From positions 32,054,001 to 32,118,000 of the forward strand of contig NC_073395.1 of assembly GCF_028641065.1 (NCBI RefSeq): DNA of 64,000 nt. Reading direction: 5' to 3'. The translations under genes and the position numbers were made by a program. This DNA comes from Leucoraja erinacea. Taxonomy: Eukaryota. Below are positions 1-64,000 of the stretch, piece after piece (position 1 is the first letter of the stretch; each line of letters begins with the position of its first letter). The notes under the pieces are model-generated. The model made no database searches. It saw only the letters and a program-made list of their open reading frames with translations, and was not told where the DNA came from.

Positions 1-582
1 TGTTTCTAATGCAGGAAATGACTGTTCAGATACCAGTTTATAGCACTTGACAATCCTCTGGTGATTGAATAATTGGTTCGAAATGTGGATAGGGCCTGGG
101 ACATATAAGGAATGATTTGCCATTCTTTAATTTTTATTGTGAGAAAACTGTTTACATAGTGTATTGAATAGCATATTAACTTCATTAATGTGAAATAATT
201 AAACCACAATAGAAAAATATTTAACACTTTTATAAATATGTCTTGTTGAAAATGCAAATCTAGTTATGGCATACTTTAAAAAAATGTACATAATTAAGGT
301 TGCCTCAGTTTCTGCACACACATCTAAAGGATGCAGAATGTTAAAAGCTTCAACATAGATGGGATCAAATGCAGCACGGTATATAACTCGACAAACTTGG
401 CAAAGTTTCCATTCAGAGCAAAAAATATAAATTCTTGGACAAATGGAAGTTCCATCAGCCAACTCAGATTTTTGTTTAACTTTAATAGTGATTTGGCATT
501 CCTGCTGTGCTGAAGGTACAGACTGAAATTTGGACTGTAAATGTAAATAAATCTCAAGTGGTGCTCCGGAATTTATAGTAAA

Positions 583-858
583 CTAGACCAAGTGCAGACC
601 CCTTGGGTCTGTTTCCGCAACGCTCGGTTGCGAGGGGAGGGGGCGGCCTGAGGCGTCACACACACACTAACCAACCTCACACACATACGACTGGAAAGGT
701 AATATCGCTAGCGAAATGGTAAAACTCTCAGCGTTTTTGCGTCTGGTTTTCGCGGAGTAACAAATCAAAGGCAAAATCAAAGGCAAAATCAAAATGACAT
801 ACACCCATACACACACAGTTTTAAAAGTGTGTATATATATATATATAGATAGATAGAT
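583..858 (-). mobile_element. Non-autonomous Helitron-like element
   Basis: On the minus strand it begins TC(TA)n and ends with the hairpin CAGACCC-AAG-GGGTCTG (595-611), 8 nt before CTAG followed by T. Confidence 0.6.
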
Positions 859-1736
859 AGCAGGTCGTAGAATTTTACTGTCAAATAACTCCAGCCATAT
901 CTCAAATACGGCATCCAACAGAAAAACTTAGAATTGTACTAGGTCCTGGAGACATTATGTCCCAACCTAATACTTGAAATGCCAGTCACCCTGACCAATG
1001 TGGAACCAGTACAAAGCTGGATGCAAATTTACTAGACTCGAGGAATACACAAATGGCATCAGGAAGGGGATGGAAATGCTATAGAAATGGAAGTGAGATA
1101 TATTTTAAATTTGGAATTTATTTTGAAATCCTTCCCTTGACCCAGTCGAGCAGTCGAATTTGGGTCTGGCAAGTGCTCAAGAAGAAAACCCAGGTTCACT
1201 CACCAATCATCTGCACAATGGTAGACTTCCTCACCTTGCTTTACCTCGCCTTGTTTTACCTCCCCTTCCCTTTCTCCTTTAAAGTTGTACAGCAATGAAA
1301 TGGGCCAATCATCCCACCACATCCATACCTACATTTTGCTAATTGACACTGCTCCCATTTGCTCACATTAAGACCACATCTTGTGTGTTTAGATGTTTGT
1401 CTAAATGCCTTTTAAACATAGTAATTATATCTGATTTCACCACCTCCTCTGGCAATGTGTTCCAGATGATTCCTTTCCCTGCTCCCACTAATTCTTTTTA
1501 CATTCATTTTCCTTGCCCTCTATGAATCATTTCGCCCGGGTCCTCACCACCATTCTTAAACCTGGTGGTAGAACTATTGCTCATGTGAGGATTCCTGCAC
1601 ACAACCCAGAATAACAATGTTAATGGTCCTTCTATGATGCCCCTTCTAAGCTAGATTTGCCCACATTGAGCCCATATCCCTCTTAAACCTTTCCTGTCCA
1701 TGTACCTGTCCAAGTGTCTTTTAAATGCTGTTATAG

Positions 1737-2215
1737 TGATAAGGTTAATTACTTAAAAAACAGACAACCCACAAAAGTGTTAGGTAAACCAACTCAAGCT
1801 TTACTGATCATCAGCCGGCGGAAGTGATGGGGATACACCAGTCAAGTAAGCAACAGACACTTGACTTTCCCGTGCCACTACTTCAATGAACAAAGATTTG
1901 CACGGTGTTTTATACTGTGTGTCACTTAATCACATTCCACAGATGTTAGTCATGGTCACAAGATGCAGCCAATATACATCACTGTAGGACGAGTCCGAGC
2001 TTGTCTCTCTTATCAAATAGTAGACACATTTCAACGGCACCGGTCATTGTCACAATATACATCAACCTGAGACAAGCCCGGGCCTGTCTCTCTCTCTCCC
2101 ACCAACTGGCACTCTTCCACTGGAGAAAGCCTGCTTGAGAAGGAATACAAGCTACAACCTCGTCAAGTATTCCACCATGTATCTTTTATATATTTAAAAG
2201 CATTTAACCTTTTCA
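1737..2215 (-). mobile_element. Solo LTR (479 bp) inserted in a CR1 fragment
   Basis: TG...CA ends; 12-bp imperfect terminal inverted repeat TGATAAGGTTAA/TTAACCTTTTCA; 4-bp TSD ATAG (1733-1736, 2216-2219). Minus strand has TATAAAA and AGTAAA. The host CR1 sequence resumes on both sides. Confidence 0.8.
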
Positions 2216-3413
2216 ATAGTACAGGCTTCATCTATTTCCTCTGGCAGCTCATTCCATATATCTATATGAGTGAAAAGTGTGTTTTGTTAAAAGAGATAAT
2301 AGTGCAAGATGCAGTTGAAATACAATAACAGAAAAACAATGATTGATAAGGCAGCCATATCAGAAAAATCTAACAGTTTAAGACTATTAAATTGTAATGC
2401 AAATTGTAAATCAGAATCATCAGAGAGCTACACAAAAGTGGTCTAAGAATAGTGTGATGTCAGTAAGTGAAATAGATTATCATAAAAGATTATGTTATTT
2501 TACTCATACTATTATCTGAATACTTGATTTGCTCATATCAAATACTCAAGGAAGGCATTACATATGCAAAAAAAACCAGATTAACACATAACACACGTGG
2601 AAAACATACCACTTGTTAACAGCCACTTTTAAGCTGTCACTGAGAAAATTGCGTAGAATGACCTGTTTTTGGATATCTACTTGCTGAATCTTTTCAAAAA
2701 TAGGATAAATAAATTATTAAATAAATATACTTCACAAATTGAGAAAGCTTGACATACATTATGGTCAAACAAGACTGAGCTTTAATCACCAACTGTTTAT
2801 CAATGTTGTTTTGAGGACAGGAAAAGAGACTATCAATGATGCTGCTGTCAAATTTGTAAAATGAAATGAGGGATATCATCTACTTAAATTGATTCTACAC
2901 ATTGGATATAAGCAAATGGTTATAACATTGATGAAGTCATATCTGGAAATTTTGAGCGCTGGAAAATATCTAACATTGAAGCAAAGAAGTCATGATAAAT
3001 TAAATTTATACATCATATTAAGTTTTAGTTTTAATATAAATTTCAGTTAATTTGGACTTGTATGTTCTTTCACTCGTGATCTATTTTCAGAGAATAGTAC
3101 GGTGTTTGATGTGCAGTGTGGAATGAAAGGTTTTTTTAAAACCACCCACTGTTAGAACAAAATTCAATATTGTCTGATTAGTGTCCTTAATTAAATCTGT
3201 CATGAAACGTCTGTGACATCACTGACATTTCCACCAGTAATTCCGGGATAATTTTTGATTAAAATTCACCGTTTATGTTAAACATTGGCTATACTAACTT
3301 AATTTCATGAGGTTGGCACAGAGAGTGTAATTCCAGGAATGCAGGCACATTAATTGTACCACCCATTTTTTTCCACTTTCACTGAAATTTACATTTCATG
3401 TTTCAATGTTCAG

Positions 3414-3813
3414 GATTAGCTGGTATTCATCTAAAACAAGTTTTAACTGATTGTGGCAGGACTATCACCAGAAGAGATTTAGAGAGGTGGTTCTCAAGGA
3501 TTACCCGGAAAATACAGTAAGACGTGGTTTTCCCAGTGATGTCCAGATTCCTTAAATGAATTATTCAAAAAATAATTTCAGACCATCACTGCAAGAATTG
3601 GTATTTCCAGCCAACACTACACACTCATGGATCGATGCATGCACAAAAGATAGAAGATGGGAATGGAAACAAGCAAGTTCTTCCCTCATATTGCTTCTCT
3701 CACACCATTGCTGACCTGGTCTGGTATCTACTACCTTCAGGATGCAGCCAATTTCATCAGAGTTGGAGCTATCAAGTCACTTTTAATAATGGGTGCTGAA
3801 GTGCCTAACAAAA
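3414..3813 (+). pseudogene. Candidate exon chain of a nested antisense gene or pseudogene in METTL25 intron 3
   Basis: 3414-3516, 3582-3672 and 3741-3813 splice in phase into an open frame: GLAGIHLKQVLTDCGRTITRRDLERWFSRITRKIQPSLQELVFPANTTHSWIDACTKDRRWEWKQDAANFIRVGAIKSLLIMGAEVPNK. Introns are 65 and 68 nt, the second with a weak GC donor. Protein not recognised. Confidence 0.35.
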
Positions 3814-4067
3814 GTTTGTTCTGTTCTGTTACTGTCATCAGTCCTTCTCCCAAATGTGTTCAAAATAGATTAGTACTGATTAATCAGTCAGGCGACAGAT
3901 TTAGATGATTATCATCAGGAGATTTCCTTACTCCATTTAACATAGTACTATCAGACCTCATGGAGCCTAGTCAATGCTAAAATATCCAAGGATACCCTCC
4001 TGAATGGCTACTATTATCGTGCCCACTCTGGTAGGCCTATTCGGCCAGTGAGCAGGACACGAATCTT

Positions 4068-5320
4068 ATAGAATTTTCGAGGATGTAACTAGTAGCGTGG
4101 ATAGGGGAGAACCAGTGGATGTGGTATATCTGGACTTCCAGAAGACTTTCGACAAGGTCCCACATAAGAGATTAGTATACAAACTTAAAGCACACGGCAT
4201 TGGGGGTTCAGTATTGATGTGGATAGAGAACCGGCTGGCAAACAGGAAGCAAAGAGTAGGAATAAACGGGTCCTTTTCACAATGGCAGGCAGTGACTAGT
4301 GGGGTACCGCAAGGCTCAGTGCTGGGACCCCAGCTATTTACAATATATATTAATGATCTGGATGAGGGAATTGAAGGCAATATCTCCAAGTTTGCAGATG
4401 ACACTAAGCTGGGGGGCAGTGTTAGCTGTGAGGAGGATGCTAGGGGACTGCAAGGTGACTTGGATAGGCTGGGTGAGTGGGCAAACGTTTGGCAGATGCA
4501 GTATAATGTGGATAAATGTGAGGTTATCCATTTTGGTGGCAAAAACGGAAAAGCAGACTATTATCTAAATGGTGGCCGATTGGGAAAGGGGGAGATGCAG
4601 CGAGACCTGGGTGTCATGGTACACCAGTCATTGAAGGTAGGCATGCAGGTGCAGCAGGCAGTAAAGAAAGCGAATGGTATGTTGGCTTTCATAGCAAAAG
4701 GATTTGAGTATAGGAGCAGGGAGGTTCTACTGCAGTTGTACAGGGTTTTGGTGAGACCACATCTGGAGTATTGCGTACAGTTTTGGTCTCCAAATCTGAG
4801 GAAGGACATTATTGCCATAGAGGGAGTGCAGAGAAGGTTCACCAAACTGATACCTGGGATGTCAGGACTGTCTTATGAAGAAAGACTGGATAGACTTGGT
4901 TTATACTCTCTAGAATTTAGTAGATTGAGAGGGGATCTTATAGAAACTTACAAAATTCTTAAGGGGTTGGACAGGCTAGATGCAGGAAGATTGTTCCCGA
5001 TGTTGGGGAAGTCCAGGACAAGGGATCACAGCTTAAGGATAAGGGGGAAATCCTTTAAAACCAAGATGAGAAGAACTTTTTTCACACAGAGAGTGGTGAA
5101 TCTCTGGAACTCTCTGCCACAGAGGGTAGTTGAGGCCAGTTCATTGGCTATATTTAAGAGGGAGTTAGATGTGGCCCTTGTGGCTAAGGGGATCAGAGGG
5201 TATGGAGAGAAGGCAGGTACGGGATACTGAGTTGGATGATCAGCCATGATCATATTGAATGGCGGTGCAGGCTCGAAGGGCCGAATGGCCTACTCCTGCA
5301 TCTAATTTCTATGTTTCTAT
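4068..5320 (+). mobile_element. 5'-truncated CR1 LINE with an open RT C-terminal ORF (4097-5230)
   Basis: VYLDFQKTFDKVPH, SGVPQGSVLGP, KFADD and LVRPHLEYCVQFWSP motifs; 3' UTR ending in (TTTCTATG)n. Confidence 0.95.
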
Positions 5321-5796
5321 GTAAGAAGTAGCAATGAAGAAATCAAACTGAAAGTTAAAATTGTATATGACTAGGTAAGATTGCTACTTAGACTGTGGCT
5401 CAATTTTGGCCATCCTTTTTGTGATTCTGTGAAAAAGTCCTCTCAAGATAGAAAGGCGGTTGTACAGGATTAAAGGTACCAAATCTGCCTGACAGATCAA
5501 AATGCATGACAGATTAATTTCTACATAAACTGAAAGCATTGGCATTCCACCAGCACTATTTTCACACCATCTTATATTCCACATATGGAAAGATCTTCCA
5601 TGAAAATTAATAAATCGAGGAATTAGGGCTAGCATTTTCTTGGCATGAATAACATATCCTGGATTAAAAGGATTTAGGCTTGTAAGTACACTAGAGACTC
5701 AGTATTGCTTTAAGAATATTATTGTTTTAAACAGACTTGGAATTGTGCTACTGCACTATGAGAATGTTTTAAATAAATCAAAGAAGGTTCTCTCAC

Positions 5797-5903
5797 CTGT
5801 TGGATATTGCAATATTTGGCAAAACATGCAACAATTTCAGACATCACTTCAACCTCATGGGACTTCTTTGTATTCATAAATGTGCTGGTTTTCAGAAACA
5901 TTT
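5797..5903 (-). CDS. METTL25: METTL25 exon 3
   Basis: ttttag acceptor, phase 1. EMFLKTSTFMNTKKSHEVEVMSEIVACFAKYCNIQQ contains the conserved MNxKKSHEV motif. CAG/GTGAG donor. I did not find the next exon (VIDxGSGKG) in the window. Confidence 0.92.
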
Positions 5904-6828
5904 CTAAAATGGAAAGTATTTTGAGATTTTACTAATTCGCTGAGAAACTGCCTGATGTTTAGACATGAAAGGTTGACATCCAATACTAATGCTTTCTCAG
6001 AAATATAAGCTGTATTATTACGTAAAGAAATAACGTCGAAGGTAACTTCATAGTAATATAGAACAATTTCAACTTCTTGATACCCATAAGACAGAAAATA
6101 TGTCTCCAACGTTTATACTGCGACTTGTGTCTGATCTGGACAGACAACATAAAGCCTTGGGTGAATTTTAGTCATCCAAAGCATTTCTTGAAACAACACT
6201 CAGGTTTCTTACATATGCAAACCGACCTCTTATGTTGGTTGTGAAATTCTAAATGTCAAATCTAGGAGCAAATGGGATTGTTTTTTTTCCCACTCTCATC
6301 TTGTGTGGCTGTCATATATCTTAAGCAGCCTAATCAATGGCTCCTAAAGAACCATTTATTCATTTGTAGAATAAAGAACCCTTTTGTTCTATTATGTGTG
6401 GACTCATAATAAAAAAATTACTAGCTTACTATTGGTATGTTTTAATATTGCTGAAAGGCATTGCTTTACCACATCATCTTCCACTCTTCTAAGCACTTCT
6501 GCTCAGAGAAGTTCTCCTCACGATGTGCACATTTATGGCATCCTTAGTTCACAAGCAGCACCAAAAAACAACCAGGACAAAAATGGCTCATATAAAAGCT
6601 GACTGATGCATCCACTTATCTGGTGCCAGTTCTGGATACGTTAATTGGTTCTTACATAGCGTCAACATTCAAACTATGACTCCTAACGTTACATCTGAAT
6701 CTTCTAAGATTGTGACATGTGAAAATATTGTTATATCAACCATTTTGTAAGTGCTTTTTTTCCTATTCAACCCAATGGTTGTTGGGATGGAGGACGTTTG
6801 GTATGACCACTAAAACTCCCACCAACTT

Positions 6829-8200
6829 CTACAGGTGAACCATAGAAAGCATTTTATCAGGAACCATCACAGCTTGTTTTGGGAACAGCGCCATCCAGGA
6901 CCGCAAGAGATTGCAGCGAATTAGGCCATCACACAAACCAACTTCCCTTCTTTTGATTCCATTTATGCCTCACTTTGCCTTGGCAAGGCCAGCAGCATAA
7001 TCAAGGACGAGTCGCACCATGGCCACTCCCTCTTCTCCCCTCTCCCATCAGGCAACGTCACATGCGGACGACACAACCCTGATTGGACTGATCCAGGATG
7101 GGGAGGAATCTGCCTACAAACAGGAAGTGACACAGCTGGCGTCCTGGTGCCATCGCAACAACCTGGAGCTCAATGCTCTTAAGACGGTGGAATTTATTGT
7201 AGACTTTAGGAGAACTCCCCCTCCTCTCCCCCCACTCACCATCAACAAAACCACAGTCACATCTGTGGAGAAATTTAAGTTATTCAGAACCATCATCTCC
7301 AGGGACCTTAAATGGGAGGCCACCATCAACTCCACAGTCAAAAAGACCAATGTACTTCCTGTGGCAGCTGAAAAAATACAATCTGCAACAGGCAATGATG
7401 GTCCAGTTTTATATTGCCATCATAGAGTCTGTCCTCACCTTCTCCATCATAGTGTGGTTTGGCTTAGCCACCAAGCATGTCATCCGGAGGCTGCAGCGCA
7501 TCAATCAATCAGCCGTGAAGGTTATTGGCTGCAACTTTCCCCCATCGACGAACTGTACACTGCAAGGGCCAGGAAGAGAGTGGGTAAGATCATCTCTGAC
7601 CCCTCTCACCCTGGCCACAAGCTCTTTGAAGCACTTCCCTCTGGAAGGTGTCAAAGCCGACACAGCCAGACATAAAAACAGCTTTTTTCCACAAGCAGTA
7701 ACTCTACTCAACTGCCAAACGTCCGTAGCCTCCTTGTGCTCTGGTATTTTATTTCATTCTTCACGTTTCAATTATAATGTTTTATTTATAATTGTCTACT
7801 GTATATCGTGTTGTTACTTGCGAGCAAAGCACCAAGGCAAATTCCTTGTATGTATACATATCTGGCTAATAAAATGTATTCAATTCAATTCAATTCAAAA
7901 GGTATAGAAGTGTGAAAACGCACACCACCAGATTCAGGGATAGTTTCTTCCCAGCTGTTATCAGGCAACTGAATCATCCTACCCCAACCAGAGAGCAGTG
8001 CTGAACTACTATCTATCTCTTTGACGACCCTTGGACAACATTGATCAGACGTTGCTGGCTTTACCTGGCACTAAATATTATTCCATTATCATGTATCTAT
8101 ACTGTAAATGGATCGATTGTAATCATGCATTGTGACTGGTTAGCACGCAACAAAAGCTTTTAACTGTACCTTAACTGTGACAATAAACTAAACTAACCTA
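6829..8200 (+). mobile_element. Rex1/Babar LINE 3' fragment interrupted by a second Rex1/Babar-like copy (7056-7898)
   Basis: Host reads ...LPSGK/RYRSVKTHTTRFRDSFFP across the insert. Insert has ADDTT and WCHRNNLELNALKT motifs, frameshifts and an (ATTCA)n tail. Host tail is (TAAAC)n. Confidence 0.85.
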
Positions 8201-9850
8201 AAGGGGAAACAGCACTCGCACACTAAGGGTATTTAAATCAAGCCATTATTATTTTGAAATATCATGTTTGTAGCACACACATCTAACTACGTTAACGTTA
8301 TGATATTTTCTATTCGTAACTTTTCAGTTGCTATAGTTGATAGACACCCACACAACTGGACTGATTTTACTACCATTGGCACAGGACATAACTGTTGTGT
8401 TTTAACAAAGGTTAACTGTAGCAGAACAAATCCATTCCTTGGCAGTAATGATTGAAGGCGACTTGCTTGTACTCCAATTTGGTGGGTTTCATGGTGGCTA
8501 GTCAGGCTGATGTGGAAACTACAAACTTCCATAAATGGGGCAGGAGGTGCTATAGGTCTCCTTCAAGAAATGTAACATCTCGTTGACTTCTGGGAGCGAC
8601 TGGCCCATATGTCCAATAGGTAGTTTGTGTAGGAAGGAACTGCAGATGCTGGATAGGCACAAAATGCTGGAATACCTCAGTGGGCCAGGCAGCATTTCTG
8701 GAGAGGAATGGGTGATGTTTTGGGTCGAGACCCTTCTTCAGACTGAAAGTCAGGGGATGTGAGACAGAGTTTGTTAGATGGGGCACACTTTCCACTGTCA
8801 GCCCAGGGCTTCTATTTCCAAACTAGGCATGAACTTGTGGTTCGAAGTACCTCTTCAATGTTCCTTCTCCATTTTGATTGATTCTTCAGAGATTTCCAAG
8901 ATTCACTGAGGATGTTACATTTCTTCAAGGAGGCTTTGAGCAAATTTTTTTAATATTCCACAGTTGGATATGTATTGGTTCTTTGCTAGGAGGCCAATTA
9001 ATATTCTTATTTTTTTAATTAAAATCTTTCTGTAAATCTTTGAAATATACAATTGAACATTCTGTAGCACAATCTAGGCTCACAAAGGACATTATCTTTA
9101 GTGCAAAACTACTTATGTTACATGAAAGAATGATGATGGGGATGATAAACACAGTTAGTTGAAGAATACAAAGAGACACTGAAACAGATTTAAAAAATAA
9201 ATAAAACAAAGAATGCAGACTTCTGAGTCAAATAGTTTCAAATCTGAAAAAGTATAATAATGACAAGTTAATCCAGAATAAAGAAGTTAATCCAGGAATA
9301 AAGAAAAAAGATGGTCAAATTAATAATTTTATCTGATTCTAAAAGAAGGTGAGCACATTGGATTTCCAGGATTGATATGGGAACAAAATGACAACAACAT
9401 TGCAGCTGACCTATTTTAACAGAACAGAAATATTCAATTATATAAAAACAAAGCTGGGTGATGGAAGGGTGGGGATAGGATGATCTTATGGCAGTCTTTA
9501 CAATCATGAGATTGTAGAAGGTAGCATGTGTAGTGGAAATCATATCCGTGGCAATAAATAAAGAGGTCGTTAATAAATCAAATTGGAATTTTAAAGAAAT
9601 GTCATTATCTAAAGGATGGTTTGCACCTGGAATTTGGCACTATGTAGTTAATAGCAAATACGCATTTCAGAGAAGATGGATAAACATGAGGAGGAAAGGA
9701 ACCCAATATAACATTGATAGGATTAGATGAAGGGCAGGAAGAGGCTTTGGTAAAGGGTCGGAACTACATGGACCAAGTGACCCAATTCCCCAGCTTTTGG
9801 ACATTCATTACATTCCTCACAACATTCCATTAAAAATATAGAGTGCATAC

Positions 9851-10003
9851 CTTTTTGTTTATCTCCCCACAATTCCTGTTGCAGGTTGTCCAATGGTGTG
9901 CAAACTCCAAGGTTTGGTAACGAGTGATCCCGAGTAATTCCCATGTAAGCAGCCACATTGTTAAGCTTCTGAGATTGATCCCATACTGAGCCACCTTTTC
10001 CTT
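9851..10003 (-). CDS. METTL25: METTL25 exon 2
   Basis: cag acceptor, phase 1 in and out. ...SQKLNNVAAYMGITRDHSLPNLGVCTPLDNLQQELWGDKQK resembles the SQKL...SVQNLGICTP segment of METTL25. GTATG donor. Confidence 0.88.
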
Positions 10004-10573
10004 CTGGTCAGGAATATTGACAAAATCTGTGCATTAGTTTCCATTGTCACTAAAGAGCACTCATGTTAGTTCTTCAAACTGAGTTGCGTACATTCATGTC
10101 AAGTCTGTTCTGAATGACTAGACTTTCAACAGGGAAGTCAATAACAAGGAATAAAGATTCAAGATAATTGGTAGAAAATGAGTGGCAAAGTTGGAACTGG
10201 GAATTACTCTCTAAAGGATGGGTTGGAGCAACAAGTCTAATCGTATTTAAAGAAGTACCTGGATAAACACTAGAACTGCCATATCTTACAAGGCTATGTA
10301 TCTATAGCTAGGACATGGAATTAGACTGAGTAGCTCCTCTTTGTCTGGCATGGACAAAATGGGGTACTTGGTCTCCATCATGAAATTCCTGCTTTTAAAA
10401 AAGTAATAAAAGGAAAACCGCAATTCCCTGTGGCTTTGAAAGTATGAGTATACATTTCTGAGAATACAAGTCTGAAAATAAAATGTATTTTTGTACACAA
10501 TTAAAATTATAAAATAAGATGATTAGAAATTCAGTGAAATTCAAAAGTAATTTTAGTGCACATATTAACATAC

Positions 10574-13500
10574 TGTAGCGGCACCAAGTGTAGGGCAGTC
10601 TTTGGGTAGTCAAACCCTCGAATTGGCTGCTCCAGTCACGTGGGCGCGGGGAGCGATATTTGCATTCTTTTTACCCAGTTGTTTCATTCTAGTGCCACAC
10701 TTGTGGAAGTAACATTGTTTTGTTTTGGTGGCTGTCTTACCGACCAGAGTTTATTCACTGTTTAACTGTTACAAAATAAAACCCTCTGAATTCACTCACT
10801 ATCTCGACTCGCCAAACTGGTGACCCCGACGTGTCCACCCGTATATTGGACGTCAAGAATGCAAGCCACCACCGTTACTGACGCTCAGCAGAATGCCGTT
10901 GCCCTCAAGCTACCCGTGTTCTGGGCTAAACAGCCTCAGGTTTGGTTCTCCCACGTAGAAGTGCAATTTTATCTCCGCAACATCGTGGTAGACGACACCA
11001 AATATTTTCATGTCGTCGGCGCGCTCACACATGAGACGCCTTCGCGGCCACTGCTGTTTCTACAAGACCCGTTGGCGCTCGCAAATTACGAAGGCCTCAA
11101 AGTCCTCCTTCTCCGCACGTGCGGGCTCAGCCGCAGAGATCGCGCCGCCCGCCTTTTACGCATGGACAGATTGGGCGATCGCAAGCCGTCCACGCTGATG
11201 GCCGAAATGCTCGCCCTGATGGACGGCCACCGCCCTTGTATGCTCTTCGAACAGGCGTTCTCAGAGCAGATGCCTGACGACATCCGCCTCATGCTCGCCG
11301 GTTCTGATTTCGCTGACCCCATGCAGCTCGCCGAGAGGGCCGACGAACTCTGGCTGGCGAAGCAGCAAGATGGCGACTCCATAAACCAGGTCTCCGTGCC
11401 AGCGCGCCAGTTGCCACGGAGGGATCGCGGGGAGACCCCACCCACTGCTTCCATCGCAGAGCCACAGCCATGTGCCGGGGACCGGGGTAAGCACAAATGG
11501 TGCTTCTACCACCTCCGCTGATGTGCTGAGGCTCGACGCTGCCGTCAACCCTGCTCGTTTCAGGGAAACGCCTCAGTCGATCGTCTGTAGAGGCGATCGG
11601 CCCAAACAATCGCCTCTACGTCCGTGACCATCACTCCAGCAGGCGCTTCTTCATTGACTCCGGTGCTATCGTTAGCATCCTCCTGCTGACAGGACGCGAC
11701 ACCCGTGCTGGTAAGCGGGGCCCTGTGCTCATGGCAGTTAATAGAAGTACCATTTGCACTTACGGCACGCGGTCCCTCTCGCTCCCTTTCGACTCCCGGC
11801 CATATGAGTGGACTTTCATCGTGGCCGACGTCACACAATCGCTCCTGGGTGCCGAATCCCTGCGGGCCTTCTCCCTCTTAGTCGATGTGCAGGGTGGGCG
11901 CATGATCCCGGCATCGGCCCTCGGCCCCGCAGCTTCCGCCTCCACACAGCCCACAGCTCAGCGCCGTCGCCGAGGTCGATGGCCCTATGCCTCCCTCGTC
12001 ACTGAGTTCCCTGAGCTCCTTGCTCCCCGTTTCAGCGCGGCAGCCCCCAAGCACAGGGTCGCCCATCACATCCCCACCTTGGGCGCTCTGGTACACGCCC
12101 GGGCGTGTCGTCTTCCACCGGACAAGATGTGCATCGCCCGGGAGGAGTTTTAGCCCATGGGGGACATGGGGATCGTCTGGCGCTCGGACAGCCCGTGGGC
12201 ATCCCCGCTGCACATGGTCTCCAAAGCATCTGGGGGGTGGAGACCATGTGGGGACTATAGGCGTCTAAACGCCATGACAACTGCGGACCGCTACCCGGTG
12301 CCCAACATCCAGGACTTTTCTGCCCACCTCGAGGGTGCTGCCTTCTTCTCTAAAGTCGACCTTGTCCGTGGCTATAACCAGATCCCAGTTTATCCGGACA
12401 ACATCCCCAAGACCGCGACGATCATCCTGTTCGGGTTGTTCGAATGGCTGCGTATGCTCTTTGGATTGAAGAACGCCGCGCAGGCGTTCCAAAGGCTTAT
12501 GGACAGGGTCGGGAGGGGTCTGCCGTTCATCTTAATCTACCTCGATGACATCCTAGTTGCAAGCCCCACCCAGGACAAGCACATCGAACACCTGCGGACT
12601 CTCTTCCAACGCCTCCTCGACCATGGCCTCATAATAAACCCCGCCAAGTGCCAGTTCGACCTCCGTTCCATCGCCTTTCTGGGGCACAGCATCACACCTC
12701 CAGACGCCACCCCTCTACCCTCGAAGGTGGAGGCCATTCGTCAGTTTCACCGGCCGCGTACAGTAAAGGGGTTGCCGGAATTTGTCGGCATGGTGAATTT
12801 TTACCATTGTTTCTTGCCAGCAGCTGCCAAGATCATGCGCTCCCTTTTCCAGTGCCTCACGGGCAAGCCGCAGGAGGTCAAAAGTTAATTTATTGTCACA
12901 TACACCAATTGGTGTGGCGAAATTTGAATTGCCATTGCAGCACATTAATAAGAATACAATATAACATTATAAAGAAATTTAACATAAAACATAAAATCAT
13001 CCCCCCACAATGGTTCCCACTGTGAGGTAAGGCACAAAGTCCAGTCCCCATCCTCTTGTCCCCCCATAGTCGGGCCTATTGAGGCCTCCGCAGTTGCCGC
13101 TACAGGGCCCGATGTTTCAGGCCCTTCTCGTCGGGTGATGGTGCTCCGGCGTCGGGAGAACCCTCACAGTGGCTTGGGATGCCTGGAACGGCCTCTTCCA
13201 TACCGGAGACTGCGGCTTCCGAAACCAACAGGCCGCGCTGGACGGAGCTCCATCACTGGCAGTCTTGGCGAGAGATCCCAGGCTCCCGATGTTTAAGTCA
13301 GCACCGCCGCCCGCGGCTGGCCGCTCAACAGATCCCCCAGCTCCGCGATGTTCATCGGCGGACTCAGCATTGCGGAGCTCCAGCGTAGCGACCCGGGCAT
13401 GGCATCGCCCGCTCCGCTATAGCCTCCAGTTGGCTGATATCCCGTGTGGATCCTTGGGCACGATGGTCCTCTACGATGTCTCCACCGGTCGACCTCGCCC

Positions 13501-15138
13501 CATCGTCCCCATACGTTAGCGTCGACGGATTTTTGACTCCATCCACAGTCTGGCCCACCCGTCCATAGCGCTCCAGCGTTGTGCCGTCGAATCCGTGCTT
13601 CTGGCCGGTCCCCTCATGAAACGCCGCTTCAGACCCGATGGTAGGCCACGAGGACGGGTCGACGTGCTGCTCGGAGGAAAGCCGCCTCTCCGACTAGGTA
13701 GGGACTGAGAAATACAGTTCCCCCCTTCCCAACCCACCCCCACACATAAAAATAATTTGTTCCAAATAAAACACTTTTAAACATACTAAAAATAAAAAAA
13801 AGGAGTGAAAGGACGGACAGCTGCAGGCAGGGCACCCATAGCCAACTGGACGGCGCCTCCTAGATACAGTTGGTCGAGTGGTCCTCTGAGGCGGTCGTTT
13901 GAGGGTGCCAAGGCGGCCCTGGCCAATGCAACCATGTTGGTCCACCCGTGGGCCTCAGCCTCAATGGCCCTCACTGTAGACGGTGTCCTGGCCTTTTTCA
14001 GCCGTCAGCTATGAGCTCCCAGGCACAACTACAGCGCCTTCGACAGGGAGCTCCTGGCGTTGTACCTGGCCATCAGGCACTTCCACTACTTTCTCGAAGG
14101 TCGCATTTTCACTGCCTTCAATGACCACAAACCCCTCACCTTTGCCTTGGGTAATGTCTCCGACCCGTGGTCTGCCCGCCAGCAGCGAAACCTCGCTTAT
14201 ATCTCCAAATTCACCACAGCATGTCGCGGGAAAGCTCAACACCGTCGCTGACGCTCTGTTCCACCCCGCCATCCCCTCCATTTCGGCCGTAGACCACGGC
14301 GTGGACTACGAAGAGCTGGCTGCTGCACAGCATGCGGACGCTGGGATGGCGGACTACCGCACAGCTGTTTCTGGCCTCCAGTTGGCTGATATCCCGTGTG
14401 GATCCTTGGGCACGATGGTCCTCTACGATGTCTCCACCGGTCGACCTCGCCCCATCGTCCCCATACGTTAGCGTCGACGGATTTTTGACTCCATCCACAG
14501 TCTGGCCCACCCGTCCATACGGGTGACCTCTGCGCTGGTGGTGGACAAATTTGTTTGGCACGGTCTCCGCAAGCAGGTGATGGCCTGGACCTGTGCCTGC
14601 TTTCCCTGTCAGACCTCCAAGGTCCAGCGACACGTGCGGCCCCCGTTGCAGGGTTTTGACGCCCCTGCGGTCCGTTTCCTGCATTAAACGTTGACCTGGT
14701 GGGCCCGTTTCCGACATCCCGCGGTGCACCCATTTACTCACTGTCGTGGATCGATTCACGAGGTGGCCGGAGGCTATCCCGCTCTCGGATACCTCTGCCG
14801 CGTCTTGCGCCCGGGTCCTGGCGGCCAACTGGATTGCCCGGTTCGGGGTCCCGTCGGATATCTCCACCGACCGGGGGGCCCAATTCACTTCTTCTTTATG
14901 GTCTTCCCTCGCTCAGCTATATGGGGCGTCTTTGGGTAGTTTGGGCGATTGGCTGCTCCAGTCACGTGGGCGCAGGGAGCTCTATTTGCGTGTTTTTTAC
15001 CGAGTTGTTTCATTCTGGCGCCACACTTGTGGAAGTAACATCGTTTTGTTGGCTGACTTACCAACCAGAGTTTATTCACTGTTTTACTGTTACAAAATAA
15101 AACCCCTTAAATTCACTCACTGTCTCGACTCGCCAAAC
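10574..15138 (+). mobile_element. Degenerate Ty3/Gypsy LTR retrotransposon
   Basis: 5' LTR 10574-~10816; PBS TGGTGACCCCGACGTG (10818-10833, tRNA-Trp type). gag 10820-11521 (KLPVFW..QPQVWF), protease FLIDSGA, RT 12157-12888 (YLDD), RNase H (RELLA, DHKPL) and integrase (DRFTRWPEA, DRGAQF). 3' LTR ~14924-15138 is truncated at its 5' side. Many stops and frameshifts. Confidence 0.93.
12877..13860 (-). mobile_element. Non-autonomous retroelement inserted into the Gypsy pol
   Basis: Interrupts pol between RT and RNase H. The minus-strand 3' end GTGACAATAAA matches the LINE-type tail seen throughout the window. A related copy lies at ~31645-32130. Confidence 0.65.
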
Positions 15139-16849
15139 GATTTTATTATCAAAGGAAACATTTGATGAAATTATACAATTTTCAGTTTGACTGTTTCTTC
15201 TAACTCACTGGACTGGAATCTGTGATGATAAATAATGATGAGGTTACCAGCACTCACCATTATAACAGAGTAAATCAACTTCTATGGTATGCACACTGAA
15301 ACTCAGAAGTCGTGTTGACAGTGATCCCTTGTTTCTCCCCAGGTTGCCCTGTTGGGAACTTCCCCAACATAGTCTGCAGAAAACTATAAACTGTCAGGAA
15401 CTTAGAGGTATTAATGTATTCTCACAATTAAATAGTGTTAAAATACGAAGCAAATCGCAAATTACTAGAGGAACCCCGCAGGTCGAGCAGCGTCTGCAGT
15501 CTCTTGTGTCTCTGAAAATATTAAAATGTGTTGCATGAGGTACGTTACAACTTAATGTTTTATGGTATATCAAACTAAAATTACTGTTAATAATCTCACT
15601 GTTCTAAAAAAAAAACAAATGTTATATTTGTGAATTATCATTCAATGATTATTTCAAAATTGTGTACTTTAAAAATAAATAAAGGGCTACTTTTAAAAAT
15701 ATCAAGATATTTCAGCTTCTACCTTAATCTCATGTATCTTATTTAATTCCCTGTTACAAGTTGTTGCTTTAGCGTCATGCTTCGCATCAACTTGGACGCT
15801 ATGCTTGTTTGTCGGAGATCTCTTTGGTTTATGCCTGCAAGATAATGACTTTGAGGAAAGTTGAAATCCATTCAGTAGATCTTTGTTCAAGATCTTGTGG
15901 GCAGCTTCTCTGAGGTCAGTGCTAAGTGTCATTGATTCACTGCTGATTGTAATAATTGAGCTCATAGTATGAATTAGAGAGTGGCATGAATGAAGCAAGA
16001 AATAATTATTAGAAATGATTCAAAATCAAAGTATAAATAAATAGTGAAAGGAAGAAAGCAATTTTGGTTCAAAGTAACAAGATGCAAAGGTTTTGAAGGA
16101 GTTGTCTGGATAAGCCAGGAAACTACAGGCCAGTAGACCTTACCAACATACAATGAACTGCAAATGATGATTTACAAAAAAAAGTGTTGAAGTAACTTAG
16201 CGGGTCACGGAGCATCTCTCGAAGACATGGATAGATTACATTTTTGGTCGGGACCCTTCTTCAGACAGTAGGTCTAATGCCAATGATAGGTAGTTATTGG
16301 ATGGCATTCTGAGGCAAGATTTGTTTGAATTTGCAAAGGCAAGGTCAGATTAGGGAAGTCAGCAGAGTTTTTTTGTAGGGAATCATGTCTCCCAAACTTG
16401 ACTGAGTTTTTTGAAGAAGTGACCAAGTGGATTGAAGAGAGCAGGGCAGTAGACATTGTCCATATGGACCGTTGCAAGGTCTTTGACTGATTTGGAAGGT
16501 TGTAGCATATAGGATCTAGGGTGCAATAGGTAATTGGATACAAAATTGATTTGGTGGTTAGAGGATGGCAGTGTTGGGTTTCTTTTCAAATTGGAGGCTG
16601 GTGACCAGTCATGCACTGCATGGATCAATGATGGATCTCCTGTTTATCATATATTAATATATGAGCATGTTAGTGACATGATTAATAAATTTGCAGGTGG
16701 CACAAAAAGGGTCTGTTTCTCTGCTTTTCAACTATGACTACATTTAAAAATAAATTGTTGTGCAAATTAAAATGTAAGTATTAAAACCAAATGAGAATAT
16801 GATCAGAATTCAAATCTAATCTTTAAAACAGCTTTGATTATAACTGATC

Positions 16850-17480
16850 ATTTTAGAGTCATAAGAGTGTGGAAACAGGCCTTTCGGCCCAACGTGCCCA
16901 CACCAGCAAACATGTCCCAGCTACACTGGTCCCACCTGCCTGCGTTTGGTCCCTATCCCTCCAAACCTGTCCTATCCATGTACCTATCTAACTGTTTATT
17001 ATATGTTGGGATAGTCCCTGCTGTAACTACCTCCTCTGGCAGCTTGTTCTATACACCCACCACCCTTTGTGTGAAAAAGTTACATCTCAGATTCCTTTTA
17101 AATCTTTTTTCCTTCACCTTATACCTATGTCCTCTGGTCCTCAATTCACCTTCTGGGGCATGAGACTCTGTTCCTCTCATGATTTACCCGATCTATTCCT
17201 CTCATGATTTTATACACCTCAATAAGATCATGCCTCATCCTCCTTCGCCGCAAGGAATAGAATCCCAGCCTACTCAACCTCTCTCTATAGCTCAGATCCT
17301 CTAGTCCTGACAACATTCTCGTAAATCTTCTCTGTACCCTTTCCAGCTTGACATCTTTCCTATAACATGGTGCCCAGAACTGAACACAATAATCTATAAT
17401 GCGGCCTCACCGACGTCTTATACAACTGCAACATGACCTCCCACATAACCTCCAACATAACCTTTTGGTCGATGAAGGAG
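16850..17480 (-). mobile_element. CR1 LINE 3' fragment
   Basis: Reverse complement of the CR1 3' UTR and of the FFTQRVV / YCVQFWAP coding region. Confidence 0.8.
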
Positions 17481-18915
17481 AAAGATTAAAATGTTGATTA
17501 CTAAAACAAGTAGCAGGAAGAGCAAGATTCAACCAGACAGTATATTCTTTCTGCAAAAATATAATTTTAACCAAACAACGTGAGAGTGAGAGGGGCAACA
17601 ATTTTGGCTTGGAATTTGCCACTAGGTTTGCTGCTGCAGGACTAGATCACCTGTACTCATGTGTAATTCATTTACACGAGTTTTGTGCTGAAAAATGGCT
17701 TCAAGCCAATGTCCTTTATTATTTGCGTCATTTCTAATATACGTCTTCTGGAATTCCCTGCCTCTCGTCATGAAGCATTCAAAAGATTACTTAAATATAT
17801 TTTCAGAACTTTATACAAATAACTGATACAGTTACAATGTGTGGTGCCACCAATCATTAGTGTAACTTAGATTTCTGGTGTTTCTTGGCAAGTCTTTTGG
17901 CAATTTTAAAAGTTATTGAAACCTACACTTGACAAAAATGCTTTAATTCTCATCACAACTGACATTTGTTGAGACTTTTTCCACTATGCTGTGTCCCAAT
18001 CAGGTCTGCTGGAATAATCTAACCAATGAATGGAATGGAATACTTTATTGTCACGTGGCAAGGCATAGTGAAATTCTTTACTTGCATACCCAAGGTATGC
18101 AAATAGTCGCCACAGGGGTTGACAAAGTTACAAAGTACCCCCACTGGCTCCTCCTTTGTTCTCTCTCATGTCCTCTCCTCTCCTGTCCTGTCCTCCCCCT
18201 CCTGGCAGTGCCTCCACACCAGGTCCTCCATTATTCTTCCACCTTAGCATACACTTCTATAATACACTAACAGGAGGGGAAGGAAAGAAGTAGAGACATG
18301 AGCATTTGAGGATGCAATGCTACAGCAGTTACACAGCAAAACAACCAAATATGATGCATCTTAGCTTAGAGAGATACAGCATGGAAACAGGCATTTCAGC
18401 CCACCGAGCCCACACCGACCATTGATCACCCGTGCACTAGTCTATGTCCTGCACACTAGGGGCAATTTACTAAAGCCAATTAAACAACAAACCTATACAT
18501 CTTTGGAATGTGGGAGGAAACTGGAGCACCCAGAGAAAACCTATGCAGTCACAGGTGAACATGCAAACTCTGCACAGCCAGCACTCATAGTCAGGGTTGT
18601 ATGCGGGTCTCATGTGCTGTGAGACAGCAGCTCTACCACTGTGCTGCCTTGACAGAAATGTTAACCGCAGAGTCAAGTCTAAATATTTTGCACTGCAATA
18701 ATGTTGCCAATGTGGCGTCAGCTGATAATCAAACCACGCCAGTGGTTACGAGGGCTGTCACGTGACGTCATGGGGTTAAGGGAAGTGTCCTGCTACATAA
18801 GCATATCTCACCTTGAGATCACCCGAGTCAACAGGTAGCTGAGCTCGAGACAACACCCTTGCTGAGCTGCAGCAACAATTACATTATGTTTTGCACTGCA
18901 ATAATGTTGCCAGAC

Positions 18916-19542
18916 CAGGATCTGTCCTGGTCCCTCAATACCTCCAAACTGATCAAAAAGGCGCAGCAGCGCCTTTACTTCCTGAGGAGGCTCAAGAAAG
19001 CTCACCTGTCCCCCCAGATCCTGACCAACTTTTACCACTGTACCATCGAAAGCATCCTGACCACCTGCTTCACGGTATGGTACACCAGTTGCACCGTAGC
19101 TGACAAGAAGGCACTACAACGGGTGGTGAAAACCGCTCAGTACATCATCGGTGCCCTGCTCCCTGCCATGGATGCCCTCCACCGAAAACGGTGTCTGAGA
19201 CGGGCCGGGAAGATCATCAAGGACTCCACCCACCCTAACCATGGACTGTTTGCCCTCCTCCCATCAGGGAGGCGGTACAGGAGCCTCAGGTCTCGTACAA
19301 GTAGGATGAGGAACAGCTTCTTCAACAACACTATCACATTGCTGAACTCGGAGTCCCGCCGATAGATTTCTCCAGTCTCTCCGTCCACATTGTTTGCTTA
19401 TTCTGTATTTTCTATTTCTATAATTGCACTATTACTACGAACAGACGCTAAACTGCATTTCATTGTACCCATACTTGTATCTGTGCAATGACAATAAAGT
19501 TGAATTGATTGAAATTGAAATTGAAATTGAATTGAAATTGAA
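18916..19542 (+). mobile_element. Rex1/Babar LINE 3' fragment
   Basis: QDLSWS..KKAQQRLYFLRRLKK...LPSGRRYRSLRSRTSRMRNSFF; (AATTGA)n tail. Confidence 0.88.
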
Positions 19543-19543
19543 A

Positions 19544-21100
19544 TGTTAGAGGACCAAACTGTATTTCGAACCTAATATCTCACTGAATAAAGCAACTGTT
19601 TATTCACCACAAGGTACACAAAAATGCTGGAGAAACTCAGCGGGTGCAGCAGCATCTATGGAGCGAAGGAAATAGGCGACGTTTTCGGGCTGAAACCCTT
19701 CTTCAGACGTGTTTATTCACCACGTTTGGTGCCGCTACATTGGTGACCCCGATGATCCAAATTGGGATTTGGGATTTCTCCCGATACACACAGCCTCGGG
19801 AAACCTGATGTCTGCAGCCGACAGCCTAACCCTGCTACCGCCAACCCGGCCCTACCAGGAAGTGTGCCCCAGGTCCTGGCCTTGTGTGACGGCCGCCAAT
19901 CTCTCCAGCCGCTCCCACACCAGCTGCTGCAGGAGCTGCGAGTGGACCAGCTCCCCGCCCCCAGCATCGCGGACGTCTGCCCGACGGCCCCGGGAGCGGG
20001 TAGAGAGGGGGCCTACCCTGCCGGCCGCTGCTCAAGGTCTCGCCTCCCGATACAGCGGGCTTAGCTGGGGCGGCAGCCCAAAGACGTCCTCACTGAGTGA
20101 ACCCCGAAGATCCCTGGGCGCTGGCAGCCCACCCGATCGGGATGTGGTCGGCGCAGCATCGGGGTGGAACCTCGGCCAGTCGTGAGTCGGCGGTCCCGCG
20201 ATGGATCCTTCGGCAGCGTCCAGTCTCCGCCGAGGACGCGGCAGCGCAACCGGTCTCCGCCGACCTCGCCAACGCTGGGTGGAGTCCCTACCTGCAGCCG
20301 TGGGGTGAGGCCCGTCGATGTCGGCCGCCCCGCATGCTTCCGGGAAAAGCCTCGGTTGGCTGTATTTAAAGGCTGCCTCACCGACCGCCGCCAAAATGGC
20401 TGACGTAGTGACTGCAAAAATGGGTGCCGCGGCCAACCGGAAGAGACACTCGACCTTCCCTGACCGCCGTCAACAGCACCATCTTCAGATCGGCTGCCGT
20501 CACTGCAGCCTGACTGCCGTCCACAGCGCCACCTTCTGGCTGGATGCCGTCCCTGCATCCTGACCGCCGGCAACAATGCCACCTTCAGGTCAGATGTTAT
20601 CACTACAACCTCCAATTTTCCAGCACAGCTTCCCATCCTGCACCATAGACACTGGACAATTTGAACTTTCCTACCACTTTGCACTTGAATGCTCACTGTC
20701 GTTTGTTTTGTTTCTTTTTACTTTTTTACACTGTATCACCATGCCGGGTTTAGCAATTAATTTATTCTTACTTCTTTGTTTGCATTGTTGCTGACGTCTC
20801 TCAGCCATTGCTGGGTGCCATATTTCTCAGGACACGATCCCCTGCTGGTCTAGGAAATGCGACTGCGTCTCGTCCATCCTGCGGCTTTTGCATTGGTCTC
20901 CTCACACCCCTCGGCATACAGCCGAGATGGCCCACAGCCGGAGCGTCGACTGCGCCCGCAAGCCCCACCGTCCCAACCCATGGCCGGGGTGCCTCCGACC
21001 CACAGCAGGAACCGCCCTCGACCATGCGTGCACACCTTCTTGTAGAAGGTTAGCGTGTTCTATTTCTTCCTCCGGTTCTGGGAGGGGGGGGGGGGGGGGG
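19544..21100 (+). mobile_element. Internally deleted Gypsy-like LTR element
   Basis: LTR end GGTGCCGCTACA, then PBS TGGTGACCCCGA at 19741. Gag-like remnant LALCDGRQ..LLQELRVDQLP, GC-rich body, and a G-run (PPT-like) at ~21080-21100. The left boundary is approximate. Confidence 0.55.
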
Positions 21101-21379
21101 TCCACCGCGTCTGCACGGACCAGCGATCCCCGCACATTAACACCATCCTACACTAGGGACAATTATTACATTTATACCAAGCGAATTAACCTACAAACCT
21201 GTACGTCTTTGGAGTGTGGGAGGAAACCAAAATTTTGGGAGAAAACCCATGCAGGTCACGGGGTGAACATACAAATTCCGCGCAGACAAGCACCCAGGTC
21301 TCTGGCACTGTACGGCAGCAACTCTACCGCTGCTCGATTGTGCTGCTCCAGTTATTGTTGGGATTGTTGGCCCAATCAC

Positions 21380-22190
21380 AGGCGGTGACGAGTCAGTGTA
21401 CGGGAAAGAGAAAGAACGCCTGGTTGAGTGGTGTCACTACAACAACCTTTCACTCAGTCAGCAAAACCAAAAAACTAATTGCTGACTTCAGAAAGAGTAA
21501 ATCAGGAGACTATGGATCAGTTTTCATTGATGGGGCGGCGGTGGAGAGAGTTCGCAGCTTCAAACTCCTGGGCATTAACTTCTCGGATGACCTGTGCAGC
21601 ACATAGAACAAATCACAAAGAAGACATGGTAGCACCATTACAATTTTAAAGAGATTTGGCAGGTCTCTGAAAACTTCTGCCAATGCACAGTAGAAAGTAT
21701 CCTAATGTCATATCATGGCCTGGTATGGCAATTCCAAACCACAATTTCAATGCAGATGGGGGTGGACAGGCTAGTCCATCAGAGCACTGTCCCCACCACC
21801 TCCCTTCCTTCCTTTGAAAGCATCTAAGAGGCTCAATGGCATCTAAATGGCATCTTCTAACAAGGATCCCCATCACGGCCCTATTTTCACTGGTATCGTC
21901 AGGCATATGGCACGAAATCCTGAAGCCCCACACCACCAGGTTCAGGGCAACTACTTTCCTACAGCTATTAGGTTCGTGAACTGACCTACAGAAACCTAAT
22001 TCTACCTCAGCAACGGAAAACTATGGACCACCTCTTGAACGAGCATAGACTTGTTCCTAATTGTGTACTTTGCACTAACGTTTTTTATATACCCTTTTTT
22101 TTCCAGTCCATTAGAATTGATGTGTTGTTTCATTGTACCTGTACCTTATATTATTTGTGCATATAACAATAAACTTGACCTGACTTGTCA
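21380..22190 (+). mobile_element. Decayed Rex1/Babar LINE fragment
   Basis: KTKKLIADFRK..IDGAAVERVRSFKLLG; AATAAA followed by a (CTTGA)n-type tail. Confidence 0.75.
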
Positions 22191-22364
22191 ATTCAATGTA
22201 TGATCTAATTATCCCCAAACAAGGGAGGCGAATTTCTAGGCAGAGAGGGAAGACATGCTCCTGTCAACAGTGTTATTATAAGATCCAGATGAATATTTGC
22301 TTCTTGTGTAATTTTCACTGGCACACATTATTGGGAACTGTCACTCCTGATGCAATGTGCTTAC

Positions 22365-22566
22365 CCCTTGTGTTTTCTGCCTGCGGGTAGAGGATACCCG
22401 AGATGACGGTTTCAGGTGTCACAGCCACAAGCTCATTCCAAACGTCTTTGGTGTAAAAATCAACAGTGTGCGCGTTCGCTATTTTGAGGTAAAAGTCCAG
22501 GAAGTCGGTGAGACGTTTGATTTTACTCTTCACCAAGTCCAAGCCCACGTCAGCGGAGAGCGACAT
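22365..22566 (-). CDS. METTL25: METTL25 exon 1 (methyltransferase-like 25)
   Basis: MSLSADVGLDLVKSKIKRLTDFLDFYLKIANAHTVDFYTKDVWNELV; the IANAHTVDFYT motif matches the METTL25 N-terminus. GTAAG donor, phase 1. Head-to-head with CCDC59, as in human 12q21. Confidence 0.93.
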
Positions 22567-22983
22567 CGTTAGTGGGGAAGACCGTCACGGCCAATAAACC
22601 AAAGTTCGCAGGAAAGGCTGGCTCCAAACGGGGCTGAGGGAGGTTTCACTGAGGTGTTAGTTAGAACATTCCAGAGTACCATTAAAAGTCAGGACTACCT
22701 CCCTCCCGGGCGCTGTGCAACTTTGTGTAGAAGATCCTCCTGATATTAACTGGAGATCCTAGATCTCTATCTTAAAAAAAACCACGACTGGACACAAAGT
22801 GCTGTAGTAACTCAGCCGGACGGGCAGCATCTGTGGTGTGGAGGGGTGGGCGGGAGAATGATGGCTCGGGTCGAGACCCTTCTTCAGACTGAAGGCGCCT
22901 CAATGGGCGGATGGAGGCCGCGCAGGCACGCGCACGGCGTCGCGGGAACGAGCCCGCGCCCTCATGACGTCGACGAAGGCAAG
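22567..22983. promoter_or_regulatory. Bidirectional METTL25/CCDC59 promoter and 5' UTRs (CpG-rich)
   Basis: 417 bp between divergent ATGs, with high CpG. Contains a GGACTAC..TCCC motif (~22692, ZNF143/THAP11-like), a TGACGTCG CRE-like site (~22965) and AAGATGGCG (YY1-like, overlapping the CCDC59 start). Confidence 0.8.
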
Positions 22984-23209
22984 ATGGCGCCGAGCGGCGC
23001 ATGGCGGGGACGCGGCGGCGGCGGGTCGCGGAGACTCACTGGCGCTGGCGATGACAGCGGATCCCGGGGACCCTGTGATGGTGATGACGGTTCACGGCCC
23101 GGTAACCGTGCCAAGGGCGCGAGTCGCACAGACAAGACCACGATTTCAAAAAAGAAGTACCAGAGGAACCCCAATCATTTCAAGAAACGTTGGGGCAGTG
23201 TGAAGGAAG
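22984..23209 (+). CDS. CCDC59: CCDC59 (TAP26) exon 1
   Basis: aagATGg Kozak context; MAPSGAWRGRGGGG...KKRWGSVKEG; G/GTGAG donor, phase 1. Confidence 0.88.
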
Positions 23210-23413
23210 GTGAGGATGGCGAGCGGGGCCCGTGTTTTACTGGCCGTTTGGTCGTACGTTGGACGAAATGTTCGGCCACCTTTTGTCGATTCATCTGCAG
23301 CAAACCCATTGAGCGCCAACTGCAGTCCAGCGGAAGCTCAGTCAGGGACTTCTGTTACAGTTCAGGGCAAAAAGCAGTTCGAGGTCTTCTTTATACATCA
23401 TGGGGACATATTC

Positions 23414-23703
23414 TGTAAGGATAAGGGGGAAATCCTTTAAAACCGAGATGAGAAGAACTTTTTTCACACAGAGAGTAGTGAATCTCTGGAACTCTCTGCC
23501 ACGGAGGGTAGTTGAGGCCAGTTCATTGGCTATATTTAAGAGGGAGTTAGATGTGGCCCTTGTGGCTAAGGGGATCAGGGGGTATGGAGAGAAGGCAGGT
23601 ACGGGATACTGAGTTGGATGATCAGCCATGATCCTATTGAATGGCGGTGCAGGCTCGAAGGGCCGAATGGCCTACTCCTGCACCTAATTTCTATGTTTCT
23701 ATG
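23414..23703 (+). mobile_element. CR1 3' end
   Basis: Nearly identical to 5033-5320. Confidence 0.92.
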
Positions 23704-25244
23704 TAAGCAGATCAGTCATTTGAGTCCGTTTGGTCCATGCAGTGAGAGAGCATCTCATCAGCACCAAATGAAAGAAATGCAAATGATGAGCTGCTTCAAA
23801 CTGTTGTGAGTTTGCGGATTCTGGAAAGCAGTTAGATGAACGGGCATCCGTTGCATTTCCTGACTTTCATGGGAAGTTACTGTGAGATTGAAGAACAAAA
23901 CATGAAGTCGCAAATAGAATAGACCATTGTGAATGCTTTAAAAGGACGGGAGAAGAAAATTTGGTTGATGGTGGAATCATGTTGAAAATGGCAGAAATTG
24001 CAGCAAATAACCCATTCAATGGGGAAACCGGTTGGGTGGAAGATGGGAGGGTGGGAGTAGCTGGGGCAATACTTTTGCTACGCGGAGAGCAGTTGAAAGC
24101 TCAGAGATGAGGGAAAGAAAGGAGATGTGGTTGATAGATCAATTAACTATGGTGGAGGGAAAGCTACAGTTATGGAAAAACAGGTATCCCAGAGCCACTG
24201 GTGTGAAACATTTTACAACAGAAACAGAAACTGAGAATTGAATTGAGATCTTACTCAAAGCAGGGCAAGAGCAGGTTTTGGCAAGATAGCTTTGGACGCT
24301 GTGTGCCTGTATGGATATTGGTTGATACTCAATCCCTTGAGTTGAATGAAGAAATGGAAGACTGGAATAAGACGTGTCCATGTAAAACTACAAGCAGCAT
24401 AAAAAATGATACCAAAATTAATTACATTTTTGAGTTCTGTACAAAATGTGGCCACTAGTCCACCTATAAAATTCCTAGCTGTAGAGAAGGTAAGAGAGGT
24501 GCAGAGCAGGTGACACAAAGACTATTTTGATGCATCTCGCCTTGAGTCATTGCTTTTGCCGATCGCAGTTCAATATTAATTCAATAATATAATGAATAAT
24601 TAAAACATCTTTAGATTTGGAGAAAGTAAGTGGAGTTATGATAGATGTTACAGTTAATGACAAGACCCTAAACAACATTGATGTGCAGAGGGATTTTGGA
24701 GCCTTAGTTCAGAGCTCACTAAACGTGGCGGCACAAGTAGATGTGGTCTTTAAGACTTTGTTTAGGCTTCATTTGGAGAATTGTGCGCAGCTCTGCTCAC
24801 TCTGTTAAAGTGAAGATGTAGAAACTTTGGAGAGAATGTATTCTTGGATTGCTTTCTCTTATATACTTTTATAGAAGTATATAAAATGGTGAGAGACATA
24901 GATAAGATAGGCAGTCAGAACCTTTCTCCCAGGGTGAAAATGTCAGACACTAGAGTACATAGCTAGAAGGTGAGTGGAGGGAAATATAATGGAGATATGC
25001 AGGGCAAGTATTATTTTTACACAGAGAGTGGTGGGAACCTGGAATGCATTGCCAGAGGTAGTGGTGGTGGCAGATACCATAGTGGCGTGTAAGAAGCTAA
25101 TTGTTAGGCATGTGGATTTGCACGGAATGGAAGGATATGGATCACTTGCAGTCAGATTAGATCAGTTCAGCTGGGCATCATGTTTGGCACAAACATTATT
25201 GGCCGAAGGCCGTGGTCCTGTGTGGTACTGTTTTAAATACTATG

Positions 25245-25860
25245 ATAGACTGGAGTATCCCGCTGGAGTAACGCAGCATCTTTGGAGAGAAGGAATGGGT
25301 GATGTTTCGGGTCGGGACCCTTCTTCAGACTGATTAGGGGTAAGGGAAACGAGAGATATAGACGATGATATAGAGAGATAAAGAACAATGAATGAAAGAC
25401 ATGCAAAAACGTAACGATGATAAAGTAAACAGGCCATTGTTAGTTGTTTGATGGGTGAAGACAAGAAGCTAGTGCGACTTGGGTAGCTGTGGGCTAGAGA
25501 GAGAGAGAGAGAGAATACTGGGGCTAACTGAACAGAATAATCAATATTCATACCACTGGGCTGTAAGTTACCCAAGCGAAATCTAAGATGCTGTTCCTCC
25601 AATTTGTGTTTAGCCTCACTCTGACAATGGAGGAGACCTAGGATAGAAAGGTCTCCGTGAGAATGGGAAGGAGAATTAAAGTGTCTAGCAGCCGGGAGAT
25701 GTAGGTTCAAGTAGGACTGAGGAAAGGTGTTCTACATCGATATCCTCATTCTTTATGGAACGGGGGGGTTCCCCTCTCCCATCATAGATGAGGCCCTCAT
25801 TCATGTCTCCCCGGTACCACGCAGCTCTGCCTTTGCTCCCACTCCCCCTAGTCGCAACAG
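25245..25860 (-). mobile_element. Penelope-like element remnant (GIY-YIG C-terminus plus terminal repeat)
   Basis: ARHFNSPSHSHGDLSILGLLHCQSEAKHKLEEQHLRFRLGNLQPSGMN, followed by a repeat containing CTGAAGA..GAAAC. Confidence 0.8.
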
Positions 25861-26068
25861 TGTCCCCCTAGACTTGCAATACACTTCTTCCTCTGATGTG
25901 ATCCCACTGTTTAAATTTCCTCCACCTTTTATATTTCCTTCAGGGAACAATGAACTGTCACATGAACTATATGAATTAAGTGATGTATATAAACGCAATA
26001 TGTCTATTGATTTGATGTCGGTAATGTTTCACAATCAAGACTGATCTAATTCTAATAATCACTTTCAG

Positions 26069-26303
26069 GAAAAGGATTTGCCTTCCAGCAGAAGGAAAAG
26101 ATTAAATATGAGTACAAGAAATTACTGAGAAAAGAAAAGGGACAACAGCTTCCTCAAAAAGTCGAGTATACAGACAATTATCCAGATCACTTGCGTCATC
26201 TCTATCTGGCTGAAGAAGAGTTTCTCAAGAAACAATCAAAGAAACCCAAACATGAAGAATCTGAAACAAATCAAGTAGATTCTCAAGAAGTGACAATTAA
26301 AAA
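26069..26303 (+). CDS. CCDC59: CCDC59 exon 2
   Basis: tttcag acceptor; [24 protein letters not shown]...[18 protein letters not shown] (conserved CCDC59 motifs); GTAAG donor, phase 2. Confidence 0.95.
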
Positions 26304-26495
26304 GTAAGAGATTTTGGTTATTCTTTGACAATTTGGTTTGGAAAGAATTTGTATTCTTAGATGTCTTCCATAAACTCCAGACATCACATAATATGAGTAG
26401 GGTTAGAACACTTTTAGTTTAAAGATACTGCATGGTGACAGGCCCTTCAGCACACGGAGTCCATGCCAACATTCGATCACCTGTTCACATGTACC

Positions 26496-26790
26496 ACGGT
26501 GGCTCAGCGGTAGAATTGCTGTCTTACAGCACTTGCAGCGCCGGAGACCCGGGTTCGATCCTGACTACAGGTGCTGTCTGGATGGAGTTCGTACGTTCCC
26601 ACCGTGACCGCGTTTCCTCCGAGACCTTCGGTTTCCTCCCACATTCCAAAGACATATAGGTTAATTGGCTTGGTGTATGTGTAAATTGTCCCTAGTAGTA
26701 GACAGTGTTAATGTGTGGTGATTGCAGGTCGGTGCGGACTCGGTGGGCCGAAGGGCCCGTTTCCGCGCTGTATCTCTAAATTAAACTAAA
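26496..26790 (+). mobile_element. tRNA-derived SINE (V-SINE/HE1-like) nested in an opposite-orientation SINE (26415-27030)
   Basis: A box GGTGGCTCAGCGG, B box GGTTCGATCC, central GGTTTCCTCCCAC...GTTAATTGG core and (TAAAC)n tail. Confidence 0.85.
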
Positions 26791-28139
26791 CATAAGTTGA
26801 ATGTTATCCGACTTTGTCATCTATTCCTTGCACCCTAGTGAGCAATTTACAAAGGCCATTACCTACAATCCTGCACTACTTCGGGATGTGGGAGGAAACC
26901 GGAGAACCCAAAAGAAACTCAGACGGTCACGGGGAGAATGTACAAACTACACACAGGCAGCATCCAAGATCAGGAGCGAGCCTGTCTCTGGTGTTTGAGA
27001 CGGTTATTCTATCAGCTGCACAACTACGCTGATCATTATTTTCTAGCTAAAAATAAGGACATCCTATCCGAGTGTCTCCATTGCATCTTCCATCTTTAAA
27101 AGATATCATCCATGTGCCCATTCTCCATCTTTTGTAAAGCGGTCTTTTTTGTTGATTTGGTCGAGTTTATAGGTCATAGGAGCAGAAATAGGCTATTTGG
27201 TGCATCGAGTGTACTCCGCCATTTAATCACGGCTGATCTTTCTTTCCCTCTCAACCCCTATCTCCTGCCTTCTCCACATAACATTTGATACCCTCATTAA
27301 TCAAGAACTTGTCAATCTTAGGTTTTAAAAATACCCTATGTCTTGGCCTCCGCCACCGTCTGTGGCATCGAATTCCACAGATTCACCACCCTCTGACTGA
27401 AGAAATTCCTCCTCATCTTTCGAAAGATATGTGCTTTTATTCTGAGATTGTGTTCTCTGGTCCTAGACTCGCCCACTAGTGGAAACATCCTCTCCACATC
27501 TATGCTGTCGAGGCCTATTGCGAGAGTGTAAGCTTCAATGATTCAATGATACTTTATTGTCACATGTACCTAGGTACAGTGAAACTCTTTTGCATACAAC
27601 ACACGTACGCAAAGAGTTGCCACATATCTGGTGCCTACAAAGTACTCATTACAGTCCTGATGATCCCACTTTGTTCTTGGTGGCCTGACCACCTCTTCTT
27701 GGCGTGCAATCTGTTCACAGCTCGCCCTCGACCGACCGCCACTACCCCTCACCTGTGAGCTGTCTCTCTCCTCTCAGATCCTTCAGCATTTGTGCCCCCT
27801 CTCCCCAGAACTCCACCTACCGGCCCTTTGTCCAGATTCTGCCAGTCCAACTCTCTCATCCTTCCTGCTCCTGGTCTTCGAGGGCGAGCGAGAGATGATC
27901 ATCGAACCCTTCCATGCAGTTTCCGCGTCTGGGTTTGCCAACTGCCTGCGCGTCCTCGTGTCCGTCGGCACTGGTGGCTTGGGCCGAGTTCAAAGGCTGC
28001 TCCCGTGGACAGGCCATGCATGGCCTGATGGTCCTTTCTTGCGCGGCCTCGATCCGTGGTGGGCGAGTTGGGCCAACGGGGTTCTCTGTCCTCGGTCTGC
28101 AGCAAGCAAACTGGGCTTGCTGACGGGCTTGTCCTATGC

Positions 28140-28930
28140 TTGCCGGGTACTCGTCCTTCTAAACTCCAGCGAGTTCAGGCCCAGAGCTGGCAAATGCTAA
28201 CATTTTAACCCAAACATTCCTGGGATGAATCTTGTAAACCTCCTCTGGACCCTCTCCAACGCCAGTACATCACTCCTTAAAACTGTTCACAATATTCCAA
28301 ACGCAGTCTGAAATGTGCTTTATCAAACATCACCATTACATCCTTGCTTTTATGTTCTAATCTTCTCAAATGCTAACATTGCACTTGTCTTCCTTACTAC
28401 CGATTCAACTCGCAAATTAACCTTTTGGGAATCCTGCACCAGCATTCTGTTTGCACCTCTGTTTTCTGAATCTCCCCATTTAGAAAATTGTCTCTGCCTT
28501 TATTCCTACTACCAAAGTGCATGACTGCACACTTTGCTACGCTATTTTCCATCTGCCACTTTGCACACTTTCCCAACCTGTCCAATCCTATTGCCCGCTC
28601 CCTGCTTCCCCTACACTACCTGCCCCTTCACCTATCTTTGTATCATCTGTAAACTTTGCCACAAACCCTTTAATTTCATCACCAAAGTGTTGATATGCAA
28701 CGTGAAAAGAGGCGAATCCAACACCGACTGCCGTGGAACATCCCTAGTCACCGATAGCCAATCAGAAAATGGCCACTTTATTCCCACGGCCTTCTGCAAT
28801 TCAGTCAACCTTCTATCCATGCTAGTATATTCGCTCTAGTACCATAGGCTCTCATCTTGTTCAGCAGCCTCATGTGCGGCACTTTTATCAAAGTTCTTCT
28901 GAAAAGCTAGGTAAACGACATCCACAGACA
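28140..28930 (-). mobile_element. Decayed CR1 LINE fragment
   Basis: Minus-strand remnants of VTRDVPRQSVL and KCAVMHFGSRN. Confidence 0.75.
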
Positions 28931-29409
28931 CTCCCTTGTATGTCTTGCTATTTACTTTCGCAAATAATTATTTAGCCTGGAAGTATTTCTTTATCAACTG
29001 GTGGCGCATTGATGTAGTGGAAGGCGCTACTGAATCTCGGCTACAGCCACCTGATTCTGACCTCCATTGCTGTCCATGCTGTATTTTCTCATTCTCTGTA
29101 ACCACACGTTTTCTCCAGACTCCCTGGCTACCTTACACAGCCCACAGACATGCTAGTTGATGGATTTGTCTACTGTAAATTATCCTCGACGTGTGGATGG
29201 ATAGTGGAATCTAGGAGAGGGAGCGTTTATTGGGAAGCGGTGAGATTGGTTGATAGTAAATTAATGGGGGAATCGAATTGCTCTGTGAGCCTTCATTCAC
29301 TCAATGGGCCAAATAGCCTGTTCTCTAAGGAAATATACAAATTGCAGATTGTCTCCATGACAGTTGTAGAGGTGGTTTACTTTAGTACAAATGTTATGTG
29401 CTTTTTTAG

Positions 29410-29488
29410 GAAAAAGAAACTGTCATCGTATCAAAAAACTAAAGAAGAATATGAGAAAAGACAAGCAGAATATATACAGAAAAAAGAA
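29410..29488 (+). CDS. CCDC59: CCDC59 exon 3
   Basis: ttttag acceptor; KKKLSSYQKTKEEYEKRQAEYIQKKE; GTAAGT donor, phase 0. Confidence 0.92.
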
Positions 29489-31233
29489 GTAAGTATCATG
29501 TTGGGGGTTTTGGGCTCAGCAGTGTTTTTAGATTGTTTCGAATTAGGTTAAGCAAATTAACTTGCAGAAATGAGTTTACAATGAGCTTAGGCCCAACAGT
29601 AAGGTTTACAGCTGACCATGAAGTCGATACTAACTCAACTTTTTTTATATCTGCAGTTGTTCACTTGTTGCTAAAAATCGCCACCAATTCAAAGTAATAA
29701 GGCCTGAGCAAACCCGGGCCTTGCAATTTATTGTTGTCATATTGATTGACTGAAACAAATTCTGTGGATAAAATAGCTGTAAACTCTTCAGTAACCAGCA
29801 AATCCAGTCGTGTGCTTTACCCGACACCATGAAATACTTAAGATACGGATGCTGCTTTACTGTAAAAAGACACACAAATGCTGGAGAATCTCAGCAGCAG
29901 GCAGGCAGCATCTCTGGAGAGCATGGATACGAGATGTTTTGGGCCGGGAGCCTGCAGGTTTGCGTGAGTGAGGCCCGGAGCTGCAGGAGCGAGAGCGAGG
30001 GGCTGCAGGTACCAGCACGTAGCGGAGAATGAGAAGTGGTGGATTGAATGTAGGTTGAGCCCAAACTGGCAGGCCTGGAAATGAAGACTGAAGCCATGTG
30101 ACACAAGATGGCCATGCAGGCAAGTGCTGTGAAAGCACACTGTGGTAGCGAGTCCGGGTCAAAACATGGTCGAAGAGCAGGAGAGCATCAGGGAAAATAT
30201 TCCCAATGTTGAGGGAGTTCCAGAACCAGGAGCCACAGTCTAAGAATAAAGGGTAGGCCATTTAAAACTGAGATGAGAAAAAACTTTTTCACCCAGAGAG
30301 TTGTGAATTTGTGGAATTCTCTGTCACAGAAGGCAGTAGAGGCCAATTCACTGGATGAATTTAAAAGAGAGTTAGATAGAGCTCTTAGGGCTAGCGGAAT
30401 CCAGGGTTATGGGGAAAAGGCAGGCACGGGTTACTGATTGTGGATGATCAGCAATGATCACAATGAATGGCAGTGCAGGGTTGAAGGGCCAAATGGCCTC
30501 CTCCTGCACCTATTTTCTATGTTTCTGTGACACAAGGGGAGCAGTGAGAGAGATGGACGTTGAAAGAAGCCTTGTGGGACTAATTCACACTCCAATCTAA
30601 AGATATTGCCTGGTGACTTCCTCACTTTTGTTTTCAGAATTGCCATCCCTCCAGCACCCCCACCCTACCCTATATCTCTGCTCTTTGGCAAAAGACATTG
30701 AAGAATTTGACAACATGTGCAATATTGTCAACGGTTGTCTGTCGTACTGGCAGATCATCTATGTCAACTGATCAAATTGGACAATCATCAAGCTACTCTA
30801 ATACAGCCAGTAAAAAAATACGGAAAACATTGTTACAACAGGTGGCCATGACCGATATTTTAAGGCGGAGATTGACAGATTCTTGATTAGTAAGGGCGTG
30901 GGGGGGGTTTAGGGCGAAGGTAGAAGAATGGGGTTGAGTGGGAAAGATAGATCATCCGTGATTGAATGGCTGAGTAGACTTGATGGCCTAATCCTTCTCT
31001 TAGAAGTTATGAACTTGCATTACCACCCAGAACTACCAAGCAACAAGATTTTGCTTTTGATTTCCTTTCTCTGAGGTCTTCTCATGTTCAATACGGTGTG
31101 CCAACAATCTATGTTCGCGTTGTTCCTAAGGGTAAGAGTGCAAATGATTATTGTCATTTATTTTAATATTGTTGAATGAATGATTATGCTTATTTTAAGT
31201 ATGGTTATTAATTTCTTGCTAATTTTCCTTAAG

Positions 31234-31395
31234 GCGGCAGAAAAAAGACAAAAGGATAAAGAAGAGGCACAGAGGAAATACAAAGAACAAAAACTGGAGA
31301 GATATAAAATGCTCTGCAAGAAAACAAGAACAGGCCAGCCAAACCTGAACCTGCAGATGGAATACTTGCTTAAAAAAATCCAAGATAAGACATGA
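31234..31395 (+). CDS. CCDC59: CCDC59 exon 4 (terminal)
   Basis: [53 protein letters not shown], with the [18 protein letters not shown] signature. Spliced CDS is 702 nt = 233 aa. Confidence 0.95.
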
Positions 31396-34300
31396 AATAA
31401 AATCGTCTATTTCTGACTAACATTGCCACCATTTATTCTCCTTTGGATCTCATTGGCTGTTTAAAAGATTTTGATGCAATTGTCATTCAATCCCAAACAT
31501 GAGCATTTGGTGATATTTCATTCAGATTGATATTTGATACTAGTGACAAAAAAATGTATTTGTAGGCATGCAAATCTGGAATGGTGAACACACAAACTCT
31601 GCTGGTAAATTACAGTGATCTTTTATTGATCATCTTGAATGATAAGCGGGTGGCGTCAGCAGTCTGTCACGTCCCATCTCTGTTTTTATTATTTTAAGTA
31701 TGTTTTAAATGTGTGTTTCAATGTTTCTATTGGGGGGGAGGGGGGGCAGTCGTAGGAGCAACGCGGACTCTAACATCATGAAGCTGCGATCTTGCGATTG
31801 CCAGAAGAAGTGCTCCGACCGCGGGGCCTGTGGACTTTTAACACCATGAAGCTGCGGTCTCTGTTAAGAAGCGGCCGACTCGGGAACTCCATGCCGCGGA
31901 GTGTTCCAATCCGTCCCGACGTTGGAGTTTCGATCATCCCGACAAGAGGGCCTGAACATCAGACCGTCTAACGGCGAACTGCGGAGGGTTCAAAGGCCTC
32001 TGGGTGTTTATGTTAAATTTTATTTTATGTGTGTATTGTGTTCTTTTCACTTGATATGGCTGTATGGTAACTCAAATTTTGCTGTGCCTTAATTGGTTAA
32101 GTGACAATAAATGCAAAACTAAACTTTGAAAAATGCAAAATTAATCTAGTCGCCATGAAGTTTGAAAAATGCAAAATATTGAGATTTTGTTTGTAACTTT
32201 AAACTGTTCACTTGTATCACTCTGGTTAAATTTTATGTTTCTAGACCTATGATGGCTTGCCAATATCTTTTCATATTGTGTACATTATGGATTTTGTCAG
32301 CAAAAAAGTGACCTGGTGACATTTCTTATTTAACGGATTATAAATGTATTGGAGAAAATATCCACGAGCATACCGACACCAATTGTATGTAAAAATTAGA
32401 TGTCATAGTAGTTCATCTACAACATGCATCCTAAATAGTGAAAGTAAAAAGTCGTAGGTGAAGTTAATTCATACGATAACAAACATTAGATCAGTGGAAA
32501 AGGCCGAGACATTTGCAGGCAGTCTTCAGCCAATTTGATTTATTTCCCCATAATCTCAAGAAACAATTGAATACAGTGGATTTTTGTTCAGTCTGCCTGG
32601 ATACAGTCCCAACAACCAACTCTTTGTCATCGGCAAATTAACCAAATAGCAAGTAAAACTTAACAATGATCTCTTCACTAATGCCTAATTTGAGTTCTAC
32701 CAAGAGTACAATTTCAAAATAGCATCATGGTCCAAATGTAGATAAGACTCCATTATGGGTCCAGGTTTTATACATTCCTATCATACTTTTTTCAACAACA
32801 GCTATGGCTAAAGTCTTATTTATCTACCTATGCCCATTGAAATTAAATGATTTTATATTGAGAATTAAATGTTATTCTAATCTAAAAGTTGAAATAATTA
32901 TTTCTTAGGCCTGGGTTCATTGTCACGTGTACTGATGTGCAATGAAAAGCATCGTTTTGCATGCTATCCATTCAAGTGAGTTAATGCTATACATAAATGC
33001 AATGAAGCCAAACTCTACAATAGATAGAGAGTAAGGTAAAGATAAAGAATGCAGAATGTAGTTATAATAATTTACCAAATCTATTGGTATGCCCTTTTGA
33101 CAGTTTGGACAATAAATATCGTGATTCCTGGCATTTTGGAAGGAAAAATGTCAGCTTATAAATTGAAATGGATGCCTTTATCAAAGTGCCTTTCATGTCC
33201 TGAACATGTTCCAAAAGACTTCAAAAAATGTTAAGTGGGGAAACATGCTCAAAAGCTAATTTATGCAAAGCAAGACCACAAAATTGCAACAAAATTAATA
33301 ACCAGATAATCTGATGTGAAACACAAAGTGCTGTGAACTCAGTAGATTAGGCAGTTCAGTGTGTATTTGTACATGTGACAATTAAGCACCATTGATTATC
33401 TGTGAAGGGCATGGACAGTCAATGCCTCGAATTGGGACTCTTCCTTAGACTGGTCAAGCACCACCTTGGATCAGGACCTCACCTCCAACCCAGATTCCAG
33501 CAGTGGCAGGTTTTTGTGTCTCCAATCTATGGAGGGATATGGGTTAAGTGATGACTGATGGCGAGGAGAACTATTGTTCCTGAAAATGTATCATGATGTC
33601 TTTTACATCCGCCATAGATTTCCATGCCTTGTGCACCACAGCAGAAAGGCAGCAAACCTGAGAGAAATTCACATTTAGTACTCAAATAAAATGTCAGCCT
33701 AGGTTATGAATTCAAGTCTTTGGAGCCAAACTTCAATTCATGCACACCTGAATTTGGAAGCAAGCATTCCGTTTTCACCTCAGCTGATCAAAGCATCTAC
33801 AGACTGTTCCACAGAAACTGGATTTCATCTGTGTTGCACTTAAACAATCATGCTTGTAGTGCTAGTACCAAATTGAAAAGAAAAGTAAATTGGTTTCAAA
33901 AATGGATATGTTAAATTATGATGTGCACATGTCCAAATAACAGTGCTCCATTTTATTGTGCAGTAGTCAGTGAAGATTATACCTTAAAAGGCACATAGTA
34001 AAGTAAAATATCCTTTATTGTCATTCAGACCTTCCGGTCTGAACGAAATTTCGTGCCATGCAGTCATACATATAATAAAATAACAAAAACACACAATAAA
34101 CACAAATTTAACATCCACCACAGTGAGTTCACCAGGCACCTCCTCACTGTGATGGAAGGCAAAAGTCTTAAAGTCTATGTCTCTTCCCTCCTTGTTCTCC
34201 CTTGACATTTCCCTTGACACACAGCAGCAGCACGCATTATGCCTGCCATAATGTGAAAAGGACTGGTGACGGCATGGCGAGGACAAGGAGGATCTCCAAA

Positions 34301-34787
34301 TGAGACATTGATCAGCTGTTGAACCAAATTGGTGCCAAGCGATGAAACATGCAAAATATAACATCATAGATGTATCAAGATGACTTCTACTGTCTTTCAT
34401 ACTAACATATCCTCTGGCATATATTCGCACACGCAAAACTTTTCTTTATTCTAGTCCCATATTTCCTTATGTACCCACACTCCCCTCCTACACCAGTCCC
34501 CCCGATAGATAGTTGCTCTCCATGATTTTCCAATCGAAAAATAAAAAAGTTTAAAAAATCTTGAGTTTGGCTGATTGGTTCTCTCGCCTGTCAATCACGA
34601 TGAGGGGGCAGGACTATAAAACCCCGGATGCCCAGACGTGAGTCAGTCACTCTGGAAGATCGTGAGGGAGAGTCCACAACTGTGATTCTAAGCTGTGAAT
34701 CAACTGAACTGTGGGTCTGCAATGTATTTGCAATAAATGATTTGTTAGCCCTTAATGACAATGCAATGAGTTGTTTGGCAATTTGGT

Positions 34788-34990
34788 GGCCTGCACTCTT
34801 GCTTGAAATGCTGTGAAATTGAATGTGGTGGCCTGCACTCTGCTTGAAATGCTGTGAAATTGAATGTGGTGTCCTGCACTCTGCTTGAAATGGAATTTCA
34901 AGGAATAGCCGTGAGTGAACTGCCAGCCCACCAGTCCTGAGTGACTGAGCTGCCAGCCCACCAGGCCTGAGTGACTGAGTTGCCAGCCTA
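34788..34990. repeat. Two adjacent minisatellites (~41-bp and ~30-bp units, ~2.6 copies each) in a Helitron-related fragment
   Basis: Repeated units GCCTGCACTCTGCTTGAAATGCTGTGAAATTGAATGTGGTG and GAGTGACTGAGCTGCCAGCCCACCAGGCCT. The upstream GGACTATAAAACC is shared with the 52670 region. Confidence 0.75.
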
Positions 34991-35579
34991 AGAATCCATT
35001 TGGCCCACAATGTCCATACTAGCCCTCTGGAAACCAGTCCATTCGGCCCACAACACCCATACTAGCGCTCCAGACCTTTTAAATGGCATGCTTATATTGA
35101 ACTCAATGTGTTAATTTTATTGGGTCATTGTGTCAATGCAAGCCAAAAAAGATAGGCTTTCTTTATAGTTAGACGTAATGAAACAGAAAACACTGGATAA
35201 ACTCAACAGGTCTGGGTACATCGTGGGAAGTGAAACAAAGCTGATTGTTTCTCTTCCCACAGATGTGACCTGATCTGCCAAGTATCACACTTTTCTGTTT
35301 TATTTTAGACATCCAGCATCTGGAATTTCTGCAGTGACTAGAATAACAGTTGGTTTTTTTAGACCCGTCTGAAGAAGGGTCTCGATCTGAAACATTACCA
35401 ATTCCTTTTCCCCAGAGATGTTGCCTGACCCACCGAATGTTAGCATTTTGTGTCTAGTCGATTTTTTTAGATCTAGGATCTCCAATTAATATCAAGAAAG
35501 CTTCAAAGAAGAGTTGCACAGCAATTAGCATTGTTATTCCAAAGTTTCATGCTGATGAAATATTAAACATGGTAGCGTG

Positions 35580-36380
35580 GATGGTGGTTGGGGACACAAC
35601 AGATGAGGACGAGTCGGAGTATAGAAGTGAGATCGACCGACTGACCAAATGGTGCCAGCACAACAACCTGGCTCTCAACATCAGTAACACCAAGGAACTG
35701 ATTATGGACTTCAGTCGGGGAAGGATGAGGACACACAATCCTGTTCACATCAATGGGACGACGGTGGAGAGGGTCAATAACTTCAAATTCCTGGGCGTGC
35801 ATATATCCGAAGATCTTTCCTGGATCCAGCACACCAATGCAATTATAAAGAAGGCACATCAGCAACTCTACTTCCTGAGAAGATTACGGAGATTCGGCAT
35901 GTCAAAGAGGATTCTCCTAAACTTCTACAGGTACACGGTAGAGAGCATTCTGACTGGTTGCAGCATCGCCTGGTTCGGCAACTTGAACGTCCAGGAGCGA
36001 AAAAGACTACAAAAAGTTGTGACCACTGCCCAGTCCATCACCGGCTTTGACCTCCCCACCGTCGAAGGGATCTATCATAGTTGCTGCCTCAAAAAGGCAG
36101 CCAAAATCATCAAAGACCCACTCCATCCTGGCCACACACTTATTTCACCCTTGCCATCAGGAAGAAAGTACAGGAGCCTGAAAACTGTAACGTCCAGGTT
36201 CAGGAACAGTTTCTTCCCTACAGCCATCAGGCTATTAAACACAACAACGAATAAGCTCTAAGCTTTGAACTGCAAAAGACTATTATTATTGCACTATATT
36301 TGTTATTTATTGAACTTTTTCTTTTTTTTCTCTTCCCCCGTTATGTACTATGTCTACATATTCACATATTCTGTTATGCT
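35580..36380 (+). mobile_element. Rex1/Babar LINE 3' fragment (ORF 35569-36261)
   Basis: WCQHNNLALNISNTKEL, FKFLGVHISEDLSW and LPSGRKYRSLKTVTSRFRNSFFP motifs. Confidence 0.9.
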
Positions 36381-36477
36381 GCATCAAACATTCTTGACTC
36401 TCTCTCTCTCTTGGTTGGAAGTGCTTTGTCCAATTTTACAATTGCCATCCTTTCCCCACTAGTGGTCATTAATTCGG

Positions 36478-36897
36478 CTTGTACTCGCTAGAATTTAGAA
36501 GATTGAGGGGGAATCTTATAGAAACTTACAAAATTCTTAATGGGTTGGACTGGCTAGATGCAGGAAGATTGTTCCCGGTGTTGGGGAAGTCCAGAACAAG
36601 GGGTCACAGTTTAAGGATAACGGGGAAATCTTTTAGGACTGAGATGAGAAAAACATTTTTCACACAGAGAGTGGTGAATCTCTGGAATTCTCTGCCACAT
36701 AAGGTAGTTGAGGCCAGTTCATTGGCTATATTTAAGAGGGAGTTAGATGTGGCCCGTGTGGCTAAGGGGATCAGAGGGTATGGAGAGAAGGCAGGTACAG
36801 GATACTGAGTTGGATGATCAGCCATGATCATGTTGAATGGCGGTGCAGGCTCGAAGGGCCGAATGGCCTACTCCTGCACCTATTTTCTATGTTTCTA
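36478..36897 (+). mobile_element. CR1 3' end
   Basis: YSLEFRRLRGNLIETYKIL...GYGEKAGTGY plus 3' UTR; close to the 4900-5320 copy. Confidence 0.92.
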
Positions 36898-39039
36898 AGT
36901 GATTTACTTGAGGATACATCAGTTTGGAATTGCATCTTTCTGAAAAAAGTCAGTGTTTTTTTCTGAGCAATTATGATATTTTTCGATGTTTAACTAAGGA
37001 AAGAACAAAGACTTAATTTATTACTGGCAATTAAATTTGGGTACTCAATTCCCACTTGGGAAGTCGATCTGGGTCAGCCTTTCAGCGCATTGCTGAAGGA
37101 GAATACTGTAGTGTCATCTCTCATGTAAGATGCGTTCAGGTGGGTCATGATCCCATGACATCATTCAAAGATGAAAAAGGATGTCTAATATTTATTTCCA
37201 TAAAAGTGTAATGGCCACTTGTCTGTACTACTTTATCAATCGTGGTTTGTACAGCTGCCTGATATGACTGACAGTAAAACAGTTTGAAGCAAATATTATT
37301 CAGCTGTTTCCAAGCATCTTCATATGTCATGAAGAAATGTGAAGCACTTTTGTAAATACCACTCCTTTGGTTGGATGTGAAATGAACTTTAATTCATGGT
37401 TAAGTAAACCGGAAATTCCATAGCATGTCTCCTATTCATAGAATATTAATTTCACGTCATTTAGTCCTATCAGATAGTAGATTGTATATATGATATGCCC
37501 ACTGAAGTAACATAGATGTACAATTTAGAAATCAATGGGAAAATTGCTCTGCCCCGAGAGAACAGCAAGCTGTATGTGGAGTCGCAGCTGTTCCTATTAG
37601 TAAAGTTGAATAAACATTGAATAACAATGACACTGTATAACACTTAAAACAGATGCTTTAAAAATCTGCAAATTGTAGGCAATAAATAATTTGTTGTAAT
37701 GTGATGATTGTAAGATAAGTCTTTGATCGGTCAAAATGTTATCCCATCACATTCCATGTTGTCTTTATTCTTCATAAATTGTCTTTACCATAAGAGTTAT
37801 AGAACTATTGTTCACAAAAGGAGGTCATTGTGTCCATGCAGTCCAAAAAAGCAAGGCTTTCTCTGTAATTGCACGTAATAAAAACAGAAAACGCTGGACA
37901 AACTCAACAGATCTGGTCCCATCTTGGGAAGTGAAACAAAGCAGTTTGTTCTCTTCTCACAGATGTGGCCTGACCTGCGGAGTGTCACATTTTCTGTATT
38001 ATTTTAGATATCCAGCATCTGCAATTTCTGTTTTTATTTTCACATACTAATTGCATATCCTAGCACTAGTTTTGTTGGTTATAACACCTCAAATGTTCTC
38101 CCAAATATATTCCTTAAATGTAATTATGTTATCCGTCTCTTTCAGGCAGTGAGTTCCAGAACTCTACCACCGGGTTTAAACTGCTAATACATTCTAATCC
38201 TTTGTGGAAATAAGTGAGAAAACTTTAATGAACCCGAAGGATATAAGACCTATGTGGAATCACACTTGTTCATATCAGTAAAATTGAATAAACATCGAGT
38301 AAAAATTACCTCTCTGATTCGCTCTAATCTCTCTATTAATTTCCTTAAATATGTTCCCTCTTTTAATGATATCTACTAAAGAAAATAGTTCCTTCCGGTT
38401 ACTGATCGCTACCAAGAAAAATGAATCATTTTATTTGTCCATTCTGGTCCTCATCTTTTTAACCACTTCAATTCAAATACCCCTCAGCTTCTTATGCTCC
38501 AATGAAAATAAAAATCCTGTCCAGCCAGTTTTTCTCCTACAACTAAATTTCAACTGTATTTTTTTTTGCAATCCTCCTCTGCCACCCCCATTCTGCTCTC
38601 GATGCGATGACCAGAATCTAATAGATTTGATTTGTAACATTTTGTACAAAACCTCCCTGACCAATTATCTTATCCACCTTATCTACACTTAACTTATTTC
38701 AGCAGATACATGATAATGATAAAAGGAATAATATTTAGTGCAAGCTAAAGTCTGATTAGAGTCTGAGGGTCTCCAATGAGGTATAGTAGCTCAGGACCAA
38801 AGTTCCTCTAGTATCTTTGCTCAGGACCACTCTCTGGTTGTTGATAGGATAGTAAAGTTGCCTGATAACAGCAGGGAAGAAACTTATCAGGCAAACTCTT
38901 TCCAGTATTCTGCAATGTAGTGTGCATTTCATTGACTTTTTGTTTTCCCCAAATGAAGTTAGAATGCTGCATGTGTTTAATTATTTGAAACATATTTAAG
39001 TATTTTGATTTTTAAAAATATTTAGTCGAGAAGATGCCA

Positions 39040-39350
39040 ACAAGATATGGACGCTCAGCAGCTCAAAACGTTGCAAGGAACAAACGATGAGAGAAGAAAG
39101 AAGGTGGGAGAGAATACCAGAGCGGACACTTGTCATGGAAACTGCAAACAAGCCTAGAGCCACATCACTGACGCTAAACCACAGAGACGTGGGCTAACGG
39201 GAGGGGCAGAACTCTACATTCACTGTTGCCTGGAGACCAACAATGTTTTTTTTCGGAAAGCTCCGACGAATTCCCGATCTTCGCAGAGCTCTTGAGAACG
39301 TACGAGTGCTACAGGAACGGTAACAGTTATCTTAGATAGTTATTGAGGTG
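39040..39350 (+). promoter_or_regulatory. Candidate promoter and non-coding first exon with two RFX X-boxes
   Basis: Local CpG enrichment. CTTGTCATGGAAAC (39129-39142) and GTTGCCTGGAGAC (39225-39237), with a GC-box-like GGGAGGGGC between them. Donor-like sites at 39320 (CG/GTAAC) and 39348 (GAG/GTGAA). Confidence 0.55.
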
Positions 39351-41699
39351 AATATTGTGTTTAATGCGAATTACTTTCATGAGAGCTTTCTCTGCGTGAG
39401 AGTTAGAATGGAAAACAGTTGGGAGGGGACATTCTCAACTTCATAAAGAGGTCGATGGCGCAGTCTTCTACCACCTCCCCATGGATCAGCAATGAATTAC
39501 ACCAGCTCTCAAATTATACATATAATTTGCATATCAAGTCAGGCCGAGTTTACTGTTGTATGCACATGTGTACAGTAAGTACAGGTACAATAAAATCCCG
39601 CTTGTAGCAACATCGCAGTCACATAGACTCCGACAATATACAAAACATAAATTATACATAAATTACACAGCACAGAGAAAAGGAAAAAGACCATGCCAAA
39701 AAAAAATACATTGCTGACAATTGCTATTCCCACCAAGTGTCATTCAGTCCATTTACACAGTGGGATTACAATCTTTTATCTTCCTATCTGATCCAACATA
39801 TGGTTATTAGGCTAGCCCAATGTCACCCAGGTATGTGTAAGAAGGAACTGCAGATGCTGGTTTAAACTGAAAATAGACACAAAAAGCTGGAGTAAGACAG
39901 CAGGACAGATAGCATCTCTGGAGAGAAGGAATGGGTGATGTTTCGGGGTCAAGACCCTTCTTCAGACCCAGGTATTCCCAGTTTCTCCATCTATCCCTCT
40001 TTCACCACCTCTGCAACTTAAATCTATTTTCTCTCTTTCTCAATCCTGTCACTGGCCTGAAACATGGTTTGCTTTACAGTTTTCACAGATGCCCCCGGAC
40101 CAGCTGAGTGTGCAGCAGCATTTTCTGTTTTTATTTTAAACGTAACATCTGTTTTTTCTCACATGTTCAAGTGAAGAGTAATTCATCAAGCTCCTGACTT
40201 CTGCTTTGTATATGGTGGTTAGGCTTCAGGATGTTAGAACATGAGACAATTGCATGCCATATGCCATATATATTGAAAGATATAGAAGATTGGTTAGTTG
40301 ACAGGAAATACAGCAACAAATACAGGGAAAAAAGGGATCAAGTTTGGGTGGCGCAGCAAAGATAGTGATTGGACACTAACTGCTTGCAATGTATATTAAT
40401 AAGTTTGACTCGGGGTCTGAATGCAATGAATTATTGCCAATGAAGTAAACCAAGGGGAAGAAATGAGCTATGAGACTAAGACAAAGAGGCTGAAAAAGGG
40501 CAAAGTGAAGCTGAATGATGGAATGGAATGTTGAGCAATATGACGTTTTTTGGTTGGAAAGCAGATAAGTGCAAAGCTGGGGAATGTTAGTAATATTGAG
40601 TGCTTCACTTGGACCGTAGAAAGTTAACATGCTGATTCAACAAACAATTTGAAACGCAGAGGAACAAGGAAATCTTAGTGAAATTGGCTAGTAGATCCAA
40701 GATTTCATTTTTTTCGGAAAAATCAAACAAATACACTGCTGAGCATGTGAAAGTTAGCTTAACCTGGAGTGAAATTGGATCGTGGGGCCAAACATCGTTT
40801 TCATAAAAATCCAAAAAATACATTGTGGAGCATCTGAAAGTCAGTTTAACCTCAAGTAGAGCATTAATGTGAAAATAAAAACAAACCATAGATGTCATAA
40901 ATCTGAAAATACTGAAGCACTCAGCAGATCAAGCAGCATTTGCGGAAACAGAAACAGAGTAAATGATTTAATGACAAATGTCTCACAAATACTTCCCCAG
41001 GTTTTGGACTTCAACTATTTTCTAATTCGGATAGGAATTAAACATTGTTGTTTTAAATATATCTGTTTTTATAAGTGAAGCAGTGATTTACTTTCTTCAA
41101 TCTAGTATACTGCATTTGGTAGTACTGACGTTTTCGACATGGGAATGCTTTGTGAAGCATCTGTGATAAGTCCACAGGAATGATTCTGAGCTTACAGTTG
41201 CCTGCTATTTTTATTCCCCAAACCCCATCCACCTCACAATGTCTGCGGCCTCAACACTGTTACGAGGCCCGAAACATGCTTGAGAAACAATGTTTCATCT
41301 TCCACCTGGATATGTTGCAGCCTTCCAGACTCAATTTTCATCAGAACTAGAGAAGAAAGCAAACAAGTTAACCTACACTAACAGAGAAGTTGAAGGAAGG
41401 ATGGATACATGGAATACTGGTGACCCCATGGTAGTTTTCACTTATCTGTAACTATTGAACTGGAGTTGCAAATAGATCACCGCTTCAGTGTGCGAGGACA
41501 ACACTTAGTTGAGAAAAATAATATTTGAAGATCAAAACTTGACAAAAAAAACTCCTGATCTAATGGGCAGTATGATCGTTGTCATCTCATGAGCTTCGTA
41601 GACCTGTATTATTTATAGAAGGCGCTTTAAGGTACTGGAGATATATCATTAACACTATCTCTGAAAAAATGTACTGATTTCACTGGAAAGATAAGTGAA

Positions 41700-42170
41700 G
41701 TCAGTGCTCCTTCACAGGCCAGCATTCCAGCACTAGGGCCCCGGTTGCATTCAGTTTGCTATAGTGGGCGGAACATATTGTTCGCATGACTGACACAAGA
41801 CTCGTGAAACTGACACATTTTCCCGAGCAATTTATTGCAAGGAGACGACGGTTAGACAGAGCAAATGATTCAAAGATCTGCTCAAAGTTTCCTTGAAGAA
41901 GTACATCTCCAGCTACTTCTGGAAACCCTGAAATATGACTGAAAGTAGAGAAGGAGCATGTGGGATGGTTTTGCAAACCTTGACGCATGGTGAACACACA
42001 TAAGGTGCCAGAGGAATATACCTTCTCACAAACTACTCACCTGCCTGCCTGCCCCCATAGCAACCCCAGCCCCTTTAGGAGAATCACAGTTCATGCATTG
42101 CCCTCAGAAACCACCAAACCAGGGTGGATGCAATTTATCTTCGATCATGACGGAATACCTAGGAAGAATT
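41700..42170 (+). mobile_element. Old RTE-clade LINE fragment
   Basis: Remnant L*WAEHIVRMTDTRL resembles the RTE LRWAGHxxRMxDxR motif. Confidence 0.55.
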
Positions 42171-43269
42171 TGGTTCTCTACTTGGCCAATATTTTGCCTT
42201 AAATTCTATGAGTTTCAATTCTAGCTAACAATCTGTAATGTAGAAGTTTATTATGGAAATCTTTTTGCCAGTTTTTATGAAGACATACTGTAAACAAAAT
42301 TCCCTTCTTCATCTTTTTAATGGCTTACTTACATTTGTTTACTTGTGCTTTATCCTTCGTATATTCTTGCAATCTTTCCAGCAATTTACTTTACTCACTC
42401 TGTTCACATTCATTTCCTTTACTCAGATCTCTTCCAGGCATTGGCTGCAATTAAGAAGATTGCACCATTAGTGTCATTTAATCCATTGTGGTATCCACCC
42501 TTTCACAGATGTTGCCTTATTTAGCTCCACTACCACCCACCTTCTTCACAACTTAAAACATGTTTGATTTCTAACTTTTCCAAATTCTGATCAACTTTTC
42601 ATCAGCCTGAAATGTTCTTCAATCCAGAAGCATTGATGAGTATCTCTCCTGATTTCTGTTTTTACTTCTGATTTGCAGTTTCCAAAGTTCTTCTTAATCG
42701 GTTCAAAATTTTCTCAATCATAAAATTCAACAGCTTACTTATGAAGGAAGTTAGACAACAAGCTTACAGTTCCCTGGTTTTCTTCCGTCAATTTTCTTCA
42801 GTAATGGAGTTACATTTGCAGTTTTACAATCTAAAGGAACAGATCTTGTAAAAATTGTGGTGGTAGAATCTGTAATTTCTTTATCGACTTCCGTTTAAAA
42901 TTGTTGGTTGAAAATCTTCAGGCCCTAAGGACTCATAAGTCTTTGGTGCCATTCTTATTTTTATGCTGTTTTCATGGTTTCAATCATAGATTTATCTTTA
43001 ATTTCCCTAGAATGTCCGATGTATTGTCTTCTTCACATACGATGAAGACTGGCATTAAATAATTATTCAATAGTTTGCCTTGTTTTTAATTATAATACCA
43101 GCTGCTATACCATGCCTTTCTCAGGTATTATACTGGCAATCATGATGTTGCATGTATTTCCATGCAATCAGGTATTACAATGGTCCTAGTACATGAAATA
43201 AAAATGAACTTAAATATATAAGCATTCCAAGAATAATATAATTAGAGGGGTCATAGGGTCAATAGGTCA

Positions 43270-43790
43270 TAAGGAATAGTAGAATTAGGCCATTCGGCTC
43301 ATCAAGTCTTCTCTGCCAATCAATCATGGCTGATCTATCTCTCCCTCCTAACCCCATTCTGCCTTCTCCCCGTAATCTCTGACACCTGTACTAATCAAGA
43401 ATCTATCTATCTCTGCGTTAAGAGTATCCATTGACTTGGCCTCCACAGCCTTCTGTGGCAAAGAATTCCACAGATTCACCACCCTCTGACTAAAAAAAAT
43501 GCTCATCTCCTTCCTAAAAGAACGTCCTTTAATTCTGAGGTTATGACCTCTAGTCCTAGACTCTTCCACTAGTGGAAAAATCCTCCCCACATCCACTCTA
43601 TCCAAGCCTTTCACTATTCTGTATGTTTCAATGAGATACTCCCTCATTCTTCTAAACCCCTCCGAGTATTGCTCATCATAGGATAACGTACTCATTTCTG
43701 GGATCATTCTTGTAAACCTCCTCTCGACCCTCTCCAGAGCCAGAGCATCCTTCCTCAGATATTGTACCCAAAATTGCTCACAATTATGCT
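43270..43790 (-). mobile_element. CR1 3' fragment
   Basis: LIETYRIVKGLDRVDVGRIFPLVEESRTRGHNLRIKG. Confidence 0.85.
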
Positions 43791-44871
43791 AAAAGTATGT
43801 TAACTAAAGATACCATTAAATCACACACACTGTAAGTAAATCTGTGTGCAAAAAATATATAGTTCTTATTCAGTAGATTATGTACCAATGTGCAATCCAA
43901 CGATGTAGAGGTTTGTAGGTTCATTGGCTTCAGTAAGTTGTAAAAATTGTCCCCAGGATAGTATGCTGGGTGATCGCTGGTCGGCGCAGACTCGGTCTGT
44001 TTCTGTGCTGTATCTCTAAAGTCGTATCACACTACAATACTTTTTTTGCATCTAATGTAATTGTAAAAGGCTTGAAGCTCAGCAGCATACAATAGAAGGG
44101 AAAACAGGACAGACGGAAGGATTTGGGCTCTTTCCCTTTCCCATTCAGTAGGTACTACTTGGGTATCTTGAGTAAGGAAACTTAGAACAGAAGTTTAACA
44201 TTGTTTAGTGCTTCCTACAGGCTTCGGGTACATTTTTAAATTTGATTTGCAAATTTTAATCTTTAATCAATATTTGACATAAGGATGTTAACATACAATA
44301 ATGATTTTAAATGCGCCATTTGTCTATTAAGGAATAAAGTTTAAGATAGATGTTGACTTTTAGTCTATGTCAGAGTCCTTCACAATAGACTGGATGTATA
44401 AACAATGTATGAATTGGGGAATATCCATTTGCACCTTCATAGGTTCATGTTGTAGGGGGAGAATTAGGCCATTCGGCCCATCAAGTCTATGCCGCCATCA
44501 ATCAAAGTTGATCTATCTTTCCCTCTCAGTCCCATTCTACTGCCTTCTAACCATAACCTCTCACACCCGTAAGAGACATCCTTGCTTTACTATAAATCAT
44601 TTGCACAGATTATAGTTTGCACAAAGTGAGGTTTAAATGACACAACCAGCATCTGCAGTTCATTCTTAGACTTTATATGACACAATAATTGGATATGGTT
44701 TTCTCTAACTAAACATTGAGGTTAAGGTGGTCAACCTTTGTATTCTTCTTCTTATCGAGTCCACACACAAGATTAGAAGTTGTTCAGCCAGAGCTGAATA
44801 CACTTCTCGGCATCTGCACACAATGGTGTCTTTCTTGTGCTTCTTGTGCTTCTTGTGCGTGGTGGTGCAAA

Positions 44872-45895
44872 GATGACTAGTGGGGTGCCTCAGGGATCTG
44901 TGTTGGGTCCTTTGTTGTTTGTCATGTACATCAATGATCTGGATGAAGGTGTGGTAAATTGGATTAGTAAGTATGCAGATGATACCAAGATAGGGGGTGT
45001 TGTGGATAATGAAGAGGATTTCCAAAGTCTACAGAGTGATTTAGGCCATTTGGAAAAATGGCTGAAAGATGGCAGATGGAGTTTAATGCTGATAAATGTG
45101 AGGTGCTACACCTTGGCAGGACAAATCAAAATAGGACGTACATGGTAAATGGTAGGGAATTGAAGAATACAGTTGAACAGAGGGACCTGGGTATAACCGT
45201 GCATAGTTCCTTGAAGGTGGAATCTCATATAGATAGGGTGGTAAAGAAAGCTTTTGGTATGCTAGCCTTTATAAATCAGAGCATTGAGTATAGAAGCTGG
45301 AATGTAATGTTAAAATTGTACAAGGCATTGGTGAGACCAAATCTGGAGTATGGTGTACAATTTTGGTCGCCAAAGAGGAAGGATGTCAACAAAATAGAGA
45401 GAGTACAGAGGAGATTTACTAGAATGTTGCCTGGGTTTCAACAACTAAGTTACAGAGATAGGTTGAATAAGTTAGGTCTTTATTCTCTGGAGCGCAGAAG
45501 GTTAAGGGGGACCTGATAGAGGTCTTTAAAATGATGAGAGGGATAGACAGAGTTGATGTGGACAAGCTTTTCCCTTTGAGAATAGCGAAGATTCAAACAA
45601 GAGGACATGACTTCAGAATTAAGGGACAGAAGTTTAGGGGTAATATGAGGGGAACTTCTTTACGCAGAGAGTGGCGGCGGTGTGGAATGAGCTCCCAGTG
45701 GAAGTGGTGGAGGCAGGTTCATTGGTATCATTTAAAAATAAATTGGATAGGCATATGGATGAGAAGGGAATGGAGGGTTATGATACGAGTGCAGGCAGGT
45801 GGGACTAAGGGGGAAAAAATTTGTTCGGCATGGACTTGTAGGGCCGAGATGGCCTGTTTCCGTGCTGTAATTGTTATATGGTTATATGGTTATAT
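44872..45895 (+). mobile_element. 5'-truncated, frameshifted CR1 LINE
   Basis: TSGVPQGSVLGP, KYADDTK and LVRPNLEYGVQFWSP in three successive frames; (GGTTATAT)n tail. Confidence 0.92.
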
Positions 45896-46447
45896 GATTG
45901 GTGAAAACAGGGCCGCGACGTGAACGCTCTTTCCTTGATCCCAACCGTTGTATTGTAATCCATGAATGAGCGGGTCGAGTCCAGTTTACTTGGTTTATAA
46001 AAGCTTAGACATTCAGGATAGCTTGTATTTGATTTTAAACACAAGAGTCTTGCAAATGATAAATGATTGTTGTTATTAAGAGGAATGACTGGTCCATTGC
46101 TATCCTCACCTTGGTGCTAGTTTAAATGCAAGTATTTAGTATTGTAATTGGATTGAGTTATCAATCCCGAGTGATTAAAACAATTAGTTAAGGTGGAAGG
46201 TTAATACTGTACCATTAACTCTATTTCTTATTACAATTGCTGCTTGAGGTGCTGAGCATTCCCAACATTTTCTGATTTAATTTTGTGTTTGCAGCGTTAA
46301 CATTATCTTTGTTTTGTATGGGAAACAGTTTGGTTACTTACGAAGTGAGATGATCACTTTTTTATCATATTTCTTTACGAGGATTTTTTTTGTTGTTGCT
46401 TTACTTGCAGATGTCGCTCGCAAATAATTTGATTTAAATTTGATTAA

Positions 46448-46577
46448 ATGCCTCTGCGCACAAGAATAACATGTTACACAGCCTGGGCAAATGCACGATG
46501 TTCTTCACTGAGTCGTCAGCTCAACAATATATTTATAGAGCTGTTCACAGACAATCATTTGAAAAAATTGTTAGAAA
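46448..46577 (+). CDS. Uncharacterised tandem CH-domain protein, coding exon 1
   Basis: Exon opens at 46411 after ttacttgcag. MPLRTRITCYTAWANARCSSLSRQLNNIFIELFTDNHLKKLLE resembles the start of a CH domain (FTxWxNxxL...). A/GTAAG donor, phase 1. Confidence 0.82.
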
Positions 46578-47407
46578 GTAAGTTCAAATTCTAAAAAAAA
46601 TGATATTTGATTGTAGTACATATATGCATCATTAACTTTTCTATAATTGAATGGACTTAACCCTTTCATTACTCAGATATTTGTGTGGAATATGTTAAGC
46701 CTATTATAACATTAAACTCCGCAGAAAGGGGACTACCAACCAAGTCTATTTTTGTTGTTTTACCTCCCGTTACTGATGGTCCTGATACCATTTATTTAAT
46801 TATTTATTTTTAAAATTACTATTGCACCTCATGCTTGTAATAGGTCCAGAAACATAGACCACGTCTTTTGGAATTGGTCTGCTTTACCTGCTAAGAGGAA
46901 TCTCATCTCTTCCAGATGTAATGTTTCAAACATATTTGATATCCACATTTTTATTGTTGGTGTGGGCGCATTTTTCCAGAATTTGTGTATAAGCCGTCCA
47001 TTTTAATAACGTAATAGCAGCCTTTTTTGAACAATCAATTGTAATGGCAGGTTTCCATGTTACTAGAGTGACATTTAAACAGGCAGAATATCTTATTAAC
47101 TGGCAGATAGCTAACTATTAACTATATAGTGTTTTACAATATTGCTGTACGCACTTTATGTAGAAAAATATTATACATGTGGTGTATTAAATGTTTCTGT
47201 AAACCTTTCTGTATACTTGCATAATAGCTAATAAATTGGGAATGTAAATTGCACTATTTATTTGTTGTATATTGCAGACTTTACAATTAAGCAAGTTGAA
47301 CTGAGATCTATTTATTTTATTCACAATGAAAGTCCACTTTTAATGGGGTTTTTTTGCTCTGTTGTTTGAAAGTTACTAAGTTTTTTCCCGATGTGTTTTT
47401 TGGTTAG

Positions 47408-47577
47408 GTTTTACTGGAAAGGCACCCAGAAATATGAACAGCATGGCTCAACGTCTATCTAAACAGAATCTTATTCCACGATTTGAGTTGTTTTTAGAAG
47501 AACTACAAAAAGCTGGCATCATACCTAAGGATAGTAAAATCGACTGTGGCCTGATTGCCAAGAAAAATATTAAATCT
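47408..47577 (+). CDS. Tandem CH-domain protein, coding exon 2
   Basis: ttag acceptor, phase 1; SFTGKAPRNMNSMAQRLSKQNLIPRFELFLEELQKAGIIPKDSKIDCGLIAKKNIKS; GTACGT donor, phase 0. Confidence 0.82.
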
Positions 47578-47809
47578 GTACGTAAAAGGGTCTCTTTTAT
47601 TGTTAACTTCCACTTGAATAACACCAGATGGGTTATCTTAATAGCTTATTTTTGACTAATTTAACGAGCAGACACGTTTACGTTTCAATGCCGTGCATTT
47701 TTAAAAAAATCGTGATTAAGCGGTAACAGTCAGGTGAGAAGATTCATGTGCATCACATGTCCCCAGTGAGGAGCTGAATTCACAGGGACTATGGATCAAG
47801 GAAGTAGGA

Positions 47810-48550
47810 CAACATCAGGAGCACCTCTTCAACTGCATTCAGTGCTCCCGATGTGGCCTCTGTTATATTGGTGAGACAGAGCGTAGACGACGAACATTTC
47901 ATCAAACATTTGCACTCGGTCTGCCAAGGCCTACGGAACTCCCGGTTGCTAACCATTTTAACTCCCCTTCCCATTCCCATACCAACCTTTCTGTCCTGGG
48001 CATCCTCCATTGCCACAGTGAGGTCATGCACAAACTGGTGGAGCAGCACCTCACATTCTGTTTTGGTAGCTCACAACCCAGTGGAAAGTTGAATTCTCCA
48101 GTTTTATGTGAACAACTCTCTCCTCCTCCCCTTCCTTTCTCCCCTTTTCCCCTTTTATCTCCCTCTCTTCCCTGTGCCCTACCTGGATGCACCCACCCAT
48201 TTCTCCCTTTCCCCTTCACCCCCTTCCCTTCCACCTGTATTCCTTCCTCTTGATTTACATTTCACACCCCTTCTGTTCTCCTTAACTCAGACATTATGTT
48301 TTCTCATCTTTGTCCTTTGTCCAAATGTCTGCCAATCACCCCCCCCCCCCCCACACACCCCTCACCCCACCTTTATCCACCTATTGCTTGGCTTTTGCCC
48401 CCTCCACCTCTCTTCCACCTTTCTCCCACCTTTCTCCCCTGACTACAATCACTGAAGAAGGTTCACAACCCAAAGCATCGCCTCTCCATGTTTTCCAGAG
48501 ATCCTGCCTGACATGCAGAGTTACTCCAGCACTTTCTGTCTTTTGTATCT
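47810..48550 (+). mobile_element. Penelope-like element remnant
   Basis: NCIQCSRCGLCYIGET (YIG half of GIY-YIG), HKLVEQHLTFCFGSSQPSG, a pyrimidine-rich tract and a terminal repeat with CTGAAGAAGG. Confidence 0.8.
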
Positions 48551-50196
48551 GAAATTTATCATTGTCCATATCATATCCTATTGTCATATCACCATATGTA
48601 CTGTAGTTACAAACACTGCATTGTAAAATTTATTTTGGAGCCCGACCCAAAATGTTGTCTGCCCATTTCCCTCCACAGATGCTGCCTAACCCACTGAGTT
48701 CCTGCAGCAGTTTGTTTTTTACTCAAAACCCCAGCATCTATACACTCTTATGTAACCCTCTCTAAAATTTAATTTTAATGTCTTACAGTAAAGCTTCCCC
48801 ATCTTGTGCCCCATGGCTACTCTTCTATCATAATGAATTATTATAATGGTATGTGGATTAAATGACGTTATCTGTATGCTTAAATTCAAATTCACTCATT
48901 TTTTCTTTCCCTGTTTGGAAATACAATAAAAGTACTGTCACTTGCATGCGAAGCTGATCTGAGAACATACGACATTCAAAACAATGTATTGCTGACTTCT
49001 GAGTGCACTTACATCAGGGGGTGTAGAGCGCCCCAAGAAAAATACACATTGTCATTGTTAAAACTCCAGTATCCTCATCCAACATCCACAGACATGCTGT
49101 TGGATTGCATCGCGACTTGGTTGGGTTGTCCAAGACCACATGAAATCGTGGATGTTGCCCAGCCCATCACACAGACCAGACTCCCCACATTCACTACATC
49201 TACATTTCACGCTGCCTTGGGAAAGCAGCCAACATAATCAAAAATGTTGCCTACCCTGGGCATCTTCTCTTTGCTCCAGTTGGAAAGAAGGTACAGAAGC
49301 TTGAAAGTGTGTACCACCAGACACAGGAACAGCTTTGTCCTTTCTGTTAACAGGCTTCTGAACGGAACCTTCCATAAGCTAGGGTACTGTCCAATTATCC
49401 TCTTATAGCTGACATTGGGCTTTGTCTCTTTAACTATTGTGCTACAATGCTAAGACCTATATTCTGCATCCTTTGCTCTACCCCATTGTACTTGAGTTTG
49501 ACCTGATCACAGTATTATCTGATCTGATTTGGGCAGCATGCAAAACAAACGTTTCACTGTATCTAATAATAAATCTAAAGCATATGTTCAAACATTTTCA
49601 TGATCTCACCTTTTCTATTTCCATGATTAATTCCAACATTCACCTGATAAGTCTACATTCCTCTTTTGTAGCTTGAAATCTCTTGCTCCAATAGAGCCTT
49701 AAGATAACTAGGCCTTAACTTTGGGAACTATTTCCCAAATCAGCTCCAACTGTCTCTTCCACTTGGATATTTCTTAAATCCTACACCCTGTTTAAAATTG
49801 CTCTATTTTTGCTCATGTGGCAAGTTGTTTTAATTTAGTATAATTCAGAGAGACAGCAGGGAAACAGGCCCTTTGGTCCATTTATTCCATGCCAACATTG
49901 ATCACCTGTGCATACTCTATGTTACCCCATTAATCCATTCACTCCTTTCATACTGGGGGGCAATGTACAGAGGCCAATTAATCTATAAACCTGCACATCT
50001 TTGGGATGTGGGTGGAAACCGAAGCAAACGGAAGAAACCCTCAGGGAGAAACAGGAAGAATCTGGAAACTGATTGGACCTGAGTCTTTGGTGCTATGAGG
50101 CAGTTTTGATACGTTTTACTCCATCAAAACTGCCATTTTAAAACAAGTTGTTCACTCTTGTCCAAAATACACTTCAATTTCTCCTAAATGCAAAAT

Positions 50197-50640
50197 CAAG
50201 TCAAGTCAAGTCACATTTATTTATATAGCACATTTAAAAAAACAACTCTCGTTGGCCAAAGTGCTTTACATTTGTTATAAGAATAGTATAAACAAACAAA
50301 CTACATAAATATATACACATAGCCCTCGCTCAGTGGACGTCAGGAAAGGCATGGGAGTATAGATAAGATTTTATTCTTGACTTAAAGGAGTTGATGGAGG
50401 GGGCAGTTCTGATGGGAAAGGAGATGCTGTTCCACAGTCTAGGTGCTGCAACCGCAAAGGCGCGGTCGCCCCTAAGCTTATGCCTAGACCGTGGGATATT
50501 CAGCAGCCCCAAGTCGGCCGATCTGTGGGACCTGGAGGTGGAGTGGTGGGTGAGAAGACTTTTAATGTAGGAGGGGGCAAGCCCATTGAGGACTTTGTAG
50601 ACATAGAGGAAGGTCTTAAAATGTATACGGAACCGCACAG
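50197..50640 (-). mobile_element. L2-clade LINE 3' end
   Basis: RIHFKTFLYVYKVLNGLAPSY...GDRAFAVAAPRLWNS...SFKSR; AATAAA followed by a (TTGAC)n tail. Confidence 0.85.
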
Positions 50641-51562
50641 ACTTTAAACAAATCCCAATGAGCTATTGCAGTTTATAAACTTCATGCTAAGAGAAAGTAA
50701 ATACTCCCCCACCAAACACCCCTTCTCGTGGTAAACACTTCCCCAGCAAACACCCCTTCTCTTGGTCTCATCCACCTTTTCAAATTTTTCTGCTGAAGAA
50801 CAGAGTTGTAATCTTGCATCTAAGATGAAATGTCACCTATACATGTTCTGCAGAGATGCGGTTTGACCCGCTGAATTAGTCCAGCACTTGGTGTCTTTTC
50901 TTAGACCATTTGCCAGGAATCGATGACTTACTCCCGGTCTTGTTTTGTGGATTCTCAGATGATGGTTAATGAAGCAAATATTGGAAATGCTATCTCTTCC
51001 ACAGATGGGGTAATCTATGAGGACGGTGTGCTTCTGCTATTTACACAGTAAGGCTCTGTGTAAGCTGCAGAAGCAAAGTGATTTACACAGAGCTTCCCTG
51101 TGCCCTGACGTTTGACCATGGAGTTCACAATAACATCCCAACTGCCCTTTCTTGACATTGCCTAATCCTGAGCCAGAGGTTCTCAAGAATCAGTGAGGAC
51201 ATTGTTTTATTTTCAAGGAGAATTTGAGCACTTTCTTGAAGCTTTCTCTCTATCCACCTGGTAATCTGTTCTCGAGATGGACCTTAGAATAAATTGATTG
51301 CCATAAGAGTCCAGGAGCTAATTGAGGGTAACCAATGCATCAATGATCGGGAAGTTGACCTGGGAGAGACAGTGATATTGGTTTGTTTGGTTTTGCAGAG
51401 ATTCTGAGGTTTTTCTGGAGATGGTGTTGGTGTTATTTTTGCAAACCAATTGCTCCCATTTAAAAAAAAAATAAGACTACGTTTATGCTCAGCTATAAAC
51501 AATAAATCTTGGAGAGAGATGGGAAAGACAAATATGCTGATAGTATTTAAAAATATCTAGTA

Positions 51563-52409
51563 CGAGACTAAGTGCAGACCCGTTGGGTCTGTTCCCCCAA
51601 CGTGTGGTTGTGGGGGGGGGGGGGGGGGGAGGCGGCATGCAGTGTCACACACACTAACTATCCCCCCTCCGCACTCACGCTAATTAACCCCCGATATTAT
51701 ATTAAGATTATTAATTTGCTCCTTTTACTCCATAACCACCTTATCTACTGACGCATAGCCCCCAACTTGCAGTCACATCTAGAGAGGGGGTGGAGGGGTG
51801 GGGGCGGGGGTAGAGAGTGAGGGCAGAGAGAGAAGGGGCAGAGACAGAGAGAGAGGGGAGGAGAGAGAGAGAGAGGGGGGCAGAGAGGGGGGGGGAGGGG
51901 GGGTGCTGAGAGGGGAGGGGAAGAGGTTGGGAGCAGGGAGGGGAAGGGGGTAGAGGGGTGTGTGGAGGGGAGGGGGGTTTAGGGGAGGGAGGACGGTGGG
52001 GGAGGGGATGGAGGGGAGGAGGGGGAGAAAAAAAGAGGGGAGAGAGAGAGAGAGGGGTGGGGGGGAGAGGGGGGAGGGGGGGGAGGGAGAGGGGGGAGGG
52101 GTGAGGGGAGAGGGGAGACGGGGGGGAGGGGGAGGGGGGAGGGGGGGGAGGGGGGGGGGGGGGAGAGGGGGGGAGGGGGGGAGGGAGAGAGGGAGGAGAA
52201 AGGGAGGGAGGGGGGGGGAGGGAGAGGAGGAGAGGGAGGGGGGGGGGGGGTAGAGGAGAGATGAGGGGGGAGAGGAGAGGGGGAGAGAGGTGAGGGGAGA
52301 TAGAGGAGAGGGGGGAGGAGAGGAGAGGGGAGGGGGAGGGGGGAGGGCGGGGGGGGAGAGAGGGAGGGGGGGAGAGGGGGGGGGGCGGAGAGAGAAGGAG
52401 AGAAAAAAA

Positions 52410-52457
<48 letters not shown>

Positions 52458-52913
52458 GAGAGAGAGAAGAGATAGGGATAGGGAGAGAGAGAGAGAATGT
52501 CTTTTTACTCAACCCGAACCCCCCAAACAACCATTAGCAGGCAGTGCTTTTTTCCTCAAACTAACCATAACCAAACCAAATTAAGGGTACTTACTCACAG
52601 TTGTGTAGACATTTGTTCAGTCATTCAGAGCTCAGACCTCCATGTTGTAGAGACTGATTGGGGCACACCACTTCCTGGTTTTATAGTCCCTCCCCCTCCC
52701 ACCAGCAGGAGCAGCAGGGAGAATGGGGAATTTTGTAAAAGCATTAATATCTCTGTCATTTTTCATCGACGGGAAAAATCCTCGGCACACATGCGGAGGA
52801 GGGGGGCTCTGAGTGAGGTGGCCAAAAATGACGGCCGTAGGTGGCGGCGTTCTCTCGGAAATTGCAGCACAGAAGGCCAAAACCGGTCAAGAACAGAATT
52901 TTAGTACTATAGA
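51563..52913 (-). mobile_element. Non-autonomous Helitron-like element with an internal G/GA-rich tract
   Basis: Same terminal hairpin (CAGACCC-GTT-GGGTCTG, 51575-51591) and flanking sequence as 583-700; minus-strand start TCTATAGTACTAAAA. Confidence 0.6.
51781..52497. repeat. ~700-bp polypurine G/GA low-complexity tract
   Basis: Almost exclusively G and A, with many G runs, ending in (GA)n. Confidence 0.95.
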
Positions 52914-54224
52914 AGATTATAAGTGTTAACTCATTACAAAGATGAAGTAAAGGTGCTGAGAAAGGCAAAGGGAAGTAAGCGCCTATGTGGTCTGAGTAGA
53001 TTTATTTTGATCAAACTGGCTATTTATTTTAAGTGTCTGCAGTGTTTGTAGCATCACTCCAACTGAGGGGAATATGATTTCTCAAAAACAATCCCTTAGG
53101 ATGTTTTCTGTTTTGTTGTCCCATTTGTCAAAAATCAAATGAATTCCCTCAGGTAACTTGAAACTACAGCAGGCCCCATTTAACCACGGTACATCACGTT
53201 TGACATCCTCACATCAAACAGCATTTCATTTATAACAATTGTGAGAACTATCCTTAAACTGCCCTTAAATATTGTCTATTTCATTGTTTCCTGATTTCAT
53301 ATTATTACTGCATTTTTTATGTATATAACACAATGAAAGCTTTCTGAAACAGGGTATGTTCATTATATCATCTGAAATTATATATGAAGTATTTCTATTA
53401 ATGATTTTCAGAATTGTCCCTTCAAACAAAAGGGGATAATGAAAAAGTTAATTAGCATTAACTCCCTATTTTTTTTAACGATTCTTGTATTTTTAAAATC
53501 TTCTGTAAAGTTAAAAAAATAGGTTTATGAAACTTTCAGCATAACAATACCTTGTTTTTATTTGTCCATAACATTTTTCATTTCTGACTGAATAACCAAA
53601 ATGATATTTGCAAACAAGCCCCGCCGCTCTTATCCAGCTTTTTCGCCCTTTCTGCAATCATTCTGAAGAAAAGTCCTGACCCAAATGGTCACCTATTAAT
53701 TTAATCCCACAAATGCTGCCTAACATGGAGTTAGTCCAAAACTTTGTGTTTTGCTCACGATTCCAGCTTCTGCATCTCACTGGCATATGCAGTGTTGCTT
53801 TCAATGACCTACTTTACTCATGTGTGGTCCAGGAATGAAAAACAACTCTTCCTAAACTTTGTTGCAATTTGAAAACAAAGGATTTACAATAGTCTATACA
53901 TGTGTCCTTGAGGTCATGATTGCAATAAGGTTTGAATTCTTTGTGTGTGATAAAATAAGTGACTAGTTTTCAGAGATTCCTACTTTTATAGCCTTCAACT
54001 TTGGAAATGTAATGAACTAGGATATTTTTTCCTTCAGAAGTCATATTTTAGTATTGATAATGTATTGATAGCAAATTAATAAAATAATAAATTGTATTTA
54101 ATAGTTTATCATTTTTCTCCAGCGAATCCCCTAAAAATAGTATTGCTTACTGATTATTAACAATGAATGCTTGCATTGCACAATGACTTAAGCTGTGAGG
54201 AGTGCATTTTGATTTGTTCACCAG

Positions 54225-54335
54225 ATAAGTGACCTACTATGGAAGTTAATAGTGTATGACATTCGGTTCACCTGGGAACGGTCAAGTCAACTGCTGCTCA
54301 ATAATGAGAAACTGGTCTGCGCCATTTGTTTCAAG
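54225..54335 (+). CDS. Tandem CH-domain protein, coding exon 3
   Basis: ccag acceptor; ISDLLWKLIVYDIRFTWERSSQLLLNNEKLVCAICFK, where LLWKLI resembles the final CH helix (ILGLIWxLI); AAG/GTAGG donor. Confidence 0.85.
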
Positions 54336-54813
54336 GTAGGAGGGAGAATATTGAAGCACTACAAGTGCTTACGGCTGTTTATTCCTTATATTATTACCAC
54401 ATGAAAAGGAAATAATCCCTTTACATTTCAAATCTCAAATCATTATATTAATTTCTGTTGAATTTTAAAATTGGGTGAAATGAGACCAGATTTTGACAGA
54501 TGCTTTAGATTTGTAACTTCTTTGGGATATAATGTTGTAGTATTTATGTCTTATCATTTTCTTCTTGATGGAAACATTGCCTTTGCTTTTAAATTTCTCT
54601 GCTCGAATGAAGTGCCCATCAATATTAAAATATCAGACTTACAAATTGTACCAAATCATTTGTGGAACCAATATATTAAAAATGTAATGTTTAGATATTT
54701 CTTATAAGAAAATAAATATACAAATAATTTGAAACAAGTTGCTGAAGATATACCATTGACTTTTATGGTAAATGTAGAATAATATAAGGAAGATTTGTTA
54801 TTTTTTGATTCAG

Positions 54814-54967
54814 TGGACACTACAGGTTAAATCATCAGTGCAAAAGCAAGCAAAAGCTCCTCCATCATTTTTTGCTGGTCTTGCGTTCCCATTAGATGAA
54901 ACAAATGGATCTTCTGTCTCTACCCAGATTGAATCGTATTATTTGCAAAATTCGGAACCATTTCCAG
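54814..54967 (+). CDS. Tandem CH-domain protein, coding exon 4 (linker)
   Basis: ttcag acceptor, phase 0; WTLQVKSSVQKQAKAPPSFFAGLAFPLDETNGSSVSTQIESYYLQNSEPFP; CAG/GTAAT donor, phase 1. Confidence 0.8.
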
Positions 54968-57733
54968 GTAATAACAATATTATTCCATTTTAAGCATTTC
55001 TTCATTTTTCTTCATTCATTGATAAATTAGAAATCGTCAGGAATTAAAATATTAGAATTAATAATACTTTTAGTGACAGAAGGAAAGTTTACTTGAATTG
55101 TAATGATCATTGGCTGGCATAGTTTATTTAGATCTTTTGAGGATTCTATTTCTATTTCCAACTGAAAATTAACCTGCCTTTCAGACCTTTTATAAAAAGG
55201 ATTAATTAAAATGTGTCATCGCTTAGGAATTTATACATGGTATGAAAGACAAAGATAAAAGAACACCCAAAGTAGGGTCAATTCTTTATTAGAATTATTA
55301 GGAGAAAGAGGATACAATTTGGTTTTATGGTGCAGAGTGGGTGGGGAGCGTAAGGGGTATGTTGGTTACAGTGAGGCCAGGCTTGTCTTGGGAATGTAAA
55401 CATCCCATTGATGAGTGTGACCTGTGGTTCTAAACTCGCTAGCTGTTGGGAACATCCTCCTGAATAGTCCAGATGAAAGGATTAAATTAGATGGAGAAAA
55501 GATGTTGAATATGAAACATTCTCAGTTTTTCTCTCTACAAATGTAATCTGACTTGCTGAGTGTATCCAACATTTCCTCTTTTTAATTCTGATTTTCCATT
55601 TCCACAATATGTTACTTATACCCTTTTGTTCCCATTTAGAAAGCTTGTTTCACATTTAAAGATCCCTAATACAGGTATAAATGTTAATTTAACAAACATT
55701 ATCTGCATTGCAATAGTTGCATAGTATGCTGAAACATCAATGCACTGAACAATTTTTAGAACATTTGCAATTAACATACATTTTTCAGTGTTCTCCTTGT
55801 GAACTTATTGTCCATTGTATGTGAAATTTAGTGATAAACACTTTTAAATGTCATCCATGCCATCATTCAAATAGTATCGAGCTGCCAACAAGAACATTGC
55901 CCCGCACATTAGCTTGAGAAAATATTTTTTAAACGTTATCGGTCAAAAAAGTGCATGCAGATACAAAATACCTTTATATTGATAACAGAGTGCTGTTTAT
56001 CTTCAATCCAAATGTGTTTTATTTTAATGCTTGAAATTACATAGATTTGCAAATACTTGTTGAGACTGTTTTGATTAGATTAATCTGGGTCCCCGTATAA
56101 TTTATTAATGAATAAAAGTTCAGCCTAGCAGCTTCCACAAATAAGTATCTCTTTACCTGCAGTATTTTTCAGATACTTCAACATAACAGATGTGAGCATT
56201 CGCACAAAAAAGATGAATAATTCTTTGTGCTACTGATCTCCACTAATGTACCATAGAGGAAAATAAATATGAGTACAGTGTTGTAAAGTGTAAAAATGTT
56301 TGTTTTGAATGGATTTTTTGTTATTCATTAATGAAATGTGTTTGTCACTGGCAATACCAGCATTTATGTTCCATCCGCAAATGACCCTAGAATGAGAAGA
56401 CAGTTGAGAATTAATCATACTATTTGATTGGGAGGTATACAGTATATGAGCCAGACTGTGCAGGGACTGCAGATTACATTCCCTGAAGTACATTAGTGAA
56501 CGAGACAACAATTTTAATTTGTTTTTATTCTTACTGCCGAAGAGAATTGAACTTTATGTTAATTATTGCAGTGTGGCTGTTGATGGGGTTCTAGAGAATG
56601 TGTCAACTTATATGCACGTATCAGTTTAGTTCTCAAAGGCACATTCCACTCCGACTAGTTTGACTGTCCTCCTGATCAAATTTTATCTCTGTATGTCTTG
56701 TTGTCACCCTTTCCAAGCTAACAATGATTTATTCTACATTTACCTTGATCTTTGTCCCCTTTGATCAGCTTACCCTTATCCTGAGAGTCAGATGTCTCCT
56801 TCTACCCTGACTGCCAGCCTGAAGAAGTGTCTCGATCCGAAATGTCACCCACGCCCATCTAACCAGAGATGCTGCCTGTCCCACTGAGTTACTCCAGCAT
56901 TTTGTGTCTATCTTCAGTGTAAACCAGCATCTGCAGGTCTTTCCTACACACTTCCACTCTGATCCATCTGTCCTCACTTTTGCAGTGAACCTCAACTAAG
57001 CTCAAAAAACAGTGTTTTATCTTTTGACCAAGTCCCTTATAAACTTCCAAGCTCAACAATGTTTTTAACAATTTCAGATAATGAATTTTTCCATCAATTT
57101 CAGTTTTCATTTAACACTACTTTCCTTTTGCAGTTTCAGGTAATGATGCTACTTCTCCCATTTACTCTTTCTCCAGCCCAATCTTTTGCTTTTCTTTAAC
57201 ATGTCCCATTGCACTACTCATTTAATCTCTCCTGCTTTTCATCTTATCTCAGATCTTTCTTTTTATTCTCACCTCCTCTACCCAACTTCTGCTTTTCTCG
57301 GATCTGTTTAACTTTGAGCCATATTGTACGGAAACAGGCCCTTCAGCCCAACTCATACATGCCGGCCAAGATACCCCATTATACTAGTCCCATTTGCCAA
57401 TGTTTGGTCCAGATCCCTCTAAACATTTCCTAGCCATATACCTATCCAAATATCTTTTAAATGCTATTATACTTACCTCAACTACCTCCTCCGACACTTG
57501 TTTCCGATCTTGACCTGAAATATTAATTATGTTTCTTTCTCTATTGATAGTGCACAACCAGCTGTGCATTTATACAATTTCTATTGTTGTTTTGCATGAT
57601 CCTTTTGAAGCAGTGATTTCTGCCATCTAACAAAAATGTCTATGAATTTCCTTTCTCTTAAAAAAGTATGAATTACTGTTTTATATCAATTTACATTAAT
57701 TGTATAATTAAATTAACAATTCATGTGTCTAAG

Positions 57734-57840
57734 GTCATGAGCTAGCTAAAGCCTTTAACAAGAAAATTCCTAAAGAGGGCTGGAATAACTATCCTTCTGC
57801 CGTTGAATGCATTCTGGATCTCGTTAATACCCATTTGCAG
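57734..57840 (+). CDS. Tandem CH-domain protein, coding exon 5
   Basis: taag acceptor, phase 1; GHELAKAFNKKIPKEGWNNYPSAVECILDLVNTHLQ; CAG/GTACT donor, phase 0. Confidence 0.8.
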
Positions 57841-58483
57841 GTACTTCTTTATTCAACACAGTGATGTATTTTCATATGGTGATGAATGCAATGTGAGATA
57901 TAATGCTGCATTGAATGGATACTTATAACTACAATGCTAAATGAATGAGATTGTTTGAACATGCTGTCCAATTTGATTAAAAAGGAAGTTGAACCCAACT
58001 GGATGTTAACCAGTCATCGGAATTCTCTTTCAATAGTTCTTGGTAGTACTAGTTGATCCAAAACATTTTAACTGATCCACAAGTTAACGTTTATGTAGTT
58101 GGTTGGCTTGTTGCTTTTTTTTAGTGTAGCTGTAAGGTAATCGAGTTTCACAGTACCTTAATTGGTACAGGTGACAATAAACAGACCTTTGAACCTGTGA
58201 ACAAAGGCACTTAATGGTATAGAGTTATTATTCATCAATTTAAGCTCCATTGTAAAACAGCGGAAAGCAACATTGATTTTTATTTTTCTGGAACCAAGGA
58301 CCGTCCCAATTTGTTGTCCTCAGCTCGTCATCCATGATGATACTCATTTGTGCAAGAGGTTAATTGCCACCACAAGACTCTGGTTGCATTTTCTTTCTGT
58401 AATTAATTCGGTGACTTGTAGCAGCCACTTGAACAATATCTGCACAAAGAATATTGATATCCACTCTTCTATCCATAATGTAG

Positions 58484-58611
58484 ATAGCAGCCAAAGGCCG
58501 TAAACTGTATGTAAAAGATATAGGTGACTTGGCAGATAGTCATGTCTGGTGCTATTTGGTGAACTCCTTCATGCCTGGCACGTTCATCGTGGAGGTACTT
58601 CCGTACGATAG
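58484..58611 (+). CDS. Tandem CH-domain protein, coding exon 6
   Basis: tgtag acceptor; IAAKGRKLYVKDIGDLADSHVWCYLVNSFMPGTFIVEVLPYD resembles the CH core (VxxFxxxxxDGxxxCxLxxxxxP); AG/GTATG donor, phase 2. Confidence 0.82.
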
Positions 58612-58700
58612 GTATGACTCTTTTTAACCATAATTTACAGCTTGGTTTATTACTTCTCTGTGTCCATAATTTAATGCCACAGATTGGATTAATTTTGTAG

Positions 58701-58782
58701 GTGGACAACGAATCTAGCTTTAAAAACAATGGAAGCAATTGTTTGCATATCAACTTCATTAACTTCACAAGATCTTCTTGAG
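58701..58782 (+). CDS. Tandem CH-domain protein, coding exon 7
   Basis: ttttgtag acceptor after an 89-nt intron, phase 2; RWTTNLALKTMEAIVCISTSLTSQDLLE; GAG/GTAAT donor. Confidence 0.82.
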
Positions 58783-58875
58783 GTAATAATATAAAAATTG
58801 TAATAGGATTTTATTTTGGTTTTATCATAATTGATGCATTTTCTAATCAACTTTTCATCATCTTTCTTTTTAAAG

Positions 58876-58965
58876 GCAGATCCGAAGGCTCTCTGTGCCT
58901 ATTTGTGTGTTATCTTTATGTGTGGTTACAAGTTCAGGCAATCCATAGCAGTTGTAAACTACATT
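58876..58965 (+). CDS. Tandem CH-domain protein, coding exon 8
   Basis: Polypyrimidine tract + aag acceptor; ADPKALCAYLCVIFMCGYKFRQSIAVVNYI resembles a CH2 end (PDxKxxxxYL); GTGAGT donor, phase 0. Confidence 0.85.
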
Positions 58966-60531
58966 GTGAGTGGAATTATTCAAATTATTGCACAGTGTGT
59001 CTAATTGAAGAGCTATTTAGAATGTTTTTCTTTTTCTTTCATTTTCTTTCTAATTATTTTATTCCCAGTCTCCTTATTCTGAGTCTCAACATCTACTCAT
59101 AACAAAAGCATTCCAAGCCCTGAAGACCTGTTGTATGCAGACTATCTCTTCTAAATTTCTCTAAACCCACCATTTATAATGTTCATCCTGACCTTTGTAA
59201 ACATTGGAAGCCTTCTTTACCAATCTGTCCAACCAATACTTTAAAAAAAGTTTTGTTGAGTCATTCTTAGCTTTGTTTCATTTTGAGCTTTTCCTCATAA
59301 TAGTAAACTCCAAATTATAGTATTTAAATCCATTTTCACTGTACCCCTTGCATGGGCCTAATCCTTAGAATATTAAGGTGCAATTACTTGCATCTTGATA
59401 GTTGCATAAATGCAAAGTTTTATTCTTAATTTATATTCAATGTATTTATAGGATCCTTTTGAAATATTTATGATTATTTCAGTATGTAGTGCTCATCTAA
59501 ATATCACTGCACCCACGTCCCAAATTAATTTTCTGCTTAGTACAAAGCTCAAGTAATTTGAAGAAATGAGCTAAGCAAATTCACACGGAATGACCTGTTA
59601 AGATATCCTGGGAGACGAGGGAAGTGTGGGGAGGCAAGAACAAGGAAGTTTTCTTCAAAACCTGCACTGGTCCTTCGAACTTTTAAGGATGCAGCAGGAG
59701 CAATTAAGATGTGGCCATTTTCCAGAAGCCTCTTTAAGTTTGGTTAACCAATTTGGTTGCCCTGAGTCATTGGTACTCATAGGACAGTGGCTCCTATAAC
59801 TGCTGACGGATCCTGATTAGCATTATAACACAGTGCTGATTGTGGTTCCTTCACTTAAAGGCACATACATCAAATATGTTTTCTCATTTTAAGCCACCTT
59901 CGTAATTTTTTTCTAATTTTTGGTTGATCATTTATTTTAAAAACAAAATAGACGATATGAACTGCTCCAATAATGACTATTTGGGGAAACTTACCTGAAT
60001 CTCCTGTCATTGCTTCCTGATTAATTTTACTGAATGTATGTCTCGTTGTCACCTTCCTCTCAGCCAACAATGAACTACACTTCCTTGAGCATCGTCTGCT
60101 TTGATCTGTCGTTTTCACACCTTACCCTTCCATATCTCTAGTCTCCCCTGACTCTTGGTCTGAAGAATGGTCTCGACCCAAAACGTCACCGATTTCTTCT
60201 CTCCAGAGATGCTGCCTGTCCCGCTGAGTTACTCCAGCATTTTTGAGGCATTTGAGTGTTTGACAGCACTGGGCCTCTACTCACTGGAGTTTAGAAGGAT
60301 GAGGGGGTACCTCATTGAAACTTACCATATATTAAAATACCTGGATAGAGTGGATGTGGAGAGGATGTTTCCACTAGTGGGAGAGCTCATAGCCTCAGAA
60401 TTAAAGGATGTTCCTTTAAGGAAGAGGGAGAAATTATTTAAGAAAGAACTGTAGATGCTGGAAAATTCGACGGTAGACATAAAAGCTGGAGAAATTCTGC
60501 AGGTGAGGCAGCATCTATGGAGCGAAGGAAT

Positions 60532-60566
60532 GGGTGACGTTTCGGGTCGAGACCCTTCTTCAGGCT
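60532..60566 (-). ncRNA. Minimal hammerhead ribozyme motif in a Penelope-type terminal repeat (best-preserved copy)
   Basis: Minus strand reads AGC-CUGAAGA-A-GGGU(CUCG)ACCC-GAAAC-GUC-ACCC: core boxes, stem II and a GUC triplet. Helix I is very short. Confidence 0.6.
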
Positions 60567-60769
60567 GAATTCTTGTTCATTTTTGACAAGTACCATGAAT
60601 AAATTTTAGCCTTAGGCTGGGCTGCGAACACTGACAGATGCATAGGTTTCCCAATGCACAGAGGCGTATGCTTACTTGCTAGATGGAAACTTTTAACTTC
60701 CTTTTTACAGAGGTAAATGTTCTTTTAATTAAGTTAATAGGATAATGATAAACTTGGGTGTGAACACCA

Positions 60770-61710
60770 GGTGGTGTAGGAACAAAATGTTTCTGGTAGA
60801 TGCTGGTTTACAAAGAAAGATAAAAACTGCTGGAGTAATTTGGTGGTTCAGGCAGCATCTTTGGAAAACTTGGATAGGTGACATTTCGGGTTGGGACCCT
60901 TCTTCAGACAGATTGTGTGGGAGGGGGACAGAAAGCCAGAAGAGAGGAGGGGCAGGATGCAGTAGCTAACCTCATCTACTGTTTCTGGTCTTTCCGATGT
61001 GGCCTCCTAAACATTAGCAATTCCAATAGTAGACTTGGCGAGCACTTCACTGAACACATGTGCTCAGTCCTCCAAGGCCTGCTGGATTTCCATTTTAATT
61101 CCCATTCCCATTCCCACACTGACCTTTCAGTCCTAAGCCTTCTCCATTGCCAGAGTGAGGCCACACACAAACTAGTGCAACACCAACGTGTATTCTGCTT
61201 AGGTAGCTTACAGCCCAACAGTATAATCACTGAATTCTCCAAATTTAGGTAAGCACAAATCTCCCCACCTTCTTCCCTCAATCCACCCCTTTATTCCCCC
61301 CCCTCCCCCTCCCCTCCCGTCTGTCCAGTACCCCACCTGGGCTCTCATCTATTTCTTCCCTCCCTTTCCCTTCCACCTACATTCCTTCCTCCAGCTTCAT
61401 CATTCGCAACTCTTTAATACTTTTGTCTTCCACCTTCTGTCTTTTCATCTCTGACCTTTGTCCAACCTTCAGCCTATTCAACCCCCTCCCCCCCTCCCCT
61501 CAGCTGTATCCACCTACTACCTGTCAGGCATTGTCCTGCCCCTCCAGTCTTCTAGCTTTCTCCCCCCCCCCCCCCCCCCCCCTCTCCCTCACCACATTGA
61601 AAACCAGTCTGAAGAAGTGTTGCGACCTGAAATATGACCTATCCATGTTCTCTGAAGATGTTGCCAGACCTGACGAGTTGCACCAGCAATTTGTAACTTT
61701 CTTTGTCTTC
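60770..61710 (+). mobile_element. Penelope-like element with an inverted terminal repeat at the 5' end
   Basis: Minus-orientation repeat 60770-60960, then a GIY-YIG remnant (RLGEHFTEHMCSV..HFNSHSHSH..LQPNS), then a plus-orientation repeat at ~61605-61710. Confidence 0.78.
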
Positions 61711-61774
61711 TGGAATAGAGTGCGCTGTCATTGAACTGTCTGTGGAATCGTGTATCTTTTTTCATTTTTGTTAG

Positions 61775-61901
61775 AAAGAGTTGCAACTTTTAAAGAGCAA
61801 GTTAGATGCGCAACTGCAAACCTTCCCCCTGGAAGAACTGGAGCCACATCAATCTGCCCAAAAGAGTGACTTGGAAAAGAAGCTAGAAGTGTTCAAGAAT
61901 G
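61775..61901 (+). CDS. Tandem CH-domain protein, coding exon 9 (coiled coil; gene continues beyond the window)
   Basis: tttttgttag acceptor, phase 0; KELQLLKSKLDAQLQTFPLEELEPHQSAQKSDLEKKLEVFKN; G/GTAAT donor, phase 1. Confidence 0.8.
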
Positions 61902-64000
61902 GTAATTAAATTCATCATTTGTATTACGAGACAAACTGTATGTTGTTTGTATTGTGTATTGACATGTGTTGAGTGCTTTCTGCTATTTCCACAGATACTT
62001 TTACATCTCTGTCATGCGTCCCAAAGAGCTTTATTGCCAATGAAGTACTTTTGAATTATAGCCATTGTTATGATAAAAAAAATACATGGCAGTCAATTTG
62101 TGCGTAGTTAGCAATATGACAGCATAATGGCGAGCTCATCCGTTTTAATGCTATTGAGAGCAATAAATACTGGTATGGAATAACTTAACGGCTCTGCTAC
62201 AAAATAGTGCCAAGGGATACTTGACATGTATTTCTGTTCATTATTTGAATGATACTCTTAAATATTGTGCAGGATTATTTAAACTGTTTTGTACCAAACC
62301 GCACCAGCCCACTGTATGGAATTTACGATCTGTAAAATGGATCAAAACTTGTCTTTTATATGATGCATATTTTCACAAACACTTTCCTCAGCCACTTTTT
62401 CATGCAATGCCTTTCATCATAGCTAATTTTGAGTGCTAAGTTTTCACCGGGAATTTCCAGGATAACTTTGATGTTTGATCTGCAGGCACATCAGAGAAAG
62501 ACTATAAACAGCTACAGGCTGCTTCTTCAATCATTCTGCAAGTCTGTAGTCAAAGCTATTGTGGCTGATGGGAAAATAACCATAGGGATTCAACCCTGCT
62601 TTCTGTGAGCTTGGGCTTAGTGCCTCCAGATGGTTGGCCTCGGGTCTGTGGCTTCAGTGCACCTTCAATGCTGTACTGCACAAACATAATCCCCTTTATC
62701 CTGGGAAAATGATGTCTGTTCACGTTTTACTTCACTCCAATCAGCCCACATTAATTCTCTCCAGGACAGATCTTGGTGTAAGTCCTACTTTCAAATTTGA
62801 CCCGTTGCCTGCTATATCCCAGGACTTTTCATCAATCCCAAATATCATTTTCTGAATCCTCACCAATAATTCCAGAGCCAATAATTGTTTTTCTTCCTAC
62901 AACCATCCAACCCACTTTTAAAAATAGCCTGGATGCACTCGCCCACTTCACTAATAACCAGTAAATAGCCCAGGAATGCTGATCCCCAAACTTGAACATT
63001 TTCTCAGACCCACAGCAAAATTATTCTCATGCTCACAATTCCACCCCCCACCTTGTGTCATGCATTTAACAATAAAAATAGCAACTGCCTGTTATATAAC
63101 TTTAACACAGCACACAACCTTTCAAGGTGCTTCTCCACAATTTCACCTCCAGAAGTGACTCTCCATCATATTACAGTTTTCTAATTGCTATCCTTCTGTA
63201 ATTTAGCACCAGCCTCCATTTGCAACCACAAGCCAGCACTTTGTTCCACACTTAACTCCCACTGCAGCCCGATACTGTTTGCATTCCTCAGATTCAAGCA
63301 CATCCTTTATTTTATAGTGAAACCTAGAGAAATAAAAGCAGCAATGTCAGCCTTCCATGCCTGCTCCACTGTTTTATATGACCATGACTAATCCTCTGTC
63401 TGAACAGCATATTCCTTATTTTGCCACAGATCCCATTATGATGTACTAGTTTATTGTTACATGTCCCGAGGTACAGTGAAAAGCTTTAGTTGCATGCTAA
63501 CCAGTCAGCAGAAAGACAAACTGCAGGGGCTGGTTTAAACCAAAAATAGACACAAAAAGCTGGACAGGCAGCATCTCTGGAGAGATGGAATGGGGGCATT
63601 TTAGGTCGAGACCCTTCAAGGTCTCCAGGCTTTTGTGTCTATCAGAAAGACAAAGCCTGATTCCAATTGAGCCATTTCCAATGTATAGATACATGATAAG
63701 GGAATAACGTTTAGACCAAGATAAAGCCAGCAAATTAGGAATCGATCTCTAAAATGTTGAAGAAATGTATTTTTATTTCTGTCCTGAATGTTTACCACAT
63801 GCAGAGAGACTGTGACCCCTGGTTCCAGACGCCTCAGCCGGGGGAAACATCCTCATTCCCCCTGTCAGAATTTTATACATTTCAGTGGAACCACCTCTCA
63901 ATTTTCAAAACTCCAGTGACTGCAGACCCAGTCAAACTATTCTCTTCTCATTTGACAGTGTTTCCATCGCAGGAATCAGTCTAGTGAAGCTTTGTTGCAC

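What the first reader, a model, noticed from the sequence alone, without database searches (positions are those of the whole stretch)
39040..39350. Double RFX X-box promoter about 7 kb upstream suggests the CH gene is ciliary or flagellar
Seen in sequence: a CpG-enriched patch in AT-rich DNA holds two X-box matches ~95 bp apart, CTTGTCATGGAAAC and GTCTCC-A-GGCAAC (minus strand). Donor-like sites follow, and the first coding exon of the CH gene starts with an acceptor, so an upstream non-coding exon must exist. Established: RFX X-boxes mark ciliary gene promoters, and CH domains bind microtubules in ciliary proteins such as SPEF1, IFT81 and IFT54. Inference: this is an RFX-driven, testis- or motile-cilia-expressed gene.
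Basis: partly seen in the sequence, partly recalled or inferred. Interest (0 to 1): 0.7.

Follow-up and report, generated by a model that had tools for sequence, protein, structure and literature searches.

The report
RFX promoter drives ancient actin-ankyrin gene
In a skate-like fish, this short stretch is likely the on-switch of an unnamed gene shared from single-celled relatives of animals to frogs; it carries the same RFX signature as cilia genes in this genome, but the protein is predicted to be an actin-type scaffold rather than the microtubule binder first proposed.

Summary
The motifs are real but unequal. Box 2 (39225-39237) is one mismatch from the published X-box consensus; box 1 (39129-39142) is three off. 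They sit in the only single-copy CpG patch found in the 15 kb between the upstream CCDC59-like gene and the CH gene's first coding exon. In this genome 5 of 5 located ciliary-gene 5' patches carry an X-box, against 4 of 57 other single-copy CpG patches. One run guessed to be RNA has a piece that most likely ends beside the 39319 donor; the splice joint was not seen. The gene is single-copy and encodes about 1030 aa: tandem CH domains, a helical hairpin, a small beta domain and ankyrin repeats. Relatives occur in a choanoflagellate, Pigoraptor, sponge, jellyfish, rotifer, flatworm, echinoderms, lamprey, sharks, sturgeon, gar, coelacanth and amphibians; none was named from teleosts, amniotes, arthropods or nematodes. 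Its CH pair matches filamin/alpha-actinin actin-binding domains (Z 17-18), not SPEF1 (Z 8.8). Verdict: promoter likely (about 0.85), RFX/ciliated-cell expression plausible but untested (about 0.6), microtubule argument not supported.

The parts
39001..39350 (+). Single-copy CpG-enriched patch; likely promoter and first exon of the CH-ankyrin gene
   Evidence: 15 CpG, o/e 0.86 in 39040-39350; one copy in G000; only non-repeat CpG cluster found in 31400-46400
39129..39142 (.). X-box 1, weak: one good half-site
   Evidence: 3 mismatches to GTNRCC-N-RGYAAC, 2 to the recalled palindrome GTTNCCATGGNAAC
39144..39150 (+). Forkhead-like GCAAACA beside box 1; at chance level
   Evidence: 0.79 such sites per 400 bases across the window; motif recalled
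39225..39237 (-). X-box 2, good: GTCTCC-A-GGCAAC
   Evidence: 1 mismatch to the published consensus; same GTCTCC half as the boxes at CFAP300, DPCD and CLUAP1
39246..39319 (+). Inferred non-coding first exon (5' end uncertain)
   Evidence: Run X2 (RNA guessed) has a piece of depth 3.53 over 39310, 9 letters from a piece end; bin depth fits 73 bases ending at 39318; joint not seen
39320..39325 (+). Donor 1 (favoured)
   Evidence: ACG|GTAACA, 6 of 9 consensus positions; next to the inferred end of the X2 piece
39348..39353 (+). Donor 2 (alternative)
   Evidence: GAG|GTGAAT, 7 of 9; no RNA support seen
38707..38884 (.). High-copy repeat carrying an X-box-like 13-mer at 38857-38869; a decoy, not counted as support
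   Evidence: 2557 candidates in G000; same 13-mer at 7957 and in L012
46411..46577 (+). First coding exon: 37-base leader starting with an 8-codon upstream ORF, main ATG 46448, CH1 helix A onward
   Evidence: P0002 residues 1-44 match at 100%; start aligned across orthologues
47408..47577 (+). Coding exon 2 (CH1)
   Evidence: 96% identical to P0002; an X2 piece begins at its first base
54225..54335 (+). Coding exon 3 (CH1 last helix)
54814..54967 (+). Coding exon 4 (insert between the CH domains)
57734..57840 (+). Coding exon 5 (insert, start of CH2)
58484..58611 (+). Coding exon 6 (CH2)
58701..58782 (+). Coding exon 7 (CH2)
   Evidence: open frame continuous with its neighbours
58876..58965 (+). 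Coding exon 8 (CH2 last helix)
61775..61901 (+). Coding exon 9 (helical hairpin); the gene continues about 77 kb past the window end
   Evidence: matches run to G000:C19:32195486

Best explanation
39040-39350 is a single-copy CpG patch with one good and one weak X-box that is likely the promoter and non-coding first exon of an unnamed, roughly 1030-residue tandem-CH plus ankyrin-repeat gene, which RFX factors likely switch on in ciliated cells, where the protein is predicted to work as an actin-linked scaffold rather than as a SPEF1-like microtubule binder. Shown: the motifs, the patch, the intact single-copy gene, the family and its domain order. Inferred: RFX binds box 2 (box 1 at most auxiliary), transcription starts just downstream of it, a short exon splices from 39319 across 7.1 kb to 46411, and translation starts at 46448 after a short upstream ORF. 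Predicted: CH1-CH2 pack as a filamin/alpha-actinin-type actin-binding domain and the ankyrin repeats recruit partners, probably at the apical cortex or ciliary base. Step odds: promoter 0.85, RFX/ciliated-cell expression 0.6-0.65, actin-side rather than axonemal role 0.75.
For: Promoter: the other CpG clusters in the interval are repeats (31750-32000, 4007 candidates; 45896-45942, 1676 candidates), leaving this patch. Run X2 (RNA guessed) has a piece over 39310 that shares a substitution with the orthologous DNA contigs of X5 and X8 and ends 9 letters away; it also has a piece starting at the first base of coding exon 2, and depth matching 129 of the 128 exonic bases in the exon-1 bin. RFX: of 6 ciliary control genes, 5 had a locatable 5' CpG patch; 4 of 5 hold a site with at most 1 mismatch to the published consensus and 5 of 5 by that or the palindromic rule, against 2 and 4 of 57 other single-copy patches in 1.11 Mb. 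Functional X-boxes lie within 500 bases of the start site (PMC5838959, passages); 21 of 28 high-confidence mouse RFX targets are cilia-related (PMC7498320, passages). Protein: model of the N-terminal half of a shark orthologue pLDDT 88, pTM 0.85; filamin B Z 18.0 (rmsd 2.9, 226 aligned), alpha-actinin 17.7, plectin 17.5; single domains alpha-actinin CH1 13.1 against SPEF1 8.8 and EB1 8.8; same matches for the skate model, Z 16.5-16.8; 41 of 42 PDB profile hits are spectrin-superfamily actin-binding domains. Family from choanoflagellate and Pigoraptor to amphibians.
Against: The 39319-46411 joint was not displayed; the output was swamped by repeats and cut. X2 is one low-depth run only guessed to be RNA, the piece end computes to 39318 rather than 39319, and the 9 letters could be counted leftwards (start 39302). 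Box 1 is weak and a box-2-grade site arises in 3.4% of shuffles. The control set is small (5), the background patches are not verified promoters, and DPCD's first exon was not itself identified. No orthologue could be tied to ciliated cells by any expression or proteome table; the one annotation found is 'Non-Specific'. Teleosts and amniotes have motile cilia yet no orthologue was named from them, and no full-length relative was named outside Holozoa, which is unlike a core ciliary gene. Actin binding is untested: the last CH1 helix has Asp/Glu (67% of 45 rows) where dystrophin has the Gly of 'LGLIW', and a shared fold shows no function.
Confidence: 0.42

Rival explanations
1. The patch is the promoter, but the X-box is incidental or serves non-ciliary RFX control; the protein is a broadly expressed actin-cortex or adhesion scaffold.
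For: 4 of 57 other single-copy CpG patches also hold an X-box. The CH pair belongs with filamin, alpha-actinin, dystrophin and plectin, and beta-parvin CH2 scores Z 13.0. The flatworm orthologue is 'Non-Specific'. Human RFX targets include non-ciliary tissue clusters (PMC5838959, passages).
Against: X-boxes are about ten times more frequent at ciliary 5' patches than at other single-copy patches here, and box 2 shares its GTCTCC half with three of the five controls. A flatworm covered in cilia would also give 'Non-Specific' (recalled biology).
Confidence: 0.28
2. One reading: an RFX-driven testis or motile-cilium gene whose CH domains bind axonemal or IFT microtubules as in SPEF1, IFT81 or IFT54.
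For: Same promoter evidence. Named relatives come from lineages recalled as ciliated. A large chain of the mouse sperm central apparatus matches both CH domains weakly (9ijj_4A, Z 9.4, rmsd 4.2, 233 aligned), so tandem CH domains do occur in axonemes.
Against: SPEF1 and EB1 rank far below actin-type CH1 domains even domain for domain (8.8 against 12-13). The family profile finds only spectrin-superfamily domains. Retention in a bdelloid rotifer and in Macrostomum (no sperm, and aflagellate sperm; recalled) argues against a sperm-tail-only role.
Confidence: 0.15
3. The patch is not this gene's main promoter: an enhancer, the start of a separate non-coding RNA, or a minor alternative first exon.
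For: It lies 7.1 kb from the acceptor and no joint was seen. A similar X-box CpG patch sits inside a BBS5 intron (L003:7335), so such patches are not always gene starts. CpG-poor promoters would be missed by my scan.
Against: The acceptor at 46411 needs an upstream exon, no better candidate exists in 15 kb, and the X2 piece ends beside the donor in the same run that holds exon-bounded pieces of the gene.
Confidence: 0.15

Closest known systems
RFX X-box promoters of ciliary genes (here CFAP298, BBS5, CFAP300, DPCD, CLUAP1 of G000; consensus from PMC10530576)
   Same: CpG patch with an X-box close to the first exon; box 2 equals the CFAP300 and DPCD boxes in mismatch count and left half-site
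   Different: Fewer CpG (21 in 550 bases against 31-92 in the control patches); a second weak box; RFX binding and expression untested
Spectrin-superfamily actin-binding domains (filamin, alpha-actinin, dystrophin/utrophin, plectin/MACF1)
   Same: N-terminal CH1-CH2 pair in the same packing (Z 17-18, rmsd 2.8-2.9, about 220 residues); FTxWxN first helix conserved
   Different: About 80-residue insert between the CH domains; followed by a hairpin, a beta domain and ankyrin repeats instead of spectrin or Ig repeats; second actin-binding site altered; identity only 17-21%
SPEF1 / EB1 / Hook microtubule- or motor-associated single CH domains
   Same: CH fold (Z 8-10); SPEF1 is an RFX-dependent ciliary gene in a choanoflagellate (log2FC -1.64 in the cRFXa mutant, PMC10530576 supplement)
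   Different: Single CH against a tandem pair; much weaker structural match; no profile hit
RefSeq 'uncharacterized protein LOC116984113' (Amblyraja radiata, P0002) and its unnamed orthologues
   Same: Direct orthologue: 96% over coding exon 2; all parts match one locus in G000
   Different: Database model only; no function or name found in print

Membership tests
RFX X-box promoter | Match to GTNRCC-N(0-3)-RGYAAC | tested here: met
   Box 2 with 1 mismatch, the level of 2 of the 5 controls; box 1 fails with 3
RFX X-box promoter | Within about 500 bases of the transcription start | tested here: inconclusive
   Start not mapped; an X2 contig piece is inferred to begin about 9 bases downstream of box 2, but contigs cannot show a start
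RFX X-box promoter | X-box conserved in other species | tested here: inconclusive
   No listed substitution falls in either box in DNA runs X5 and X8, but these are only about 3-6% diverged and the table was cut (14 of X5's 22 differences shown)
RFX X-box promoter | RFX occupancy and RFX-dependent expression | not testable with these tools
   Needs ChIP, reporter mutation or knockdown
Ciliary gene | Expression in ciliated cells or testis; protein in cilium or basal body | tested here: inconclusive
   Only annotation found: flatworm orthologue 'Non-Specific'; other supplements held no entry
Ciliary gene | Homologues confined to ciliated taxa | tested here: inconclusive
   All named full-length relatives are from holozoans recalled as ciliated, but only 30 of 81 hits were looked up and 18 had a taxon; none named from ciliated teleosts, amniotes or non-holozoans
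Spectrin-superfamily actin-binding domain | Tandem type-1/type-2 CH pair in filamin/alpha-actinin packing | tested here: met
   Predicted models: Z 16.5-18.0 over 217-226 residues; Foldseek top rows all such domains
Spectrin-superfamily actin-binding domain | Conserved actin-binding sites ABS1 and ABS2 | tested here: inconclusive
   First helix FTxWxN conserved (T 89%, W 87%, N 90%); last CH1 helix keeps its core but has Asp/Glu for Gly
Spectrin-superfamily actin-binding domain | Binds F-actin | not testable with these tools
   Needs co-sedimentation or cell localisation
Spectrin-superfamily proteins (whole-protein membership) | Spectrin or filamin-Ig repeats after the actin-binding domain | tested here: not met
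   Ankyrin repeats follow instead; of 61 members scanned only 2 gave a weak spectrin-type hit
SPEF1-type microtubule-binding CH protein | Single N-terminal CH whose closest fold is SPEF1/EB1 | tested here: not met
   Two CH domains; SPEF1 Z 8.8 (rmsd 4.2, 113 aligned) against alpha-actinin CH1 13.1 (rmsd 2.5, 108 aligned)
IFT81 / IFT54 CH proteins | CH fold of the IFT81/IFT54 class | tested here: inconclusive
   Not ranked by the fold search, which does not exclude them

The most novel reading that the evidence does not exclude
This is an undescribed, pre-animal member of the RFX ciliogenesis module: an actin-binding-domain plus ankyrin scaffold that ties cilia to the cortical or microvillar actin around them, kept from choanoflagellates and sponges to sharks and frogs and lost separately in teleosts, amniotes and ecdysozoans, so that screens in mouse, zebrafish, fly and worm could never have found it.
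Probability: 0.25. Interest if true: 0.7.

Novelty: new variant of a known kind. Interest (0 to 1): 0.42.

Why it matters
The promoter itself is an ordinary RFX-type promoter. Its value is as a functional pointer for an unnamed gene family, as old as animals, with a domain order (actin-binding CH pair, beta domain, ankyrin repeats) that my searches did not find described. If the RFX link holds, it adds an actin-side component to the ciliogenesis programme that the standard model organisms appear to lack. Frogs, sea urchins and flatworms make it directly testable.

Tried and rejected
No RNA holder listed: the run search gave no run on record as RNA; this says nothing on expression. In one search, X2 showed no cover at 39155-39182 or 39338, nor in several single-copy intron bins; X1 showed none over the patch. 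These holes come from one study and prove nothing. The joint table was filled by repeat-derived joints (3022 rows not shown), so the junction could not be read. Alternative start near 45900: rejected as a repeat. CpG patch 31750-32000: a repeat. The 13-mer at 38857 as a third X-box: inside a repeat. Forkhead, MYB, CRE-half and GC-box motifs in the patch: near window background. FAM183 as a control: 5' end not located, left out of the 5 (a 0-mismatch box lies at L010:6312 outside any patch). X-box conservation in invertebrates: the metagenome scan gave one 1977-base contig (L028) with no upstream DNA. IFT81 and IFT54 were not among the 50 fold-search rows, and CH_2, IFT81_CH and MIP-T3 not among the 25 of 29 Pfam families shown; absence does not exclude them. 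Full-length searches returned mostly generic ankyrin proteins. Choanoflagellate RFX-mutant table: no row with both CH and ankyrin among 25 of 31 CH rows shown, file cut when stored. No entry for the orthologue identifiers in the supplements of PMC5816591, PMC5730564, PMC10396339, PMC7385117 (one file not searched) or PMC11827373, nor in full text; bioRxiv supplements and larger deposited tables could not be seen and may hold expression data. The beta domain (about residues 405-505) resembles ubiquitin-like folds only at lead level (scores under 0.9) and was not folded alone. The diplonemid hit P0075 matches only that domain and was not counted as an orthologue. No complex prediction was run.

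Full report
Observation. The 311 bases hold 15 CpG (o/e 0.86; window 0.47) and occur once in G000. Against the consensus GTNRCC-N(0-3)-RGYAAC, as printed in PMC10530576 (passages read), box 2 has one mismatch and box 1 three. Against the recalled palindrome GTTNCCATGGNAAC and its 13-base form they have one and two. In 3000 dinucleotide shuffles a box-2-grade site appeared 101 times; by the palindromic rule one site appeared 31 times and two sites never. The cut-offs were chosen after seeing the boxes. So this is one good X-box plus one weak one.

The gene. Nine plus-strand exons from 46411 to 61901 give 366 open codons with canonical splice sites. Coding exon 2 is 96% identical to P0002, a 1033-residue uncharacterised Amblyraja protein. 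P0002 matches one locus in G000, from C19:32100448 to 32195486, in 20 exon-sized pieces; the 4 other matches are generic ankyrin hits. The start at 46448 aligns with the start in sharks, sturgeon, frogs, coelacanth, lamprey and a sea urchin and has an in-frame stop directly before it, so any upstream exon is non-coding. Upstream lies a CCDC59-like gene (PF08524) ending near 31395. A liprin-alpha-like start lies downstream at L016:4740 (identity recalled; Pfam and PDB gave no hit).

Is the patch its promoter? Between 31400 and 46400 the other CpG clusters are high-copy repeats, which leaves 39000-39350. Run X2, guessed to be RNA, has a piece of depth 3.53 over 39310, 9 letters from a piece end. 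Counting as for other rows of that table gives an end at 39318, and the bin depth fits 73 bases, 39246-39318. The piece shares a substitution with the orthologous DNA contigs of X5 and X8. The same run has a piece beginning at the first base of coding exon 2, and depth equal to 129 bases in a bin with 128 exonic bases. This is one low-depth run, the end could be read leftwards, and the joint was not displayed. I put the promoter reading at about 0.85.

Is the X-box meaningful? I searched six ciliary families in G000 (accessions recalled, names confirmed by the tool) and fetched their upstream DNA. Five had a locatable 5' CpG patch; FAM183 did not and was dropped. CFAP298 and BBS5 have 0-mismatch boxes, CFAP300 and DPCD 1-mismatch boxes, and CLUAP1 a box that passes only the palindromic rule. 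Three of the five share box 2's GTCTCC half. In 1,113,426 bases scanned there were 268 CpG patches: 6 focal, 205 repeat-like, and 57 other single-copy ones, of which 2 pass the published rule and 4 pass either rule. Pairs of sites 21-150 bases apart occurred 6 times, this one included. That is roughly tenfold enrichment, on a small control set and against patches not verified as promoters. Published context: functional human X-boxes lie within 500 bases of the start (PMC5838959, passages); 21 of 28 high-confidence mouse RFX targets are cilia-related (PMC7498320, passages); 21.9% of choanoflagellate ciliary promoters carry the motif against 2.0% of all (PMC10530576, passages). Cross-species conservation could not be tested with power.

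The family. A search with the ankyrin-free N-terminal half gave 81 hits. I looked up 30 of them; 18 had a taxon. With, named members are skates, sharks, sturgeons, gar, coelacanth, caecilian, newts, frogs, lamprey, sea urchins, sea stars, sea cucumber, a bivalve, Macrostomum, a bdelloid rotifer, a jellyfish, a sponge, a choanoflagellate and Pigoraptor. A tree of 53 sequences of 200 residues or more (7 partial ones left out) recovers a single vertebrate clade with the main groups together and no unnamed branch where a teleost or amniote would fall. Among 36 shorter fragments, none looked like one by best hit. These losses are suggested, not proven. Macrostomum Mlig015264.g1 and g2 are 'Non-Specific' in positional RNA-seq (PMC7336406, supplement rows; identifier mapping assumed, and the class may be a default). 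Together with retention in a spermless rotifer (recalled), this points away from a testis-only role and fits either somatic cilia or broad expression.

The protein. Pfam finds ankyrin repeats and a weak CH; 35 of 61 members hit PF00307. The N-terminal half of a shark orthologue (P0125, 69% identical to P0002) folds with pLDDT 88 and pTM 0.85 into CH1, an insert, CH2, a helical hairpin and a beta domain. Its best matches are the actin-binding domains of filamin B (Z 18.0, rmsd 2.9, 226 aligned), alpha-actinin (17.7) and plectin (17.5). Single domains rank alpha-actinin CH1 13.1, beta-parvin CH2 13.0, NAV2 12.8 and utrophin 12.0 above Hook3 9.7, SPEF1 8.8 and EB1 8.8. Foldseek and a family profile agree, as does the skate full-length model. 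The first helix keeps FTxWxN, while the last CH1 helix has an acidic residue for the usual glycine, so actin binding is predicted, not shown.

Mechanism. Most likely RFX binds box 2, a short non-coding exon is spliced to 46411, and a scaffold is made whose CH pair engages actin at the apical cortex or ciliary base while the ankyrin repeats hold partners (0.42 for the whole chain). Rivals: a broadly expressed actin scaffold with an incidental or non-ciliary X-box (0.28), an axonemal microtubule binder (0.15), or a patch that is not the main promoter (0.15).

Novelty. The promoter is an ordinary member of a known kind. Papers seen: PMC5838959, PMC7498320 and PMC10530576 as passages (the last also supplement rows); PMC7336406 as supplement rows; PMC5816591, PMC5730564, PMC10396339 and PMC7385117 as supplement searches without a hit; PMC11827373 as abstract, outline and a supplement search without a hit. 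Interest 0.42.

Noticed in passing
window 46411-46437: The acceptor exon begins with an ATG opening an 8-codon upstream ORF that ends 10 bases before the main ATG, which has a T at -3; this could damp translation.
   Followed up: partly
window 38707-38884 (also 7957; L012:9505): A high-copy repeat carries an X-box-like 13-mer, so motif scans in this genome will pick up many repeat-borne false X-boxes.
   Followed up: partly
window 26098-31396 and L016:4740: The gene lies between a CCDC59-like gene and a liprin-alpha (PPFIA2)-like start, all on the plus strand; these two are neighbours in human (recalled), which suggests the gene was lost from between them.
   Followed up: partly
L003:7001-7450: A CpG patch with a 1-mismatch X-box and a donor-like site inside a BBS5 intron; possibly an alternative promoter.
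   Followed up: no
G000:C19:36375878-36376318: A second CFAP300-like match that covers profile positions 99-246 in one piece with a stop inside; looks like a processed copy.
   Followed up: no
P0125 residues 405-505 (exons beyond the window): The conserved beta domain between hairpin and ankyrin repeats has ubiquitin-like look-alikes only (scores under 0.9); a diplonemid protein carries two matches to it alone.
   Followed up: partly
window 10790-15165: A degenerate LTR-retrotransposon-like region with gag-, reverse-transcriptase- and integrase-like frames (read by eye).
   Followed up: no
L010:6312: A 0-mismatch X-box outside any CpG patch, about 3.5 kb upstream of the matched FAM183 exon; possibly a CpG-poor RFX promoter.
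   Followed up: no

Follow-up and report, generated by a model that had tools for sequence, protein, structure and literature searches.

The question raised by this locus is what a gene lying between CCDC59 and PPFIA2 encodes in the little skate, Leucoraja erinacea. In human, we take PPFIA2 to be the next gene after CCDC59, with no such gene between them. In the window, that is, the whole stretch of 64,000 nucleotides that was analysed, the initial annotation had described nine exons of an unrecognised gene encoding tandem calponin-homology (CH) domains and a coiled coil.

A spliced gene beside CCDC59

The gene order was found to be CCDC59, the skate gene and a PPFIA2-like gene, in agreement with the neighbours first proposed. 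For the upstream rRNA_processing gene, the name CCDC59 is that proposed in the initial annotation. Downstream, a SAM-domain scan yielded one liprin exon only (E 3.9e-4), which was then checked by a PDB sequence search. This plus-strand SAM exon was located 287 kb beyond the end of the gene, and its best PDB match was liprin-alpha-2 (E 7.3e-16). The end of the exon (G000:C19:32482419-32482529; L103:4419-4529) near the donor seemed to depart from the usual reading.

The nine exons carried GT at all nine donors and AG at all eight internal acceptors, and with compatible phases they were joined into 366 codons with zero stops, as had been claimed. Among 20,000 random chains built from AG-started segments of matching lengths, none was free of stops. 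The joined peptide was identical at every residue to residues 1-366 of RefSeq XP_055506740.1, the 1033-aa little skate 'uncharacterized protein LOC129706453', which belongs to the same protein cluster as the thorny skate orthologue (1033 aa; found with exon 2 as the query), identical at 355 of the 366 positions. Both proposed ends of the gene were revised. Position 46411 was the splice acceptor of the first coding exon, and the ATG there opened an 8-codon uORF only; the long frame began at the ATG at 46448, preceded by an in-frame stop, and this start position was constant across the protein family, in 37 of the 46 members checked. When XP_055506740.1 was mapped on the window and 200 kb of downstream DNA, the whole gene comprised 26 coding exons. 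Thus, it did not end at 61901; 17 exons lay past the window end, the last ending at G000:C19:32195486 and being followed by TGA. The features, with predicted domains, were as follows:

29410-29489 and 31237-31396, plus strand: last two coding exons of the CCDC59-type gene; Pfam rRNA_processing on the last (also placed at 31237-31386), AATAAA shortly after the stop
46411..46577, plus strand: exon 1, first coding (coding 46448-46577); 37-nt leader with the uORF; residues 1-43, CH1 helix A
47408..47577, plus strand: exon 2; residues 44-100, CH1 core, with the region matching filamin ABS2'
54225..54335, plus strand: exon 3; residues 101-137, final CH1 helix including W106; joined to exon 4 by a contig of run X1
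54814..54967, plus strand: exon 4; residues 138-189, CH1-CH2 linker, low confidence, likely disordered
57734..57840, plus strand: exon 5; residues 190-224, end of the linker and CH2 helix A
58484..58611, plus strand: exon 6; residues 225-267, CH2 core
58701..58782, plus strand: exon 7; residues 268-294, CH2
58876..58965, plus strand: exon 8; residues 295-324, final CH2 helix into the first long helix
61775..61901, plus strand: exon 9; residues 325-366, helical hairpin
Beyond the window to G000:C19:32195486, plus strand: 17 coding exons; third helix, middle domain (403-518), ankyrin repeats (523-990)

Four sequencing runs presumed to be RNA (X1, X2, X9 and X10) were compared with positions 54150-59050. 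In X1, a single 351-nt contig matched exon 3 at 54225-54333 and, immediately adjoining in the contig, exon 4 at 54812-54934; the intron was absent. Contigs of X1 and X2 stopped matching at the donor of exon 8 (58965) but extended further. These two runs belonged to the same study and carried a species label different from that of the best-matching DNA runs; of the three exon base differences listed for them, two were synonymous. Coverage by X9 and X10 over this region was confined to repeats, and no exon joint was seen among the joints listed, which were crowded by repeat joints. Furthermore, a Logan record of the same cluster contained a 2,856-base contig encoding 707 residues from exon 9 through the C-terminus, a stretch that occupies ~80 kb in the genome. 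The exon 3/4 contig, and the 2,856-base contig compared with its genomic span, thus supported splicing. These results indicated that the gene is real and spliced. In addition, when the skate genome assembly (G000) was searched with the N-terminal half, the 12 matches obtained were all at this locus; therefore, the gene appears to be single-copy there.

An artefact or repeat-derived ORF was rejected as an explanation of the exons, and so was a pseudogene. Between CCDC59 and exon 1, a plus-strand segment at 39026-39320 was bounded by AG and GT, and the CpG observed/expected ratio was 0.86 at 38900-39400; no long conserved frame was seen in the segment, which may be either a non-coding 5' exon of the skate gene or its promoter. 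Repeats were also observed in the window. Broken LTR-retrotransposon-like ORFs with frameshifts and one duplicated piece occupied 10790-15160 on the plus strand, and we take them to be gag-, protease-, reverse transcriptase- and integrase-like. LINE reverse-transcriptase ORF fragments, presumably of CR1/L2 type, were found at 4052-5227, 7001-7904, 18817-19362, 35458-36258 and 45040-45920. Intronic SINE-like repeats, such as 56863-56950, were very abundant in the sequencing runs compared.

Domain architecture and the middle domain

From the N-terminus, the 1033-aa protein begins with CH1-CH2; three long helices come next, then a beta-rich domain without a name, and finally ~12 ankyrin repeats. 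The two CH domains and the long helices behind them had been recognised before; the supposed coiled coil, however, begins the three-helix segment and is not a long tail. Two thirds of the protein, namely the unnamed middle domain and the ankyrin array, had been left out.

The CH pair had been described as unlike spectrin/actinin and filamin sequences, which was not supported. The CH1-containing family profile matched alpha-actinin-2 (E 1.1e-6), filamin B (E 7.4e-6), dystrophin (E 2.5e-5) and also utrophin, and the modelled pair superposed on actin-binding domains (ABDs) of the actinin/filamin/dystrophin/utrophin type. In Pfam, CH1 gave no match and CH2 scored 17.7 bits, under the cut-off of 26, but a CH fold was modelled. 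In the model, an N-terminal CH1 and then CH2 were packed as a single unit, as in actinin-type tandem-CH ABDs; the pair is thus predicted to fold as a closed actinin-type ABD, with a closed packing that possibly leans on solved ABDs. The pLDDT was below 50 across linker residues 140-184. CH1 and CH2 were equally conserved (42.5% and 40.4%, respectively). The C-terminal half consisted of ankyrin repeats plus a helix, and an EF-hand match was absent from it in both Pfam and the model. The array (residues 523-990, ~12 repeats) was divided into two blocks by a helical insert. Its best PDB sequence match was ankyrin-1 (E 8.2e-58); designed ankyrins scored alike, so the match is generic.

The middle domain (~115 aa, beta-rich) was confidently modelled, and no clear structural match for it was found, the whole-domain comparison covering the beta-grasp and LysM folds. 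By sequence, hhalign aligned it with cyanobacterial and phage vWA proteins at 99.8% over 108 columns with 31% identity, and it matched positions 233-343 of PHROG 26613, a family of unknown function. This sequence evidence shows it to be homologous to the C-terminal domain of vWA proteins from bacteria and phages. In cyanobacteria, a vWA protein of ~354 aa with the domain at its C-terminus (L022-L101) was widespread. Of 80 bacterial loci, 56 had its gene directly upstream of an NAD-dependent DNA ligase; because 79 of the 80 loci were cyanobacterial, the adjacency may be inherited gene order. The metagenome protein P0105 fuses BRCT, vWA and the middle domain, and this fusion, together with the ligase adjacency, hints at a link to DNA damage or stress. 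P0080 and P0081 carry two or three tandem copies joined by low-complexity linkers, suggesting that the domain may be a stand-alone binding module. Large phages of Mycobacterium, Streptomyces, Rhizobium, Caulobacter and Synechococcus (L106-L110) encode a 330-370 aa protein ending in the domain. No common gene context was found across these five phage regions, and no function emerged from the neighbourhoods of the 80 bacterial loci and five phage regions; the label 'minor tail protein' in one phage region is the depositor's. A scan of viral contigs found nothing, and no second copy was found in G000 with P0097 as the query. Its occurrence in bacteria, large phages and animals makes the middle domain a target in its own right for structure and function work.

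Range of the family

Named vertebrate members were from skates, sharks, sturgeons, gar, coelacanth, caecilians, newt, frogs and lamprey, and named invertebrate members were from a tunicate, amphioxus, hemichordates, echinoderms, Acropora, Macrostomum, the rotifer Didymodactylos and the sponge Ephydatia; the taxonomic group names given to members are our assumption. The unicellular members, choanoflagellate UC4 and Pigoraptor chileana, both keep the entire domain order. Conservation was ~40% from unicellular holozoans to amphibians. The species was known for 15 of 81 representatives (12 named out of 20 looked up, and three from an earlier search), and further orthologues could sit inside the 50% clusters. 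No amniote, teleost, arthropod or nematode was among the named matches of the word-based searches, which are insensitive, one having missed members that another found.

A FastTree of 67 rows (38 named and 29 unnamed, with short fragments and non-family proteins excluded) roughly tracked the species tree. Six unnamed rows were vertebrate, four within amphibians and two within ray-finned fish, one of which (P0046) could be a teleost; none of the six branched at the amniote position. Collectively, these comparisons supported an ancient, patchily retained family, as had been proposed, with members from Pigoraptor to amphibians. It was likely lost in some lineages, and a loss in mammals would be consistent with the searches. 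The family is apparently missing from the usual model animals, and a cytoskeletal component of this kind would escape genetic studies of mouse, zebrafish, fly and worm. The family bears on the contents of the actin cortex of the animal ancestor, and orthologues in frog, Ciona, sea urchin and Macrostomum make it testable now.

Possible roles of the protein

We consider it probable, though by no means assured, that the protein is an actin-filament adaptor with a closed ABD, in which weak or activated binding by CH1 is combined with a helical spacer and with partners held by the ankyrin array and the middle domain. The closed CH pair would open, placing CH1 with W106 on F-actin; the three helices would serve as a short spacer, leaving the recruitment of partner proteins to the ankyrin array and middle domain. 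A single chain would thus do the job of an actinin- or spectrin-type linker plus a separate ankyrin adaptor. Binding might be weak or activation-dependent, because the N-terminal extension ahead of CH1 (ABS-N) is absent. Skate residue 1 mapped to filamin A residue 40, and ABS-N of filamin A is Leu35-Lys42 (PMC9132340). The start lies nine residues ahead of the helix-A motif; therefore, most of ABS-N is without a counterpart. According to PMC8810934, filamin A and utrophin bind actin less well once the extension is removed, and beta-III-spectrin no longer binds it at all. Nor do all CH domains bind actin; some bind tubulin or signalling proteins instead (PMC10175787).

The strongest competing explanation, which we regard as unlikely, is that the CH pair lost actin binding and became a protein-docking module, as the CH domains of parvins are, which would leave the protein acting purely as a scaffold in signalling. 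The missing extension would fit this, as would the IVDGN-type motif of ABS2, which was not conserved and was altered in animals. For 37 of the 46 members checked, spanning coral to shark, residue 10 was where the helix-A motif began, and this fixed N-terminal length suggests a conserved contact of its own; near-invariant, family-specific CH2 residues, including D266, R267 and W268, also fit this explanation. However, helix A showed no variation at T11, W13 and N15 in any of the 21 rows covering these positions. W106, which was kept in 23 of 25 rows, aligned with filamin A W142, a residue described in PMC8810934 as buried in the closed ABD and contacting actin when open. The best sequence and fold matches were actin-binding ABDs, and parvin was absent among the 42 profile matches and 50 fold rows listed.

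Some axonemal and spindle proteins use CH domains on microtubules, and a ciliary or microtubule-associated protein, retained where motile cilia abound, was also weighed; we regard this as quite improbable. Named members came from flagellated unicells, sponge, coral, flatworm, rotifer, echinoderms, tunicate, amphioxus and amphibians, with no named arthropod or nematode member, and two axonemal ankyrin proteins were among the fold matches. Those two, however, were generic ankyrin matches (21-25% identity), and solved structures, including axoneme maps, contained no close family member. Moreover, amniotes and teleosts possess motile cilia yet gave no named match, the CH type is actinin-like, and a literature search on ciliated epidermis across the member lineages found nothing. 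A miniature alpha-actinin relative, dimerising via its three helices or its middle domain to cross-link filaments, is very improbable. In its favour, the three helices follow CH2, the alpha-actinin-2 match weakly continues past the neck and into rod repeat 1 (E 1.3 for this second stretch), fold alignments reach residue 375, and the presumed ancestor of actinin is, according to PMC9145010, a CH protein with a single spectrin-like repeat. Against it, the extended alignments had an rmsd of 9-11 A, Pfam gave no spectrin or EF-hand match in 19 proteins scanned, and the helices, amounting to one spectrin repeat at most, were the least conserved part (26%).

Building on the actin-filament adaptor, we tentatively suggest a broader and rather doubtful history. 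The family would be a pre-animal branch of the actinin/spectrin superfamily, combining an actin-binding head with an ankyrin array, in which an undescribed fold shared with bacterial and phage vWA proteins gates actin binding as a ligand or partner sensor. It would have been kept from filastereans to frogs and independently lost in amniotes, teleosts and ecdysozoans.

Proteins that bind actin through tandem CH domains are well catalogued. Unlike alpha-actinin, beta-spectrin, dystrophin/utrophin, plectin and MACF1, the skate protein has no N-terminal extension and has a CH1-CH2 linker of ~85 residues; compared with actinin-type proteins, it has the unnamed domain and ankyrin repeats, and no spectrin-repeat rod or EF hands were detected. 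It differs from filamins in that no Ig-like repeats were detected after the ABD and ABS-N is mostly missing. Plastin/fimbrin has two ABDs of four CH domains behind EF hands, whereas the skate protein has two CH domains only (fimbrin match, E 0.25). The cyanobacterial and phage proteins share the middle domain, but there it follows vWA (once with BRCT) or stands in two to three tandem copies, whereas in skate it lies between the helices and the ankyrins. Assignment to a named family (actinin, filamin, plastin, ankyrin or tankyrase) was rejected; the Acropora member labelled 'tankyrase-2' had no PARP or SAM match. The gene had been called unrecognised. RefSeq does predict it in several species, only as 'uncharacterized', and no named, characterised orthologue was found. 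In the main text of the open-access literature, neither papers on six gene ids of the family nor a description of the tandem-CH plus ankyrin architecture was found, and the accessible part of PMC9145010, a review of the origins of spectraplakin-like proteins, mentioned no CH-ankyrin family. We therefore describe the family as predicted but uncharacterised, a variant of actinin-type ABD proteins with an unnamed domain.

The ankyrins ANK1-3 have 24 N-terminal repeats, ZU5 and death domains. The skate protein resembles them and other ankyrin-repeat adaptors in having an ankyrin array, of ~12 repeats, and in its best PDB match; in contrast, its repeats are C-terminal and in two blocks, with no ZU5 or death domain match. 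RefSeq isoform X2 (P0004) was without 15 residues at ~649-664 in the helical insert between the blocks (G000:C19:32156809-32156928), likely through an alternative acceptor.
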